Assembly: GCA_048571215.1 (NCBI GenBank)
Contig: CP182352.1
Span: 160,001 to 224,000, forward strand
Direction: 5' to 3'
Source: Halarcobacter sp.
Lineage (GTDB): Bacteria; Campylobacterota; Campylobacteria; Campylobacterales; Arcobacteraceae
DNA length: 64,000 nucleotides
This document shows positions 1 through 64,000 of this stretch, in pieces. The first letter of the stretch is position 1; every line of letters starts with the position of its first letter. The notes below the pieces were generated by a model. That model worked only from the letters and a program-made list of their open reading frames with translations. It had not been told where the DNA came from and ran no database searches. Position numbers and translations under genes: made by a program.

Positions 1-1007
1 TCGTCAATCACTGCAAGTTTACAACCAGTTTTATATCCTGGGTCCATTCCTAAGATTATGTGATTAACTAGTGGTGCTGTTAAAAGTAACTCTTTTAGGT
101 TTTTACCAAAAAGTTCAATGGCTTCCTTTGAGGCTTTCTCTTTTAGGTTTGCTATTGCTTCCCTTTTTAAACTTGGAAGAAGTAATCTTTTTAGTCCATC
201 TTTATAGGCTTCAAAAACAAAACTACTAGAGGATTTTGCCCAAGAGGGGATTTTGTACTTTTTGATATTTTCTAAAATATGTTTTTCATCGATATCAACT
301 TTTATTGATAACTCTTTTTCATTTACTGCTCTTAATATGGCTAAAACCCTGTGGGGTTTTATATATTTTATTTTCTCATTTTGCCCTACAAAACTTGTAT
401 AAACACCATCTTTTTTAAACTCTTTTGCCTCTTTTATCTCTATTATTCCCCAATTGGAAATAAGGTTTCTTAAAACCTCTTTTGATTTGAAATCATCAGC
501 ATATCTTTGGGCAATAATATCTTTTGCCCCTTGTATGGCTTCATCTATAGATTTAACATCTTTATTTGTAAAGTTTTTTGCTTTTTGTAAAACTTCATTT
601 TCATCATATTTCATTGATTGAATAATATTTGCCAAAGGCTCTAAGCCATTTTCAATCGCTTGTGAAGTTCTTGAAGATTTTTTATCTTTAAAAGGTGTGT
701 ATATATCCTCTAAGGCTTGTAAAGTTGTAGCTTCATTTAAACTTTTTTCAACTCTTTCATTTAAAAAGTTTTTCTCTTTTAGTAGTTCTAAAATCTCATT
801 TTTTCTTTGAAGTAGTTTTTTTGAGTATGAATAAACCTCTTCAAAAACTCTCAACTCTTCATCTGTTGCACTATTTGTAAACTCTTTTCTATATCTAGCG
901 ATAAAAGGGATAGTACACCCCTCATCAAGAAGTTTGATTATGTTTTCAATAACTTTTTTTGATAGGGATGTTTTCTCTTCTACTAAAGTTGTAATATTAG
1001 CACTCAA
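1..1007 (-). CDS. tex: Tex family RNA-binding/transcription accessory protein (5' part; runs off window)
   Basis: Not in the ORF track. Manual translation from TTG at 1007 gives MSANITTLVEEKTSLSKKVIENIIKLLDEGCTIPFIARYRKE (Tex N-terminal motif); later LEDIYTPFK and ILGMDPGYKTGCK. AAGGAA lies upstream and the start overlaps the previous stop. Confidence 0.9.
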   Translation of the reverse strand, partial: MSANITTLVEEKTSLSKKVIENIIKLLDEGCTIPFIARYRKEFTNSATDEELRVFEEVYSYSKKLLQRKNEILELLKEKNFLNERVEKSLNEATTLQALEDIYTPFKDKKSSRTSQAIENGLEPLANIIQSMKYDENEVLQKAKNFTNKDVKSIDEAIQGAKDIIAQRYADDFKSKEVLRNLISNWGIIEIKEAKEFKKDGVYTSFVGQNEKIKYIKPHRVLAILRAVNEKELSIKVDIDEKHILENIKKYKIPSWAKSSSSFVFEAYKDGLKRLLLPSLKREAIANLKEKASKEAIELFGKNLKELLLTAPLVNHIILGMDPGYKTGCKLAVID

Positions 1008-1734
1008 GTATAATTTCCTTGAAGTCACTTCTTGTGTTCTCTAAAGGTTTATTACTTTTTGCTCTTACTGTGTATACAAAAGAGATTTTAGCTTTATCTG
1101 TATTGTTTTTACTTGCGTGGTGAAGTGTTTTACAATGAAATAAAACAATATCTCCTTTTTCTAGATTTTGGTGAACTCTATTTTTTATAATCTCTTGATT
1201 GTATTCGTTCTCATCAACGAAGTTTGAATCCTCATCAAATGAACTTTTTTCAAAATTGATTTTATGAGTTCCTGGAATAAACTCTAATAAACCATTTTCT
1301 AAAAACTCCTCATCTAAAGCTAACCAAACAGATACTAAATCATCATTTTCAAAATTCCAATATCTTCTATCTTGGTGCCAAAATGTTCTAGTACTTTCAT
1401 GGGGTAGTTTAGTCATAATAGAGTTGTGATGGGCTAAAGTTAAAACGGGAGTATCATTTAAAACTTGTTTTAACATAGGTCTTATATCAAGATTTGTCAT
1501 CCACTCTTTAAAAATCTCTTCTCTATCATATACTTGTCTTAATCTTCTAACTGTTATTTTGTCCTCATTTAGACTCATATACTCTTGTTCACTCTCTATT
1601 GGAGCTGTTTTTTTTTCAAGATGATTTTTTGCTTTTTTTAAAATTTCATCACAAAGTTCTTCCTTGGCAAAAGATTTTATTATGATAAATCCATCTTTGT
1701 TAAATTGGTCTAATTGTTCTTGTGATAGTTTCAT
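997..1734 (-). CDS. Phytanoyl-CoA dioxygenase (PhyH) family Fe(II)/2-oxoglutarate dioxygenase
   Basis: N-terminal 'QFNKDGFIII', HxD motif WHQD, 'WLALD...NGLLEFIPGTH', distal His in 'GDIVLFHCKTLHHAS'. Confidence 0.85.
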   Translation of the reverse strand: MKLSQEQLDQFNKDGFIIIKSFAKEELCDEILKKAKNHLEKKTAPIESEQEYMSLNEDKITVRRLRQVYDREEIFKEWMTNLDIRPMLKQVLNDTPVLTLAHHNSIMTKLPHESTRTFWHQDRRYWNFENDDLVSVWLALDEEFLENGLLEFIPGTHKINFEKSSFDEDSNFVDENEYNQEIIKNRVHQNLEKGDIVLFHCKTLHHASKNNTDKAKISFVYTVRAKSNKPLENTRSDFKEIILEC

Positions 1735-1775
1735 TGTTTTCCTAGAAATTTAATTGTGTAATTCTACTTTAGTTT

Positions 1776-2213
1776 TTATATTACAAACATTAATTTTGCT
1801 AAGATTATTATAATAACACCTAAAAATAAAACTATATTATGAAAGTGTGCCATTATAGGATTTGGTTTCTTTTTTAATACTCTTCTAGTTAAGGAGTAGA
1901 TTATACCGCTTACAATAATTAGGGCGAGTAATACTTTTATCAAAAGAAGTATTTGTAAATTTGAGTTTATAAATCCCTTTTCACTATTTATATATTTTGA
2001 AAACATAAATCCACCTGAGAGTACAAGCAGTAATACACTTAGTGGAAAAATTTTTCTTGCTCTATTTGAGATAGTTTGTTTAACTTTTTCTTGGGTTTTT
2101 TCATCTAAGACATCTTTTATTGCAGGAAATACAAAAACATCTGCAAATACATAACCTATAAATATTATTGCACAAAAAAGATGGATTATTAAAGCTATTG
2201 GATAAGCATCCAT
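1776..2213 (-). CDS. 4-TM membrane protein, CopD-like family
   Basis: Four hydrophobic segments; 'IHLFCAIIFIG', 'SGG', 'LLLIKVLLA', C-terminal 'ILAKLMF'. Family assignment from memory. Confidence 0.6.
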   Translation of the reverse strand: MDAYPIALIIHLFCAIIFIGYVFADVFVFPAIKDVLDEKTQEKVKQTISNRARKIFPLSVLLLVLSGGFMFSKYINSEKGFINSNLQILLLIKVLLALIIVSGIIYSLTRRVLKKKPNPIMAHFHNIVLFLGVIIIILAKLMFVI

Positions 2214-2239
2214 TTAAGTCCTTATATTTTATTTTGAGA

Positions 2240-2281
2240 ATTATAATCAAAATAAGGTTTGAAATCATTGATATACATCAA
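2240..2281 (-). promoter_or_regulatory. FNR/Crp-family box with class II promoter geometry
   Basis: Perfect TTGAT-ATAC-ATCAA at 2268-2281. Minus-strand TATAAT at 2245-2240 puts the box centre at about -41.5. Confidence 0.7.
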
Positions 2282-2352
2282 TTTATAAGAAGAATTATTT
2301 TATAATCTCACATGCATGGAAATTGATTAAAACATTATCTAAAGGAAACTAT

Positions 2353-2778
2353 ATGAAAAAGTTTTTATCAGTTGTGAGTATTGGTGCATTTTTGTTAACT
2401 TCAAATTTACAAGCAGAACAAAACAAAGGTTTAAATGTTGTTTTAACTTCAGGTGAGCCTCAAACTCAATTGATGGCAATGGTTCTATCAATGATGACTT
2501 TAAATCAAGAAAAATTAGTTAATATGACTCTTTGTTCAAAAGCGGGTGATTTAGCTATAAAAGGGAAAGAGAGTCCTATTTTAAAACCTAAAAATAAATC
2601 TCCTAAAATGATGCTTCAAGCAATAATGAAAAAAGGTGCAAAAGTGGAAGTTTGTCCTTTATATCTTCCAAATGCTAATTTAGATAAATCAAACCTAATA
2701 GAGGGTATAAATGTAGCAAAACCACCAATGGTGGCTAAGCAGTTATTAAATAGTGAATTTACTACTTTAAGTTACTAA
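2353..2778 (+). CDS. Exported DsrE-like protein
   Basis: ATG at 2353 after AAAGGAA; signal peptide ending LQA; 'LCSKAGDLA' and 'KGAKVEVCPLY' Cys motifs. Confidence 0.7.
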   Translation: MKKFLSVVSIGAFLLTSNLQAEQNKGLNVVLTSGEPQTQLMAMVLSMMTLNQEKLVNMTLCSKAGDLAIKGKESPILKPKNKSPKMMLQAIMKKGAKVEVCPLYLPNANLDKSNLIEGINVAKPPMVAKQLLNSEFTTLSY

Positions 2779-2808
2779 AAATTTAAGAGGAGTTTTCCTC
2801 TTAAATTT
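2779..2808. terminator. Bidirectional intrinsic terminator
   Basis: AAATTTAAGAGGA-GTTT-TCCTCTTAAATTT perfect hairpin between convergent genes. Confidence 0.75.
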
Positions 2809-3676
2809 ATGGATGTACCTCTTTTAGTGCATCAGCAATAGATGTAATAGTTCTAACTGTACAAACTCCTGCTCTTTCTAAGGCTGCATATTTTTCATTT
2901 GCAGTTCCTTTACTTCCATCAATAATTGCCCCAGCATGACCCATTCTTTTACCTTTTGGTGCAGTAACTCCAGCGATGTAAGAAACAACAGGTTTAGTAA
3001 CATACTCTTTTATAAATTCTGCTGCTGCTTCCTCTTTTGCTCCACCAATCTCACCAATCATCACTATAGCTTTTGTATCTGGGTCTGCTTCAAACATCCT
3101 TAACATATCTATAAAATCACTTCCAGGAACTGCATCTCCTCCAATACCAACGCAAGTGCTTTGACCAAATCCTGCAAGGGTTGATTGATTTACAGCTTCA
3201 TAGGTTAAAGTACCTGAACGCGAGACTATACCAACACTTCCTGGCATATGAATAGATTCTGGCATAATCCCCATCTTACATTGACCTGGTGTTATTATCC
3301 CTGGGCAATTTGGACCAATAAGTCTTGATCCATTTAAATCGATTGCAGCTTTTACATCAAGCATATCTAAAGTTGGGATACCTTCTGTTATACAAACGAT
3401 TGTTTCAATACCATTTTCACTAGCTTCAATAATTGCATCTTTGCAAAAGGGTGCTGGAACATAGATGATTGAAGCATTTGCCCCTGTTAGTCTTTTTGCA
3501 CACTCAACTGTGTTATAAATTGGTAAATCCAAATGTGTCTGACCCCTTTTACCTGGTACAACACCTGAAACAACATTTGTACCATATGCTATAGCTCTTT
3601 GGGTATGGAAACTTGCTTGTGCTCCTGTTAAACCTTGAACTAATACTTTTGTGTTTTTATCAATTAAAATAGCCAT
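2807..3676 (-). CDS. sucD: Succinyl-CoA synthetase alpha subunit
   Basis: 'IGPNCPG', 'SRSGTLTYE', phospho-His motif 'RMGHAGA'. Confidence 0.97.
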
Positions 3677-4854
3677 TAGTTCGCCCCTTTTTCATCTTGC
3701 GTAAGTTCTATGATTTTTTGTGCTGCTTTATCAAGATTTGCTTCTTCGTATACAGATACCTCAGAGTTTTTGATAAGTTCCAGACCCTCTTTAGCATTTG
3801 TTCCCTCTAGTCTCACAACTATAGGGATATTTATATTCATAGCTTTAACGGCACTAATAATACCCGAAGCTATAATATCACACCTTACAATACCCCCAAA
3901 GATATTTACTAAAATACCATTTACTTTTTCATCTGAAAGTATAATTCCAAAGGCTTCAATAACTCTTTTTTCATTTACACTACCACCAACATCTAAAAAG
4001 TTTGCAGGTTCCCCACCGTGAGTATTTATAAGATCCATAGTAGCCATTGCTAAACCAGCACCATTTACCATACAACCAATATTACCATCAAGTGAAACAT
4101 AGTTTAAGTCAAGTTTTTCAGCTTTTAGTTCTCTGCTATCCTCTTGTGATTCATCTCTAATCTCATTTATCTTAGCTTGTCTGTAAAGTGCTGAGTTATC
4201 CACAACAACCTTACCATCAAGACAGATTATATAACCTTGTTTTGTGATAACTAAAGGATTTATCTCAACAAGTGAAAGGTCATTTTCCACAAACATTTTA
4301 TAAATCTTTTGCATCAAATCAATCATTTGAGCGCTTTGTGTTTTATCCAAACCTAAATCATCGCAGATTTGTCTACATTGTGCTGGCATAATTCCAACTA
4401 CAGGATTGATTGGGTTTCTTAAAATCTTTTCTGGAAATTTTTCAGCTACCTCTTCAATCTCCATACCACCTTCACTTGAAGTTATTATCATAACCCTTTG
4501 AGAGGTTCTATCAACAATAAAAGCTAAATATATCTCTCCAACTATATCGCAAGGTTCTTCAATATAAATAGAGTTTACAGGTTGACCCTCTTTAGTAGTT
4601 TGATATGTTACAAGATTACTTCCAAGTAATCTTCTAACCTCTTCATTTGCCTCTTGTTTAGAGTCAACAAGTACAACTCCACCAGCTTTTCCACGACCAC
4701 CCGCATGAACTTGTGCTTTTATAACCCATCTATCTTTTCCAATAGTTCTTAATATATCATCAAGTTGCGAAGGGTGAGTTAGTAGTTTCCCTTTAGTTGT
4801 AGGAATATCATATTTTCTATATAAATTTTTTGCTTGATATTCATGTAAATTCAT
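3676..4854 (-). CDS. sucC: Succinyl-CoA synthetase beta subunit
   Basis: Starts MNLHEYQAK at 4854 with GGAG RBS; '[15 protein letters not shown]', '[11 protein letters not shown]', '[10 protein letters not shown]'. Confidence 0.97.
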
Positions 4855-4951
4855 TATATCTCCAAATAGTGTTTCCAATGGAAACTTTTTGTGAAATTAT
4901 ACAGAAATTTTCTTAATTTTATATATTTATAAGAAATAGTATTTTGAAAAT

Positions 4952-4982
4952 AAAAAGGGGTTAAAAAAAAGATTTAACCCCT
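4952..4982 (-). terminator. Intrinsic terminator after ALDH copy 1
   Basis: AGGGGTTAAA...TTTAACCCCT stem followed by a T-run on the minus strand. A TATAAT at 4901-4896 suggests sucCD has its own promoter. Confidence 0.6.
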
Positions 4983-5000
4983 AAAGAAAGTTTTAATATT

Positions 5001-6392
5001 TTATAAAGAAGGGGATTTAATAACCATCATTTTTTGGTTTTGCATTTCTCTCATAGAATCAGCGATACCACCAAGACCAAGACCAGAAGTTTTAGCACCA
5101 CCAAAAGGCATCCAGTCAACTCTAAATGCAGTATGGTCATTTACCATAATAGCTGTACCATTTAATCTTTTAACTGCTTTAAGTGCAGTGTCAATATTTT
5201 TAGTAAATACAGCAGCTTGGAATGAAACATCTAATTGATTCGCTCTGTCAATAGCTTCATCTAAAGTTTTATATGAATAAACAACAACAACTGGACCAAA
5301 AATCTCTTTTTGAGAAATGATAGCATCATCAGCTGGGTTTACAATTACAGTTGGTTCATAACAAGAATCAGAGATTCTTTTACCACCAATTAAAATTTTA
5401 CCACCCTTAGTAACAGCTTCATTAACCCACTCTTCAACTCTATTTACTTCATTGTGATTAATTAATGGACCAACTTCAGTTTTTGGGTCTAATTGATCAC
5501 CAACAACCAATTTAGAAGCATAGTCAGTTAATTTATTTGCAACTTCATCACAAATAGATTCATGTACAAAAATTCTTTGAACAGATACACAAACTTGACC
5601 AGCATGATAAAAACCACCTTTTCCTAAATCAGGAATCATAGCATCTATATCTGCATCTGGCTCAACAATAACAGGAGCAACCCCACCATGCTCTAAAGCA
5701 GATCTAGTTCCAGGAGATGCTTTTGAGTTTAAGTACCAACCAACAGGTCCTGAACCAATAAATGTAAAGAATGCAGTTTTAGGAGATGTTACAAGTAGCT
5801 CTCCCCCTTTTCTGTCACAAACAACAGCTTGTGCCCAACCATCAGGAAGTCCAGCTTCTTTTAAAATCTCAACTAATCTAATAGCTGACATAGGAGTTTG
5901 AGTAGCTGGTCTAATAATTACAGGACAACCAACAGCAATAGCAGGTATTACTTGGTGAACTGCAAGGTTAAAAGGATGGTTAAATGCAGAGATTGCTGCA
6001 ACTACACCAATAGGTTCTTTCATTGTGTAAGCCATTCTGTTTACACTAGTAGGTGTGTGACCCATAGCAATCTCATGACCCTCTTGTACACTTAATTGCT
6101 CAATAGCAATCTTAATACCATTGATAGCTCTTAGAACTTCAACCTTAGAATCCATATATGGTTTACCACCTTCACTAGCACAAAGAATAGTTAACTCTTC
6201 TACTTGTGAAGACATAATTTTCATAACATTTTCTAAAATCTCAACTCTTTTAAATTTTGGAATCCAGTTATCAACATCTAAAAACTTCTCATAAGCTAAA
6301 TCTATTGTAGATTCTACTTCTTCAAAACTACTAAATGGTACTTCTCCTACTACTTTCCCATCATATGGTGATGTTACTTCTATTTTACTCAT
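5001..6392 (-). CDS. Aldehyde dehydrogenase, copy 1 (ALDH21/RL0313-like; probable NADP-dependent succinic semialdehyde dehydrogenase)
   Basis: 'AFNHPFNL', 'FIGSG', catalytic Glu in LEHGG, catalytic Cys in GQVCVS, 'EIFGPV', 'MPFGG'. Substrate is inferred from context. Confidence 0.9.
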   Translation of the reverse strand: MSKIEVTSPYDGKVVGEVPFSSFEEVESTIDLAYEKFLDVDNWIPKFKRVEILENVMKIMSSQVEELTILCASEGGKPYMDSKVEVLRAINGIKIAIEQLSVQEGHEIAMGHTPTSVNRMAYTMKEPIGVVAAISAFNHPFNLAVHQVIPAIAVGCPVIIRPATQTPMSAIRLVEILKEAGLPDGWAQAVVCDRKGGELLVTSPKTAFFTFIGSGPVGWYLNSKASPGTRSALEHGGVAPVIVEPDADIDAMIPDLGKGGFYHAGQVCVSVQRIFVHESICDEVANKLTDYASKLVVGDQLDPKTEVGPLINHNEVNRVEEWVNEAVTKGGKILIGGKRISDSCYEPTVIVNPADDAIISQKEIFGPVVVVYSYKTLDEAIDRANQLDVSFQAAVFTKNIDTALKAVKRLNGTAIMVNDHTAFRVDWMPFGGAKTSGLGLGGIADSMREMQNQKMMVIKSPSL

Positions 6393-6399
6393 GTTTTTT
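5001..6399. repeat. Direct repeat A, copy 1 (partner 18896-20294)
   Basis: Identical translation. By eye only three nucleotide differences were found, all synonymous (5010, 5013, 5916). Flanks are unrelated. Confidence 0.97.
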
Positions 6400-6423
6400 T
6401 CCTTATTTAAAATTTATTATTAA

Positions 6424-6951
6424 TTAATTTTGTGTAAAATCTTTTGCATTAAAAGATAAATCATCTGAAGACAATCGATATAGTTTCAGGTTATCTACAC
6501 AATAAGCACCTTGTTTTTCATAAAACTTCATTGCTTTATTATTCCAATCTAAACATGCCCATTCTAAATATTCACACCCTTTATCAATAGAATATTTTGC
6601 AAGATATTGAAACATGATTTTTCCTAAACCCTTACCTCTTACACACTCATCTATAAAAAATGCATCGATATATAGTCCTTTTCGACCAGAAAATGCAGAA
6701 CTCTTTTGATGAAAATATATAAAAGAGCATATCTTGTTTTTATAAATACCAAAAACGGCTTCTCCTAATTTTTCATCTAACAATCTTTTTATACGTTTTG
6801 GTGTTGCTGTTATAGCATCTTCCATTTTTTGAAAAGTTCCAAGTTTTTTCATGAAAGTTACAATTAATTGTGCATCGTCACTTGTTGCCATTCTTAAACT
6901 ATAATCTGAATTTTTGCTAGATATTAAATTTTCCTTTACTTTTTCAGACAT
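6424..6951 (-). CDS. GNAT N-acetyltransferase, diamine/SSAT-like
   Basis: 'GLYIDAFFIDECVRGKGLGK' acetyl-CoA motif; 'LEWACLDWNNKAMKFYEKQGA'. Confidence 0.85.
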   Translation of the reverse strand: MSEKVKENLISSKNSDYSLRMATSDDAQLIVTFMKKLGTFQKMEDAITATPKRIKRLLDEKLGEAVFGIYKNKICSFIYFHQKSSAFSGRKGLYIDAFFIDECVRGKGLGKIMFQYLAKYSIDKGCEYLEWACLDWNNKAMKFYEKQGAYCVDNLKLYRLSSDDLSFNAKDFTQN

Positions 6952-6964
6952 AATATTGGTTTGT

Positions 6965-7408
6965 TTATTGATAATCAGTTAATCTTATTACAAATACTGA
7001 ACATGCAGCATGTCTCATAACACGCTCTGAAGTACTACTTATAAAGTAACTTCCAAGTCCCGGTTTTGTTGCCATCATAACAATAGCATCAGCCTTAATT
7101 CTTCTAGCTTCTTCTAGAATCTCCCTATGTGCTGAACCATCTCTTATATTAAAAGTGATTTTATCTTCAGGCAAGGAGTGCTTTTTTGCGATTTTTTTCA
7201 ACTCAATAAATGCATCATGATTGTAGTGTTTCTCATTTTCATCATCAAGAATTGGGTAAACAGAGCCATGAGCTCTATTTTCATTAACATATAATAAAGA
7301 TAATTTTCCATCTTCATTATTTAGTACTTCTAATGCTCCTGCAAAAAGTTTTTCGTGATTATCTATATAATCTAAATGCAATGGAACTAAAATATTTTTG
7401 AACATCAT
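6965..7408 (-). CDS. Universal stress protein (UspA family)
   Basis: 'FKNILVPL', 'GSAHREILEEA...ADAIVM', 'STSERVMRHAACSVFVIR'. Confidence 0.9.
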   Translation of the reverse strand: MMFKNILVPLHLDYIDNHEKLFAGALEVLNNEDGKLSLLYVNENRAHGSVYPILDDENEKHYNHDAFIELKKIAKKHSLPEDKITFNIRDGSAHREILEEARRIKADAIVMMATKPGLGSYFISSTSERVMRHAACSVFVIRLTDYQ

Positions 7409-7416
7409 TATGCCTT

Positions 7417-8550
7417 TCACATTGATTTATCAAGTATTTTTTCTACTATTGTAGAATTTACGATTTTATTTTCACCAAATTCGCTAAATCCATGTTTTTC
7501 TAATAATGGAATTACCTTTTGTTTTACTTCTTTATCATCAGTATATTTTGAAAGTTTAAGTTCCACACCTAATGATTTATATAAGTCTTCAATTTTTTCT
7601 ATTATCTCATCTTCATCTTGGGTATCAATATTAAATACATTTTTTCCCAATTGAATAAGTTTGTCTCTTTTATGTTCTTTTAATACTCTTAAAAGATTTG
7701 GTTGTATAATTGCCAAAGTTCTAGCATGGTCAATTCCATATAGTCCACTAAGCTCATGACCTATATAGTGTGTAGCCCAATCTTGAGGTACACCTAAACA
7801 AATAAGACCATTTAGTGCTTGGTTTGCCAACCACATTAGGTTTGCATACCAAAGATCATTTTTATTATCTATTGTTGATGCTAATTCAACTAGTGCTCTT
7901 AATATCCCTTCACTATAGTTATCTTGTGCTAACATACCATGTTTATATGTAAGATATTGTTCACAGGTGTGAATAAAAGAATCAATAAGTCCATTTACTA
8001 TTTGTCTTTCATCTAAACTTTTTAGTACGTCTGGGTCCAATATAGCAAATTTTGGGAAAGAGTGTTCTGATCTAAAAAATCTTTTTTCTTTTGTCTGTTT
8101 TTTTGTTATAACAGAACCTGTATTTGATTCACTCCCTGTTGCTGCTAGTGTTAAAACAGCTCCAATTGGTAAGGCTTTTGTAGAGATATATTTACCTTCA
8201 AGCAAATCCCAAGGCTCTCCATCATAATAAAAAGCATTAGCTACATATTTTGCACCATCAATTACAGAACCTCCACCTACAGCTAATATATAATCAACAT
8301 TTTTCTCTTTTGCTAATTTTATTGCATTGTCAAGATTTTCTTTTGTAGGGTTTGGCTCTACTCCACTAAATTCATACCAAGTGTATCCTTCCAAAGAGTC
8401 TACAACTTGTTTGTATACACCATTTCTTTTTATACTTCCACCACCATATATAAATAATACCTTGTGGTTTTTTGGAATAAATGAAGATATAGTGTTGATT
8501 TTACCTTGCCCAAACTCGATTCGAGTAGGATTTAAATATGAAAATTCCAT
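7417..8550 (-). CDS. yqhD: Iron-containing, NADPH-dependent alcohol dehydrogenase/aldehyde reductase (YqhD-like)
   Basis: 'NPTRIEFGQG', 'YGGGS', 'GGGSVIDGAK', 'GVPQDWATHYIGHELSGLYGIDHARTL'. Confidence 0.88.
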   Translation of the reverse strand: MEFSYLNPTRIEFGQGKINTISSFIPKNHKVLFIYGGGSIKRNGVYKQVVDSLEGYTWYEFSGVEPNPTKENLDNAIKLAKEKNVDYILAVGGGSVIDGAKYVANAFYYDGEPWDLLEGKYISTKALPIGAVLTLAATGSESNTGSVITKKQTKEKRFFRSEHSFPKFAILDPDVLKSLDERQIVNGLIDSFIHTCEQYLTYKHGMLAQDNYSEGILRALVELASTIDNKNDLWYANLMWLANQALNGLICLGVPQDWATHYIGHELSGLYGIDHARTLAIIQPNLLRVLKEHKRDKLIQLGKNVFNIDTQDEDEIIEKIEDLYKSLGVELKLSKYTDDKEVKQKVIPLLEKHGFSEFGENKIVNSTIVEKILDKSM

Positions 8551-8636
8551 TTTTTTCCTTCTTTAGAAATTTTTAAATTTAGTGATTATCCAGAAAGGTT
8601 TGTACTACCTTTCTGAAAGGGAGTTTATAAATCCCT

Positions 8637-9959
8637 TTATCCCATAACTTTATCTGGTAACCAAAGAACAATCTCTGGGAAAACCATACAGATAATTAGA
8701 ACTGTTAAATTTACTAAAATAAATGGAGTAACTGATTTATAAATCTCTCCCATTCCTATTTCTGGTGGTGCAATACCTTTTAAATAAAATAGTGCAAAAC
8801 CATAAGGTGGAGTTTGTACTGCTATTAAAATATTTATAATCATTAAAACACCAAACCAAATTGGGTCATATCCTAAACTAACAGCAATTGGTGTAAATAG
8901 TGGTGCACACATTAGTACAATAATAAACTCATCAATAATAAATCCAAGGAAAAGCATAATAAATTGAAACATAATAATAATCATAATTGGAGGTAGGTCT
9001 AATCCATGAGTAAAATCTGCAATCATCCCTTGAATTCCCATTAATAAATGGAAGTTACTAAATACAGAAGCACCTAAAATAATCCACATGGCAACACTTA
9101 CTAAGATACCTGTTTGTAGTCCAACTGTTCGCATCATTTCTAATTTGAATCGTTTAAAGAATATTGCAAGTAAAATTGCACCAACAACACCTAAGGCACC
9201 AGATTCAGTTGGAGTTGCTATTCCACTAATAATACTACCTAGAACAACAAAGATTAAACCAATTGAAAGAAAACCATCTCTAAATACTCTAAGTTTTTCT
9301 TTCCCTTTTAGTTTAGGTAAACCTGGATTGTTTTCACTAAGTAGTGGAGCATTTTCAGGTTTGATAATTGAACTAATTATAATATATGTAACAAGTAGAA
9401 TTACAGTAATAAGTGCAGGTACCATAGCTCCTAAGAACATTCTACCTACTGAATTTTGAGTTGAAGCTGCAAACATAATCATTGGAATACTTGGTGGGAT
9501 TAAAATACCTAAAGCTCCACCAGCCATAATAGTTCCAAGAGCTAGTCTTTTATTATATCCAGCATCTAGCATTGGTTTTAAGGCAATACTTCCTGAGCTC
9601 ATAATACCAGCACCAATGATACCAACCATTGCACCAATCATCGAACAAATAAAAACTACACTGATAGCTAAAGAACCTCTAATCTTACCAATCATCATTT
9701 GACTTGCTTTAAACATTGCATCACCAATACCTGAGTGGGTTAAGAGTTGTCCCATATATATGTAAAGGGGAATAGCCAGTAAAATAAAACTAAAAAAAGT
9801 TGATTCAACAGTAGTTGGAATTACATTAAAAATTCCCTCTCCCCAAGTGAAATAACCTATTAACATAGCAATTCCACCTAAAGCTAAACCTACAGGAGCA
9901 CCTAGTGCAAAGAATATTAAAATACATAATAATAATACCCCTGTTAATAATTCAATACT
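8637..9959 (-). CDS. dctM: TRAP transporter large permease
   Basis: 'LLAIPLYIYMG', 'GALGILIPPSIPMI', 'GIATPTESGA', 'QTPPYG'. Start MSIELL follows AAGGAG. Confidence 0.93.
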   Translation of the reverse strand, partial: SIELLTGVLLLCILIFFALGAPVGLALGGIAMLIGYFTWGEGIFNVIPTTVESTFFSFILLAIPLYIYMGQLLTHSGIGDAMFKASQMMIGKIRGSLAISVVFICSMIGAMVGIIGAGIMSSGSIALKPMLDAGYNKRLALGTIMAGGALGILIPPSIPMIMFAASTQNSVGRMFLGAMVPALITVILLVTYIIISSIIKPENAPLLSENNPGLPKLKGKEKLRVFRDGFLSIGLIFVVLGSIISGIATPTESGALGVVGAILLAIFFKRFKLEMMRTVGLQTGILVSVAMWIILGASVFSNFHLLMGIQGMIADFTHGLDLPPIMIIIMFQFIMLFLGFIIDEFIIVLMCAPLFTPIAVSLGYDPIWFGVLMIINILIAVQTPPYGFALFYLKGIAPPEIGMGEIYKSVTPFILVNLTVLIICMVFPEIVLWLPDKVMG

Positions 9960-10494
9960 CATTCTTAGACTCCTTTTCAATTAAAGGTGAACCAGTAAAT
10001 AAATGGTAAGCCTCTTCAATAATATCTCTTAATAATTGTATTGCAAAAGTAACACTTGCTACCCCTAACATTACCCAAAAGTGCCACATTACAGGTGCCC
10101 ATTCGCTTTGACGTCTATAATCAAACTCTACTGCTTCATTAAATTTTGTAATACTCATATAAAAAATGATTATTAGAAAAAATATTCCCAATGAAAAAGA
10201 GATTATGTTAAAGATATTTTTTACTTTAGGCGAAACTGATAAATATAGAATATCAACATTAATATGAGCTTTCCTTTGTTGAGCATAAGCTCCCCCTAAA
10301 GCAGCAATATAGCCAAATAGAAATAGTGATAAATCGTATGCCCAAATTGTAGGGGCATCAAATATATATCTAGCAACCACTTCAAAAGCAACAATAAAAG
10401 CAAGGATGGGCATCAAATATGATGTCCCTTTCCCTAACCACATGACAATTGTATCAACTGTCTTGCAAAATAATTGTAAGAATTTTTTAAACAT
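9952..10494 (-). CDS. dctQ: TRAP transporter small permease
   Basis: 4 TM; 'EVVARYIFDAPTIWAYD', 'HINVD'; lies between dctP and dctM. Confidence 0.92.
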   Translation of the reverse strand: MFKKFLQLFCKTVDTIVMWLGKGTSYLMPILAFIVAFEVVARYIFDAPTIWAYDLSLFLFGYIAALGGAYAQQRKAHINVDILYLSVSPKVKNIFNIISFSLGIFFLIIIFYMSITKFNEAVEFDYRRQSEWAPVMWHFWVMLGVASVTFAIQLLRDIIEEAYHLFTGSPLIEKESKNEY

Positions 10495-10511
10495 GGTATA
10501 ACCTGTCAAAA

Positions 10512-11622
10512 TTCAATTATTTAGATTGTTTTCTTAATACATCAATAAGTTGCTTGCTGTATTTATCTTTAGAAGAGTACTCGTCCCAAAGACCAGCCCC
10601 AGCATCATGCCAAGCTTTTTTATCAGCTTCAGAAGGTTCAGGAGACCATTTTAAACCTTTAGCTTCCATTTGAGCAACAGCTTCTTTTTCCCATTTTCTA
10701 GACATAGTTAATTGATTTTTTGCATGTGCAACAGTTGCATCATATACACCTTTTTTCTGTGCATCAGTTAGTTTATTCCATGCAGCTCTATTAACAACAA
10801 TAGGTAAAACTTGAGCACCAGCTAAAGGAAGTCTATACATATATTTAGCAACTTCAACATGGTTTCCATCTCTGTGGTCAATCATATTAGAACCAATAGA
10901 ACCATCAATAACACCAGTAGCTAAACTAGTATAGATTTCACTCCAAGCTAATGAAACAGGAGAAGCACCTAAGTTTCTTAAGAATTTACCATATGCACCA
11001 GGAGCTCTAATTTTTAAACCTTGGAAATCAGCAATAGATTTGATAGGTTTTTTAGTAATAATATAAACTGGTGGTTGAATATAAGGCTCTAACCATACTA
11101 AACCTTGAGAACCATAAGCTTTTTTAAGGATTTTGTCCCAACCATCTTCGTGGAAAAGTTTGTATAATTTATCAGTATCAGCAGTACCACCTGGTAAACC
11201 AATTTCAACTACACCAGCAGGTAATTCACCAGCATGCATAGATTGAAAAGGAGCAGCCATAGTAATAAGCCCAGATTTAGTAGCACCTAATAAACCAGAA
11301 GTTCCAACACCTTCACCTGAAAATAATACTTGAACTTTAATTTCACCATTTGTATTTTTTTCAATATCTTTTGCTAATTGTTGATATAAATCACCAAATG
11401 CAGTTCCTCTTCCGTATAGGTTTGCGAACCTCCAATTTTGAGCAGCTGAAGCTGTCTCTACAATTGACATTACCCCTAATAGTACAACTAATACAGTCAT
11501 TACTATATTTCTTTTCATGTTAGTAAACATATATATTCTCCCTTATTTTATTTTTCTTTGACCATTTGTAAATAGCTTTATCAAAATATCTCATTTGATT
11601 TTTCTCTTTATGGATATTTTAG
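10512..11622. repeat. Direct repeat B, copy 1 (partner 12944-14055)
   Basis: About 1.11 kb covering the whole dctP plus about 92 nt of leader. The only difference seen is one T in a run (GCTTTATC vs GCTTTTATC). Confidence 0.97.
10517..11530 (-). CDS. dctP: TRAP substrate-binding protein, downstream copy
   Basis: Signal peptide; 'KKPIKSIADFQGLKIRAPG', 'EIYTSLATGVIDG'. Confidence 0.93.
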   Translation of the reverse strand: MFTNMKRNIVMTVLVVLLGVMSIVETASAAQNWRFANLYGRGTAFGDLYQQLAKDIEKNTNGEIKVQVLFSGEGVGTSGLLGATKSGLITMAAPFQSMHAGELPAGVVEIGLPGGTADTDKLYKLFHEDGWDKILKKAYGSQGLVWLEPYIQPPVYIITKKPIKSIADFQGLKIRAPGAYGKFLRNLGASPVSLAWSEIYTSLATGVIDGSIGSNMIDHRDGNHVEVAKYMYRLPLAGAQVLPIVVNRAAWNKLTDAQKKGVYDATVAHAKNQLTMSRKWEKEAVAQMEAKGLKWSPEPSEADKKAWHDAGAGLWDEYSSKDKYSKQLIDVLRKQSK

Positions 11623-12923
11623 TTTTTTACTAGATCGACAAATAATTCTTGGAATTTATCTAGACCTTCATTAGCTATTTCATCACTAATAGTTAATGCT
11701 GGTAAAAATCTAATTACATTGCTATTAAAACCACAAGATAATAAGATTAATCCATATTCAGAAGCTTTACCAACAATTGCTTTTGTTAGTTCAGCATTTG
11801 GTTTTTCAATATCCCCATCTTTCATTAGTTCTAAAGCAATCATTGCACCCTTATTTCTAACATCCAAAATCAATTCTGGAAATTGTGATTTAAGTTCGTT
11901 TAATCTTTTATTAAAAATATCACCAATTTGATTTGATCTATTGATTAAATCCTCTTCTTCAATAATATCAAGTACTTTTAATGCCGCAGCACAAGCAACT
12001 GGTGAACCACCATAAGTTCCACCAAGTCCACCTGGAACTGGAGAATCCATTATTTCAGCTTTTCCAACTACTGCAGATAGAGGATAACCTCCTGCAATAC
12101 CTTTTGCCATTGTCATTAAATCAGGTTCGATTCCAGAATATTCAATATTAAACATTTTCCCAGTTCTTCCAAATCCTGTTTGAATCTCGTCAATAATTAA
12201 TACAATTCCATTTTCATCACATATTCTTCTAAGTTCTTGTAACAGTTCTACTGGAGTTTGGTAAAATCCACCTTCCCCTTGAATAGGTTCAACAATAATT
12301 GCAGCAACATCACTTGGTAAAATATCAACTTTAAATAGGTTTTTTAAGGCAGTTAAAGTATCTTTTACAGAAGTTCCATTAAATTCAGTTGGATAAGGTA
12401 GATGATAAATTTCACCTGGGAATGGTCCAAATCCAATTTTATATGGAGCAATTTTCCCTGTTAATCCCATAGTTAAATTAGTTCTTCCATGAAATGCACC
12501 ATTAAATGCAATTACACCTCTTCTTCCCGTATGAGCTCTAGCAATCTTTACACAGTTCTCAACAGCTTCTGCACCAGTTGTTACAAAAATAGCTTTTTTT
12601 TCAGTTTCACCTGGAGCAATCTTAGTTAGTTTTTCAGCCAACTCAACTGCAACTTCATATGGATTAACCATAACACAAGTATGACTAAAGTTTTCTATTT
12701 GTGTTTTTACAGCTTCAACAATTTTAGGATGACTATGTCCTGTATTACATACAGCAATACCTGTACCAAAATCAATAAATCTATTACCTTCTACATCCCA
12801 AATTTCAGAATTTTTTGCTTTTTCAACAAAAGATTGATACGCATTTCCTTGACCTCTTGCAAAAACTTTATTTTTTCTGTTTTGAAGGTTTTGATTATTT
12901 TTTACTTGAATTTTTTTGTTCAT
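11619..12923 (-). CDS. gabT: 4-aminobutyrate--2-oxoglutarate aminotransferase (class III PLP)
   Basis: 'DFGTGIAVCNTGHSHP', 'TGAEAVEN', 'EPIQGEGGF', 'DEIQTGFGRTG', PLP-Lys in 'MAKGIAGG', 'GGLGGTYGGSP'. Confidence 0.9.
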   Translation of the reverse strand: MNKKIQVKNNQNLQNRKNKVFARGQGNAYQSFVEKAKNSEIWDVEGNRFIDFGTGIAVCNTGHSHPKIVEAVKTQIENFSHTCVMVNPYEVAVELAEKLTKIAPGETEKKAIFVTTGAEAVENCVKIARAHTGRRGVIAFNGAFHGRTNLTMGLTGKIAPYKIGFGPFPGEIYHLPYPTEFNGTSVKDTLTALKNLFKVDILPSDVAAIIVEPIQGEGGFYQTPVELLQELRRICDENGIVLIIDEIQTGFGRTGKMFNIEYSGIEPDLMTMAKGIAGGYPLSAVVGKAEIMDSPVPGGLGGTYGGSPVACAAALKVLDIIEEEDLINRSNQIGDIFNKRLNELKSQFPELILDVRNKGAMIALELMKDGDIEKPNAELTKAIVGKASEYGLILLSCGFNSNVIRFLPALTISDEIANEGLDKFQELFVDLVKN

Positions 12924-12943
12924 TGATTAAATCCTTATATAAT

Positions 12944-14055
12944 TTCAATTATTTAGATTGTTTTCTTAATACATCAATAAGTTGCTTGCTGTATTTATCT
13001 TTAGAAGAGTACTCGTCCCAAAGACCAGCCCCAGCATCATGCCAAGCTTTTTTATCAGCTTCAGAAGGTTCAGGAGACCATTTTAAACCTTTAGCTTCCA
13101 TTTGAGCAACAGCTTCTTTTTCCCATTTTCTAGACATAGTTAATTGATTTTTTGCATGTGCAACAGTTGCATCATATACACCTTTTTTCTGTGCATCAGT
13201 TAGTTTATTCCATGCAGCTCTATTAACAACAATAGGTAAAACTTGAGCACCAGCTAAAGGAAGTCTATACATATATTTAGCAACTTCAACATGGTTTCCA
13301 TCTCTGTGGTCAATCATATTAGAACCAATAGAACCATCAATAACACCAGTAGCTAAACTAGTATAGATTTCACTCCAAGCTAATGAAACAGGAGAAGCAC
13401 CTAAGTTTCTTAAGAATTTACCATATGCACCAGGAGCTCTAATTTTTAAACCTTGGAAATCAGCAATAGATTTGATAGGTTTTTTAGTAATAATATAAAC
13501 TGGTGGTTGAATATAAGGCTCTAACCATACTAAACCTTGAGAACCATAAGCTTTTTTAAGGATTTTGTCCCAACCATCTTCGTGGAAAAGTTTGTATAAT
13601 TTATCAGTATCAGCAGTACCACCTGGTAAACCAATTTCAACTACACCAGCAGGTAATTCACCAGCATGCATAGATTGAAAAGGAGCAGCCATAGTAATAA
13701 GCCCAGATTTAGTAGCACCTAATAAACCAGAAGTTCCAACACCTTCACCTGAAAATAATACTTGAACTTTAATTTCACCATTTGTATTTTTTTCAATATC
13801 TTTTGCTAATTGTTGATATAAATCACCAAATGCAGTTCCTCTTCCGTATAGGTTTGCGAACCTCCAATTTTGAGCAGCTGAAGCTGTCTCTACAATTGAC
13901 ATTACCCCTAATAGTACAACTAATACAGTCATTACTATATTTCTTTTCATGTTAGTAAACATATATATTCTCCCTTATTTTATTTTTCTTTGACCATTTG
14001 TAAATAGCTTTTATCAAAATATCTCATTTGATTTTTCTCTTTATGGATATTTTAG
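12944..14055. repeat. Direct repeat B, copy 2
   Basis: Matches 10512-11622, from TTCAATTATTTAG to GGATATTTTAG. Confidence 0.97.
12949..13962 (-). CDS. dctP: TRAP substrate-binding protein, upstream copy (identical protein)
   Basis: Translation identical to 10517-11530. Confidence 0.93.
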   Translation of the reverse strand: MFTNMKRNIVMTVLVVLLGVMSIVETASAAQNWRFANLYGRGTAFGDLYQQLAKDIEKNTNGEIKVQVLFSGEGVGTSGLLGATKSGLITMAAPFQSMHAGELPAGVVEIGLPGGTADTDKLYKLFHEDGWDKILKKAYGSQGLVWLEPYIQPPVYIITKKPIKSIADFQGLKIRAPGAYGKFLRNLGASPVSLAWSEIYTSLATGVIDGSIGSNMIDHRDGNHVEVAKYMYRLPLAGAQVLPIVVNRAAWNKLTDAQKKGVYDATVAHAKNQLTMSRKWEKEAVAQMEAKGLKWSPEPSEADKKAWHDAGAGLWDEYSSKDKYSKQLIDVLRKQSK

Positions 14056-14201
14056 ATAATTAATTATTACGGAAAAGAGTAGTGAAAAAGTAACCATAAT
14101 TAGATTTTTTAAGATATTTATATATATAAAAATATCTCTATTTATTGATATTAAAATATAGTATTTTGTAGTTATATATCGATTATTGAAGAGTTTTTAT
14201 T

Positions 14202-16688
14202 TTAATTTATAATGGGGATATATATGGAGAATCTTACTCCCTGCTCGATATTTTTTACACTTAATTGTCCATTCATATTTTGTTCTATAATAATTTTACT
14301 CATATATAAACCAAGTCCAGTACCATTATAACTATCTTTAGTTGTAAAATAAGGTTCAAACACTTTATTAATGATTGATTCATTTATTCCACCTGCATTA
14401 TCTGAAATCATTATCTTTATATGTGTATCGATTAGTTTAGTTTTTATTATAATATGAGGATTTTCAATATTTTTTTCTAGAAAGGAATCTTTTGAGTTTG
14501 TGATTATATTTAATAAAACCTGTGAAAGTTCACTTTCAAATCCATGGATTGATACATCATCCAAGATTTGGGTTTCAATTTTAATACTATTACTTTTAAA
14601 ACTATCATCTATTAGGAATATGGTTTGATTTATGGCATCTTTTATAGAAAAAGATCTTTTCTCTTTATTAGGTTTAAAAAAGTTTCTAAAATCATCAATA
14701 GTTTTTGACATTTTTTCTGTTAGGGCATTACTTAGAAGCATTTGTTTATCTAAATACTCTTTATCAAGTTTATTAAGTGAATAGCGTAGATGAATATTTT
14801 GTATAATTGTACTAAGAGCACTTAAAGGTTGTCTCCATTGATGGGCAATCATACTTATCATCTCACCCATTTCTGCTAGTTTTGATTGTTGGATTAATAG
14901 TTGTTCTTGTTTCTTTCTGTTATTAATCTCCTCTTTTATTCTAACATCAAGGGTATTATTTAAATGTTCAAGTTCATGAGTTTTATGTTGTAGTTTTTCA
15001 TTTGATAATTGAAGTTCATGGGTTCTCATTTGCACTTTTTTTTCTAAAGTGCTATTTAGCATCTCAATCTCCTCTTTTACTTTTGTTAATTTTCTTATAT
15101 ATCTTCGTTGAAGAATATATGTATATAAAATTAGTAATAAAATAAAAAATAGAAAACTTATAATACTCCAAAACAGTTTATAATCGATACTTTTTTCATA
15201 TTTTATTGTAACCCATTTATTAATGATTTTTTGTTTTGTTTCATCACTTATTGAGTCTATTACTTTTTCAAAGATATCTAGAAGTATTGGATCATCATTT
15301 CTTACCCCTATAGATAACTTCCATTGTTCATCAAACTTTCCTGAAATTTGTAAACTTCCATAAAACTCTTCTTGAAATGCATAAGCAACATTTAGGTGAG
15401 TTGTTACTTGACCAAATATCTCTCCCCTTTCAACTCTTTTTAAGCCATCCCTTAAATGATTTACATCTACTACTTGTAAATCGGGATATTTCCGTCTTAT
15501 TATTTCATTGTATGCGAAGTTTTTTTGAATACCAATTTTTTTATTTTTTAAAGCACTTAAATCACTAATAAAACTTACATTTCTTTTTGTAACTAAAACA
15601 AGAGGTGCTGTCACATATGGTTTAGTAAAATTCATATAACCTTGTCGTGATTTTATATCCATAACAAAAGATAAAACATCACATTTTCTATTTTTCATAT
15701 ATTCTAAGGATTGTGTCCAATCTTTTGTTTCTATGAGTTTTAAAGGGATGCCAATTTTCTTTTCAAAATCCTTCATATAGTCTGCTACAATACCAATATG
15801 TTTATGGTTTTCTATTTTTTCATAGGGCATCCAATCTGGATCTACACATAGGTTTATATGTGATTTTTTATCTAAATAATCTATCTCTTCTTTTGTAAAA
15901 ATTATGGGTAGATTTGCCAAATCTTTTAAAAACCATTTATCAAAAAGTTCTTTTTCCTCTTTTATTGAAATTGAGTTTAAACCTTTTTCTAAAATAGATT
16001 GAAGTAGTACTTTCTTTTTACTAGTAAAAATAAATAGTTTTGAATATTCAAAGCTTATTGAAGGTATTGCTTTTAGGTCAACAATTAGATTATCTTCTAA
16101 ATATTCTTGAATAATAATTGGTGAAGCTATTAAAGCATCAACCTCTCCTGCTAGTAGTTTTTGAACTGATTCTTTCATATTATTAGTTCTTTCCAATTTT
16201 ATATTGGCAAACCTTTTTTTTATATTAGGGATAGTTCCTAATTGGTCAACTATAGCAACTTTTTTATTTCTTAGATCATTAATTGAATTTATATTATTTT
16301 CTTCTTTTTTTACAAATAAAACTTTTTTTATTTGTAAAATTTCTGAAGAGTAAACTCCTAAATCATTTTCAACTTTTTTATTATTTATTATTGGGGCTAG
16401 ATCTATTCTACCTTCTTTGATTGCAAGAGGTATAGTAGCTTGTTTAAGTTTGATTGGTTTAATTCTTATATGATATTTTTTGGTGATAAGTTTTAATATA
16501 TCACTTACAAATCCATCTATTTTGTTATCTTTATTTATATATGTTAAAGGATAAAGTTCAGATACTCCAATTCTTACTTCATTGTTTTTTATCCAGTCCT
16601 CTTCTTCTTGAGTTAGAACTGTGGAGTCAGCATATAAGAGATTTAAAAATAAAAAAATAAAAAAAACAAACTTCAAAAATGACTCCAA
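14202..16688 (-). CDS. Sensor histidine kinase with two periplasmic solute-binding (family 3) domains
   Basis: Signal/TM, two PBP repeats ('CVDPDWMPYE'), TM, coiled coil, H-box 'IAHQWRQPL', 'SDNAGGI', 'FEPYFTTK', 'GTGLGL'. Confidence 0.9.
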   Translation of the reverse strand: MESFLKFVFFIFLFLNLLYADSTVLTQEEEDWIKNNEVRIGVSELYPLTYINKDNKIDGFVSDILKLITKKYHIRIKPIKLKQATIPLAIKEGRIDLAPIINNKKVENDLGVYSSEILQIKKVLFVKKEENNINSINDLRNKKVAIVDQLGTIPNIKKRFANIKLERTNNMKESVQKLLAGEVDALIASPIIIQEYLEDNLIVDLKAIPSISFEYSKLFIFTSKKKVLLQSILEKGLNSISIKEEKELFDKWFLKDLANLPIIFTKEEIDYLDKKSHINLCVDPDWMPYEKIENHKHIGIVADYMKDFEKKIGIPLKLIETKDWTQSLEYMKNRKCDVLSFVMDIKSRQGYMNFTKPYVTAPLVLVTKRNVSFISDLSALKNKKIGIQKNFAYNEIIRRKYPDLQVVDVNHLRDGLKRVERGEIFGQVTTHLNVAYAFQEEFYGSLQISGKFDEQWKLSIGVRNDDPILLDIFEKVIDSISDETKQKIINKWVTIKYEKSIDYKLFWSIISFLFFILLLILYTYILQRRYIRKLTKVKEEIEMLNSTLEKKVQMRTHELQLSNEKLQHKTHELEHLNNTLDVRIKEEINNRKKQEQLLIQQSKLAEMGEMISMIAHQWRQPLSALSTIIQNIHLRYSLNKLDKEYLDKQMLLSNALTEKMSKTIDDFRNFFKPNKEKRSFSIKDAINQTIFLIDDSFKSNSIKIETQILDDVSIHGFESELSQVLLNIITNSKDSFLEKNIENPHIIIKTKLIDTHIKIMISDNAGGINESIINKVFEPYFTTKDSYNGTGLGLYMSKIIIEQNMNGQLSVKNIEQGVRFSIYIPIIN

Positions 16689-16706
16689 AAATTTTTTATA
16701 AGTATA

Positions 16707-17897
16707 TCACACACAATCCAAGATTATAGAAAAACAAACACCTTCATTGATATTTTTTACATCTAGTTTCCCGTGATGATTGTTTTCTATAATAATTTTT
16801 GACATATAAAGACCAATTCCTGTACCATTTTTTTCTTTTTTTGTTGAAAAGTATGGTTCAAAAATGAAATTTAAATTATCTTTTTCAATTCCACCACCAT
16901 TATCATAAATTTCAATTTTTATACTATTTTCTAAATCTTGAGTTCTAATCTCGATTTTGGCATTTTCTATTTCTTTTTCTAAAAACTTATCTTGTGCATT
17001 TTTTAATATATTTATAAAAACATGAATAATTTCATTCTCATAAATATTAACTTTGTTTTCACTTTTTAAGTCTAATTCAATACTTATATCATTTGTTTGT
17101 AAATCTTTTTCTATAATTTTTAAACTATTTTTAATAGATTTTTCAATACTTGTATTTGTTATTATTTTATCTGTTTTATAAAAATTTCTAAAGTCATCTA
17201 TTGTTGTAGTTAGATTTTGTACATAAAACTCTATCTCATCAAGCTTATTAGTGAAAAACTCTGATTGTTCTATCCTACCTTCTTGAGTATTTAAGTCAAA
17301 TTTTCCCGATAGCAATTTATTTTTTAGATTAAATGAAGCAGTCCCAATAGAAGATAAAGGTTGTCTCCATTGGTGAGCAATCATACTTATCATCTCACCC
17401 ATTGCAGCAAATCTTGATTGAGCTTCCATAACTTTTTGTTTCTCTTCATTTTTTTGTATCTCTATTTCAAGTTTTTTATTTTTTTCTATTAACTCTTCTT
17501 TTAGCACTTTTGGTTCAATTGCTTTTATTAAACACTCTTCTAATTTATAGATATCAATAGGTTTTAATACATATGCACTTATATTTAATTCAATAGATTG
17601 CATAAGAAAGGTTGTTTCTTGATGAGCAGTTGTGATAATTATCGGGATATCTTTATCTATTTCTCTAATCTTTTTAATCATATCAAGACCATTTAATTTA
17701 GGCATTTTAATATCTGTTAAAATTAAATCAATTTTTTTATCACCAGCTTTAAAAATTGACAAACCCTCTTGTCCATCTTTAGCACATATTACATCTATTT
17801 CAAAAAGATTTAGGGTTTCTGTTATCCCTTTTTGAATTATTAATTCATCTTCTGCATAAAGTACAGTTATATTCTTTAATATTTGGCTATTTATCAT
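16707..17897 (-). CDS. Cytoplasmic hybrid receiver-histidine kinase
   Basis: N-terminal receiver ('YAEDE', 'LTDIKMP', 'KP') then 'IAHQWRQPL' and HATPase motifs; no TM segment. Confidence 0.9.
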   Translation of the reverse strand: MINSQILKNITVLYAEDELIIQKGITETLNLFEIDVICAKDGQEGLSIFKAGDKKIDLILTDIKMPKLNGLDMIKKIREIDKDIPIIITTAHQETTFLMQSIELNISAYVLKPIDIYKLEECLIKAIEPKVLKEELIEKNKKLEIEIQKNEEKQKVMEAQSRFAAMGEMISMIAHQWRQPLSSIGTASFNLKNKLLSGKFDLNTQEGRIEQSEFFTNKLDEIEFYVQNLTTTIDDFRNFYKTDKIITNTSIEKSIKNSLKIIEKDLQTNDISIELDLKSENKVNIYENEIIHVFINILKNAQDKFLEKEIENAKIEIRTQDLENSIKIEIYDNGGGIEKDNLNFIFEPYFSTKKEKNGTGIGLYMSKIIIENNHHGKLDVKNINEGVCFSIILDCV

Positions 17898-18081
17898 AAG
17901 AACTCTTTTTGTTTTTTTGAGTAGTATATCACTAAATAGTAGTCAAATAATCTCATAGTTATAGTATATAATAGAATATTTGATTATAAGGTTAATATTT
18001 TTGAACTATTATTTTATACATTTTAAAAGAAATAAAATGCTAATATAATGCCCAAGAACATCCTAATTTAGAAGGTTTTTA

Positions 18082-18816
18082 ATGGATTATGGCTTATTAA
18101 AAAAATATACTCGAAATTTAAATATTCTTTTTGTTGAAGATGATACAGATTTTAGAAAAGAGTTTTCAGAATTACTTCAAGATATTTTTCCAAAAGTCTC
18201 TACAGCTGTTGATGGGTTAGATGCACTTAATAAATACAAAGAGTTTTATGAGCAAACAAATACCTATTATGATTTAATTATTTCAGATATAAAAATGCCA
18301 AATTGTGATGGAGTTGAACTAATTGATTCCATATATAAAATCAAAGATGACCAATTAGTTATAATTTTATCTGCTAGAAATGAGTTTGATTATTTGTTGC
18401 CTTTAGTTAATCTAGGAATACATCAATTTTTCACAAAACCTATTGATTATTCAACTTTTTTAGATGATATGTTTAAGCTATGTAATCAGATTTATCATAA
18501 TAAATTAAATAATGATAATGATATTGTAAGAGTTAATGAGTCTTTAATTTGGGATAAAAAGAAAAGAAAACTAATACGAGATGATAAAATAATAGATTTA
18601 ACTAAAAATGAGATTCGTTTTGTTGAAACAATATTAAATAATAATGGCAAAATATGTACTGTTGATAATCTTATAGATATTATTTGGTTTGAAGAGTTTG
18701 ATTTGAATCCAGATATTTCACATCTAAAAAGTCTTATTTATCGTTTGAGAAAAAAAGTACCAGATTTACATATAAAAAATATTTATGGTATGGGATATAC
18801 TCACGATTCTAAGTAA
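18082..18816 (+). CDS. OmpR-family response regulator
   Basis: 'FVEDD', 'ISDIKMP', 'TKP'; winged helix 'IDLTKNE...LIYRLRKK...IYGMGY'. Confidence 0.9.
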   Translation: MDYGLLKKYTRNLNILFVEDDTDFRKEFSELLQDIFPKVSTAVDGLDALNKYKEFYEQTNTYYDLIISDIKMPNCDGVELIDSIYKIKDDQLVIILSARNEFDYLLPLVNLGIHQFFTKPIDYSTFLDDMFKLCNQIYHNKLNNDNDIVRVNESLIWDKKKRKLIRDDKIIDLTKNEIRFVETILNNNGKICTVDNLIDIIWFEEFDLNPDISHLKSLIYRLRKKVPDLHIKNIYGMGYTHDSK

Positions 18817-18895
18817 ACTGTTGTTTATGATTAATTTATAAAAGATATTTTTAATAAGAGATAAGGCGAAGAGAAAAAATCTCAACGCCAAAGAA

Positions 18896-20287
18896 TTATA
18901 AAGATGGAGATTTAATAACCATCATTTTTTGGTTTTGCATTTCTCTCATAGAATCAGCGATACCACCAAGACCAAGACCAGAAGTTTTAGCACCACCAAA
19001 AGGCATCCAGTCAACTCTAAATGCAGTATGGTCATTTACCATAATAGCTGTACCATTTAATCTTTTAACTGCTTTAAGTGCAGTGTCAATATTTTTAGTA
19101 AATACAGCAGCTTGGAATGAAACATCTAATTGATTCGCTCTGTCAATAGCTTCATCTAAAGTTTTATATGAATAAACAACAACAACTGGACCAAAAATCT
19201 CTTTTTGAGAAATGATAGCATCATCAGCTGGGTTTACAATTACAGTTGGTTCATAACAAGAATCAGAGATTCTTTTACCACCAATTAAAATTTTACCACC
19301 CTTAGTAACAGCTTCATTAACCCACTCTTCAACTCTATTTACTTCATTGTGATTAATTAATGGACCAACTTCAGTTTTTGGGTCTAATTGATCACCAACA
19401 ACCAATTTAGAAGCATAGTCAGTTAATTTATTTGCAACTTCATCACAAATAGATTCATGTACAAAAATTCTTTGAACAGATACACAAACTTGACCAGCAT
19501 GATAAAAACCACCTTTTCCTAAATCAGGAATCATAGCATCTATATCTGCATCTGGCTCAACAATAACAGGAGCAACCCCACCATGCTCTAAAGCAGATCT
19601 AGTTCCAGGAGATGCTTTTGAGTTTAAGTACCAACCAACAGGTCCTGAACCAATAAATGTAAAGAATGCAGTTTTAGGAGATGTTACAAGTAGCTCTCCC
19701 CCTTTTCTGTCACAAACAACAGCTTGTGCCCAACCATCAGGAAGTCCAGCTTCTTTTAAAATCTCAACTAATCTAATAGCTGACATAGGAGTTTGAGTAG
19801 CTGGTCTAATGATTACAGGACAACCAACAGCAATAGCAGGTATTACTTGGTGAACTGCAAGGTTAAAAGGATGGTTAAATGCAGAGATTGCTGCAACTAC
19901 ACCAATAGGTTCTTTCATTGTGTAAGCCATTCTGTTTACACTAGTAGGTGTGTGACCCATAGCAATCTCATGACCCTCTTGTACACTTAATTGCTCAATA
20001 GCAATCTTAATACCATTGATAGCTCTTAGAACTTCAACCTTAGAATCCATATATGGTTTACCACCTTCACTAGCACAAAGAATAGTTAACTCTTCTACTT
20101 GTGAAGACATAATTTTCATAACATTTTCTAAAATCTCAACTCTTTTAAATTTTGGAATCCAGTTATCAACATCTAAAAACTTCTCATAAGCTAAATCTAT
20201 TGTAGATTCTACTTCTTCAAAACTACTAAATGGTACTTCTCCTACTACTTTCCCATCATATGGTGATGTTACTTCTATTTTACTCAT
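18896..20287 (-). CDS. Aldehyde dehydrogenase, copy 2 (identical protein)
   Basis: Translation identical to 5001-6392; 30 bp downstream of the ThDP enzyme. Confidence 0.9.
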   Translation of the reverse strand: MSKIEVTSPYDGKVVGEVPFSSFEEVESTIDLAYEKFLDVDNWIPKFKRVEILENVMKIMSSQVEELTILCASEGGKPYMDSKVEVLRAINGIKIAIEQLSVQEGHEIAMGHTPTSVNRMAYTMKEPIGVVAAISAFNHPFNLAVHQVIPAIAVGCPVIIRPATQTPMSAIRLVEILKEAGLPDGWAQAVVCDRKGGELLVTSPKTAFFTFIGSGPVGWYLNSKASPGTRSALEHGGVAPVIVEPDADIDAMIPDLGKGGFYHAGQVCVSVQRIFVHESICDEVANKLTDYASKLVVGDQLDPKTEVGPLINHNEVNRVEEWVNEAVTKGGKILIGGKRISDSCYEPTVIVNPADDAIISQKEIFGPVVVVYSYKTLDEAIDRANQLDVSFQAAVFTKNIDTALKAVKRLNGTAIMVNDHTAFRVDWMPFGGAKTSGLGLGGIADSMREMQNQKMMVIKSPSL

Positions 20288-20294
20288 GTTTTTT
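18896..20294. repeat. Direct repeat A, copy 2
   Basis: Matches 5001-6399 at an offset of 13,895. Confidence 0.97.
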
Positions 20295-20317
20295 ATCTCT
20301 CCTTTTATTTTTTTGTA

Positions 20318-21967
20318 TTATAACATACACTCTTTTTTAGCTAATAATTCATTTAATATTGAGTGATTTAATGAATAATCAACTGCTAGGTCAATCAAGT
20401 GAACACCTTTACCGTTTACACACTCAGCTAATGTTTTTTCAAACTCTTCACAAGATTGAGGTCTATGTCCAGTTGCACCGTAACTTTCTGCATATTTAAC
20501 AAAATCTGGGTTTTCTAAGTCTAAACCATAAGTTTCAAATCCCATACCTGTTTGTTTCCATTTAATCATTCCATATGAGTTGTCATTTAAGATAACTACA
20601 GTTAAATCTAAACCTAATCTAACAGCTGTTTCCATCTCTTGTGAGTTCATCATAAATCCACCATCACCACAAACTGCAACAACTTTTGAATCTGGACATA
20701 CCATTTTTGCAGCCATACCAGAAGGTAGACCTGCACCCATAGTTGCAAGGGCATTGTCAAGTAATAATGTATTTGGTTGTGCACATCTATAGTTTCTTGC
20801 AAACCAGATTTTATATACACCATTATCAAGTGTTACAATATCTTTTTCATCTAAAGTTTGTCTAATAGTTCTTACTGCTTTTTGTGGTAAGATAGGAAAT
20901 CTTGTATCTCCAAAATATTTTGAAAGTCTAGTTCTAATCTCTTCTGCTAATCTAATATAATAATCAAAATCCCAGTGCTCTTGTTTTGAAATTGCATTTG
21001 TCATTTGAGTCATATTTTGAGCAATATCACCTATTACGTCCATTTGAGGGAAATAAGTATCATCTACTTCTGATGGGAAAAAGTTTATATGTAAAACTTT
21101 TGTTGCATCGGGATGGTTTTCCATAAAAAATGGTGGTTTTTCAATTACATCATGTCCAACATTGATGATTAAATCTGCTCTATCAATTGCACAATGAATA
21201 AAATCATCTTTTGATAATGCTGCTGTACTTAAACATAATTTGTGATTTTCATCAACAACCCCTTTACCCATTTGTGTAGAGAAAAATGGAATTCCTGTTT
21301 CATTTACAAAGTTAGTTAAGGCATCACCAATTCTACTTCTATTTGCACCTGCTCCAATTAGTAAAAGTGGTCTTTTTGCTTTTTCAATCATTTTTACCGC
21401 TTCTAATATTGCAGATTTTTCTGCATAAGGGTATCTAAATGAGTGAACTGGATAGATATTATCATCCACTTCCTCTTCTGCAATATCTTCAGGTAGTTCT
21501 ATATGAACAGCACCTGGTCTTTCTGTAGTAGCTATTTTAAATGCTTCTCTTACCATTGATGGTATATTGTTTCCATTTACAACTTGTTTAGCGTATTTAG
21601 TCATTGGTTTCATCATACCAACTATATCTACAATTTGAAATCTACCTTGTTTTGATTTTTTAATTGGTTTTTGACCAGTTATCATCATCATTGGCATACC
21701 ACCTAGTTGTGCATATGCTGCTGCTGTTGCAAAGTTAGTAGCCCCTGGCCCTAAAGTTGAAATACATACTCCAACTTTTCCTGTAAGTCTTCCATAAGTT
21801 GCAGCCATAAAACCTGCACCTTGTTCATGTCTTGTTAATATAAGTTTGATTTTCGATTGTCTTAAAGATTCTAAAAAGTCTAAGTTTTCTTCACCTGGAA
21901 TACCAAAAATATATTCAACACCTTCATTTTCTAATGCTTTTATAAATAAATCTGATGCTTTCATCAT
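20318..21967 (-). CDS. ThDP-dependent enzyme, acetolactate-synthase-large-subunit-like; candidate 2-oxoglutarate decarboxylase
   Basis: 'GVEYIFGIPGEENL', 'RHEQGAGFMA', 'TLGPGATN', ThDP motif 'GDGGFMM...NDNSYG'. No ilvH/ilvN small subunit adjacent. Confidence 0.85.
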   Translation of the reverse strand: MMKASDLFIKALENEGVEYIFGIPGEENLDFLESLRQSKIKLILTRHEQGAGFMAATYGRLTGKVGVCISTLGPGATNFATAAAYAQLGGMPMMMITGQKPIKKSKQGRFQIVDIVGMMKPMTKYAKQVVNGNNIPSMVREAFKIATTERPGAVHIELPEDIAEEEVDDNIYPVHSFRYPYAEKSAILEAVKMIEKAKRPLLLIGAGANRSRIGDALTNFVNETGIPFFSTQMGKGVVDENHKLCLSTAALSKDDFIHCAIDRADLIINVGHDVIEKPPFFMENHPDATKVLHINFFPSEVDDTYFPQMDVIGDIAQNMTQMTNAISKQEHWDFDYYIRLAEEIRTRLSKYFGDTRFPILPQKAVRTIRQTLDEKDIVTLDNGVYKIWFARNYRCAQPNTLLLDNALATMGAGLPSGMAAKMVCPDSKVVAVCGDGGFMMNSQEMETAVRLGLDLTVVILNDNSYGMIKWKQTGMGFETYGLDLENPDFVKYAESYGATGHRPQSCEEFEKTLAECVNGKGVHLIDLAVDYSLNHSILNELLAKKECML

Positions 21968-22249
21968 ATCTCCGTTTTTTTTTATTAATTTATACCGTAG
22001 TGTCCCACAAAATGTTTTAAATAGTTGTTAAAAATTATAAATAAATTAAATCAAAATGGTAAAATTTATACAAGTGCGAATAAACGACACATAGATTATT
22101 AAATATTATTTTAACTTTAAATAAATACATTAAAACTTTATATTATTTTAACCTAAGTTTACATATATTTTAATTGTAATTACAATATTGTTAGTTAAAT
22201 TTTTGTTTTTTTTGATACAATTATTTATAACTAGTTTAGGTTGAAACAT

Positions 22250-23860
22250 ATGGATAAAGATTACAATTTTTTTGATAATATTACTATATATACGGATATT
22301 GAAGGCAATATAATTGAAGTAGATGATAGCTATTTAAAAATTATTAATAAAAAAATTAGTGATATTATTGGAAAAAAAGAAACAGATTTTTTAGAAATTA
22401 GCTCTAAGTCACAAAATTGTCAGTACAAAAAGTTTTTAAATACTGAAAATTCTACACTTATAGAAGAGGAGCAAATTAATTATCCTTTTGGTTTAAGATA
22501 TTACAAGAGTAAAAAAGAACTACTTACTCAAAATCAACAACAAATAATTCAAATAACAAGAAGAGATATAACAGAGTATAAACAATATATAAATATGTAT
22601 CATTCTGAGAGTAAAATTTTAGGATATATTGCAAAGGGTAAAAAAATAGAGTTTATTTTAGATGAGATAATTAAATCTGTAGAATCAAAAAATTCTAAAA
22701 TGGTTTGTTCTATATTATTGCTTGATGAGAGTAAAAAAAGATTAATTAAGTGTGCAGCTCCATCTATCCCTGAATATTTTAGTGATAAAATAAATGGGAT
22801 GGAGATTGGAGAAAAAGTTGGTTCATGTGGGGCTGCAGTTTTTCTTAAAAAAAGAGTGATTGTAGAGGATATTAGTACACATGAGAACTGGAAATCAGCA
22901 AAATACTTAGCTGCTAAATTTGATTTACATGCTTGTTGGTCTCAACCTATATTTTCATCGGAAAATGAGATTTTAGGTTCTTTTGCAATTTATTATAAAA
23001 CAATTAAAAAACCATCAAAATTTGATATTGATTTAATAGAAAATGTAGCAAATATTACAGGTGTTGCTATTGAAAAACATATAAATAATGAAAAGTTAAA
23101 AAGGGAAAGAAAAGAGAAAAAACAACAAGAAGAGCTTTTACTTCATAAGTCTAAACAAGCAATGATGGGAGAGATGTTAGAGAATATAGCCCATCAATGG
23201 AGACAACCTTTATCTGTTATTTCTACATATGCAACTGGTATCATGATGAAAAAAGAGCATGGTATGTGTACAAAAGATTTGGAAAAAGATGCTTTTGAAG
23301 CAATAAATTTAAATGCTCAATATCTATCAAATACCATAGAAAATTTTAGAAAATTCTTTTTATCAAATAGCGAAAAAGTAAACTTTTTTGTTGAGGATTC
23401 AATTGATTATACTCTAAAACTAGTAGAAGCTAGATTTAAAAATTTAAATATAAAATTAATAAATGAGATTGATAGTTCAGAAATTTATAATTATCGAAAT
23501 GAGTTAACTCAAGTATTTATGAATATTTTTAATAATAGTGCAGATGCTTTAGAAGATGTAGATATAGATTCTCGTTATATTCAAGTTAGATCATACAAAG
23601 AAATAAATAGAGTAAAAATAATAATCATTGATTCAGCAAATGGGGCTAAAAGTGATATTATACCTAAATTATTTGAACCATATTTCACAACAAAAGAGGA
23701 AAACTATGGTACAGGTATTGGATTGTTTATGTGTTATGAGATTATTGTAAAACATATGAAAGGTACTATAACTGCAAAAAATAGTAGTTTTAAATTAGAT
23801 GATAAATCTTTTACTGGTTTGGAATTTACTATTAGTTTACCAATTGAGTTAGAGGATTAA
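22250..23860 (+). CDS. Cytoplasmic PAS/GAF sensor histidine kinase
   Basis: PAS-like start, GAF ('GSCGAAVF...ACWSQPI...GSFAIY'), 'IAHQWRQPL', 'FEPYFTTK', 'GTGIGL'. Confidence 0.88.
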   Translation: MDKDYNFFDNITIYTDIEGNIIEVDDSYLKIINKKISDIIGKKETDFLEISSKSQNCQYKKFLNTENSTLIEEEQINYPFGLRYYKSKKELLTQNQQQIIQITRRDITEYKQYINMYHSESKILGYIAKGKKIEFILDEIIKSVESKNSKMVCSILLLDESKKRLIKCAAPSIPEYFSDKINGMEIGEKVGSCGAAVFLKKRVIVEDISTHENWKSAKYLAAKFDLHACWSQPIFSSENEILGSFAIYYKTIKKPSKFDIDLIENVANITGVAIEKHINNEKLKRERKEKKQQEELLLHKSKQAMMGEMLENIAHQWRQPLSVISTYATGIMMKKEHGMCTKDLEKDAFEAINLNAQYLSNTIENFRKFFLSNSEKVNFFVEDSIDYTLKLVEARFKNLNIKLINEIDSSEIYNYRNELTQVFMNIFNNSADALEDVDIDSRYIQVRSYKEINRVKIIIIDSANGAKSDIIPKLFEPYFTTKEENYGTGIGLFMCYEIIVKHMKGTITAKNSSFKLDDKSFTGLEFTISLPIELED

Positions 23861-25875
23861 ATCTCCTCTTTTATCTCAATTAGTTTATCTATTTTATTAA
23901 TAAATTCATCTTTTTTTGATTCTACAAAATTAATTCTATCTTTGTTTATATCTGTGTACTGATTTTTAGAGTATTGTATAATCTTATAAAGATAATTTCT
24001 TTTTGATGTTAAAAAATCTTCAATTTTTTCAAAACCAAAATTTGCTTTTAGTTTTGTCAAAATCTCATCTTCTCTTGGATGATATATATTAAATTTTGTT
24101 GGTTCTTTTTCAAATAAGATTACTGATTCTGCTATTTGTTGCTCAAAGTGCGCAATAGTTGCTTGTGTTGTTTGAATGAAAGAGTATGACAAAGCTCCAT
24201 TAAAATATGCAAATTTTTTCTTAAGTGCTGAAATATTTTCTAATATTGCCTTATGATAGTGTCTAAGAACATTTTCATAAACTTTTGCAGCAAAGTGTCT
24301 TGTTGCAGAAAACTCAGCATCAGAAGCAATCTCTCTGTGTTTTTTTATAAGTTCATAGGGTTCTTGCCATCTATGAACTTTGTGTTTTACATTTCTATAA
24401 ACATCTATAAAAGCTTCTGCCGCATTTAGCTCTATTTGTTTTAATTGTCTAATAGCTTTTTTAAACATTTTATCTATTGTTTGATCATCATAAAATAGGT
24501 TTTTATATACATTATCACTATCAATCCAATATGATTCATACTCGATTTTTTCAAAACTGTCTTTATTTAGAAAACCTGCTTTTTTCTCAAACCTATTTGC
24601 TTTTTGTTTTTTTACATTTATATAGGTTTCATGTGCCATTTTTTCCATAGTTGCCTCTAAAGAGTTATAGATATCAAAAAGTTGTTTTGAGTAGGTTTTA
24701 TGGATATTATCAAAACATTCTAAAATCTCTTGTTCACTAGTTTCTAATATTTCTGATAAAGAGTCATAAACACCTAAAATAGTTTTATACTCTTTTACTA
24801 AAATATCACAAATACCTCTTAAATCTTTTTTAATAGCAAACTCTTTTGCATCAGCTGCTTGTGGTCTAATAGTATTTTCAATAAACTCTAAAACTTCATT
24901 GATATTAGATTCTTTTAAAAGTTTCATATCACCTGACATATCTTTTGTTTGTATCTCTTGGATACCCTTATGAAACTCTTCAAATTTCTCTTTAAAAAAG
25001 TCTAGTGAATCAACTTCAATATTTTTGTTTAGTTCTTTTTTAAAATCTTTTGTAATTGAATCAAATTTATCATCAAGTAATACCCTTTTTTGATGTTGTC
25101 TTGAATCAAGAGCTTGTTTTGCAGATATTGGAGTAACTTGAGAAAAATATTTTGAAAATTTCTCTTTTACATATTTTGTTGTAGTGTCTATTTGTTCTTG
25201 GGTAAATTTATCTTTTTGATTTAAAACACATAATGATTTGTTTTGAAAGTGTTGCATATACTCTTCAAGAACTTCTGCTTCAGACAATTTCCCTGCATTA
25301 TCTATAAGTGTTAACCAAATAATACCACCAACATCCCTTAATACTCTTCTTGTTGTATCTGTATCACTTTGAGATTGTGAATTTAAACCTGGGGTATCCA
25401 CAAAAGATATATCTTTTAATATATCCATTGGAGCATAAAGCGTTAGGTATTTTATATCACTCATCTCATCTTTTCTTTGATCTGTAAAATCAGCAATAGC
25501 TTCAATTGGGGCGTATTCTTGTGCCCCTGAGTAGTAAGTGATTTTTAATTTATACTCATCCCCATAGTTGATAAAGTTTACTTTCGAAGTTACAGGAGTG
25601 ATTCCTGTTGGCAAAATATTTTTAGAAAGTAGGGCATTTAAAAAGGTTGATTTACCTGAAGAAAACTGTCCCGTGATTGCAACTTCCATAGGGTATCTAG
25701 CCCGTCTAATTTGCTTATCTAAAATTGATTTTAATTGAACAGATGGCAAAAAATCAGGGGTTAGAAGCTTATTTCTAACTTTTTTAATATCTCCAACTAA
25801 ACCCTCTTCATAAATCTCTTTAGCTTCAAGAAACTTTTCATTGTACTCTTTTACAAAACCACTTAAGATACTCAT
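23857..25875 (-). CDS. Bacterial dynamin-like GTPase (second of pair)
   Basis: G1 'GQFSSGKS', 'LPTGITPVT', G3 'DTPG', G4 'NQKD', long helical tail. Confidence 0.88.
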   Translation of the reverse strand: MSILSGFVKEYNEKFLEAKEIYEEGLVGDIKKVRNKLLTPDFLPSVQLKSILDKQIRRARYPMEVAITGQFSSGKSTFLNALLSKNILPTGITPVTSKVNFINYGDEYKLKITYYSGAQEYAPIEAIADFTDQRKDEMSDIKYLTLYAPMDILKDISFVDTPGLNSQSQSDTDTTRRVLRDVGGIIWLTLIDNAGKLSEAEVLEEYMQHFQNKSLCVLNQKDKFTQEQIDTTTKYVKEKFSKYFSQVTPISAKQALDSRQHQKRVLLDDKFDSITKDFKKELNKNIEVDSLDFFKEKFEEFHKGIQEIQTKDMSGDMKLLKESNINEVLEFIENTIRPQAADAKEFAIKKDLRGICDILVKEYKTILGVYDSLSEILETSEQEILECFDNIHKTYSKQLFDIYNSLEATMEKMAHETYINVKKQKANRFEKKAGFLNKDSFEKIEYESYWIDSDNVYKNLFYDDQTIDKMFKKAIRQLKQIELNAAEAFIDVYRNVKHKVHRWQEPYELIKKHREIASDAEFSATRHFAAKVYENVLRHYHKAILENISALKKKFAYFNGALSYSFIQTTQATIAHFEQQIAESVILFEKEPTKFNIYHPREDEILTKLKANFGFEKIEDFLTSKRNYLYKIIQYSKNQYTDINKDRINFVESKKDEFINKIDKLIEIKEEI

Positions 25876-28205
25876 GATTTAAGTCCTTTGCTAATAGCTT
25901 CAAGTTTTTTTATCTTTTTATGAATTTTGATTGTCATTTCATCTTTATTTGTTTCATTCTCTTCGAAAGTTGCAATTCTATTTTGTAAAGTTTTTTCATC
26001 TTTTTTTAATTTATGTTCAAAAACCTCTAAAGGTTCAGCAATTTGTTTGAAAAAGTTTTCAATTAGAACTTCAGAGATAGTATTTGCTTTCTCTTTTATA
26101 CTCTTTTCAATAGGTGAGAATTGCTCTTTGATAAAAACTTCTATTGTTCTATCAAATTCAGGAAGTTTTTTTGCAGTGCTTTTATTTACTTCATTTATAA
26201 TTTTTGAGATTAATACCTCATTTGAAGCGGTTAAAAATCCAGATTTAAAATCATCTTGGAAAAAACCCCTTGCATCAAAGTTATCATTTTTATGTCCAAG
26301 TGTGAAGCCCAAATCTTGATATTTTTGTTCACAAATCTCCCCAATACTTTGAGATTTTTTAATAAACTTATATCTATAATCCCTAATGATATCTATAATT
26401 CCATCTTTTATTGCTGTTTCTATTATAGTTCTTATTCTAGAACTAGGGGGTCTTTTTTTTGTTTTTTCTAACGAGTACTTAACATCATTAAATACCCTTT
26501 GTTTTATAATATTTTGTAAATCAATAAGTTCTGTTGATAAAAAAGTTTCTAAAGTTTCAAGGTAATTTTTTGCATCATTTTTGTAGATATTTATATCTTC
26601 GTTCATACTTGCAAAAATCTTTTCATTTGTCTCTTTTTTTATATTGAAATTTTTTAAATCCTCTTCAAGTTCCTCTTTTGATTTTGATAAAAGTATTAGT
26701 TCATAATTAAAAGATTTCAACTCTTTTTCTATAGATTTAAGAATTTGTGTTTTTGTACCTTTTATTATTAAATCAGATTTAGATGAGTTTGCACCAAAAA
26801 GAGTATCTTCTAAATACTCTTCTATCTCTAAAATTCCTGTATCTTCAATTGAATATCCAGCTTCTAAAGCCTCTTTTTCTCTTCCAGTTCTATGAAGTAG
26901 TGCCATTCTTCCAGAGATTGGAACAAATTTAATACTACTTAAAATATAATCTAGCTTGCTATCTTTATTTTGGGCTTTTAATTGAGCTTTGATTGATGAC
27001 TTGGTATAGTCTATAACCTCTTGAAGTTGCTCTTTTGATACTGTATCAGCTCTTGTTATTACTATTAGAAGTTTTGTAATATTTTGGTAAAGTAGGGCAT
27101 CTATTATAAACTCTACATCTTTAAGTGTTGCACTTTGACTTACATTCATCAAATGAAGCATTAAATCACATTTGGCTAAATACTCTTTTGTTATCTCCTC
27201 CCTTTGAATAACTGGGTCATCTAATCCTGGAGTATCAACTATCTCTATACCATCACTTAAAAATTTTAAATCAGATTTTAGTTCTACATATTTTATTAGG
27301 TTGCATTTTTTGCCACTTGCTTCTGCTGAAGTATATAAAGCTAAGTCTTTTATATTTACATCTTCACTTTTTGATTCTTCTTTTATTAAAGAGTCTAATT
27401 GGTCTGCAAATATTTTTTTAGTCTCTTCTACAAACTCTTTGATTGATTCTATTTCATTCCCAGTTGTTTCTATTTTCTCCCATTCACTTTTATTCCAGTA
27501 AAAAACTTTTGCTTCTGGTTTACCATGTTTTACTATTGTAAGGGTTGCTGTTTCTGGAACAACTGCACTTCCAAGTATCTCTTGTCCCATTAAGGCATTT
27601 AGCATAGTAGATTTTCCAGCATTCATAACCCCTGTTATACCTATAGAAAATTTTTGATTATCTAAATATTTTTGTGTATTCTCAAGTTCAGCTTTAAAAT
27701 CAGGAGTGATAAATATATTTTTTAAATCCTCTAATAATTTATCTAAGTTAGCTTTTGATTCTTTAAAGGATTTTGTACTAGTTAAAATAGGAGTGTTAGC
27801 TGATTGTTCCTCATCTGTGATAAGTTCATTTGGGTCAAATAATGAGATTAGTTTTTTGTAGTCTGCTTCATTAAGTATATTTTCATCATATAGGTATTTA
27901 AAGCCATTATGTAACTCTTCTAAATGGGATTTTTTTGTTTCATATTTTATAGCTTCAACTAAGCAGTGTTGAAATTGGTGTAACTCATCTAAGTTTTTTA
28001 CCTCTTTTAAAGTTACATGGTTGATTAGTTTTTTAAAACTATCTAAGGTGATAAATCTTTCATAATCTTTTCTTGTAGCACTTAGAACCATAGCTGCAAC
28101 ATCAAAAAATTCATCTTTGTTTTTATTTTCCAAAGTACCAAAGGTTGTAGTTGGTTCTATATGAATACCATGATAGAGTAAGAAGTAATCATTAGTTAAT
28201 GGCAT
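25872..28205 (-). CDS. Bacterial dynamin-like GTPase (first of pair)
   Basis: G1 'GVMNAGKS', 'VVPET', 'DTPG', 'TRAD'; ATGA overlap with its partner. Confidence 0.88.
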   Translation of the reverse strand: MPLTNDYFLLYHGIHIEPTTTFGTLENKNKDEFFDVAAMVLSATRKDYERFITLDSFKKLINHVTLKEVKNLDELHQFQHCLVEAIKYETKKSHLEELHNGFKYLYDENILNEADYKKLISLFDPNELITDEEQSANTPILTSTKSFKESKANLDKLLEDLKNIFITPDFKAELENTQKYLDNQKFSIGITGVMNAGKSTMLNALMGQEILGSAVVPETATLTIVKHGKPEAKVFYWNKSEWEKIETTGNEIESIKEFVEETKKIFADQLDSLIKEESKSEDVNIKDLALYTSAEASGKKCNLIKYVELKSDLKFLSDGIEIVDTPGLDDPVIQREEITKEYLAKCDLMLHLMNVSQSATLKDVEFIIDALLYQNITKLLIVITRADTVSKEQLQEVIDYTKSSIKAQLKAQNKDSKLDYILSSIKFVPISGRMALLHRTGREKEALEAGYSIEDTGILEIEEYLEDTLFGANSSKSDLIIKGTKTQILKSIEKELKSFNYELILLSKSKEELEEDLKNFNIKKETNEKIFASMNEDINIYKNDAKNYLETLETFLSTELIDLQNIIKQRVFNDVKYSLEKTKKRPPSSRIRTIIETAIKDGIIDIIRDYRYKFIKKSQSIGEICEQKYQDLGFTLGHKNDNFDARGFFQDDFKSGFLTASNEVLISKIINEVNKSTAKKLPEFDRTIEVFIKEQFSPIEKSIKEKANTISEVLIENFFKQIAEPLEVFEHKLKKDEKTLQNRIATFEENETNKDEMTIKIHKKIKKLEAISKGLKS

Positions 28206-28331
28206 TTTTTTCCTTTCAGTAATGAAACTTTTAATAAATAAAAATTGTTTTCATTACAACTGATAATTTCAATAGGTCTAATATAAAATATTAATTAAAT
28301 TTTCAAACTAATTTATTTGTCCTTAAAATAG

Positions 28332-28404
28332 AAAAAGCCAATTATTCCTAAGAATAATTGACTTTTTTTACTTTTTATAAGGGAAGGAACTCCTTCCCTT
28401 ATAA
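28332..28404 (-). terminator. Tandem hairpins/terminator after frdB
   Basis: Perfect TTATAAGGGAAGGA-AC-TCCTTCCCTTATAA (28375-28404), plus AAAAAGCCAATTATTC...GAATAATTGACTTTTT with T-tails. Confidence 0.7.
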
Positions 28405-29136
28405 TTATCTTAGAGATACTAGCTTTCTTCTTAAATAAGCTATTTTATTTTGTAGTGGTAAATGTTTTGGACAGTGGTCTTCGCATGCCATTAATGACAT
28501 ACAACCAAAGATACCATCATCATCACCAATTAATTCATAATAATCTTCTGCAGATCTGTTATCATGTGGATCTACTTCAAATCTTGCAACTCTATTTAAT
28601 CCAACAGGACCAACAAAATCAGGTCTCATTAGCATAGTACCACAAGATGCAACACAAATACCACACTCAATACATCTATCAAGTTCAAATGTATCATTTG
28701 CTACATCTGGATCAATTCTCTCTTCAAGTTTAGTGATATCATGTTTTTCATTTGTATGAATCCATGATTCAACTCTTTTAGACATTTTATCCATCCATTT
28801 ACCAGTATTAACAGATAAATCTTTGATTAATTCAAATGCTGGCATTGGAAGAAGAGTGATTACCCCATCAGGATAGTTTGCAACAAGTGTTCTACAAGCT
28901 AGGGCTGGTTTACCATTTACAACCATACCACAAGAACCACAAATTCCTGCTCTACATACAAAATCAAAAGATAAATCAGGGTCAATATGCTCTCTAATTT
29001 GTGTTAATGCAATAAAAAGAGTCATCCCTGGAGTTTCTTCAAGTTTATACTCTACATAGTGAGGTTTAGAAACCGCACTTCTTGGATTGAATTTAAGTAC
29101 TTTAATTGTAACTTCTCTACCTTTTGCTGTACTCAT
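28405..29136 (-). CDS. frdB: Fumarate reductase iron-sulfur subunit
   Basis: 'CRAGICGSC', '[11 protein letters not shown]', '[12 protein letters not shown]'. Confidence 0.96.
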
Positions 29137-31121
29137 TACTTATCTCCTACTCTTTCATTTTTATCTTTATAGTTCATTGGTAAATCAAATGGCATAAGTG
29201 CATCTTGAATCTCATGTCTATCTTTACCTTCAGCTTGCATTTTTTCAGTAATTTCATCAACTTCTGCTTGTCTTTTTGCTGAAAGCTCATTTTCTATAAT
29301 CATACCCTTAGCACCATATCCTCTAAATGCAGGAGGCATCTCCATTTTCATAATATCTAATGGTTCATATGTGATTTCAGGTTCTATTGCATCTTTTGAT
29401 GGCCAAGATGTTAATGTTCTATTTAACCAATTTGCATCATCTCTTTTTAGATAATCTTCTCTATAGTGTGCCCCTCTTGACTCAGTTCTATCTCTTGCAC
29501 CTTTAGCAACACATAATGCAACTTTTAACATTTTTGGAACTCTATATGCATCTTCTAGTTCTGGGTTTCCAGCTCTTTCTTTAGATTTTACATTGATTTG
29601 TTTAGTTTTTTGTAATAACTCTTTTAACTCTTCAACTGCTTCAGCTAAGTGTGGACCATCTCTAAAGATACCAACTTTATCATCCATAAGTTGTTTCATT
29701 CTATTTTTGATTTTATAGATATCTTCACTTCCATTATAAGATAATATCTCTTCTAAATAAGCATTTTGCTCATCTAAGAATTTTTGAACAGTTTTAGTAG
29801 GAATCGTTACATCATTTTCTAAACAAAAATCAGCAAAATAGTTACCAATAATCATACCAGCAACAACTGTTTCAGAAACTGAGTTTCCTCCAAGTCTATT
29901 AAATCCATGCATATCCCAACAAGCAGCTTCACCACAAGCGAAAAGTCCAGATAAGTTTTGAGATTCACCTGTTGGTTTAGTTCTAATTCCACCCATTGAG
30001 TAGTGTTGCATAGGAAGTACTGGAGCCCAACCTTTTGGACCTTCATCAGCAGGATCAATACCATTAAAGATTTCACAAATCTCTTGTACATCTCTTAGGT
30101 TTCTTTCGATGTGCTCTCTACCTAAAATAGAGATATCTAACCATACATGGAAACCATAAGGAGAAGGTACACCTTTACCATTTCTAATATGTTCAATCAT
30201 TCTTCTAGAAACAACGTCTCTTGAAGCAAGCTCTTTTTTCTCAGGTTCATAATCTGGCATAAATCTATGTCCATCAACATCTCTTAAGATACCACCATCA
30301 CCTCTACAACCTTCAGTTAATAAAATACCTGATGGTACAATTGGAGTTGGGTGAAATTGAACAGCTTCCATATTTCCTAAAGTTGCAATTCCAGTTTCAA
30401 GAACAATACCTTGACCTGTACCTTCACAAATAACTGCATTTGTAGTTTGTTTAAATACTCTTCCATAACCACCAGTAGCAATACATGTTCCTTTTGCTAC
30501 ATATGCTTCTAATTCACCAGTAATTAAATCTCTTACAATAGCACCATAACATCTTTTATCTTCATGGATAAGTGATAATGCTTCTTTTCTATCTCTAATA
30601 TCAACATCATGTTTTAAAGCTTCATTTGCAACACCAAATAACATTGTATGTCCTGTTGCATCCGCTGTATAACATGTTCTCCATTTTTTTGTACCACCAA
30701 AATCTCTTGATGTGATTAGACCATGTCTATCTTCATCTTCAGTAATAGTTGTTTTTTTAGCATTGATAACAGCTTCTCTTGTACCAGCTTTTACTCTAGA
30801 CCAAGGCACACCCCAACCTGCTAATTCTCTAATAGCTTTTGGCGCAGTATGTACGAACATTCTTGCAACATCTTGGTCACATCCCCAGTCAGAACCCTTT
30901 ACAGTATCTGCAAAGTGTAAATCTTCATTATCACCATCTGACATTTTAGAGTTACCTAAAGATGCTTGCATACCACCTTGTGCAGCAGCACTATGAGATC
31001 TCTTAACAGGAACTAAAGATAATACAACTGTACTTAAACCTTTTTTTTGTGCAGCAACAGCAGCTCTTAAACCTGCTAATCCTCCACCAATAACTAATGC
31101 ATCACAGTAATTAATTTTCAT
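29136..31121 (-). CDS. frdA: Fumarate reductase flavoprotein subunit
   Basis: 'GGGLAG', '[10 protein letters not shown]', 'QFHPT', 'HYSMGG', '[10 protein letters not shown]'. Confidence 0.97.
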
Positions 31122-31903
31122 TATTTAAGCCCCTTCATAATTGTTGATTCAACTTTTGCAATTGTTGGATTATATCTTTGTCCAACTTTGTCTGCATGAT
31201 CCATACCAATTTTCATATAAGCTGCAAGTGTTGCAAAACCTAAAATTAAGAAGAACCATGTTAATGCTTTTTTATAAGTTTTAAGTTTTTTTCTAGTTGC
31301 TTTAGGATCACTTCCATCAAACCATCCCCATTTAACTGCAAGTCTATATAACCCAATTGTACCATGGAACTCAACAGCTAATAGTAAAAGGATGTATAAA
31401 GGCCACATCCACTCTGACCAAACTCTATCAGAACTTGCATATGGACCAATTGCATCTGAATGTGTCATTATAATATATATATGTACTGAACCTAAGAAGA
31501 ACATTGCAAAACCAGTAAACGCTTGGATAAACCACAGTTTTGTATCCTCGTGTCCCATATTATTTGCATGTGCTTTCATAACTTGATATTGTTTAAAGTT
31601 ACTTGGTAATTTTCTCATTCCCATAGCAGCATGTACAATAAAAATTACAAAAACAACAAATGCAATTATAGATACTAATAATGGATTTCCTCCATCAAAA
31701 ATAAAACTACCTTCGAAAAATTTTGTAACAGAGTACATGAAATCCTTACTAATTAAAATTGAAGACACCATAAACATATGTCCCCACATAAAAAGAGCTA
31801 GAAATAATCCAGTCGCACTTTGAATATAGTCAAGCTTTGCTGGAACTCTACTCTTTTTTCTCTCTACAGTCTTCCCTAAATAACCTTCTATTAGGTCACT
31901 CAT
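31121..31903 (-). CDS. frdC: Fumarate reductase cytochrome b subunit
   Basis: Start MSDLIEG after AAAGGA; 5 TM with haem His residues; Wolinella-type '[12 protein letters not shown]'. Confidence 0.94.
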
Positions 31904-32036
31904 TTGACATCCTTTCCTGTGAATTTGATTTTGTGATATTAATAGCATAATAATAGCTTAATAGTGCTTAATATCCCAAGAAGTAGTTATGTATAAGTTA
32001 TGTACAAATATTGTACAAAATAATATTTAGACAATA

Positions 32037-32063
32037 AAAAAAGCCCTATTACTAGGGCTTTTT
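32037..32063. terminator. Intrinsic terminator after nuo operon
   Basis: AAAAAGCCCTA-TTAC-TAGGGCTTTTT. Confidence 0.8.
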
Positions 32064-32128
32064 AGGCTTATGTCTGCGAGTACATAATTTTTAAAAATTA
32101 TGGACATATGTTACTTATTAACACACTG

Positions 32129-33634
32129 TTATTTTATAAATAGCGATTGTATAGCTGTTTGTGTTAAGTCTATAAGTGTATCAATATTTAATACAGGTAT
32201 AAAGAATACTATTGCACTACCAATACCTCCAACAACTGTAACTATTGCTAAAAATCCAATAGCATAAGTTGAGATTCTTTTATCATTAAAATCATTACTT
32301 ACACACTCATCTTTTGTAGGATAAAAATACATCATTGCGATAAGTTTGAAGTAATAATATACAGATACAAAAGTTGCAATAATTGCTAATACTGCAAGTG
32401 GTGCAAATCCAGCATTTATAGCTTCAGTAAATACATAAAATTTACCGATAAAACCAATAGTTGAAGGGATACCAGCTAGTGAAAATAAGAAAATAGTCAT
32501 CATAGCAGCTAAAAATGGTCTCTCTTTTGCTAAACCTTTAAAGTCATCATATGTAACTCTAACTTTTGTCTCAGAGATAATATGTGAGATGATACCAAAT
32601 GAACCAAGTGCAGATAATAAATATGCAATAAGATAAAATACAGTTGCATATGCTGCATCAATATTTTGACCAATGGCTATAAATGCTAATAGTAAATAAC
32701 CTGTATGAACAATTGAAGATGCTGCTAACATTCTTTTTACAATTTTTTGTGTTATTGCTAACCAAGTACCAAATACTAATGTTAAGATAATGATTACATA
32801 AATAATTGAATCCCAGAAATTTATCATAGAACCCATATCTTGTAAAATTGCTCTTAAGAAGAATGAAAAAATCGCAATTTTAAAAGTAGATGCCATATAT
32901 GCAGTGATGATCATAGGAGCACCTCTATACACATCTAGAACCCAAGATTGGAATGGGAAGGCTGCAACTTTGAATAGGAACGTAAATAAAATAAGTGATA
33001 ATCCTATATATATAAGTGCTAAATCTCCATTATTATGAGTAGAAATAAAGTTTGCAATCTCTGTTAAATTAGTACTTTGTGCCGCTCCATAAACTAGTAC
33101 AACACCTAATAGATAAAAAGCACCAATAAATGAACCTAAAACTAAATATTTGAAAATAGCCTCAACCCTTTTTGAGTCATCAGTGTTGTACCCAACCATA
33201 ATATAAACTGAAAAAGATGCAATCTCTAAAGCAATATATGCAGTAACTAAATCGTTTGAGTTAGCTAATAACATCATCCCAAATAAAGCAAACAATAAAA
33301 TTGAGAAAAACTCACCTTTAAAGTATGATCTAGATTGAAAATAGTTTTCACCAATTAATAATGTAAGTAAAGTACCACCAATTAATAGTACATTGAAAAA
33401 GTTTGAAAAAGTATCAAATATCAAAACATTATTAAAAACTGAATTGTATGGTTTAACCGAATACAACTCACCAAATGGAATAAAAGTTAAGATAAGTGCT
33501 AATATTAAAACAACAGATGAAACTATAATGTATTGTTTAGTATTAAATTTATTTTCAAACATACTCATAAACATTAAAGCAACAGCCGCTATTAAAACTA
33601 TTGATACAGGTAATATATGTATTAAGTTACTCAT
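32129..33634 (-). CDS. nuoN: NADH-quinone oxidoreductase subunit N
   Basis: '[10 protein letters not shown]', '[11 protein letters not shown]', 'SLAGIP...GFIGKF'. Confidence 0.93.
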
Positions 33635-35112
33635 TTTGTTGCTCCAATATGTAAAATGTCATTTAAGTAGTGTGTAACAGTTGGTTCAAATTTATCTATG
33701 AAGATATCTGGATAGATACCCATTAAAAATACTAAGAAAACCCATGGTGCTAAACCAATAATCTCTTTGATTTTTAAATCTCTAAATTTTAAATCTGAAC
33801 CCTCTCTATTTTGCAAAATTGCCCTTTGAAACATCCATAACATATATGAGGCACCAATTATTACAGTAAGAGCTGAGATATAACCTAAAGTGTGATTAAA
33901 CTCATAGATACCAAAGATAATTAGTAATTCTGAAACAAAACCATTTGTTCCAGGAAGTCCCACATTTGCAAATAACATAATTGCAAAAATTGTTGTAAAT
34001 ATTGGAGCTTGTTTTGCTAACCCACCTAAGTCTTTAATTGTTTTAAATCCAGTCTCTTCATGAATCAATCCAACAAGTAAGAATAATGCACCTGTTGCAA
34101 TTGCATGGGCAATGATTAAGTATAATGCCCCATTTACACCAAAAGCATTTAGTGAAAAAATACCAGCAGCAATAAAACTTAAGTGTGATGCTGAAGAGTA
34201 TGCAAACATTCTTTTAATATCATCTTGCATAAGTGCTGCAATACCAAAGTAAACAAGTCCAAATAAACCAATAAATACAAACCAGCTTGAGAATTCAACA
34301 TAAATCTCAGGGAAGATTGGAATTAAAAATCTTACAACTGCATAAACTCCAAGTTTTGCCATAATAGATGATAATAAAAATACTGCACCAGTAGGAGCAT
34401 TTTTATATGTTTCCATAATCCAAGTGTGTAATGGGAACATTGGAATCTTAATAGCAAATGCAGAAAGAAAAGCTAAAAATAACCAAATTTGTTCAGTATA
34501 GCTTAGTGTTGTGATTTGTGTAAGTTTATCGTATTGGAATGCCCATTGACCAAACTCATTATGATAAGCAACACCTAAATAGATAATTGCTACAAACATA
34601 AGTAAAGAACCAAGCATAGTATAAACAGTAACTTTAATAGTTGTAAATACCTTGTCTCCAAATCCATAAATACCTATCATTAAGAAAACAGGTAAAAGCA
34701 TAACTTCCCAGAAAAAGTAAAAAAGAACAACATCAAGAGCTAAAAGTGAACCAGTAACACCAGTTTGAACTAATAGCATGTTTATCCAATATCCTTTTGT
34801 TCTACCTTCCCAAAGTAGAAGATATGCTGTTGGAATTAAAATAGCAATCATCATTAGAATTGTTAATGAGAAACCATCAACACCAATATAGTAATTAATA
34901 CCATAAGACTCAATCCAAGGAACATTAGTAACAAACTGCATTCCGGCACTTGGCTCAAAATCGATGTAGATTTTAAGAACAAGTGCTAATATTACAGTAG
35001 TAGTTAGAAATGCTATATTTCTAACTGTTTCTATATGTTTTGTAGTTATCATTAAACCAAAGGCAACAACCGCTGGTAAAAAGATAATAAATGATAAAAT
35101 ATCTGCACTCAT
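33631..35112 (-). CDS. nuoM: NADH-quinone oxidoreductase subunit M
   Basis: '[11 protein letters not shown]', '[12 protein letters not shown]', '[11 protein letters not shown]'. Confidence 0.94.
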
Positions 35113-35113
35113 C

Positions 35114-37003
35114 TTATAATCCTAAAGAAATATATAAATATATAAAAACACAACTCATACCAATAAGCATAAAGGCCGCGTAAAATCTTACATTTGCATT
35201 TTGTATCATTGCAACTTTTTTACCAAAAGAAACAAACTCATTACAAACACCCATTATAAATCCATCAATAATCTTAGTATCAACTACTTTGTCAATAAAA
35301 GTAGAGATTTTTTTAGAAAATTGAACAAAAATTATGTCATAGAACTCATCAACATAGAATTTATTAGCAATAATCCCTTTTTCATCTTCAGGTTTATAAA
35401 CATCAAAGTTGGCATATTTTTTATAAGCTACAACAATTCCTGCAACTGCTACAACAATAGATAATATCATCAGAATATATTCTGTTGCATGTGACATATG
35501 AATATGTGTAGAGTTAGTTTGTGCTAACCATGTATCAACTAAATGTTCACCTCCAAATATTGCTGGTAAGTTAAGAAAACCTGCTCCAACTGCTCCAACT
35601 GCTAATATAACAAGTGGGAAAGTGATAGTTTTTGATGTATAAACATATTGTTTTGTATGTTTATTTGGCGCTACAAATAAAATAAAATACATTCTAAACA
35701 TATAAAATGCTGTTAAAAATGCTGTAAACATTCCAATTGCCCAGATTAGGTATTGACCCTCTTGGAAAGCTGCTGCTAAAATAGCATCTTTTGAAAAGAA
35801 TCCAGAAAATGGAGGGATACCAGAAATTGCAATAACACCAATTAAGAATGTAATTCCAATAATTGGAAGTTGCACTCTATGTTGTGCCATTTTAAAAATA
35901 TTTTGTTCATGGTGTAAAGCTATAATCATACCACCAGCACCCATGAATAACATCGCTTTAAAAAATGCGTGAGTAAATACATGAAATAGTCCTGAACTAT
36001 AAAAACCTAAACCAACACCTATAAACATATATCCAAGTTGTGACATAGTTGAGTATGCAAGAATTTTTTTAATATCTTGTTGTCTTGTTGCAATTATTGC
36101 TGCAAATAGTGCTGAAAATGCACCAATATAAGCTATAAATGTACCAATCTCTTCAATTCCACTATATAAGAAGTGAAATCTTGCAACCATATAAACCCCA
36201 GCTGTTACCATTGTAGCTGCGTGGATAAGTGCTGAAATTGGAGTTGGTCCTGCCATTGCATCAGGAAGCCACACATATAATGGAATCTGTGCTGATTTAC
36301 CCATAGCTCCAACAAATAGTAGGAAACCTGATAATACTAATAATCCAGTTGGTGCATTATTTATATTTGCTTCAAGGGAAGTAAAGCTTAAGTCAACTTC
36401 TCCTAAAGCAAAGAATAGGGTGATAAGACCTAAAAGAAAACCAAAATCTCCAACTCTATTTGCAATAAAAGCTTTGTTACCAGCTATAACATTATCTTTA
36501 TCAGTATAATAAAAGGCAATTAGTAGGTATGAACAAACACCAACACCTTCCCAACCAATGAAAAGAATAATTGGATTATCTGCTAATACTAGGATTAACA
36601 TTGAAGCTAAGAATAGGTTAAAGTATGCAAAAAATTTACCAAACCCTTTATCTCCTGTCATATAACCAATAGCATAAATATGAATTAACCAACCAACAAA
36701 AGTTACAAACATTGACATGAAAATAGCTAGGTTATCACCTAAAAAGCCCATATTTACATTTAGTGTTCCAATATTTAGCCAAGTAAATAGTGTTTGTTTA
36801 TATGTAATACCACCATCAACCATGCCTAAAAAGATATTTAAAGTTATTAAAAAAGCTATTAAGGGTGTACCTGTACCAATTATAGAGAAAACCAATTCTG
36901 AAACAGGCTTTTTCTTAATGTGATAGAAGTAGATACCACCATTTAATATTGCACCAAGCAGTGGTGCTAATATTATCCAAACAAGAAGCGAAGTATCCAT
37001 CAT
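35114..37003 (-). CDS. nuoL: NADH-quinone oxidoreductase subunit L
   Basis: 'GKSAQIPLYVWLPDAMAGPTPISALIHAATMVTAG'. Confidence 0.96.
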   Translation of the reverse strand: MMDTSLLVWIILAPLLGAILNGGIYFYHIKKKPVSELVFSIIGTGTPLIAFLITLNIFLGMVDGGITYKQTLFTWLNIGTLNVNMGFLGDNLAIFMSMFVTFVGWLIHIYAIGYMTGDKGFGKFFAYFNLFLASMLILVLADNPIILFIGWEGVGVCSYLLIAFYYTDKDNVIAGNKAFIANRVGDFGFLLGLITLFFALGEVDLSFTSLEANINNAPTGLLVLSGFLLFVGAMGKSAQIPLYVWLPDAMAGPTPISALIHAATMVTAGVYMVARFHFLYSGIEEIGTFIAYIGAFSALFAAIIATRQQDIKKILAYSTMSQLGYMFIGVGLGFYSSGLFHVFTHAFFKAMLFMGAGGMIIALHHEQNIFKMAQHRVQLPIIGITFLIGVIAISGIPPFSGFFSKDAILAAAFQEGQYLIWAIGMFTAFLTAFYMFRMYFILFVAPNKHTKQYVYTSKTITFPLVILAVGAVGAGFLNLPAIFGGEHLVDTWLAQTNSTHIHMSHATEYILMILSIVVAVAGIVVAYKKYANFDVYKPEDEKGIIANKFYVDEFYDIIFVQFSKKISTFIDKVVDTKIIDGFIMGVCNEFVSFGKKVAMIQNANVRFYAAFMLIGMSCVFIYLYISLGL

Positions 37004-37314
37004 GATTTCTCTCCTTGAGTTAATGTAGTAAAGATATCTGTATCAAGTGATCTTTTTGATCTAAATAATAATATGATTACTGATAAAAATATTGCAGCTT
37101 CAGCAGCAGCAATTGAAATTACCATAATAGTGATAATTTGAGGATCCATATTGAAGTGATATCTTGCAAATGTTATTAGAAATAGATTTACTCCATTTAA
37201 CATAAGTTCGATTGACATATAGATTACAAAGATATTTCTTCTTGCAATTACACCTATAACTCCGATTGAAAAAAGAATCATAGAAACAAAAGCATATGAT
37301 GTTAAACTAATCAT
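37000..37314 (-). CDS. nuoK: NADH-quinone oxidoreductase subunit K
   Basis: 'RRN...SIELMLNG', 'AAAEAA'. Confidence 0.94.
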   Translation of the reverse strand: MISLTSYAFVSMILFSIGVIGVIARRNIFVIYMSIELMLNGVNLFLITFARYHFNMDPQIITIMVISIAAAEAAIFLSVIILLFRSKRSLDTDIFTTLTQGEKS

Positions 37315-37826
37315 GCGTCTTCCTTATTCATTTTTTTTCTTCTTGCTAATACAATTGAACCTACAAGTGCAATTAGTAGTAAAATTGAGATTAACTCAAA
37401 TGATATAATCCAATCGTTGTATAATAATTTACCGATAGGTTTAATATCTCCAAAAGAACTCTCTACAAGTTTCATATCTGCATCAGGTAGATTTGAAATA
37501 GCTTTTAAAATTACAATATTAAAAGGGATCATAACTACTACACCTAAAGCAATAAGTGAGAATTTTTTAGGCTCTTTTGGTAAATGTTCATCTTTAATAT
37601 TTAAGAACATTAGTAAAAATAGAATAAGTGTCATAATAGCACCTGCATATACTATTATTTGAACCATAAATAAAAATGTTGCATTAAGTAGTGCAAAAAG
37701 TCCTGCAACTGACATAATAGAAATCAACAAGCCAAGAGCAGAGTACATTGGACTTCTATAAACTAACATTGCTACACCACCAGCAATTGCAAAAAAACTA
37801 AGTGCTAGAAAAATTAAATTACTCAT
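37311..37826 (-). CDS. nuoJ: NADH-quinone oxidoreductase subunit J
   Basis: 'QIIVYAGAIM', 'FELISILLL'. Start MSNLIF follows AAGGA. Confidence 0.93.
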   Translation of the reverse strand: MSNLIFLALSFFAIAGGVAMLVYRSPMYSALGLLISIMSVAGLFALLNATFLFMVQIIVYAGAIMTLILFLLMFLNIKDEHLPKEPKKFSLIALGVVVMIPFNIVILKAISNLPDADMKLVESSFGDIKPIGKLLYNDWIISFELISILLLIALVGSIVLARRKKMNKEDA

Positions 37827-38325
37827 TATCAAAATCCTTTGAACGCTCATAAGACATAAGTTGTTTTTTATCTACTACGAAATCTTCTCTTTTACTAGCA
37901 GTGAAACTAAAAATTCCTGTATCCATTCTAATAGCATCACATGGACAAGCTTCAACACAATATCCACAAAATACACACTCTAATAAATCGATTTTAAACT
38001 CTTTAGGTCTTTTTTCTGCTACTCCATCGAATCTCTCTTGGGCATCAATAAAGATACATTGAGCTGGACATGCAGTTGCACACATATAACATGCCACACA
38101 TTTTTCACTACCATCATCCCATTTTGTTAACCTATGTACACCTCTATATCTATCTGTGATATCTGTTGGTTGAACCTCAGGATATTGTTGCGTTTTTAAC
38201 TTCGATACATCACCTAAATTTTCTTTAAAGTGTGTAAACGTAGTTTTCATTCCCCCTATAATTGCTGGAATGTATAATCTATCTTTTAATGACTTTCCAT
38301 GTCTTGGTACAATTTTAATTCCCAT
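37819..38325 (-). CDS. nuoI: NADH-quinone oxidoreductase subunit I
   Basis: Two CxxCxxCxxxCP motifs; 'QYPE', 'YRGVH'. Confidence 0.95.
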   Translation of the reverse strand: MGIKIVPRHGKSLKDRLYIPAIIGGMKTTFTHFKENLGDVSKLKTQQYPEVQPTDITDRYRGVHRLTKWDDGSEKCVACYMCATACPAQCIFIDAQERFDGVAEKRPKEFKIDLLECVFCGYCVEACPCDAIRMDTGIFSFTASKREDFVVDKKQLMSYERSKDFDNE

Positions 38326-38326
38326 A

Positions 38327-39610
38327 TTAACTTCCTGACACTACTACAAAAATAGCAGTTATTACAATATTTAGTATTGATAAAGGTATTAATACTTTCC
38401 AACCTAACATTTGAAGTTGGTCATATCTAAATCTTAATAGTGTCCATCTAATCCAAATGAATACAAAATTCATAAAGAAGAATTTAGCGATGAATGTTCC
38501 TATTTGGATTACAGCAGTTGCAATATTTACACCATTTGAACCAAGTCCTGTTATTAAGAACAAGATTAAAATAGCCATTACTACAGCAGTAATTCCCCAG
38601 AAAGCTTTTATTAAGATATTTTTTTCTCTATCTCTTTTGTCGTTAGCATCTAGCCAGTTATAGTTTTTGTTCATCCATTTATTTAAAAAGAATGCCTTGA
38701 TTGGTAAGATAATTATAATTGCTAGAATAACATAGTTGATATTACTTTGAATTGTTTGTGTATCCAACCAAGGGATTTGATAACCACCTAAAAATAGTGT
38801 AACTATAATAGCTGACGAAGCACTCATTGCCGCATATTCACCAACTTGGAAAAGACCAAATCTCATAGCTGAATACTCTGTATGATACCCAGCAACAATC
38901 TCTGATTCACCCTCTGCTATATCAAATGGTGTTCTATTTGTTTCAGCAAAAGCAGTAACTACAAAAATTAATGCTGCAAGTGGTTGCATAAAAATACCCC
39001 AAGCTGGAATAAATCCAAAAAATACTCCACTTTGGGCTTGAACCATTTCACTAAGATTAATTGTCCCATATGTTAATAAAACAGAGATAACAGATAATGA
39101 CATAGCTGCTTCATAAGAGATAACTTGTGCTGATGCTCTAATCCCACCTAAAAGTCCATATTTGTTTTCAGATGAATAACCACCTAAAATAATACCAAAT
39201 ACAGACAAACCTGCAAATGCTAAAAACCACATAATTCCAAGGGTTGTTGGAATTGCTTGCATCATAAAACTTTCCCCATCTATTACCAATGTATCAGAAA
39301 AAGGAATAACTGCCATTGTCATAAATGAACAGAAAAAAACTATTGCAGGAGCAATTGTATATAGAAACTTTTCTTTAATATGTGCTGGAGTAAAATCCTC
39401 TTTAAACACAAGTTTTAACATATCTGCGATTGCTTGAATTAGACCACCTAATCTAATCCCAGCAATATCTGCTCTGTTAGGACCAGTTCTATCTTGCATA
39501 AGACCTGCAACCCTTCTTTCCCACCAAACCATAATTGGAGTTGTTCCAACCGATAAGATTTTAGCAAGAAGAATATTTACAATAATTACTACTATTGAAA
39601 CCGTACTCAT
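38327..39610 (-). CDS. nuoH: NADH-quinone oxidoreductase subunit H (long form)
   Basis: 'ERRVAG..QDRTGPN', 'AETNRTPFD.AEGESE', 'RFRYDQL'. Confidence 0.95.
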   Translation of the reverse strand: MSTVSIVVIIVNILLAKILSVGTTPIMVWWERRVAGLMQDRTGPNRADIAGIRLGGLIQAIADMLKLVFKEDFTPAHIKEKFLYTIAPAIVFFCSFMTMAVIPFSDTLVIDGESFMMQAIPTTLGIMWFLAFAGLSVFGIILGGYSSENKYGLLGGIRASAQVISYEAAMSLSVISVLLTYGTINLSEMVQAQSGVFFGFIPAWGIFMQPLAALIFVVTAFAETNRTPFDIAEGESEIVAGYHTEYSAMRFGLFQVGEYAAMSASSAIIVTLFLGGYQIPWLDTQTIQSNINYVILAIIIILPIKAFFLNKWMNKNYNWLDANDKRDREKNILIKAFWGITAVVMAILILFLITGLGSNGVNIATAVIQIGTFIAKFFFMNFVFIWIRWTLLRFRYDQLQMLGWKVLIPLSILNIVITAIFVVVSGS

Positions 39611-41043
39611 AGACTACCTTTTTCTATCATAGATTTGATATACTCAATTATTGAAGTGATTGACTCCATTGGTTTATCTTTTCTAATTTTTGAAATAACT
39701 TTTTGTTTAATACCTTCAAAGTTGATATATGTTCCACTTTTTTCATAAAATGAAGCAGTTGGAATTACAATATCAGACTTAGTAAGTGTTTCACAATTGT
39801 GAGAGAAACAACTTACAACTTTTTTACCATCTAAAAGTTTTAGATTGTTATCAAAATAGTTGTTACCTAAAATAACAACTGCAGATGCAGCTTTTAATGA
39901 TGAATTAAAATGCTCTTCATCTTCACTAATCTCTAACTCTTTAAATGCAGCTCTATTAGCTGATTTGTCAGATTTTCTTAAATAATCATCTCCAAAACTT
40001 TCATCAAATGAATGTGGAGCATATCCTGTTATATCTGCTTTAATTATTGATGCTAAATTTTTAACATTTTGCATCTCTTCAAGTGAAAGACTCGGGTCTA
40101 ATACAAATAAAATTTTACTTTCAGTTGTTAAAATTTTAAAAGTGTTAGTAATAGCATTATCGAAGTTACTTTCTTCATTTCCAATTTTCGCTTCTAAAAC
40201 TCTATTTTCAGCTTCATTCTTATAAGATAATCTTCCCTCATCACATATAAACCAACCATTAACCGCTTTGTTAACTCTTGGTCTAAATCTAAAGATTTGA
40301 TCATCTTTGTATTTTTCTTTTCTATGGTCCACTTTGATATTACATCCTCTTGCACAACCACTACAGATTGCATCAAAAGATTCCATAAACCAAACTCTTT
40401 GTTTAAATCTAAAATCTTGTGAGGTTAAAGCTCCAACAGGACATAGATCAACAACATTCATAGCATATGGATTATCTAAAGGACGTCCAGGAAAAGTTCC
40501 AATTACAGAATGGTCTGCTCTATTAATAACACCTAACTCATTTGTTTTGGTTATATCAGAACAGAATCTTACACATCTTATACAAAGAACACATCTTTCT
40601 TGGTCAAGCATAACATTGCTTCCAAGTTCAATTCTTTTTCTAGCTGTAACCTTATTGTCTACTTGTACTCTAGAATCATAAAATCCTGATTCCATATAGT
40701 AGTCTTGAAGTTTACATTCTCCAGCTTGATCACATGTAGGGCAGTCAATTGGGTGATTGATTAGTTCTAATTCAAGAATATCTCGTCTAACTTTTTCAAT
40801 ATTCTCACCCTTTGTTCTTACAATCATACCCTCTTTAATAGGAGTATCACACGCAATTTGTGGTCTTTTTTGTCCTTCGATTTCAACCATACACATTCTG
40901 CAGTTACCATCTTTACCTAAGGCTTGGTGATAGCAAAAATGGGGAATATGAATATCTCTGTCTATTAGGGCGTCTATTAAAAGACTCCCTTTCTCTGCAT
41001 CTATTTCTTCCCCATTAACTGATAGTTTAACAAGTTCACTCAT
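39607..41043 (-). CDS. nuoG: NADH-quinone oxidoreductase subunit G (short form)
   Basis: 'PHFCYH...GNCRMC', 'HPIDCPTCDQAGEC', 'CVLCIRCVRFC...CPVGAL', 'CSGCARGC...CDEGR'. Confidence 0.9.
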   Translation of the reverse strand: MSELVKLSVNGEEIDAEKGSLLIDALIDRDIHIPHFCYHQALGKDGNCRMCMVEIEGQKRPQIACDTPIKEGMIVRTKGENIEKVRRDILELELINHPIDCPTCDQAGECKLQDYYMESGFYDSRVQVDNKVTARKRIELGSNVMLDQERCVLCIRCVRFCSDITKTNELGVINRADHSVIGTFPGRPLDNPYAMNVVDLCPVGALTSQDFRFKQRVWFMESFDAICSGCARGCNIKVDHRKEKYKDDQIFRFRPRVNKAVNGWFICDEGRLSYKNEAENRVLEAKIGNEESNFDNAITNTFKILTTESKILFVLDPSLSLEEMQNVKNLASIIKADITGYAPHSFDESFGDDYLRKSDKSANRAAFKELEISEDEEHFNSSLKAASAVVILGNNYFDNNLKLLDGKKVVSCFSHNCETLTKSDIVIPTASFYEKSGTYINFEGIKQKVISKIRKDKPMESITSIIEYIKSMIEKGSL

Positions 41044-41078
41044 GTTGTGTCATCTCCTTTTTTGACCGCTTAATTTTT

Positions 41079-42365
41079 TTATTTACCTGTGTATAATTGT
41101 CTTGGTCTAGCAATTCTAGCTGTTGAGTCTTGTTTTAATTCTGACCACTGTGTGATCCATCCAACAGTTCTACCAATAACAAAAACTGGTGTAAACATCT
41201 CTACAGGAATTTTAAGAGCTGTTAAAATAACACCTGAATAGAAGTCAATATTTGGATATAAACCTCTTTGTTTGAAATAATCATCTTTTAATGCTGCTTC
41301 TTCTACAGCTGCAGCAACATCTAATAATCTAGAGTCAAGATTTAACTCTTCTCTTAATTTATCTTGTAAACCTTTTAGCGTTTCAGCTCTTGGGTCTCTG
41401 TTTTTATAAACTCTGTGACCAAATCCCATTAATCTAAATGGATCATTTTTATCTTTTGCTTTTGCAATATAAGTTGGTACATTTTTAACATCACCAATTA
41501 ATTTTAATTGATCCATAACTTTTTCATTTGCACCACCGTGAGCTGATCCCCATAATGCAGCAATACCAGAAGCAATTGCAACATAAGGGTGTGCTTCTGT
41601 TGAACCTACATTTCTAACAGTTGTTGTAGAAGCATTTTGTTCATGATCTGCATGAAGAGTAAAAATCGCATCTAAAGCATCAACTTCAACTTGTCTAATA
41701 TCATCATTATGACCATTACCTAGGTATTTCATTTTTCCACCTGGATATGCTCTTAACATATATAAGAAGTTTTCAGTAAAGTATCTATTTACATCTGGAT
41801 AGATTTGTGGAACGCCAATTGAATTTCTATAAGCCATTGCAGCAATAGTTGGTATTTTTGCAACTATTCTTCTTCTCATTTCTTTAAATTGATCTTCATC
41901 TTCTAAATGTAAGTGATCCTTATAAAAAGTTGATAAAGCCATAGTAGCTGCACCAAGTGTTGCCATTGGGTGAGCATGATCTGGAAATGCATCAAAGATT
42001 CTTGTTAAACCCTCATGTACAAAAGATCTATGTCTAATTTCTAAATCAAAACCTCTTGATTCTTCAGGACTAGGAAGTCTACCTCTCATTAATAAATAAC
42101 ATACATCTAGATAAGATTTTTTACCCGCAAGTTCTTGTATTGGGTATCCTCTATATCTTAATTCCGAATTTTCTCCATCAATAAATGTGATTTTTGAATC
42201 ACAAGCTGCAGTTGATGTATAACCTGGGTCATATGTAAACATACCAGAATCTTTATAGAAACTTCTAATATCTACTACATCTGGTCCTCTTGTACCACTT
42301 ATGATATTATACTCATATGCTTTGCCATCTCTGTTATCCGTTAATGTAAATGTATTCTTTCCCAT
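41079..42365 (-). CDS. gltA: Citrate synthase (type II-like)
   Basis: 'YDPGYTSTA', 'HADHEQNAST', 'HGGANE', 'GFGHRVYK', 'PNIDFYSG'. Confidence 0.97.
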   Translation of the reverse strand: MGKNTFTLTDNRDGKAYEYNIISGTRGPDVVDIRSFYKDSGMFTYDPGYTSTAACDSKITFIDGENSELRYRGYPIQELAGKKSYLDVCYLLMRGRLPSPEESRGFDLEIRHRSFVHEGLTRIFDAFPDHAHPMATLGAATMALSTFYKDHLHLEDEDQFKEMRRRIVAKIPTIAAMAYRNSIGVPQIYPDVNRYFTENFLYMLRAYPGGKMKYLGNGHNDDIRQVEVDALDAIFTLHADHEQNASTTTVRNVGSTEAHPYVAIASGIAALWGSAHGGANEKVMDQLKLIGDVKNVPTYIAKAKDKNDPFRLMGFGHRVYKNRDPRAETLKGLQDKLREELNLDSRLLDVAAAVEEAALKDDYFKQRGLYPNIDFYSGVILTALKIPVEMFTPVFVIGRTVGWITQWSELKQDSTARIARPRQLYTGK

Positions 42366-42386
42366 CTGTTGTTCTCCTTATTTAAA

Positions 42387-43646
42387 TTATTTACTAAAAT
42401 GCGTTTCAAATTCATGTCTATATTTTTGCACGATACTTTTTATAATATCTTTTACAGCAGGTGCAAATACACAAACAGTTTTACCATTCATTGTTTCACA
42501 AACATCTAATATAGTTTGGATATCATCACTTGAACCTTCACCGTCTAGAATCTTCTTGATGATTTTATCAATCCATCCAGTTCCCTCTCTACACGGTGTA
42601 CACTGCCCACAAGATTCATGGTGATAAAACTCTATTAGGTTTTTTGCTACATCAACCATTGATACGCCTTCAGGGATAATCATCATCCCACCAGTACCTA
42701 AAGTAGAACCTATATCCCACATAGATTCATAATCTAGATATGCCTTTTCAACTTCTTCCGCAGTTAAAATAGGACACGAAGCCCCACCTGGAATAACAGC
42801 TTTAAGTTTTAAGCCCTCTTTCATCCCACCACCAATATCGTTGATAACATCAGTCATCTTTTCACCATATTGTAACTCATAAACTCCAGGATTTTTAACT
42901 GGTCCACTCATCGCAAATAGCATAGTTCCAGGAGCCTTTTCTGTACCATATTTAGTATATGATTCATATCCATTTAATACAATATTTGGAACAGATGAAA
43001 TAGTTTCAACATTATTAACTGTTGCTGGTTGGTCATAAAACCACTCACACTCTTTTCCATGTGGTTTTAATCTTGGGTGTCCACGTTTACCTTCAATAGA
43101 TTCAATAAGAGCAGATTTTTCTCCACAAATATAAGCTCCTCCTCCTCTATGTACTGTGATATCCATTCTAAAGTCATATTTATTCATAACTTTTGGACCA
43201 ATTATTCCAGCTTCATATGCTTCTTCAATAGCCTCATTTAATCTATCGATGAACCATTTGTATTCACCTCTAATATAAATATATGCATCATGGGCACCAA
43301 TTGCATATGAAGAGCATATAATTCCTTCAATAAGGATATGTGGATCATATTGAAAAATTTGTCTATCTTTAAATGTTCCTGGTTCTGATTCATCCCCATT
43401 TACAATTAAGTATCTAGGTCTATCATCAACTGGAGGCATAAGTTTCCATTTAGGTCCACAGGCAGCTCCACCACCACCTTTTCCTCTAAGACCACTTTTA
43501 CAAACCTCTTCAGTTACCTCTTCAGGTTTCATTGTAAAAAGTTTATCTATTGATTCATATCTTCCATTTTTAAGAGCAACTTCAAGTTTATGTGAATCGG
43601 GAATGTCAAAGTTTTTACTTACAATTTTTATTGGTTGAACAGACAT
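42387..43646 (-). CDS. nuoF: Complex I flavoprotein subunit F (divergent nucleotide-binding site)
   Basis: 'SGLRGKGG', 'NGDESEPGTFKDR', 'NNVET', N3 motif 'SCGQCTPCREG'. Confidence 0.93.
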   Translation of the reverse strand: MSVQPIKIVSKNFDIPDSHKLEVALKNGRYESIDKLFTMKPEEVTEEVCKSGLRGKGGGGAACGPKWKLMPPVDDRPRYLIVNGDESEPGTFKDRQIFQYDPHILIEGIICSSYAIGAHDAYIYIRGEYKWFIDRLNEAIEEAYEAGIIGPKVMNKYDFRMDITVHRGGGAYICGEKSALIESIEGKRGHPRLKPHGKECEWFYDQPATVNNVETISSVPNIVLNGYESYTKYGTEKAPGTMLFAMSGPVKNPGVYELQYGEKMTDVINDIGGGMKEGLKLKAVIPGGASCPILTAEEVEKAYLDYESMWDIGSTLGTGGMMIIPEGVSMVDVAKNLIEFYHHESCGQCTPCREGTGWIDKIIKKILDGEGSSDDIQTILDVCETMNGKTVCVFAPAVKDIIKSIVQKYRHEFETHFSK

Positions 43647-44122
43647 TACTTACACTCCTCAATGATTTTTTTTAACTTATCTACAGTTAAATTTTCATGA
43701 TATTTGTGGTTTAATGCAATCATTGGAGCGCCACCACAAGCACCTTGACACTCAACTTCACTTAGATGAAATTTACCATCTTCACTAGTTTCACCTGGGT
43801 TAATTCCTAAAGTATCTTTAATGAATTTTTTAAGTTCTGGTGCGCCCATTATCATACAAGATAGGGTTTTACATAACTCAATATGATATGTACCAATTGG
43901 TTTTAAGTTAAACATTGTATAAAATGTTGCAAACTCATAAACCTCAATTGGAGTTTTGTTAAGTCTATCTGCCACATAAATCATAGCATCTGGACTAACC
44001 CATCCCTCTTGCTCTTGAACTAGCCATAAAGCAGGAAGCATCATTGCATCAATTTTTGGATACTTTTTCGCTGTTTTTTGGAATTTTTCTTCGTTTTCTT
44101 TGGTATATTCAAATTTTGCCAT
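43646..44122 (-). CDS. nuoE: NADH-quinone oxidoreductase subunit E
   Basis: 'ATFYTMF', 'CKTLSC', 'ECQGAC'. Confidence 0.94.
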   Translation of the reverse strand: MAKFEYTKENEEKFQKTAKKYPKIDAMMLPALWLVQEQEGWVSPDAMIYVADRLNKTPIEVYEFATFYTMFNLKPIGTYHIELCKTLSCMIMGAPELKKFIKDTLGINPGETSEDGKFHLSEVECQGACGGAPMIALNHKYHENLTVDKLKKIIEECK

Positions 44123-45756
44123 TATCTATCAAACTCCCCTGCAATAAAGTTCATACTTGCCATTGTAACAACAGCATCTGCTAACATAATACCCTCTACA
44201 ATTTTTGCATAAGCACCTAAAGAGTAGAAACAAGGTGGTCTACATTTAACTTTGTATGGTGTACCACTTCCATCACTAACTGTATAAAAACCTAATTCCC
44301 CATTTCCACCTTCAGTTGCAGAATAAAATTCACCTTTTGGAACTTTAATACCTTCAAAAGTTAGTTTAAATTGGTTCATTAAACCTTCAATATTTCCATA
44401 TACATCTTTTTTATTTGGTAGTACAATTGCTGGATGGTCAACATTAATAGGACCATCTGGAAGCTCTTTCATTGCTTGTCTAATGATTTTCATAGATTGT
44501 CTCATCTCTTCAAATCTACACATTATTCTGTCATAAACATCACCATGTGAACCTACTACAATATCAAAATCAAAGTTTTCATAACCATAATATGGAGTAT
44601 CTTTTCTTAAATCAAAAGGAACACCTGCAGCTCTTAAGTTAGGACCTGTAATACCTGCATCTAAAGCAAATTGTGAATCAATAACACCCACATCTTGAGT
44701 TCTATCGTGGAAAATTCTATTATGCTCAACAAGTGACAATGAGTCTTCAATAGCTTTTTCAACATCTTTTAACACATCTTCTAAATCTTCAGCAAAGCCA
44801 TCATAAAGATCAAACTCTAAACCACCAATTCTTGTATAAGAGTTTGTAAGTCTAGCTCCTGTTAGTTTTGAAAATAAATCGTAAGCCTTATCTCTTGGTG
44901 CAAAGATGTACCAGAAGTTAGTTAAACCACCAAGGTCAACCATGTTTGCTGCATTACAAACAATATGGTCAGTGATTCTACTTAACTCTCCAATGATTAT
45001 TCTAATCATTTTTGCTCTAGGTGTAATATCAATCTCTAACATATCTTCAATAGCTTTTGCATAACCAATATTATTTAATATAGCTGAACAATAATTTAAT
45101 CTATCTGTATATGGAATGATTTGTGAGTAGGTATGGTTTTCACAAGATTTTTCAAAACCTCTGTGTAGGTATCCAATCTCTGTTACACATGCAGTGATAG
45201 TTTCACCTTCCATTGCAACAAAGTTTCTAATAGTACCATGTGAAGCTGGGTGAGAAGGACCAACATTAAGCATCATTAAATCTTCTAAATCACTTTCTTT
45301 GTAACCTTTAGATTTAAGTAATGGAATCATCTCATCCATTAAATCTTCAGTTTCTGTACATCTTTGACCTTTTGTTATCTCATAATCTTTTCTTAATGGA
45401 TGTCCTACAAATTGGTGATGATTTAAAACTCTTTTTAGATTTTTATGCCCTTTAAATCTAATACCGTACTGGTCAAATACTTCTCTTTCTCCCCAATCTG
45501 CTGCATGGTATAAATCAGAGATTGTATCAACTTCTAAAGTATTGTCATCAACATAAGCTTTAACCGTAGTATGCTTTTTGAAGTTACTAGTTCTTAAGAT
45601 ATAAATAACTGCAAATCTAGATGGAGTAACATCTGGAAATGTTGAATAATCAACAGCAGTTACATCTAATAAAATTGTGAAATCTTCATCATTTTTAAGT
45701 CGAGTAATTGTTGATTTAATATCTTTTGCATCAATTAACATATCTGGTTTAAGCAT
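44122..45756 (-). CDS. nuoCD: Fused NADH-quinone oxidoreductase subunit C/D
   Basis: C part '[12 protein letters not shown]', 'GHPLRKDY'; D part '[11 protein letters not shown]', 'GYLHRGFEK', ends 'GEFDR'. Confidence 0.95.
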
Positions 45757-46264
45757 CTAAAAATCCTTTGAACTTTCTTTCTCTTTCTTTTATGATTGAT
45801 TCATCATAAGATTTTTCTTGGATTCTCATAATTGCATCTAGTACTGCTTCAGGTCTTGGGGGACAACCTGCAACATACTCGTCTACTGGGATGATTTCGT
45901 CAATCCCTTGTAAAGTTGTGTAGTTATCATAAAAACCACCAGAACATGCACATGCTCCCATAGAGATGACCCATTTAGGTTCACACATTTGATCCCAAAT
46001 TTTCTTTAATACAGGAGCTTGTTTATATGAAATAGTTCCTGCAACAATTAGTAAGTCCGCTTGTCTTGGGGAAAATCTTACTACCTCTGCTCCAAATCTT
46101 GATATATCATAACGAGCTGCTGCAACTGACATAAACTCAATACCACAACATGCAGTACCAAATGCCATTGGCCACATTGAGTATGATCTAGCCCAGTTAA
46201 TAGCTGTATCAAGTTTTGTTGTAACTATAGAGTCACCTAGGTTTGACTCTGCTCCTAATCCCAT
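45749..46264 (-). CDS. nuoB: NADH-quinone oxidoreductase subunit B
   Basis: 'GTACCGIE', 'SPRQADL', 'GCPPRPE'. Confidence 0.96.
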
Positions 46265-46617
46265 GATAACGCCTTTTTCTTATACATATATATTAAGCCT
46301 GAAAAAAGAAGACCTATAAAGATAAACATCTTTATTAGACCTGCGAAGCCAAGTTCTGTAATATTGATTGCCCAAGGAAACATAAAAATGATTTCTACAT
46401 CAAATAGTAAGAAACCTATAGCTACTAAATAAAATTTTACAGAGAATCTGATGTTTGTATTTCCAATTGGATTTGATACACCACTCTCATAAACTGTGTT
46501 TTTTAACTTGTCTTCAGTATTATTTGGTCCAAGATACTTTGTTAATAAGAATACTCCTATTAACACAAAAGCAATTGCGACAAATATTACTGACGAAAGA
46601 ATTAGATGTGTTGACAT
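46255..46617 (-). CDS. nuoA: NADH-quinone oxidoreductase subunit A
   Basis: 'YESG', '[14 protein letters not shown]', 'ALSW'. Confidence 0.95.
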
Positions 46618-46746
46618 AATTCATCCCATATTTTAATGTTTGAAAAAATTGTACAATATTTTGAGTTACTATTTGGTCATATGTGAATTTAAATTATGAG
46701 ATAATTTCAATAGTGAGAAGAATGGTAATACTTAAAAAAAATCGCC

Positions 46747-47895
46747 TCAAAAATTTGTAACTATTTTACACAGTGCTTTTTCTAATTCCTCCTTTGGTAA
46801 GGCACAATTTAGCCTAAAAAAGCCCTTGCCTTCGGTGCCGAAACTTCGTCCATCATTTAAAGCTACTTTTGATTCTTTTAGTAGCTTTTGTTTAACTTTA
46901 TCATGAGAGATAGAATATTTTTTAAAGTTTAACCAAAGTAAATATGTTGCTTCTGGTTCAAAAAATTCGATTTTTGACTTACTGTTTTCTAGATAATCTT
47001 TAGTAAAAGTTATATTATTTTTAAGATAAACTAATAGTTCTTCAAGCCAAGGTTCACCCCATTCATAAGCTGCTTCAAGTGCAACATAACCAAATACATT
47101 TATAGAGTGTAACTCTCTTTTTTTCACTATTTTTTCAAATTTATCTAATATTTGTTTATTTCTTGAAATTGCATAAGCACAATTAAGTCCTGCAATATTA
47201 AATGATTTACCAGCTGAATTAAGAGTTAAAGTTATATTTGAAATATCTTCTGATATTGATGCAAGTGGGGTGAATTTTTTAAAAACTAAATCTGCATGAA
47301 TCTCATCACTTATTATTAGTATCTCATTTTTAATACAAATTTTTGCTAACTCTTCTAGTTCATTTTTATTCCATACTCTTCCAACAGGATTGTGTGGAGA
47401 GCACAGGGCTAAGATTTTTGTTTTTGGTGTGATTTTTGACTTTAAGTCTTCTAGGTCCATAGTGTAATAACCATTTTCCTCTTTTAAAGGGTTTGTAACT
47501 AGAGTTCTATTATTGGCTTTTATACTATTAAACAAGGGAAAATAAACAGGTGTTTGTACAATTATCTCATCCCCTTCATTGCTAAAGGCTTCTAAAGCAG
47601 CACTATATGCTGGTACCACACCATTTACAAAACTTATCCAAGAGCTATCAATATCCCATCCATGTCTTTTTTTCATCCAGTTTTGAATAAGTTCGTAGGT
47701 TTTATTTGTAGCTTTTGCATAGCCATATACTCCATGCTTAGCTCTTTTAATAATAGCTTCATTTACAAGGTCTGGAGTTTTGAAGTCCATATCTGCTACC
47801 CATAAAGGTTGTAAATCTGCATCAGCAAAGTAAGTATCTAGGGCATCGTATTTAACACAATTTGTATCTTTTCTTTTAATTATTTCATCAAACAT
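46747..47895 (-). CDS. MalY/PatB family PLP-dependent C-S lyase
   Basis: 'LWVADMDF', 'LCSPHNPVGRVW', 'SDEIHADL', 'KSFNIAGL'. Confidence 0.9.
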   Translation of the reverse strand: MFDEIIKRKDTNCVKYDALDTYFADADLQPLWVADMDFKTPDLVNEAIIKRAKHGVYGYAKATNKTYELIQNWMKKRHGWDIDSSWISFVNGVVPAYSAALEAFSNEGDEIIVQTPVYFPLFNSIKANNRTLVTNPLKEENGYYTMDLEDLKSKITPKTKILALCSPHNPVGRVWNKNELEELAKICIKNEILIISDEIHADLVFKKFTPLASISEDISNITLTLNSAGKSFNIAGLNCAYAISRNKQILDKFEKIVKKRELHSINVFGYVALEAAYEWGEPWLEELLVYLKNNITFTKDYLENSKSKIEFFEPEATYLLWLNFKKYSISHDKVKQKLLKESKVALNDGRSFGTEGKGFFRLNCALPKEELEKALCKIVTNF

Positions 47896-47980
47896 ATATA
47901 AAACCTCTACTATAAACTATTTTTTAATGATAAAATGATATAAGATTTATACTAATTATTTGTTTATTTTAGAGGAAAAT

Positions 47981-49795
47981 ATGGAAAAAGCAATAGAGCT
48001 ACTTAGAAAAAATGATTTATTAAAAGTGATTGATGATGAACTGGATATATACTTAGAGATACCGCATATTGCATATGTTGAAGTTAAAAAAGAGGATTCA
48101 AAAGCAATTTTATTTACAAATGTAGTTGATAAAAAAAACAATAAAAAATTTGATATTCCAGTATTGATGAATGTATTTTGTAATGAAAAAGCAGTTAAAC
48201 TTTTCATTGGAGATGGGGATAAAATCGGTTCAGAGATAGAAAGTTTACTTAAAATGAAACCACCTACAACATTTAGTGAAAAGCTTTCAACCTTTGGCAA
48301 ACTGTTTGCTTTAAAAAACACAATACCTAAAAAACTTAGTGGAAAGGGTGAGTGTCAAGAAGTGATAAAATTAGGTAAAGAAGCTAAGTTATCAGATTTA
48401 CCAATTCTTACAACTTGGGAACAAGATGGTGGACCATTTATAACAATGGGACAGGTTTATACTACCTCTTTAAATGGTGAGCTTAAAAATCTTGGTATGT
48501 ATAGGTTACAAGTGTATGATGATCATACTTTAGGTATGCATTGGCAAATACATAAAGACTCTAATCATTTTTTCCATGAATATAAAGAAGCTGGGAAAAA
48601 GATGCCAGTTTCAATTGGTATTGGTGGAGACCCAATGTATATTTGGTGTGGACAAGCTCCACTTCCTATTGGAATTTTTGAGCTTATGCTTTATGGCTTT
48701 GTAAAAAACAAAAATGCTAAACTGGTAAAAAGTATTACAAATGATATATATGTACCAAAAGATAATGATTTTATAATAGAAGGGTTTGTTGATACTTCTA
48801 AAATGAAAATAGAGGGACCTTTTGGGGATCATACTGGATATTATACTCTAGAAGAGGAGTATCCATTTTTAGAAGTAAGTGCAATAACTCACAAGAAAAA
48901 ACCTACTTACTTAGCCACTGTTGTCGGAAAACCACCTTTAGAAGATAAATATATGGGACATGCAACAGAAAGGATATTTTTGCCGCTTCTAAAAACTACA
49001 GCCCCAGATTTGATTGATTATTATATGCCAGAAAATGGAGTGTTTCATAATCTTATTTTAGCAAAAATCAAAACTCTTTATCCAGGACATGCACAACAAA
49101 TGATGCATGCTTTCTGGGGAGTAGGGCAGATGAGTTTTGTTAAACATGCAATTTTTGTTAATGAAGATGCACCCCAATTAAATAATCATGATGCTATAGC
49201 AAAACATATATTAAATCGTATAAATATAGAAGATATTCTAATCACAAAAGGTGTAGTTGATGCACTTGATCACTCAAGTCCAAAATTTGCAGTTGGTGGA
49301 AAACTTGGTCTTGATTGTACAGGTGATGAGATTAGTGATTTAGGAATTACTATTTTAAGTGATGAAGAGTTATTAGCTAAAATAAATTGTATTACAAATG
49401 AAGTAAAAATTTTAAAACAATATTATACTGATACAAAGAATCCAGTAACTGTTGTAACAGTTGACAAAAATAGAAATCAGAAACATCTTTTTGAGGATCT
49501 AAAAGCAGTTTATGAAAATATAAAAATATTAGTATTAGTTGATGCTGCAAATCAAAATGATGTAGAAAACATATATATGCTTATTTGGAGAGTTGTTAAT
49601 AATATAGATTCAAATAGAGATATTTATATAGATTCAAATACCATATGTTTAGATGGTACAAATAAAAACTCATTTGATAATTTTCAAAGAAGATGGCCTG
49701 ATGATGTAGACTGTACAAGAGAAGTACTTGATTCTTTGAAACAAAGAGGTATTTTAGATATAGATGATGAATTTATAAAAAAATATCAACTTTAG
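47981..49795 (+). CDS. UbiD-family decarboxylase (futalosine menaquinone pathway type)
   Basis: 'NLGMYRLQ', 'EGPFGDHTGYY', 'VGKPPLED', 'DALDHS'. ATG follows GAGGA. Confidence 0.88.
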   Translation: MEKAIELLRKNDLLKVIDDELDIYLEIPHIAYVEVKKEDSKAILFTNVVDKKNNKKFDIPVLMNVFCNEKAVKLFIGDGDKIGSEIESLLKMKPPTTFSEKLSTFGKLFALKNTIPKKLSGKGECQEVIKLGKEAKLSDLPILTTWEQDGGPFITMGQVYTTSLNGELKNLGMYRLQVYDDHTLGMHWQIHKDSNHFFHEYKEAGKKMPVSIGIGGDPMYIWCGQAPLPIGIFELMLYGFVKNKNAKLVKSITNDIYVPKDNDFIIEGFVDTSKMKIEGPFGDHTGYYTLEEEYPFLEVSAITHKKKPTYLATVVGKPPLEDKYMGHATERIFLPLLKTTAPDLIDYYMPENGVFHNLILAKIKTLYPGHAQQMMHAFWGVGQMSFVKHAIFVNEDAPQLNNHDAIAKHILNRINIEDILITKGVVDALDHSSPKFAVGGKLGLDCTGDEISDLGITILSDEELLAKINCITNEVKILKQYYTDTKNPVTVVTVDKNRNQKHLFEDLKAVYENIKILVLVDAANQNDVENIYMLIWRVVNNIDSNRDIYIDSNTICLDGTNKNSFDNFQRRWPDDVDCTREVLDSLKQRGILDIDDEFIKKYQL

Positions 49796-49804
49796 TAAAA
49801 GTAG

Positions 49805-52078
49805 TTAAACTACTTTTACTTCATTTTTCCCACTTCTTTTCACCTCATACATTGCATTATCAACTCTTGTAATTAAAGTATCAGAGTTATCATTCTCTTC
49901 AAATTGAGATACTCCAAAACTACAGGTTATTTTTCTATCAATTTTAAAATCAAAATTTATAATCTTATCTCTTAGATTATAAGCTAACTCTTGTGCATCT
50001 TTTTTATTTGTTTCTGGTAAAACTATTACAAACTCTTCTCCACCCCATCTTCCTAGATAATCAGTTTTTCTTATATGTTTTGAAATTAGTTTACAGAGTT
50101 TTATTAAAACTTCATCACCAATCTTATGACCTAATTGGTCATTGATAAGTTTAAAATCATCAATATCAAAGAAGATAACTGATAAGTCTCTTTTGTATCT
50201 TTTAGACCTTTCTAACTCAAAGTTATATAAAGACTCAATTTTTCTTCTATTATTGATATTTGTTAGTACATCAATATTGACAATTTCATGTAATTCCTTT
50301 TCTATCTCTTTTCTTTTTTTAATCTCATTTTTTAATTTTCTATTTGTGATTACAATTATTAAAATAATAATAACAAGTGGCATTACAACTTTGTAAACCC
50401 ATGAATAGTCAACTGATGTTTGATATATTACGGAGTAGTATTTATTGTTTATATCTGAAATCTCTTCATGACTAATACTAGTAATCACTTTATTTAAAAT
50501 ATTTAATAACAAAGGATTTTTTTTGTTAACTAATAGTCTGATTTTAAATGGTTTGCCAATTGTTCCAGAGATTTTTATATTTGTTAGTCCACCTTGAGTA
50601 ATATCGTAAGACAAGGCAGGAAGTTTATCAATTGAGGCATAAATTTTTCCTTCAGTTAAAAGCTTTAGACCCTCTTTTATATTTAAAACTTCAATGAAAT
50701 TAATATTTGGAAACTCTTTTTTTAATTTATTGTAGTAAGTACTATATTTATTAATTGCAACCTTTTTGCCTGCTAATTCATCTATAGAACTAATAAAAGG
50801 TTTATTATTTAAAGTTGCAATTGCAATTTTTATTTTTGAAATAGTTTCTGTGATATAGAGTTTATCATTGTAGTCATAATCTGAGTAGGCAAATTTTATT
50901 TTATTTGGTGAATTTTTTATTTTTTCTATTAAAACTTTGTTTTTATTTTCAATCTCAAAATTTGCTTCTAGTTTTAACTTTTTATTTATAAGTCTCCAAA
51001 AGTCAATTTCAATACCTTTAATCTTATTGTTTATAGTCATTGTAAAAGGTGGAAAATTAGTATTGGTAAGTAATGAAAATTTATTTTTTTGTAAAAATCT
51101 TTTTTCCTCTTTTGTTAAATTGATTTTATTTGGATTATATATTATCTCATTTAAATCAAAATCAATATGATTGTTAGTTAATCCTAATAAAAGATAGAGT
51201 CTTTTAATCTCTTCAATCTTATTTATGTTTAAATTACCTAACATCCCTTCATCAAATTTAGCAAGTTTTTTAAGCACTTCCCCTTCATAAATCAAAGAAT
51301 CTAGGCTTTTATTTTGTGTATTGTATTTCTCATAAATTATTTTTGCTGTTTCTTCAATATTTTTAAAGGCATACTCCCAACCTTTTAAAGTGGCATTGTA
51401 CATCTTTTTTACTCTAATGGGATTTTCAAATAACTCTTTTTCTGAGGTAAAAAATATACCCCCATAAAAATCAAAACCATAATCACTAGGATTGTATATA
51501 TTAAAATCTATATTTTTTTCTTTTAAAATATATGGTTCATTTGAAAGGTAACAACCCATCATATCAGTTTTACCATTTATTAAATCTTCAAGTTTAAATG
51601 AGTGGGTGATAAAATTTATTTGATTGAGTTTAACTCCTTGTGAAATTATCATTGAGTTAATAGATGCAGTTGATCTAGCATCAGATGTAAGCATAATTTT
51701 TTTATTTATTAAATCTTTAAGTGTTTTTATATTTGATTTTTTTAGTGATAATAATACCATTGGAGAGTTTTGGTAAATTGCAGCTAACAATATTACTTTT
51801 TTATCTTCCATCCTATCTATAATAAGTGAAGATTTGCCTACTGCATAGCTTGATTTCTTATTTAGAACATCTTTAATTAAATTAACATTAGAATCAAACT
51901 CTTTTATCTCAACATCAAGATTTTCTTCTTTGTAAAACCCTTTTTCTTTGGCTATATAATAACCAGCAAATTGGAATTGATGTAGCCAATCTAATTGTAT
52001 TGATACTTTTTCTAAATTTTTTGCATTTAAAGATATAACAATAAAAAAAATAAAAAATAAAAACTTTAAAAATTTCAT
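49805..52078 (-). CDS. Diguanylate cyclase with NMT1/THI5-like and PBP periplasmic domains
   Basis: 'QLDWLHQFQFAGYYIAKEKGFY', TM, 'DIDDFKLIND..GH..GD', 'RWGGEEF'. Confidence 0.9.
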   Translation of the reverse strand: MKFLKFLFFIFFIVISLNAKNLEKVSIQLDWLHQFQFAGYYIAKEKGFYKEENLDVEIKEFDSNVNLIKDVLNKKSSYAVGKSSLIIDRMEDKKVILLAAIYQNSPMVLLSLKKSNIKTLKDLINKKIMLTSDARSTASINSMIISQGVKLNQINFITHSFKLEDLINGKTDMMGCYLSNEPYILKEKNIDFNIYNPSDYGFDFYGGIFFTSEKELFENPIRVKKMYNATLKGWEYAFKNIEETAKIIYEKYNTQNKSLDSLIYEGEVLKKLAKFDEGMLGNLNINKIEEIKRLYLLLGLTNNHIDFDLNEIIYNPNKINLTKEEKRFLQKNKFSLLTNTNFPPFTMTINNKIKGIEIDFWRLINKKLKLEANFEIENKNKVLIEKIKNSPNKIKFAYSDYDYNDKLYITETISKIKIAIATLNNKPFISSIDELAGKKVAINKYSTYYNKLKKEFPNINFIEVLNIKEGLKLLTEGKIYASIDKLPALSYDITQGGLTNIKISGTIGKPFKIRLLVNKKNPLLLNILNKVITSISHEEISDINNKYYSVIYQTSVDYSWVYKVVMPLVIIILIIVITNRKLKNEIKKRKEIEKELHEIVNIDVLTNINNRRKIESLYNFELERSKRYKRDLSVIFFDIDDFKLINDQLGHKIGDEVLIKLCKLISKHIRKTDYLGRWGGEEFVIVLPETNKKDAQELAYNLRDKIINFDFKIDRKITCSFGVSQFEENDNSDTLITRVDNAMYEVKRSGKNEVKVV

Positions 52079-52258
52079 ATAAAATTATATCTTAATATTG
52101 ATAAATATACCTAAAAAGCTTTAAATAAAATAAGTAACATAATTATATAATAGTTTTAATTATTCATTAACAATCTTCTGTTTAAAGTACTATCCATAAT
52201 CTAAATGATATAATCTTTTTTCATAAAATGTAGTTTTAAATTAGAGGATAAAAATAAT

Positions 52259-52828
52259 ATGATATTAATGATTGATAATTATGACTCTTTTACTTATAAC
52301 ATAGTTCAGTATTGCTTAGAATTAGGAGCAGATTTGAAGGTTATAAGAAATGATGAATTAACAATTAAAGAAATAGAAGAGCTAAATCCAGAAAAGATAA
52401 TAATCTCTCCTGGACCTGCTACTCCAGATGATGCTGGAATATGTTTAGAGCTTATTGAATACTTTGCAGACAAAAAACCAATATTTGGAATTTGTTTAGG
52501 ACATCAAAGTATTGCTCAAGTGTTTGGTGCAAATGTGATAAGAGCTGATAATATGATGCATGGTAAAACATCTAAAATAAAAGTTGTATTTGATACTATT
52601 CTTTTTAATGGTATACCAAAAGAGTTTACCCAAACTAGATATCACTCTTTAATTGTACAAAAAGATAATTTGCCTGATTGTATAATCCCTACCTCTTATA
52701 GTACCGATGATGGTGAGATTATGTCTTTGCAAATAAAAGGTAAGAAGGTTTATGGGGTACAGTTTCATCCTGAATCTATTATGAGTGAGCATGGATTCAC
52801 AATAATTAACAATTTTCTAAAACTATGA
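52259..52828 (+). CDS. Aminodeoxychorismate/anthranilate synthase component II (PabA/TrpG)
   Basis: 'IDNYDSFTYN', 'SPGP', 'GICLGHQ', 'QFHPES'. Confidence 0.93.
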   Translation: MILMIDNYDSFTYNIVQYCLELGADLKVIRNDELTIKEIEELNPEKIIISPGPATPDDAGICLELIEYFADKKPIFGICLGHQSIAQVFGANVIRADNMMHGKTSKIKVVFDTILFNGIPKEFTQTRYHSLIVQKDNLPDCIIPTSYSTDDGEIMSLQIKGKKVYGVQFHPESIMSEHGFTIINNFLKL

Positions 52829-54030
52829 GTTATTCAGATAATATATATAAATATGCCTTTTATTCTATTTTATTTATAGTATTATCTATATTACTTTATA
52901 CTGCAAATACATTAAGTATCTCATATAAAGAGGCACTAAATGTGTTTGTAAATACCTCTTTATTATCGATAATAACAAATACATCTATAACTATTTTTGG
53001 ACAAAATGATATAGCATTAAGAGTTCCATTTATTATATTTTATGCTTTAACTGTAATTTTAATGTATGACATTACAAAAGATTTTTTCAAAAAACAAGAA
53101 GATAGATTGTTTTCAGTTATTATTTTTATGGTTTTACCAGGTCTTATAAGTGCTTCATTATTGGTAAATAGTGCTATCGTTGTGACATTTCTTACTCTCT
53201 TATATGTATATTACTTTAAAAGAAAAGGGAAACACTGTTATGCCTTGCTTGTTTTATTTTTATTTGTAGATAACTCTTTTGCTATATTCTTTCTTGCACT
53301 ATTCTTTTATAGTTTAGCAAACAAAGAGAACAAACTATTGATTGTGTCACTTATTTTGTTTGGTTTATCTATGAGTATTTATGGTTTTGATACAGAGGGA
53401 AAACCTAGAGGTTTTTTAGTGGATACTTTTGGAATATATGCTTCAATATTTTCACCCTTATTATTTATATACTTTTTTTATACCATATATAGAAATGGAT
53501 TAAAAGGTGAGAGAACATTAGTTTGGTATATAAGTACAACCTCTTTATTGTTCTCATTACTATTTTCTATGAGACAAAAAATATATATAGAAGATTTTGC
53601 TCCTTTTGTTGTGATTTTTCTGCCTTATATGGTTAGAATTTTTTTACATACAGTTAGAGTTAGACTTCCTCAATTTAGAAGTAGACATTATAAAGTAGCT
53701 ACAATCACATTTTTTGTACTTTTTTTAAATGTTGTTTTAACTATATATAATAAACCTTTGTATCTAGTTCTTGATAATCCAAGAAAACATTTTGCATATC
53801 AATATGATTTTATAAAAGATATATCAATATATTTAAAAAAGTATTCTATCAATAAGGTTACTTCAGAAGATAAAAAACTACTTTTGAGATTAAAGTTTTA
53901 TGGGATTAAAAGTGGTGGGGATTATTATATAACTACAAAACCCTTAAGCAATTTTTCTAAAAGAATTAGAATTAAATATAATGGTAAAGATATTTACTCT
54001 TTATATATAAAAAAATTAAAGTATGACTAA
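52825..54030 (+). CDS. Polytopic membrane protein, GT-C/ArnT-like
   Basis: Many TM segments; 'FGQNDIALRVP' resembles the PMT/ArnT N-terminal motif. Confidence 0.55.
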   Translation: MSYSDNIYKYAFYSILFIVLSILLYTANTLSISYKEALNVFVNTSLLSIITNTSITIFGQNDIALRVPFIIFYALTVILMYDITKDFFKKQEDRLFSVIIFMVLPGLISASLLVNSAIVVTFLTLLYVYYFKRKGKHCYALLVLFLFVDNSFAIFFLALFFYSLANKENKLLIVSLILFGLSMSIYGFDTEGKPRGFLVDTFGIYASIFSPLLFIYFFYTIYRNGLKGERTLVWYISTTSLLFSLLFSMRQKIYIEDFAPFVVIFLPYMVRIFLHTVRVRLPQFRSRHYKVATITFFVLFLNVVLTIYNKPLYLVLDNPRKHFAYQYDFIKDISIYLKKYSINKVTSEDKKLLLRLKFYGIKSGGDYYITTKPLSNFSKRIRIKYNGKDIYSLYIKKLKYD

Positions 54031-54649
54031 AAGTTCTTTTTCTTTATTTGAACTTATCTTAATTATAATCCTTATATCAATAATTGCTGTTTTTATTAAA
54101 ATCAAAGAACCTATAAATAAATTAGATTTAGCAACAAATAGATTAGCTCTTTATTTAAAAGAGGTAAGATATAAAGCTTTAATAGATGACAAGTATAACA
54201 AAAATAATCCTTTATGGCATAAACAAAGGTGGACATTGAAGTTTTTTAGATGTTCTAGCAGTGTTGGTGGAATATATTATTCTATTTATAGTGATGAAAA
54301 TAAAACAGGTCATCCAAGTGCAGATGAATCATTAAAAGACCCATTAACAAAAAAAGCAATTTTCTCTACTAATAAATGTGAAAGTAATAATAAGTATTCA
54401 AAATATGTTCTTTTAAGTAAAGAGTATGGTATAAAAAATATAGAGATGAGTTGTAATACTACTTCAAGTTTAGGACAACTATCCTTTGGTATTGATGGAA
54501 GAGTTTATACAAAACTGAGTCCATATGATGAAGAACACTATACATATGAACTTACAAATAGTTGTAAAATAAAACTTTTAGATGAAAACAAAAAAACAAA
54601 AATAATAGAAATAATCCCTAAAACAGGCTATGTAAGAGTAATCAATTAA
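54023..54649 (+). CDS. Pilin/pseudopilin-like protein
   Basis: N-terminus 'KSS/FSLFELILII' with Glu at +5 and a hydrophobic helix; Cys-containing globular domain. Confidence 0.65.
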   Translation: MTKSSFSLFELILIIILISIIAVFIKIKEPINKLDLATNRLALYLKEVRYKALIDDKYNKNNPLWHKQRWTLKFFRCSSSVGGIYYSIYSDENKTGHPSADESLKDPLTKKAIFSTNKCESNNKYSKYVLLSKEYGIKNIEMSCNTTSSLGQLSFGIDGRVYTKLSPYDEEHYTYELTNSCKIKLLDENKKTKIIEIIPKTGYVRVIN

Positions 54650-54708
54650 TAAAAAAGATGAAAAGAGTGATAAAATTTAAAATTTAAGCCTATATTAAGA
54701 GTAAACCC

Positions 54709-54737
54709 TTGACAAGAGGAAAAAAATCTATTATAAT
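54709..54737 (+). promoter_or_regulatory. rRNA operon sigma70 promoter
   Basis: TTGACA-17 nt-TATAAT, followed by a GC-rich discriminator TCCCGTCC; boxA-like GATCTTTAACAA at 54801. Confidence 0.9.
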
Positions 54738-54832
54738 TCCCGTCCAATTTCAGAGGAACGACATCAAAAGTAAATGATGAGAGAGCCTAGGGGATAGGAT
54801 GATCTTTAACAATAAAAGGTTTGTAAAGAAGT

Positions 54833-56642
<1,810 letters not shown>

Positions 56643-56663
56643 TTTAAAAAATAGGTGACAAAT

Positions 56664-56740
56664 GGGCCTATAGCTCAGCTGGCTAGAGCGCTCGACTGAT
56701 AATCGTGAGGTCCCAGGTTCAAGTCCTGGTAGGCCCACCA
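56664..56740 (+). tRNA. tRNA-Ile (GAT)
   Basis: GGGCCTA acceptor stem, CT-GAT-AA anticodon loop, GGTTCAAGT, CCA end. Confidence 0.98.
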
Positions 56741-56770
56741 TTATTAAATAATCTGTAAAGATTTAGTTGT

Positions 56771-56846
56771 GGGGATATAGCTCAGCTGGGAGAGCGCCTG
56801 CCTTGCACGCAGGAGGTCAGCGGTTCGATCCCGCTTATCTCCACCA
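56771..56846 (+). tRNA. tRNA-Ala (TGC)
   Basis: GGGGATA acceptor stem with G3-U70, CT-TGC-AC anticodon loop, GGTTCGATC, CCA end. Confidence 0.98.
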
Positions 56847-57237
56847 TCTATTATAAATCTGGGTTTAAAATGAAAATTTAAAATTTAAAAATGAAATTTT
56901 TTTATCTTTGAATAATCATAATGTAAAACTAAATATAAGTCTTAAAGAATTAAGATTTATATTTGGTTTTTTAAAAACCAAAATGCTTTCAGACATTATT
57001 CTGAAAATGATATTTAAAAATTTAATGTTAAAGTCTTTAATTTTTTCGTTTAATTAAATTTCGTATGAATTTAATTAAAAAATAAAAATTTAATATCAAA
57101 TTAACTTGAAAGAATTCAATTTTTTTAAGATAATAATGATAGACACAACTGTTTTGTTGAATATGTATGTATTCAATAAGATAGTAGCCAAGGAATAATT
57201 ATTCAAAAAGGTGAAGTAATGAAAATTACTTTGTCAA

Positions 57238-60122
<2,885 letters not shown>

Positions 60123-60262
60123 ATTAATATTTCTTGGTTTACTATCTTATTGAGTACACTCAATAAAGTAAATATTGTGTTTAAAGACTTTTAACATTAA
60201 CATTTTAACTCATTCAATGTGAGTACAAAGCAAACTTTTTAAGTTTGTTTGATACTCATATT

Positions 60263-60377
60263 GCTGGTGGTTATTGCGAGGTGGAAATACCCAGCCCCAT
60301 TCCGAACCTGGAAGTCAAGCACCTCTGCGCTGATAATACTGCAGGGTCCCCTTGTGGAAACGTAAGCCGCTGCCAGC
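60263..60377 (+). rRNA. rrf: 5S rRNA
   Basis: GCTGGTGG...CCCATTCCGAAC...CTGCCAGC with complementary ends. Confidence 0.96.
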
Positions 60378-60394
60378 TCTTGAGTATTCTATTT

Positions 60395-60446
60395 AGCTTC
60401 TGTCTAATCTATCCTTCCCGATAGCTTTGACAGAAGCTTTTTTTTT
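60395..60446 (+). terminator. rRNA operon terminator
   Basis: AGCTTCTGTC...GACAGAAGCT followed by a long T-run. Confidence 0.75.
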
Positions 60447-60669
60447 ATCCTTTTTTATATTTAATCACTTTTATTTGCCAATCTCTTTCTTATCTCTTTG
60501 CTTAAAGCCTCTTTTTTTAATGAAAAAGCAACTATTTTATAAAAGTTGTAAGAAATATAGATATAAAGGGTGAGTAAAATAGTAAGGTAGTTATATTATA
60601 ATATATAGTAAGTTTATTTTTAAGAAAAATAAACCACCACTAGATGGTGATTTATCTAAATGTATTTAA

Positions 60670-61179
60670 TTAGTTATTATCTCTTGATTCTAAGATCTCT
60701 ATTGATACTATTTCATCTCTTTGTTTTATTGAATCTAATGTTTCAAAACTCTCTTTATCATCTTCCTCTATTTCACCAAATACAGTATGTCCACCATCTA
60801 GATGAGGACAAGGGACAAAACAAATAAAGAATTGACTACTTCCAGTATCTTTTCCTGCATGTGCCATTGATAAAGAACCTCTATTATGAACTTGTTTTTG
60901 GGCGTCAGTTTCACAAGCTATACTATTTTCTGCACCACCCATTCCTGTTCCATCTGGGCATCCAGCTTGTGCCATAAAACCTGGGATAACTCTATGAAAT
61001 ACTAAACCATTATAAAAACCATCATTTGCTAATGTTGCAAAGTTAGCGACTGTATTTGGTGTTTCTTCATAAAAAAGTTTTTCCCAAATAACTCCTTTTT
61101 CTGTAGTTATTTTTGCATATTTAAATTTACTTAATTCCTCTTTTGAGTAGTCATATACTTTTAATTTTCTTCCAAACAT
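60670..61179 (-). CDS. Cyclophilin-type peptidyl-prolyl cis-trans isomerase
   Basis: 'FHRVIPGFMAQAG', 'LSMAHAG', 'SSQFFI', 'HLDGGHTVFG'. Confidence 0.95.
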   Translation of the reverse strand: MFGRKLKVYDYSKEELSKFKYAKITTEKGVIWEKLFYEETPNTVANFATLANDGFYNGLVFHRVIPGFMAQAGCPDGTGMGGAENSIACETDAQKQVHNRGSLSMAHAGKDTGSSQFFICFVPCPHLDGGHTVFGEIEEDDKESFETLDSIKQRDEIVSIEILESRDNN

Positions 61180-61193
61180 ATTTTTCCTTTAAA

Positions 61194-63068
61194 TTATTTT
61201 TTTGAAATTATATCTTCTTTAGGTGTAAGATAGTTTAATTTTACTAAGTTGTTTACTATTTCTTTAAATACTGGTACCGCTGACCATGAAGCATAATGGT
61301 AGTACCAATGTTTTCCTTTTGAAACTGGATTCATAACTGTTACCCCTATAGTATAAGAGTTTTTCCCATCATTTACAAAGCCAAAAAATGAGGAGATATA
61401 TTTTTTTAGATATTTACCACCTCTAGCTATCTGTGCAGTACCTGTTTTACCACCTATTTCTAAACCATCAATTTTAGCAGCTACCCCTGTTCCTTGTTGT
61501 ACTGTTTTAATTAAAAGCCTTTTTATCTCATTTGCAGTTTTTTTGGTGATAATTCTTTCATTCTTAAGCTTATCTTCTTTATATTTTTCCCCATCTATAT
61601 CTATATATGATAATATTTTTGGAGTAGCTATTTTACCATCATTATTAAAAACAGTATAAGCTTTTAATATTTGCATAAAAGTTGCAGTCATACCTTGTCC
61701 ATATGATACAGTGGCTTTAAAGATATTGTCTTCTTGTTTTTGATCATTTGCTGAAAATTGCCAAATTTTTGGGATAACACCTGTTTTTTCGTAAGGTAAG
61801 TCTATGCCAGTTTTTCTAGTAAAACCAAATCTTTTTATACCTTCATAAAACTCTGGTCCACTTAATCTTTGTGCTAGTTGCAAGGTTCCAATATTTGAAG
61901 AATAAATTACAATATCATCAACTGTTAAATAGTGTTTTTTAAATTCATGATCATCTTTTATTGTATATCTTCCAAGTTTATATCTACCTCTTGGGTATTC
62001 CCCATCTTTATTAGCTTTCCCTTTTGTATTATAAGCAAAAAATAGTTCATTCTTTTTTATTCTATGTTTGTCCATTACTAAGGCAATGGATACGGGTTTG
62101 ATAACAGAACCAGGTTCAAATTGATACTCTATTGCATTTACATTTAAAGAGGGTATATCTTTTTGTAAAATATTTTCAGGGTTAAATCTATTAGATGAGG
62201 CTAAAGAGAGAATTTTTCCTGTTTTACTATCCATAATTGATAAAATAATCTCATCTGCTTCAAGTTTTTCTTTATAAATATCTAATATCATCTCATTGTT
62301 TTTTTGTAGCTTTAATGGGATATTTAAAATAAGATTTGCACCATCAACTCTTTGTTTAATTATCGATTCTTTGTTAAATGAGATATAAGAAAGCACATCT
62401 CTTTTCCCACTTAGAACTCCATCTTTTGTATTATTTAAAAGTTCATTGAATTTTTTTTCTAAACCTTTTATCCCTTTTACTTTTGTTTTTCCATTACCCG
62501 ATTCAAATTTTGTTATATAACCTACAACTGGAGTTAAGGTATCTTCATATGAGTAGATTCTTTTTTCACCACTTTCATTTATATTAAGACCTCTTAAAAT
62601 TTTTCCACCATCTACTTTTATTGATTTAAATACTCCTAAACGTCTAAGTTTAAAACCTAACTCTTTAAGATTTTTAGCAGTTTTTGAATCAATATTATAT
62701 GATAAAACCAAATTTCCAGGACTTAGAAGTGATTCTTCCACTTTTTTATATATTTTATTATAAGGGATGTTGCTATAGATGCTAAATAGTTTTATAAAAA
62801 GTTCTTTTTTATTTAAGTCAAGATATCTTGTATCAATAGAGGCTTTATAAATTTTTTTTGAAGTAGCAATTTTAAAATTATCAGAACTAATAATATCACC
62901 CCTTACTGACAACTCTTTTTTTGTAGTATTAAGTGATGGTAATCTTCTATTCCCCTCGATTGTGTCAAAAATTGAGATTAGAAGTATAAGTAACATGAAA
63001 AGTATAAAGAAAAATAGTATTACTATTTTTTTTATTTTGTTATCTTTTTCTGTAGAATTCTGAGACAT
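61194..63068 (-). CDS. ftsI: Class B penicillin-binding protein (FtsI-like)
   Basis: N-terminal TM, 'RGDI', SxxK in 'EPGSVIK', SxN 'SSN', 'KTGTAQ'; adjacent to ftsW. Confidence 0.85.
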   Translation of the reverse strand: MSQNSTEKDNKIKKIVILFFFILFMLLILLISIFDTIEGNRRLPSLNTTKKELSVRGDIISSDNFKIATSKKIYKASIDTRYLDLNKKELFIKLFSIYSNIPYNKIYKKVEESLLSPGNLVLSYNIDSKTAKNLKELGFKLRRLGVFKSIKVDGGKILRGLNINESGEKRIYSYEDTLTPVVGYITKFESGNGKTKVKGIKGLEKKFNELLNNTKDGVLSGKRDVLSYISFNKESIIKQRVDGANLILNIPLKLQKNNEMILDIYKEKLEADEIILSIMDSKTGKILSLASSNRFNPENILQKDIPSLNVNAIEYQFEPGSVIKPVSIALVMDKHRIKKNELFFAYNTKGKANKDGEYPRGRYKLGRYTIKDDHEFKKHYLTVDDIVIYSSNIGTLQLAQRLSGPEFYEGIKRFGFTRKTGIDLPYEKTGVIPKIWQFSANDQKQEDNIFKATVSYGQGMTATFMQILKAYTVFNNDGKIATPKILSYIDIDGEKYKEDKLKNERIITKKTANEIKRLLIKTVQQGTGVAAKIDGLEIGGKTGTAQIARGGKYLKKYISSFFGFVNDGKNSYTIGVTVMNPVSKGKHWYYHYASWSAVPVFKEIVNNLVKLNYLTPKEDIISKK

Positions 63069-63097
63069 ATTTATCCATAATATAATATAATAGCGAC

Positions 63098-64000
63098 ATG
63101 CATTCTAACAAAAATCAAATTAAAACTAATAATAGAAAAGAGAAACTATACGAAGCAGATTATCTACTGTTTTTATTGGTGTCAACTTTAATTATAATTA
63201 GTATAATCTTTTCATACTCTTTAAGTATTTACACAGTTGAATATTTTGATTATAATCAATTCCACTTCTTTATAAGACAGTTATTAGTAGGTGTTTTATC
63301 AATATTTTTAATGTGGGGATTATCATTGGTTCCTCCAGATAAAATAATAAATAAAGTGGGAATGGGATTGTTTTTATTCTTTTTTCTTCTAATGGCAATT
63401 ATGCCTGTATTACCTAGCTCATTAGTTACAGCTTCAGGTGGGGCAAATAGGTGGATTAGATTACCTGGATTTTCACTTTCACCTGTAGAGTTTTTTAAAA
63501 TAGGTTTTATATATTTTTTATCTTGGTCTTTTCATAGAAGATTAATAGAGGTTCCAAGGAAAATTGGATTAAAGCAAGAGTTTATACTTTTAGCACCATA
63601 TTTTTTAACTTTTTTAGTTGTTGTATTTATTATCGCCTTTTTACAAAAAGATTTAGGTCAAGTGGTATTATTAGGTATCATTTTATTTATTTTACTATTT
63701 TTTGCAAATAGAAGTTATAAGGTATTTGTTACTTTAGGAGTAGGGGGACTTTTAGCTTTTATTGGACTTATTTTAGCAGCACCCCATAGACTTCAAAGAA
63801 TCTATTCATGGTGGGCGATGGTTCAAGATAAAATCTTATCAATTTTGCCAGAATGGGCTGATAATTATTTGAGAATTGATGAATTACCTGAACCCTATCA
63901 AGTATCCCATTCTTTAAATGCTATTCATAATGGTGGTATATTTGGACAAGGTATAAGTTTAGGTAATATAAAACTTGGTTTTTTAAGTGAAGTACACACT
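63098..64000 (+). CDS. ftsW: SEDS family protein FtsW (5' part; runs off window)
   Basis: Not in the ORF track. Manual translation: MHSNKNQ...ADYLLF...GGANRWIRL..FSLSPVEFFKIG...QKDLGQ...YQVSHSL.AI..GG.FGQG...LSEVHT. Confidence 0.9.
   Translation, partial: MHSNKNQIKTNNRKEKLYEADYLLFLLVSTLIIISIIFSYSLSIYTVEYFDYNQFHFFIRQLLVGVLSIFLMWGLSLVPPDKIINKVGMGLFLFFFLLMAIMPVLPSSLVTASGGANRWIRLPGFSLSPVEFFKIGFIYFLSWSFHRRLIEVPRKIGLKQEFILLAPYFLTFLVVVFIIAFLQKDLGQVVLLGIILFILLFFANRSYKVFVTLGVGGLLAFIGLILAAPHRLQRIYSWWAMVQDKILSILPEWADNYLRIDELPEPYQVSHSLNAIHNGGIFGQGISLGNIKLGFLSEVHT

Follow-up and report, generated by a model that had tools for sequence, protein, structure and literature searches.

Two adjoining genes of Halarcobacter sp., labelled 'acetolactate synthase' and 'aldehyde dehydrogenase', likely encode an OgdA/SSADH bypass that would convert 2-oxoglutarate to succinate without CoA. 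The window, by which we mean the whole stretch of 64,000 nucleotides that was analysed (contig CP182352.1, positions 160,001 to 224,000), carries both genes on the minus strand. As had been noted in a preliminary description of this DNA, the ThDP enzyme gene lies exactly 30 bp upstream of the aldehyde dehydrogenase (ALDH) gene, and no small-subunit, ilv or alsD gene adjoins; the pair is flanked by a response regulator gene convergent with it and a histidine kinase gene that diverges from it. The features of the pair, numbered from the first letter of the window, are as follows.

20318 to 21967, minus strand: ThDP-dependent enzyme of the PRK08322 family, 549 aa; likely a 2-oxoglutarate decarboxylase (OgdA-like, 'DNG' sub-branch) by profile, identity and tree
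18896 to 20287, minus strand: ALDH21-like aldehyde dehydrogenase, copy A, 463 aa; likely a succinic semialdehyde (SSA) dehydrogenase, predicted to prefer NADP, by PDB match and site residues
20288 to 20317, minus strand: spacer of 30 bp with the ribosome-binding-site-like sequence AAGGAGAG and no predicted hairpin; co-transcription likely, by sequence and folding
22034 to 22063, minus strand: sigma-70-like promoter sequence, the best match ahead of the ThDP enzyme gene, from a promoter scan at chance level (106 sigma-70-like sites found in the region vs 102 expected)

Translation of the ThDP enzyme may actually begin at a second ATG (21964), which is favoured because its spacing from GGAG is better and because most relatives start with MKAS or MNAS. 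One RNA-library contig (run X5) covers the gene pair at ~98% identity; such contigs cannot prove transcription. Of the 30 best loci, 29 have the ALDH gene after the ThDP enzyme gene (28 of 29 relatives, and this genome); two of these loci are cut by contig ends, and the sole exception, L024, stops at a contig edge. Since, in addition, 80 of the 82 family genomes that have the ThDP enzyme also encode the ALDH, the pairing is not due to chance. Two single-chain fusions of both enzyme types were also observed (P0123 and P0137).

The ThDP enzyme scored 886.9 bits with the NF006187 profile (cut-off 509), and PRK08322 was the best NCBIfam family both for this enzyme, with that score, and for the Microcystis NIES-4325 enzyme (877.8 bits), which is an assayed 2-oxoglutarate decarboxylase (PMC10418658). 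The PRK08322 cut-off is loose, in that Bacillus subtilis also clears it, AlsS being presumably the protein responsible. We used the NIES-4325 enzyme as reference OgdA in place of the PCC 7002 enzyme, and picked it by organism, a length of 550 aa and a match at 17/17 published residue numbers rather than by locus tag. The two proteins are identical at 248 of 546 positions (45%), compared with 31% identity to IlvI of the same genome and 28-33% to three AlsS proteins. A phylogeny with OgdA, AlsS and Ilv had been proposed as a check, and in our 37-row maximum-likelihood tree the ThDP enzyme and the assayed Microcystis enzyme formed one clade with AlsS and Ilv outside (support 94/94, just short of starred). 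A place within the cyanobacterial clade did not emerge: an exclusive clade of the ThDP enzyme with the cyanobacterial enzymes was rejected by the AU test (p-AU 0.0006), and by its sequence the enzyme belongs to a sister sub-branch outside the assayed cyanobacterial clade. Our literature search did not find an assay of any enzyme from that sub-branch.

The ThDP motifs E48, G434-D435-G436, M410, D462 and Y465 match those of the Microcystis enzyme, and of the 17 site residues that PMC10418658 names, 12 are the same in both proteins. Among these are K386 and K471, which are absent from 3/3 AlsS and 7/7 Ilv rows. The five that differ are Q254 (here S), V382N, A384V, H385Y and L467M, and three of these are contacts of docked 2-oxoglutarate; among the six contacts (Q254, V382, K386, A408, L467 and K471), which come from a docking model, K386, A408 and K471 are conserved. 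All three N-terminal motifs that the preliminary description gave for OgdA occur in both the ThDP enzyme and the NIES-4325 enzyme, but they are typical of the whole PRK08322 family rather than of OgdA alone.

The ALDH, according to sequence, resembles ALDH21, the moss SSA dehydrogenase, and not the cyanobacterial SsaD; it is likely an SSA dehydrogenase, with a predicted preference for NADP. PDB entry 5mz5 (PpALDH21) was among its top three PDB hits (E 3e-87), and R88, Y262 and R424 align with R121, Y296 and R457, that is, with all three reported SSA-binding residues of moss ALDH21; a chain offset of 18 reconciles all three published residue numbers. The catalytic N138, E234 and C268 are present. 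The best PDB match, 8hap, is a generic ALDH that also has both arginines, and the two arginines therefore indicate an anionic aldehyde in general and not SSA specifically. The ALDH has RPATQTP, without Glu, and an R194 aligned to an ALDH21 Arg, which may point to NADP+ preference. It fell below the cut-off of every SSADH profile (TIGR01780, 310.3/646.35; PRK11241, 245.5/828; PRK09407, 278.9/521) and scored 227.6 bits with the SsaD profile PRK09406 (cut-off 730), for which a cyanobacterial partner itself scored 687. In the ALDH tree, the window's protein clustered with the ALDHs of gabT cassettes (96/92).

Gene context is the best support for the bypass. A second ALDH copy lies 14 kb from the pair, at the end of a GABA-aminotransferase cassette, in the following arrangement.

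2807 to 4878, minus strand: sucC-sucD, succinyl-CoA synthetase, syntenic with ALDH copy B; terminator-like hairpin between them at 4982-4956
5001 to 6392, minus strand: ALDH copy B, identical protein with 3 nt differences (99.8% identical by sequence comparison), last gene of the gabT/TRAP cassette, adjoining sucCD
6424 to 18816, strand unassigned: cassette between the ALDH copies, with a response regulator, two histidine kinases, dctP (twice), gabT, dctQ, dctM, an Fe-alcohol dehydrogenase, USP and a GNAT-like ORF; core gene order shared with 11 other genomes
11619 to 12923, minus strand: gabT, 4-aminobutyrate:2-oxoglutarate aminotransferase, which likely provides SSA as well (TIGR00700, 578.4 bits vs cut-off 506.65)

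The ALDH ends the gabT operon in this genome and in 11 more; it does so far from the decarboxylase in genome G309, and in genome G364, which is without the decarboxylase and where the ALDH therefore has only the cassette to serve. As for glutamate decarboxylase as a source of SSA, a single weak PF00282 match was seen. An assembly artefact as the origin of the ALDH duplication was ruled out, the duplication recurring in 11 other assemblies; contigs of run X4, which come from the study of the possible source sample and are not independent, cross from unique DNA into both ends of copy B. No clear recombination breakpoint was found in G321 with 200-nt windows. A single ogdA-aldh-sucCD operon was also considered and is unsupported; because hairpins lie between aldh and sucC in 6/6 spacers folded, the link between these genes is one of synteny rather than of demonstrated co-transcription.

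Our survey covered 121 genomes of the family (Arcobacteraceae), which as kin are not independent, so that association p-values overstate. The enzyme and sucC occurred together in 47 genomes, the enzyme only in 35, sucC only in 36 and neither in 3 (12 expected if independent). Although the pair had been put forward as an O2-tolerant alternative to Oor, decarboxylase presence tracks loss of sucCD more than loss of Oor: the decarboxylase was carried by 35 of the 38 sucC-less genomes and by 42/47 without a full Oor and Suc route, vs 40/74 with such a route, and by 7 of the 9 oorA-less genomes, oorA being kept in 112/121. Four genomes of one genus (g73) keep the pair while lacking both SucA and any 2-oxoacid:ferredoxin oxidoreductase. 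The decarboxylase gene lies within 7 kb of sucC, in two gene orders, in 20 of the 47 genomes with both. The acetate:succinate CoA-transferase family had no match in the 121 genomes, and a ScoAB-type CoA-transferase was present in 7/38 sucC-less genomes. The 36 genomes with sucC only do without the decarboxylase, which is a point against the bypass. Among 17 PRK08322-like plasmid loci, seven had neighbouring genes for the formation of 2-oxoglutarate or the consumption of the semialdehyde (gabD in one, gdhA in two, an alcohol dehydrogenase plus a CoA transferase or PHA synthase in three, and only a glutamate-synthase-family gene in one), five had the window's ALDH type, one of them also with a glutamate-synthase-family gene, and five had no telling neighbour.

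We consider it unlikely that the pair serves for some other anionic 2-oxo acid, of which 2-oxoadipate, converted by way of glutarate semialdehyde to glutarate, is the most plausible, or that the enzyme decarboxylates dicarboxylic 2-oxo acids broadly and takes 2-oxoglutarate as a side substrate. The separate sub-branch and the five altered pocket residues would fit such a reading, as would the ALDH arginines that are shared with other anionic-aldehyde ALDHs. GabT-family enzymes can also use 5-aminovalerate, and GabT and GabD-type enzymes often take C5 substrates, so that the cassette alone cannot separate C4 from C5. Against this, the complementary distribution, the synteny with sucCD and the retention of the pair where Oor and SucA are lacking point to succinate, and homologues from the same sub-branch adjoin gabD and 4-hydroxybutyrate/PHA-type genes.

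It is very improbable that the enzyme is an acetolactate synthase of the catabolic, FAD-independent kind (AlsS-like), or another carboligase, with an incidental ALDH neighbour. The database label is 'acetolactate synthase', and AlsS is the nearest other family, yet the enzyme scored below both AlsS cut-offs (444.3 vs 510 and 396.7 vs 551.1), its grouping with AlsS was rejected by the AU test (p-AU 0.0004), and it lacks the AlsS motifs, having PGEE where AlsS has PGAK and Ilv has PGG(A/S), and no QQ/LQT(M/L)G. An acetolactate decarboxylase (AlsD) domain is encoded elsewhere in the genome, but as the N-terminal half of a 517-aa ORF 1.5 Mb away; AlsD occurs in 6 of the 121 family genomes, the other five all without the ThDP enzyme, and budA adjoins alsS in 3/3 plasmid alsS loci examined. 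The biosynthetic AHAS (IlvB/G/I) profile likewise scored below its cut-off (403.8 vs 538.35), GHDVIEK stands where AHAS has ARFDDR (the RFDDR motif being absent), and IlvIH has its own genes elsewhere, away from the pair. We give equally little credence to a pyruvate or branched-chain 2-oxo-acid decarboxylase whose neutral aldehyde is oxidised to the acid by the ALDH. An acidic residue does occupy the position matching PDC Asp28, and an ALDH partner suits any aldehyde-releasing decarboxylase; however, the ALDH channel has the two arginines and the tyrosine that bind carboxylate in ALDH21, the gabT operon ends with this same ALDH, the genome encodes an ExaC-like ALDH at another place, and with an assayed relative from Microcystis NIES-843 neither pyruvate nor four other 2-oxo acids yielded an aldehyde.

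In the OgdA/SSADH bypass that we favour, the ThDP enzyme would decarboxylate 2-oxoglutarate to SSA, and the ALDH21-like dehydrogenase would then convert SSA to succinate, with NADP+ as the probable oxidant. Glu48 would activate ThDP, Lys386 and Lys471 would hold the substrate carboxylates, and protonation of the enamine by an acid, for instance Glu26, would free the aldehyde; in the ALDH, Arg88, Tyr262 and Arg424 would bind the semialdehyde carboxylate and Cys268 would attack the aldehyde. The identical copy B likely serves semialdehyde from GabT in the same way. The genome check for oor that had been suggested showed oorDABC to be present, with sucCD, and the pair is therefore an additional, second route in this genome, where it would run beside OorDABC and SucCD; in relatives without sucCD or oor, no other recognisable path would lead from 2-oxoglutarate to succinate. 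The original proposal of a 2-oxoglutarate decarboxylase with an SSADH is thus well supported by family, tree, site residues, context and distribution, except that the enzyme is not of the assayed cyanobacterial clade and that the ALDH is not SsaD and lies downstream. More tentatively, and with somewhat less than even confidence in the whole, most Arcobacteraceae may run an oxidative TCA cycle via a CoA-free SSA hub in which an enzyme of the OgdA sub-branch works with a bacterial NADP dehydrogenase of the ALDH21 type. This hub would close the cycle in sucCD-less genera, including Aliarcobacter butzleri, and in Oor-less species would provide the only 2-oxoglutarate-oxidising step, with SucCD running backwards to succinyl-CoA; a mobile GABA-uptake cassette would recombine via the dehydrogenase gene, whose copies gene conversion would keep identical.

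Passages of the Arcobacter butzleri and A. thereius genome papers give succinyl-CoA synthetase as absent and leave that TCA step open (PMC2147049, PMC5495459), a gap in Arcobacter genomes that has been on record since 2007. A search of the literature on Arcobacter and oxoglutarate decarboxylase, with subscription journals outside its range, found nothing relevant, and among the matches listed, the papers that mention Arcobacter did not mention succinate semialdehyde. If the bypass reading is true, the pair would fill the succinyl-CoA-synthetase gap in the arcobacter TCA cycle, which is directly testable; a very large protein group labelled 'acetolactate synthase' (at least 8000 candidates at E<=1e-100, 8000/8000 of those scored, an unsorted mix) would be reassigned; and ALDH21-type SSA dehydrogenases would extend to bacteria.

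The CoA-independent bypass itself is already known from cyanobacteria, as OgdA/KGD with SsaD (Synechococcus PCC 7002 A2770/A2771; Microcystis MaKGD/MiKGD; PMC5160925, PMC10418658), and the arcobacter version would be a variant of it. The enzymes of the two belong to one best NCBIfam family, are 45% identical, agree almost exactly in length and numbering, and have in common 12/17 site residues, an adjoining aldehyde dehydrogenase and the label 'acetolactate synthase'. They differ in that the arcobacter enzyme has DNG..K where the cyanobacterial one has DVGAHK and falls in a separate sub-branch, its partner lies downstream and resembles ALDH21, whereas an ALDH with only 25-32% identity stands upstream in 61 of 79 motif-selected loci, and its host encodes Oor and SucCD as well. 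Moss ALDH21 (PpALDH21A1, PDB 5mz5), an NADP-dependent SSA dehydrogenase, shares with our ALDH the equivalents of R121, Y296 and R457 and the lack of Glu at the presumed cofactor-selecting position; yet our ALDH is distant from it, lies on a separate bacterial branch (in a tree with the fusion P0137 as ALDH21-like stand-in) and is partnered with a decarboxylase. With AlsS/BudB, its nearest outside family (28-33% identity), the ThDP enzyme shares a three-domain ThDP fold and the lack of a regulatory subunit, but not the AlsS motifs, an adjacent budA/alsD or the tree grouping. Finally, the cassette is like the GabT-GabD GABA operon in having gabT, then a transporter, and a terminal ALDH; in contrast to that system, the ALDH is not of the GabD family (245.5 vs cut-off 828), and an identical copy also stands in the decarboxylase operon.

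The acetolactate synthase-like ThDP enzyme that the preliminary description had placed 30 bp upstream of an aldehyde dehydrogenase (ALDH) was recovered in that arrangement, with a 30-bp spacer between the first two of the following features of the window:

21967-20318, minus strand: ThDP enzyme ORF (ogdA, the decarboxylase), 549 aa
20287-18896, minus strand: ALDH ORF, copy A, 463 aa
5001-6392: ALDH copy B, 3 nt different from copy A

We consider this pair likely to be an OgdA/succinic semialdehyde (SSA) dehydrogenase bypass, a variant of a known pathway. Named near homologues belong to the genera Halarcobacter, Arcobacter, Poseidonibacter and Aliarcobacter (A. butzleri at 86%), which places the host in the Arcobacteraceae, and no paper assigning the pair in Arcobacter was found in the literature searched, which was of limited coverage.

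The 549-aa ORF is a three-domain ThDP enzyme for which PRK08322 ('acetolactate synthase large subunit') was the sole NCBIfam model above cut-off among the 25 best (886.9 vs 509 bits). PRK08322 was also the best model for a 550-aa ORF of Microcystis aeruginosa NIES-4325, one of 120 loci from a motif scan of named genomes (8 of 64 parts covered). In the available text of PMC10418658, the NIES-4325 KGD is assayed and is 97.8% identical to the NIES-843 enzyme; the 550-aa ORF fits 17 of 17 residue numbers given there for the latter. The window enzyme is identical to the NIES-4325 ORF at 248 of 546 positions, shares 12 of the 17 named site residues, and keeps K386 and K471, which were docked to 2-oxoglutarate in that text; AlsS and Ilv rows are without both. 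Matched by motif, Glu26 (PGEE) falls at the position of Asp28 in yeast PDC, a residue with an effect on decarboxylase activity (PMC3534367, as far as available).

In a 37-row IQ-TREE tree, the rows of which were picked from a 155-row FastTree, PRK08322 proteins formed one clade separate from AlsS and Ilv (support 94/94), with the window enzyme in a DNG-motif sub-branch outside the cyanobacterial enzymes. Grouping DNG with AlsS (p 0.0004) or with cyanobacteria alone (p 0.0006) was rejected by AU tests, the groups for which were named only after the first tree was seen. We therefore infer that the enzyme works like OgdA, but it falls outside the assayed clade.

The genome (one contig, 100% complete) encodes porCDAB-like genes, a single-chain pyruvate oxidoreductase, frdCAB, ilvI with its small subunit, and sucCD. 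It also encodes oorDABC, to which the pair had been proposed as an O2-tolerant alternative, and has no match to SucA. Branched-chain synthesis and the Oor plus SucCD route are so independent of the pair. At a distance of 1.5 Mb, one half of a 517-aa ORF (G000:C1:1676095-1677648, locus L206) is an acetolactate decarboxylase domain with a hydrophobic N-terminus, to which a region of ~260 aa resembling a sensor domain is fused; the other five matches in the family are stand-alone.

The two ALDH copies of the window enclose two-component genes together with a TRAP transporter, an alcohol dehydrogenase, a USP and a gabT that scores above the TIGR00700 cut-off. The same ALDH type ends this cassette and adjoins the ThDP enzyme, and thus one protein follows both; SSA is the obvious shared product of GABA aminotransferase and ThDP enzyme. 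Two ALDH matches occur in 13 of 121 Arcobacteraceae genomes, 12 of them with the cassette between the copies. Within genomes the copies are 99.5–100% identical in 11 of these 12 (76.9% in G321) and between the six species compared in genus g1 they are 4–24% different, an apparent case of concerted evolution. They are spaced 11–16 kb apart (window; relatives' loci L176-L181, L226-L231), and in the window the repeat stops at gene borders (5001-6399 and 18896-20294). Genome G309 keeps the cassette ~900 kb away, and G364, in which the decarboxylase is absent, has it with a single ALDH as last gene; the window ALDH clusters with these cassette ALDHs in the tree. The layout fits a circle that would have integrated through the ALDH gene, with gene conversion presumed to follow; if the copies recombined, 13.9 kb would be cut out and the ogdA-aldh-sucCD order of genome G023 re-established.

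Two side observations concern the cassette. A copy of dctP flanks gabT on each side (10509-11622 and 12941-14055), with identical coding regions in the window and 99–100% identity within G006, G012 and G016; dctP is doubled in G381 and G321 too. A second gabT, 83% identical in nucleotides (G000:C1:3071956-3077393, L196), comes after genes for agmatinase, for a permease and for an ALDH of the aminoaldehyde type, in a cluster that contains no SSADH and is likely a polyamine-to-GABA route. Elsewhere in the window (23857-28205), two adjoining ORFs of 672 and 777 aa resemble large GTPases; they have no NCBIfam match and, by motif, we take them to be dynamin-like.

In an even sample of the phylum, 12 of 251 genomes carry the PRK08322-type enzyme (the window genome, 10 of 11 other Arcobacteraceae and one outside the family); in a sample of relatives, it occurs in 2 of 24 other families. 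Counts in the 121 family genomes, which are patterns among kin and not p-values, were enzyme 82, sucC 83, oorA 112 and ALDH 83, with enzyme and sucC both absent in 3 genomes against 12 expected. Of the 35 genomes in the five sucC-less genera, 34 carry the enzyme; in the five enzyme-less genera, sucC is present in 13 of 13. A ScoAB-type transferase was found in 14 of the 121, and the acetate:succinate CoA-transferase family had no match among them. Succinyl-CoA synthetase is reported missing in two arcobacters (PMC2147049, PMC5495459, in the portions available).

The enzyme is present in 7 of 9 oorA-less family genomes. Four of these carriers (genus g73: G304, G320, G332, G347; 93–98% complete) contain neither a 2-oxoacid:ferredoxin oxidoreductase nor SucA; they have a ScoAB-type transferase, and at both g73 loci read (L185, L238) the order is sucCD-ogdA-aldh, with sucCD just upstream of the decarboxylase. 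In G326, the fifth oorA-less genome tested, two subunits of such oxidoreductases, of unassigned type, are retained. Oor is an oxygen-labile enzyme, and aerotolerance is a trait of arcobacters. Judged from gene content, the near-restriction of the enzyme to Arcobacteraceae and its persistence in genomes that lack every ferredoxin oxidoreductase would fit the proposed O2 tolerance, against which we count the PRK08322 members in Methanosarcina and a Thermodesulfobacteriota genome. Presence of the enzyme is linked more strongly to sucCD loss than to Oor loss.

Among 17 PRK08322-like plasmid loci, hand-picked from 132 and 637 matching records, window-type ALDH occurs at 5, gabD at 1, gdhA at 2, an alcohol dehydrogenase accompanied by genes for CoA-transferase or PHA synthase at 3, and a glutamate-synthase-family gene alone at 1; 5 are without a telling neighbour. 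On a Sinorhizobium meliloti ml45 plasmid (L215:4001-9587; also L214, L174) the PRK08322 gene is followed by alcohol dehydrogenase, phaE, phaC and CoA transferase, which looks like a putative natural route from 2-oxoglutarate through 4-hydroxybutyrate to polyester. Two proteins fuse both enzyme types: P0123 (1016 aa) joins PRK08322 to window-type ALDH and P0137 (1019 aa) to an ALDH21-like domain. In two further PRK08322 fusions, P0140 (677 aa) and P0191 (907 aa), the added C- or N-terminal parts are unassigned, and a gammaproteobacterial genome, G301, has two PRK08322-like paralogues (L062, L161), one of which has an ALDH partner with 57% identity to that of the window.

The 463-aa ORF stayed below cut-off for each of the 25 best-scoring ALDH models in NCBIfam; its best structural matches were 8hap, moss ALDH21 and three entries for generic ALDHs. 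According to the available parts of the sources, ALDH21 acts as an SSA dehydrogenase dependent on NADP (PMC7823795) and binds carboxylate via R121, R457 and Y296 (bioRxiv 10.64898/2026.01.13.699213). These residues correspond to R88, R424 and Y262 of the window ALDH, which are invariant across 22 of 22 rows of its branch; their equivalents are not invariant in GabD or SsaD rows. Because arginines equivalent to R88 and R424 are present in 8hap too, the residues alone indicate an 'anionic aldehyde'. The cyanobacterial bypass was reportedly described by Zhang and Bryant in 2011. The window ALDH differs from that system in being just 25–32% identical to the partners at motif-selected, mostly cyanobacterial loci; an OgdA-type bypass as such is already known in cyanobacteria, according to the available text of PMC5160925.

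Follow-up and report, generated by a model that had tools for sequence, protein, structure and literature searches.

A remodelled adenosine pocket in the NuoF of a Campylobacterales clade, a candidate NADPH-accepting complex I

Which electron donor does the complex I encoded at this locus accept? In NuoF-type complex I, specificity for NADH is taken as fixed, and we know of no use of NADPH by complex I outside engineered variants. The DNA analysed here, a stretch of 64,000 nucleotides that we call the window (Halarcobacter sp., Arcobacteraceae; assembly GCA_048571215.1, contig CP182352.1, positions 160,001 to 224,000 of the forward strand), contains a nuoF gene. According to an earlier note made from the letters of the window, its product carries a lysine at the NADH-selecting glutamate and lacks adenine-stacking aromatics, and the complex might naturally oxidise NADPH.

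The nuo operon and the pocket of its NuoF

The gene belongs to an operon ordered nuoA-B-CD-E-F-gltA-G-H-I-J-K-L-M-N, in which intergenic gaps range from -32 to 35 bases (window coordinates):

46255..46617, minus strand, nuoA, first gene of the operon
45749..46264, minus strand, nuoB
44122..45756, minus strand, nuoCD fusion, 544 aa
43646..44122, minus strand, nuoE, 158 aa, N1a ligands intact
42387..43646, minus strand, nuoF, 419 aa, FMN/N3 subunit with an altered adenosine pocket (alignments, profile match, AF2 model)
41079..42365, minus strand, gltA, type I citrate synthase between nuoF and nuoG, gaps of 21 and 35 bp
39607..41043, minus strand, nuoG, short (478 aa), N1b/N4/N5 ligands and an N7-like motif
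38327..39610, minus strand, nuoH
37819..38325, minus strand, nuoI, two 4Fe-4S motifs
37311..37850, minus strand, nuoJ, named from position and sequence
37000..37314, minus strand, nuoK, named from position and sequence
35114..37003, minus strand, nuoL
33631..35112, minus strand, nuoM
32129..33634, minus strand, nuoN, last gene of the operon

On the plus strand of 42387..43646 the reading frame is closed. The Fe-S ligands in NuoE, NuoG, NuoI and NuoB are intact, those of N1a, N1b, N4, N5, N6a/b and N2 being present. The 478 aa of NuoG compare with a mean of 493 aa in clade C complex I, and NuoCD is fused here, a state almost confined to clade E; both clade descriptions come from the available passages of Spero 2015 (PMC4453560). 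A metatranscriptome (one oligo-dT run, contigs only, in which DNA may be present) covers nuoF and its Lys codon with 5 differences, all silent.

In 67 of the 73 loci showing both nuoF and nuoG, the gltA gene lies between them; the insertion is missing from several Sulfurovum-labelled and distant loci. Other arrangements of the operon occur. In one family (f23; loci L113, L114, L127, L128 and L131) it falls into two convergently oriented parts, nuoABCDEF and nuo(H)IJKLMN, with a CRP/FNR-like gene of 214-218 aa between them in 4/5 loci and nuoG beyond the stretches covered. Four loci (L115, L116, L122, L129) have no nuoG or membrane-arm genes after the Lys-bearing nuoF within the stretch covered, and in L122 this gene stands without recognised nuo neighbours. 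As for the rest of the window, frdCAB-like genes (28405-31948) lie on the same strand 180 bases past nuoN; a TRAP substrate-binding gene forms an exact 1068-base duplication (10512-11579 and 12944-14011) flanking an aminotransferase gene; an aldehyde dehydrogenase gene occurs in near-identical copies (5001-6392 and 18896-20287) with a 902-base exact stretch; and the region of about 54700-60500, devoid of long ORFs, resembles an rRNA operon on the basis of shadow ORFs alone.

The three motifs quoted in the earlier note and the Lys codon are all found in the minus-strand ORF of nuoF:

43446..43493, minus strand, Gly-rich loop GLRGKGGGGAACGPKW, residues 52-67 (alignment)
43377..43400, minus strand, NGDESEPG FMN/nicotinamide loop, intact, Glu88 corresponding to Nqo1 Glu97
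43107..43133, minus strand, YICGEKSAL, residues 172-180
43116..43118, minus strand, Lys177 codon AAA, at the site of Nqo1 Glu185 and E. coli NuoF Glu183
43041..43076, minus strand, remodelled loop PRLKPHGKECEW, residues 191-202
42582..42617, minus strand, N3 cluster motif with Cys346, 349 and 352; the fourth ligand, Cys392, lies within 42459-42479

HMMER alignments to solved structures set Lys177 on Glu185 of Thermus Nqo1 (2FUG) and on Glu183 of E. coli NuoF (7P61), gap-free nearby, which upholds the earlier placement of a lysine at the ribose-binding glutamate and rules out misalignment. The sites of Nqo1 Phe70, Phe78 and Phe205 are occupied by Ala61, Leu69 and Gly197. The Gly-rich loop carries two further replacements (Arg65 by Lys56, Ala68 by Gly59), and in the remodelled loop Pro-Phe205-Pro gives way to His196-Gly197-Lys198, followed by the new residues Glu199, Glu201 and Trp202. 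In the available passages of a review (PMC11677225), Phe70 and Phe205 form the adenine stack while Glu185 and a Lys make the ribose contacts. Both marks of the NADH-specific form, the glutamate (Glu185/Glu183) and the stacking pair Phe70 and Phe/Tyr205, are thus absent from this NuoF. Of the aromatic losses listed earlier, those of Phe70 and Phe205 stand; that of Phe78 carries little meaning because F occupies the site in just 62 of 150 representatives, and an aromatic residue, Trp202, has been gained.

The remainder of the site is conserved. Lys66 (K75), Glu88 (E97), Tyr172 (Y180), Glu176 (E184) and Lys194 (K202) are retained from Nqo1, as are the N3 cysteines 346/349/352/392, and alignment together with ligand inspection confirmed that the FMN and N3 motifs are intact, as had been noted. 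Contacts to the flavin, the nicotinamide and the pyrophosphate persist, as does the Fe-S chain, and His196 and Lys198 form a basic flank at the former Phe205. An AF2 model built from a 75-sequence alignment (pLDDT 94.6 overall; lowest, 71, over residues 191-200) superposes on Nqo1 (3I9V chain 1) with a TM of 0.94, so the 51-kDa flavoprotein fold is present. The profile NF010120 is matched with 436 bits, above its cut-off of 389, and TIGR01959 with 502.8, below its cut-off of 558.65. Compared with canonical NuoF/Nqo1 (E. coli, Thermus thermophilus, Paracoccus), the protein thus shares the fold, the FMN/N3 ligands, the equivalents of K75, E97, Y180 and K202 and a complete nuoA-N set, but differs by Lys for Glu185, Ala for Phe70, Gly with basic neighbours for Phe205, a new Glu-x-Glu-Trp and a gltA within the operon. 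The extra N- and C-terminal Fe-S domains of bifurcating BfuB/HydB (~600 aa) are absent, NuoF having 419 aa and the N3 ligands alone.

Distribution and conservation of the Lys-type pocket

The nearest named homologues belong to Halarcobacter and Arcobacter (up to 94% identity). Lys is fixed in the close homologues listed (120/120), and it is encoded by both AAA and AAG (the latter in 4 of 34 matches); a strain-specific mutation or a sequencing error is thereby ruled out. Genome contigs gave Lys in 74/75 loci of the clade (the remaining one holds a frameshifted fragment in which the site is not covered); five distant loci carry E, G, S, E and E. Lys was also found in 22/22 additional NuoF matches and in 20/20 distant Campylobacterales loci picked from matches at 52-69% identity. 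A DNA-pattern scan of metagenomes returned at least 120 stretches, and among those listed 119 share 54-94% identity with the query and show the clade's own loops wherever the loops are covered.

Among the best 150 50%-identity representatives, the site is Glu in 130 and Lys in none of the 148 scored (2 gaps). For the Phe70 site the counts are 143 F/Y and no Ala, for the Phe205 site 128 F/Y and no Gly; the Trp202 site is Gly in 147. In a FastTree phylogeny of 108 NuoF-family cores (70 of the 150 representatives entered the input, from which short matches were removed), the 31 Lys sequences form a single clade with a support of 1.0, nested among Glu-type NuoFs. In an unrelated member of the NuoF family (L386, 42% identity) this site is Lys too and Phe205 is likewise missing; its Lys is of probable independent origin.

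We pooled 334 distinct Lys-type sequences, a set chosen for Lys and gathered with a pattern that demanded Glu199: in this set Glu199 is present in at least 318/334, Glu/Asp201 in 317/318 and W/F/Y202 in 317/318, while position 61 is aromatic in 0/287. At least one basic residue occurs at positions 196-198 in 327/327 and at least two in 302. The individual residues His196, Gly197 and Lys198 vary (H/K/A/Q, G/Q/K/R and K/P/R, respectively) and were dropped as an exact signature, only the net basic charge being retained. A Cys63-Cys200 disulfide was likewise ruled out, each Cys varying independently of the other. Lys66, Glu88, Tyr172, Lys194 and the Gly loop are invariant in the clade, some of them being FMN contacts as well. 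Judged from these alignments, the Lys pocket is a fixed, selected and clade-wide rebuild across Campylobacterales, not a strain quirk. The NuoF of A. butzleri should have the Lys too, as we infer from its genus.

Nicotinamide specificity in related enzymes and in the rest of the genome

Loss of the glutamate has precedents. Wild-type FdsB of R. capsulatus has a kcat/Km of 29,708 min-1 mM-1 for NAD+ and no NADP+ activity; in the E259K variant the values are 68 (NADP+) vs 81 (NAD+) min-1 mM-1, and L279R likewise opens NADP+ use (PMC10671435). By residue spacing and the paper's own statement, FdsB E259-K276-L279 maps to Nqo1 E185-K202-F205. In E. coli NuoF, E183Q/H raised the affinity for NADPH (Morina 2011, as cited in PMC10671435). 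The engineered enzymes (E. coli NuoF E183Q/H, FdsB E259K/R and L279R) resemble the NuoF of the window in the removal of Glu, in one variant for Lys, and in a positive charge close to the Phe205 site. They are, however, single laboratory changes with weak dual activity, whereas the change here is natural, multi-residue and clade-wide, in a membrane complex I.

A natural case is HydB of Thermoanaerobacter kivui, which works on NADP+ (8A6T; available passages of PMC10021017). In our alignment its Glu and Phe205 sites hold Ser and Arg340, respectively, and the Phe70 equivalent is retained, while the NAD enzymes aligned alongside (A. woodii, T. maritima and A. mobile HydB) have Glu/Phe. Natural loss of Glu and a basic residue in the Phe205 region are thus common to HydB and the Lys-type NuoF, but HydB differs in its Ser and Arg340, its retained Phe70 and its extra ferredoxin domains, and it is soluble and no quinone reductase. 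Among 147 scored representatives (3 gapped rows left out), which are related and non-independent, His/Arg occupies the Phe205 site in 12/17 that lost Glu and in 1/130 that kept it. A rule that Ser/His means NADP is broken by A. mobile WorB (9MQX), which has Ser/His at the Glu/Phe205 sites and is described in the available passages of PMC12318220 as NAD-reducing, with a structure solved with NADH. The signature of NADP-type HydB/HoxF (small residue, Arg or His, Phe70 kept) is not that of our NuoF (Lys, Gly flanked by His/Lys, Ala61), whose pocket would be a solution analogous to, yet separate from, theirs.

Three further genes on a contig of the same genome (C1) bear on the question:

C1:1474284-1476062 (locus L152:4285-6063), minus strand, PDH E3 of an aceE-aceF-lpd cluster, close to E. 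coli Lpd
C1:2783007-2784626 (locus L081), plus strand, HoxF of a HoxEFUYH-like hydrogenase, gene names from sequence reading
C1:3429233-3430432 (locus L153), minus strand, NDH-2-like flavoprotein gene

In the E3, I-R-G-P replaces E205-M206-F207-D208 of E. coli Lpd. The changes E205V/M206R head the list behind an NADP-dependent PDH in a table of PMC5817062, and E205A/G alone lets NADP+ in according to the available passages of PMC8406311; a search of the literature on E203V/M204R came back empty. A match to E3 was present in 63/121 family genomes, 50 were retrieved and 49 could be scored: 39/49 have V/I-R and 10/49 E-M. In a FastTree phylogeny with a distant outgroup, the V/I-R sequences form a single clade (support 0.92) on a long stem inside E-M sequences, so that the E3 switch looks derived and, as far as such a tree orders the events, would be later than the Lys-NuoF. 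The genome's E3 is a candidate natural NADP-dependent PDH component. All 10 genomes with an E-M E3 also carry Lys-NuoF, and in other families, where 10 of 24 Lys-NuoF genomes have an E3-family match, Glu is found in 5/6 readable motifs. Because an NAD-type E3 co-occurs with it in these genomes, NADH appears to be made beside Lys-NuoF.

The other enzymes are mixed. HoxF, encoded in a HoxEFUYH-like operon (C1:2782520-2787310), carries Ala in place of the NAD-selecting Glu and His in that of Phe205; since 13/20 order paralogues share this pattern, Hox may be NADP-linked. The genome has two Complex1_51K genes only, nuoF and hoxF. In the NDH-2-like protein, Ser replaces the NADH-selecting Glu of three solved NDH-2s, as it does in 30/30 of its best matches. 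IDH is monomeric and identical to NADP monomeric IDHs over the K-H...R motif, which we take to be an NADP-type coenzyme motif. MDH retains the NAD Asp in two samples (6/6 and 2/2 loci), the predicted loss of this Asp not being seen in them, and SerA retains Asp too. The genome's two malate dehydrogenases (C1:645408-646346 and 1392516-1393457) both have Asp-Ile-Arg at the end of the coenzyme-selecting strand, and this Arg might allow NADP use. An Mqo-like protein and two TrxB-like genes, which we label FqrB-like, are also encoded. MDH, the Mqo-like and the FqrB-like proteins could be alternative outlets for reduced nicotinamides.

Transhydrogenase and Nqr/Rnf genes are almost missing, PntB being found in 1/121 family genomes and NqrB/RnfD in 0/121; a PntAB or Nqr/Rnf sink for NADH, predicted beside the NAD-type E3, was thus not seen in these 121 genomes. 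An epsilon-type complex I operon without NuoE/F is encoded at C1:3439512-3453535 (gene names from sequence reading), and epsilon-type NuoD occurs in 106/121 family genomes, yet in 2/11 of one genus (g2), where the NDH-2-like gene is found in 4/11 genomes. Three complete genomes of this genus (G009, G092 and G119) have Lys-NuoF, the I-R E3 and the NADP IDH motif; no epsilon-type NuoD was found in them, and neither NDH-2 nor SthA was among their 13 Pyr_redox_2 matches (E <= 1e-12), which are E3, thioredoxin reductase, TrxB-like and sulfide-dehydrogenase-like proteins. In these three genomes the Lys complex I is the sole recognisable NAD(P)H:quinone oxidoreductase, and both main producers look NADP-linked.

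Electron donor and direction of the Lys-type complex I

These observations lead us to favour, as the probable reading, that NuoF is the electron input of a complete, 14-subunit-type and proton-pumping complex I that accepts NADPH, in preference to NADH or along with it, and runs in the forward direction. The adenosine pocket would have been rebuilt once for NADPH, at the base of the Campylobacterales clade, with the 2'-phosphate bound by Lys177 together with Lys198/His196 and adenine stacking passed to Trp202 or His196. Hydride would go to FMN, and electrons via N3 to menaquinone, along the usual route of complex I. Catabolism would yield NADPH through the NADP-type IDH, the E3 with its NADP fingerprint and probably a flavodoxin-NADP reductase and, with no transhydrogenase detectable, this NADPH would be respired by the Lys complex I beside the second, flavodoxin-type complex. 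With several further enzymes of the cell showing a switch parallel to that of the pocket, NADPH may serve these bacteria as a respiratory fuel.

The proposal in the earlier note that Lys favours NADPH is borne out in part. FdsB E259K, T. kivui HydB and the NADP-type fingerprints of E3, HoxF, the NDH-2-like protein and IDH speak for it; against it, the engineered E-to-K change is weak and dual, NAD-type E3 stands beside Lys-NuoF in 10/49 and Glu199, Glu201 and Trp202 had been overlooked. The invariant Glu199 and Glu/Asp201 could neutralise Lys177, and the loss in Lys-NuoF of Phe70, which is kept in the NADP enzyme HydB, also weighs against our reading. The E-M E3s, the NAD-type MDH and SerA and the other outlets argue for dual use or for an exchange of charges no less than for strict NADPH use. 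A strictly NADPH-specific, proton-pumping complex I at the hub of NADPH-based respiratory catabolism in Arcobacteraceae is a tentative extension that we hold to be rather doubtful; it would bring together NADP-linked IDH, NADP-type Hox and NDH-2, the lack of transhydrogenase and a naturally NADP-dependent PDH complex, acquired as an NAD enzyme and later switched.

The exchange of charges just mentioned would leave NADH as the preferred donor: Lys177 would pair with one of the new acids, the other (Glu199 or Glu201) would bind the ribose, and Trp202 would replace Phe205. The near-invariance of Glu199, Glu/Asp201 and the aromatic residue at 202 in the pooled sequences (given that the pattern demanded Glu199) speaks for it, NAD-type E3s beside Lys-NuoF (10/49 and 5/6) fit it, WorB binds NADH without the Glu, and reviews and genome papers, in their available passages, name the complex NADH:quinone oxidoreductase, from annotation alone. 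We nevertheless consider it unlikely: it gives no account of the move of most family E3s to an NADP fingerprint on one long branch, it leaves G009, G092 and G119 without an explained NADPH reoxidation, loss of this Glu in FdsB lowered NAD+ efficiency >300-fold (PMC10671435), and His196/Lys198 bring extra positive charge.

The earlier note had also considered a non-nicotinamide donor. Here the adenosine pocket would be closed, and flavodoxin or ferredoxin reduced by POR/OOR would dock at a basic patch close to FMN, or a different non-NAD(P) donor would be used. Both adenine-stacking Phe are gone, unlike in the NADP enzyme HydB; several POR_N-family genes are present in the genome, and OOR is retained in A. 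butzleri according to a passage of the genome and review literature. In genus g2, moreover, where a flavodoxin-type complex occurs in 2/11 genomes, the Lys enzyme is otherwise the only complex I. This donor is nonetheless improbable, given the separate flavodoxin-type complex I in the genome. The dinucleotide-binding Lys66, Glu88, Tyr172, Lys194 and Gly loop are invariant (though some also bind FMN), and electrons from PDH and IDH would still require an NAD(P)H outlet. Reviews assign the epsilon-type complex to flavodoxin in their available passages, and a second flavodoxin enzyme would be redundant because 106/121 family genomes keep that complex. The epsilon-type (NuoXY) complex I of Campylobacter and Helicobacter belongs to the same order and is likewise no ordinary NADH enzyme, but it has nuoX/nuoY in place of NuoE/NuoF and is encoded here by a separate operon, whereas the Lys operon has true nuoE and nuoF.

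An NADP(H)-specific enzyme might also work mainly backwards, reducing NADP+ from menaquinol at the expense of the pmf and replacing transhydrogenase in lithotrophic or quinone-linked growth. The near-absence of PntB (1/121) would suit such a role, Hox is NADP-type by motif too, lithotrophy is widespread among the relatives, and the available passages of bioRxiv 717884 propose backward electron flow through complex I for Campylobacteria. A citrate synthase gene lies within the operon, however, and nuoA-N of A. butzleri is up with O2 and co-regulated with TCA genes (available passages of PMC11334517), all of which fits oxidative use; NADPH is, besides, already supplied by NADP-type IDH and E3, and we regard reverse flow as quite improbable. 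That the nucleotide site is degenerate and NuoF merely structural, as the sub-threshold TIGR01959 score might hint, is highly improbable, since every cofactor ligand is retained and drift does not produce a pocket whose derived residues are themselves invariant across 52-94% identity.

The complex itself is very likely not new to the literature. The 14-subunit complex I of Arcobacter is called canonical and NADH-linked in the available passages of PMC3144371, PMC6682613, PMC2147049 and PMC4584990, and nuoA-N of A. butzleri, assuming the same operon, is expressed, O2-dependent and CemR-controlled (available passages of PMC11334517). This complex (Moparthi and Hagerhall 2011; PMC6682613; PMC11334517) is very likely encoded by the same operon as ours, and the published passages available make no mention of an altered pocket or of NADPH. 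Nor was any remark on the Lys or on NADPH found among the papers listed from a mostly open-access literature on the complex I or NuoF of Arcobacter and Sulfurospirillum. The Lys-type NuoF is thus real, clade-wide and apparently unnoticed in print.

If the NADPH reading is true, this natural enzyme would reveal how such a pocket can be remodelled with full activity, where engineered single changes in FdsB lose >99% of efficiency, and would offer a template for NADPH-linked diaphorases. Metabolic models would change for Arcobacteraceae, Sulfurospirillum-like and related bacteria, in which the operon is annotated as NADH-linked, and the textbook division between NADH for respiration and NADPH for biosynthesis would be blurred.
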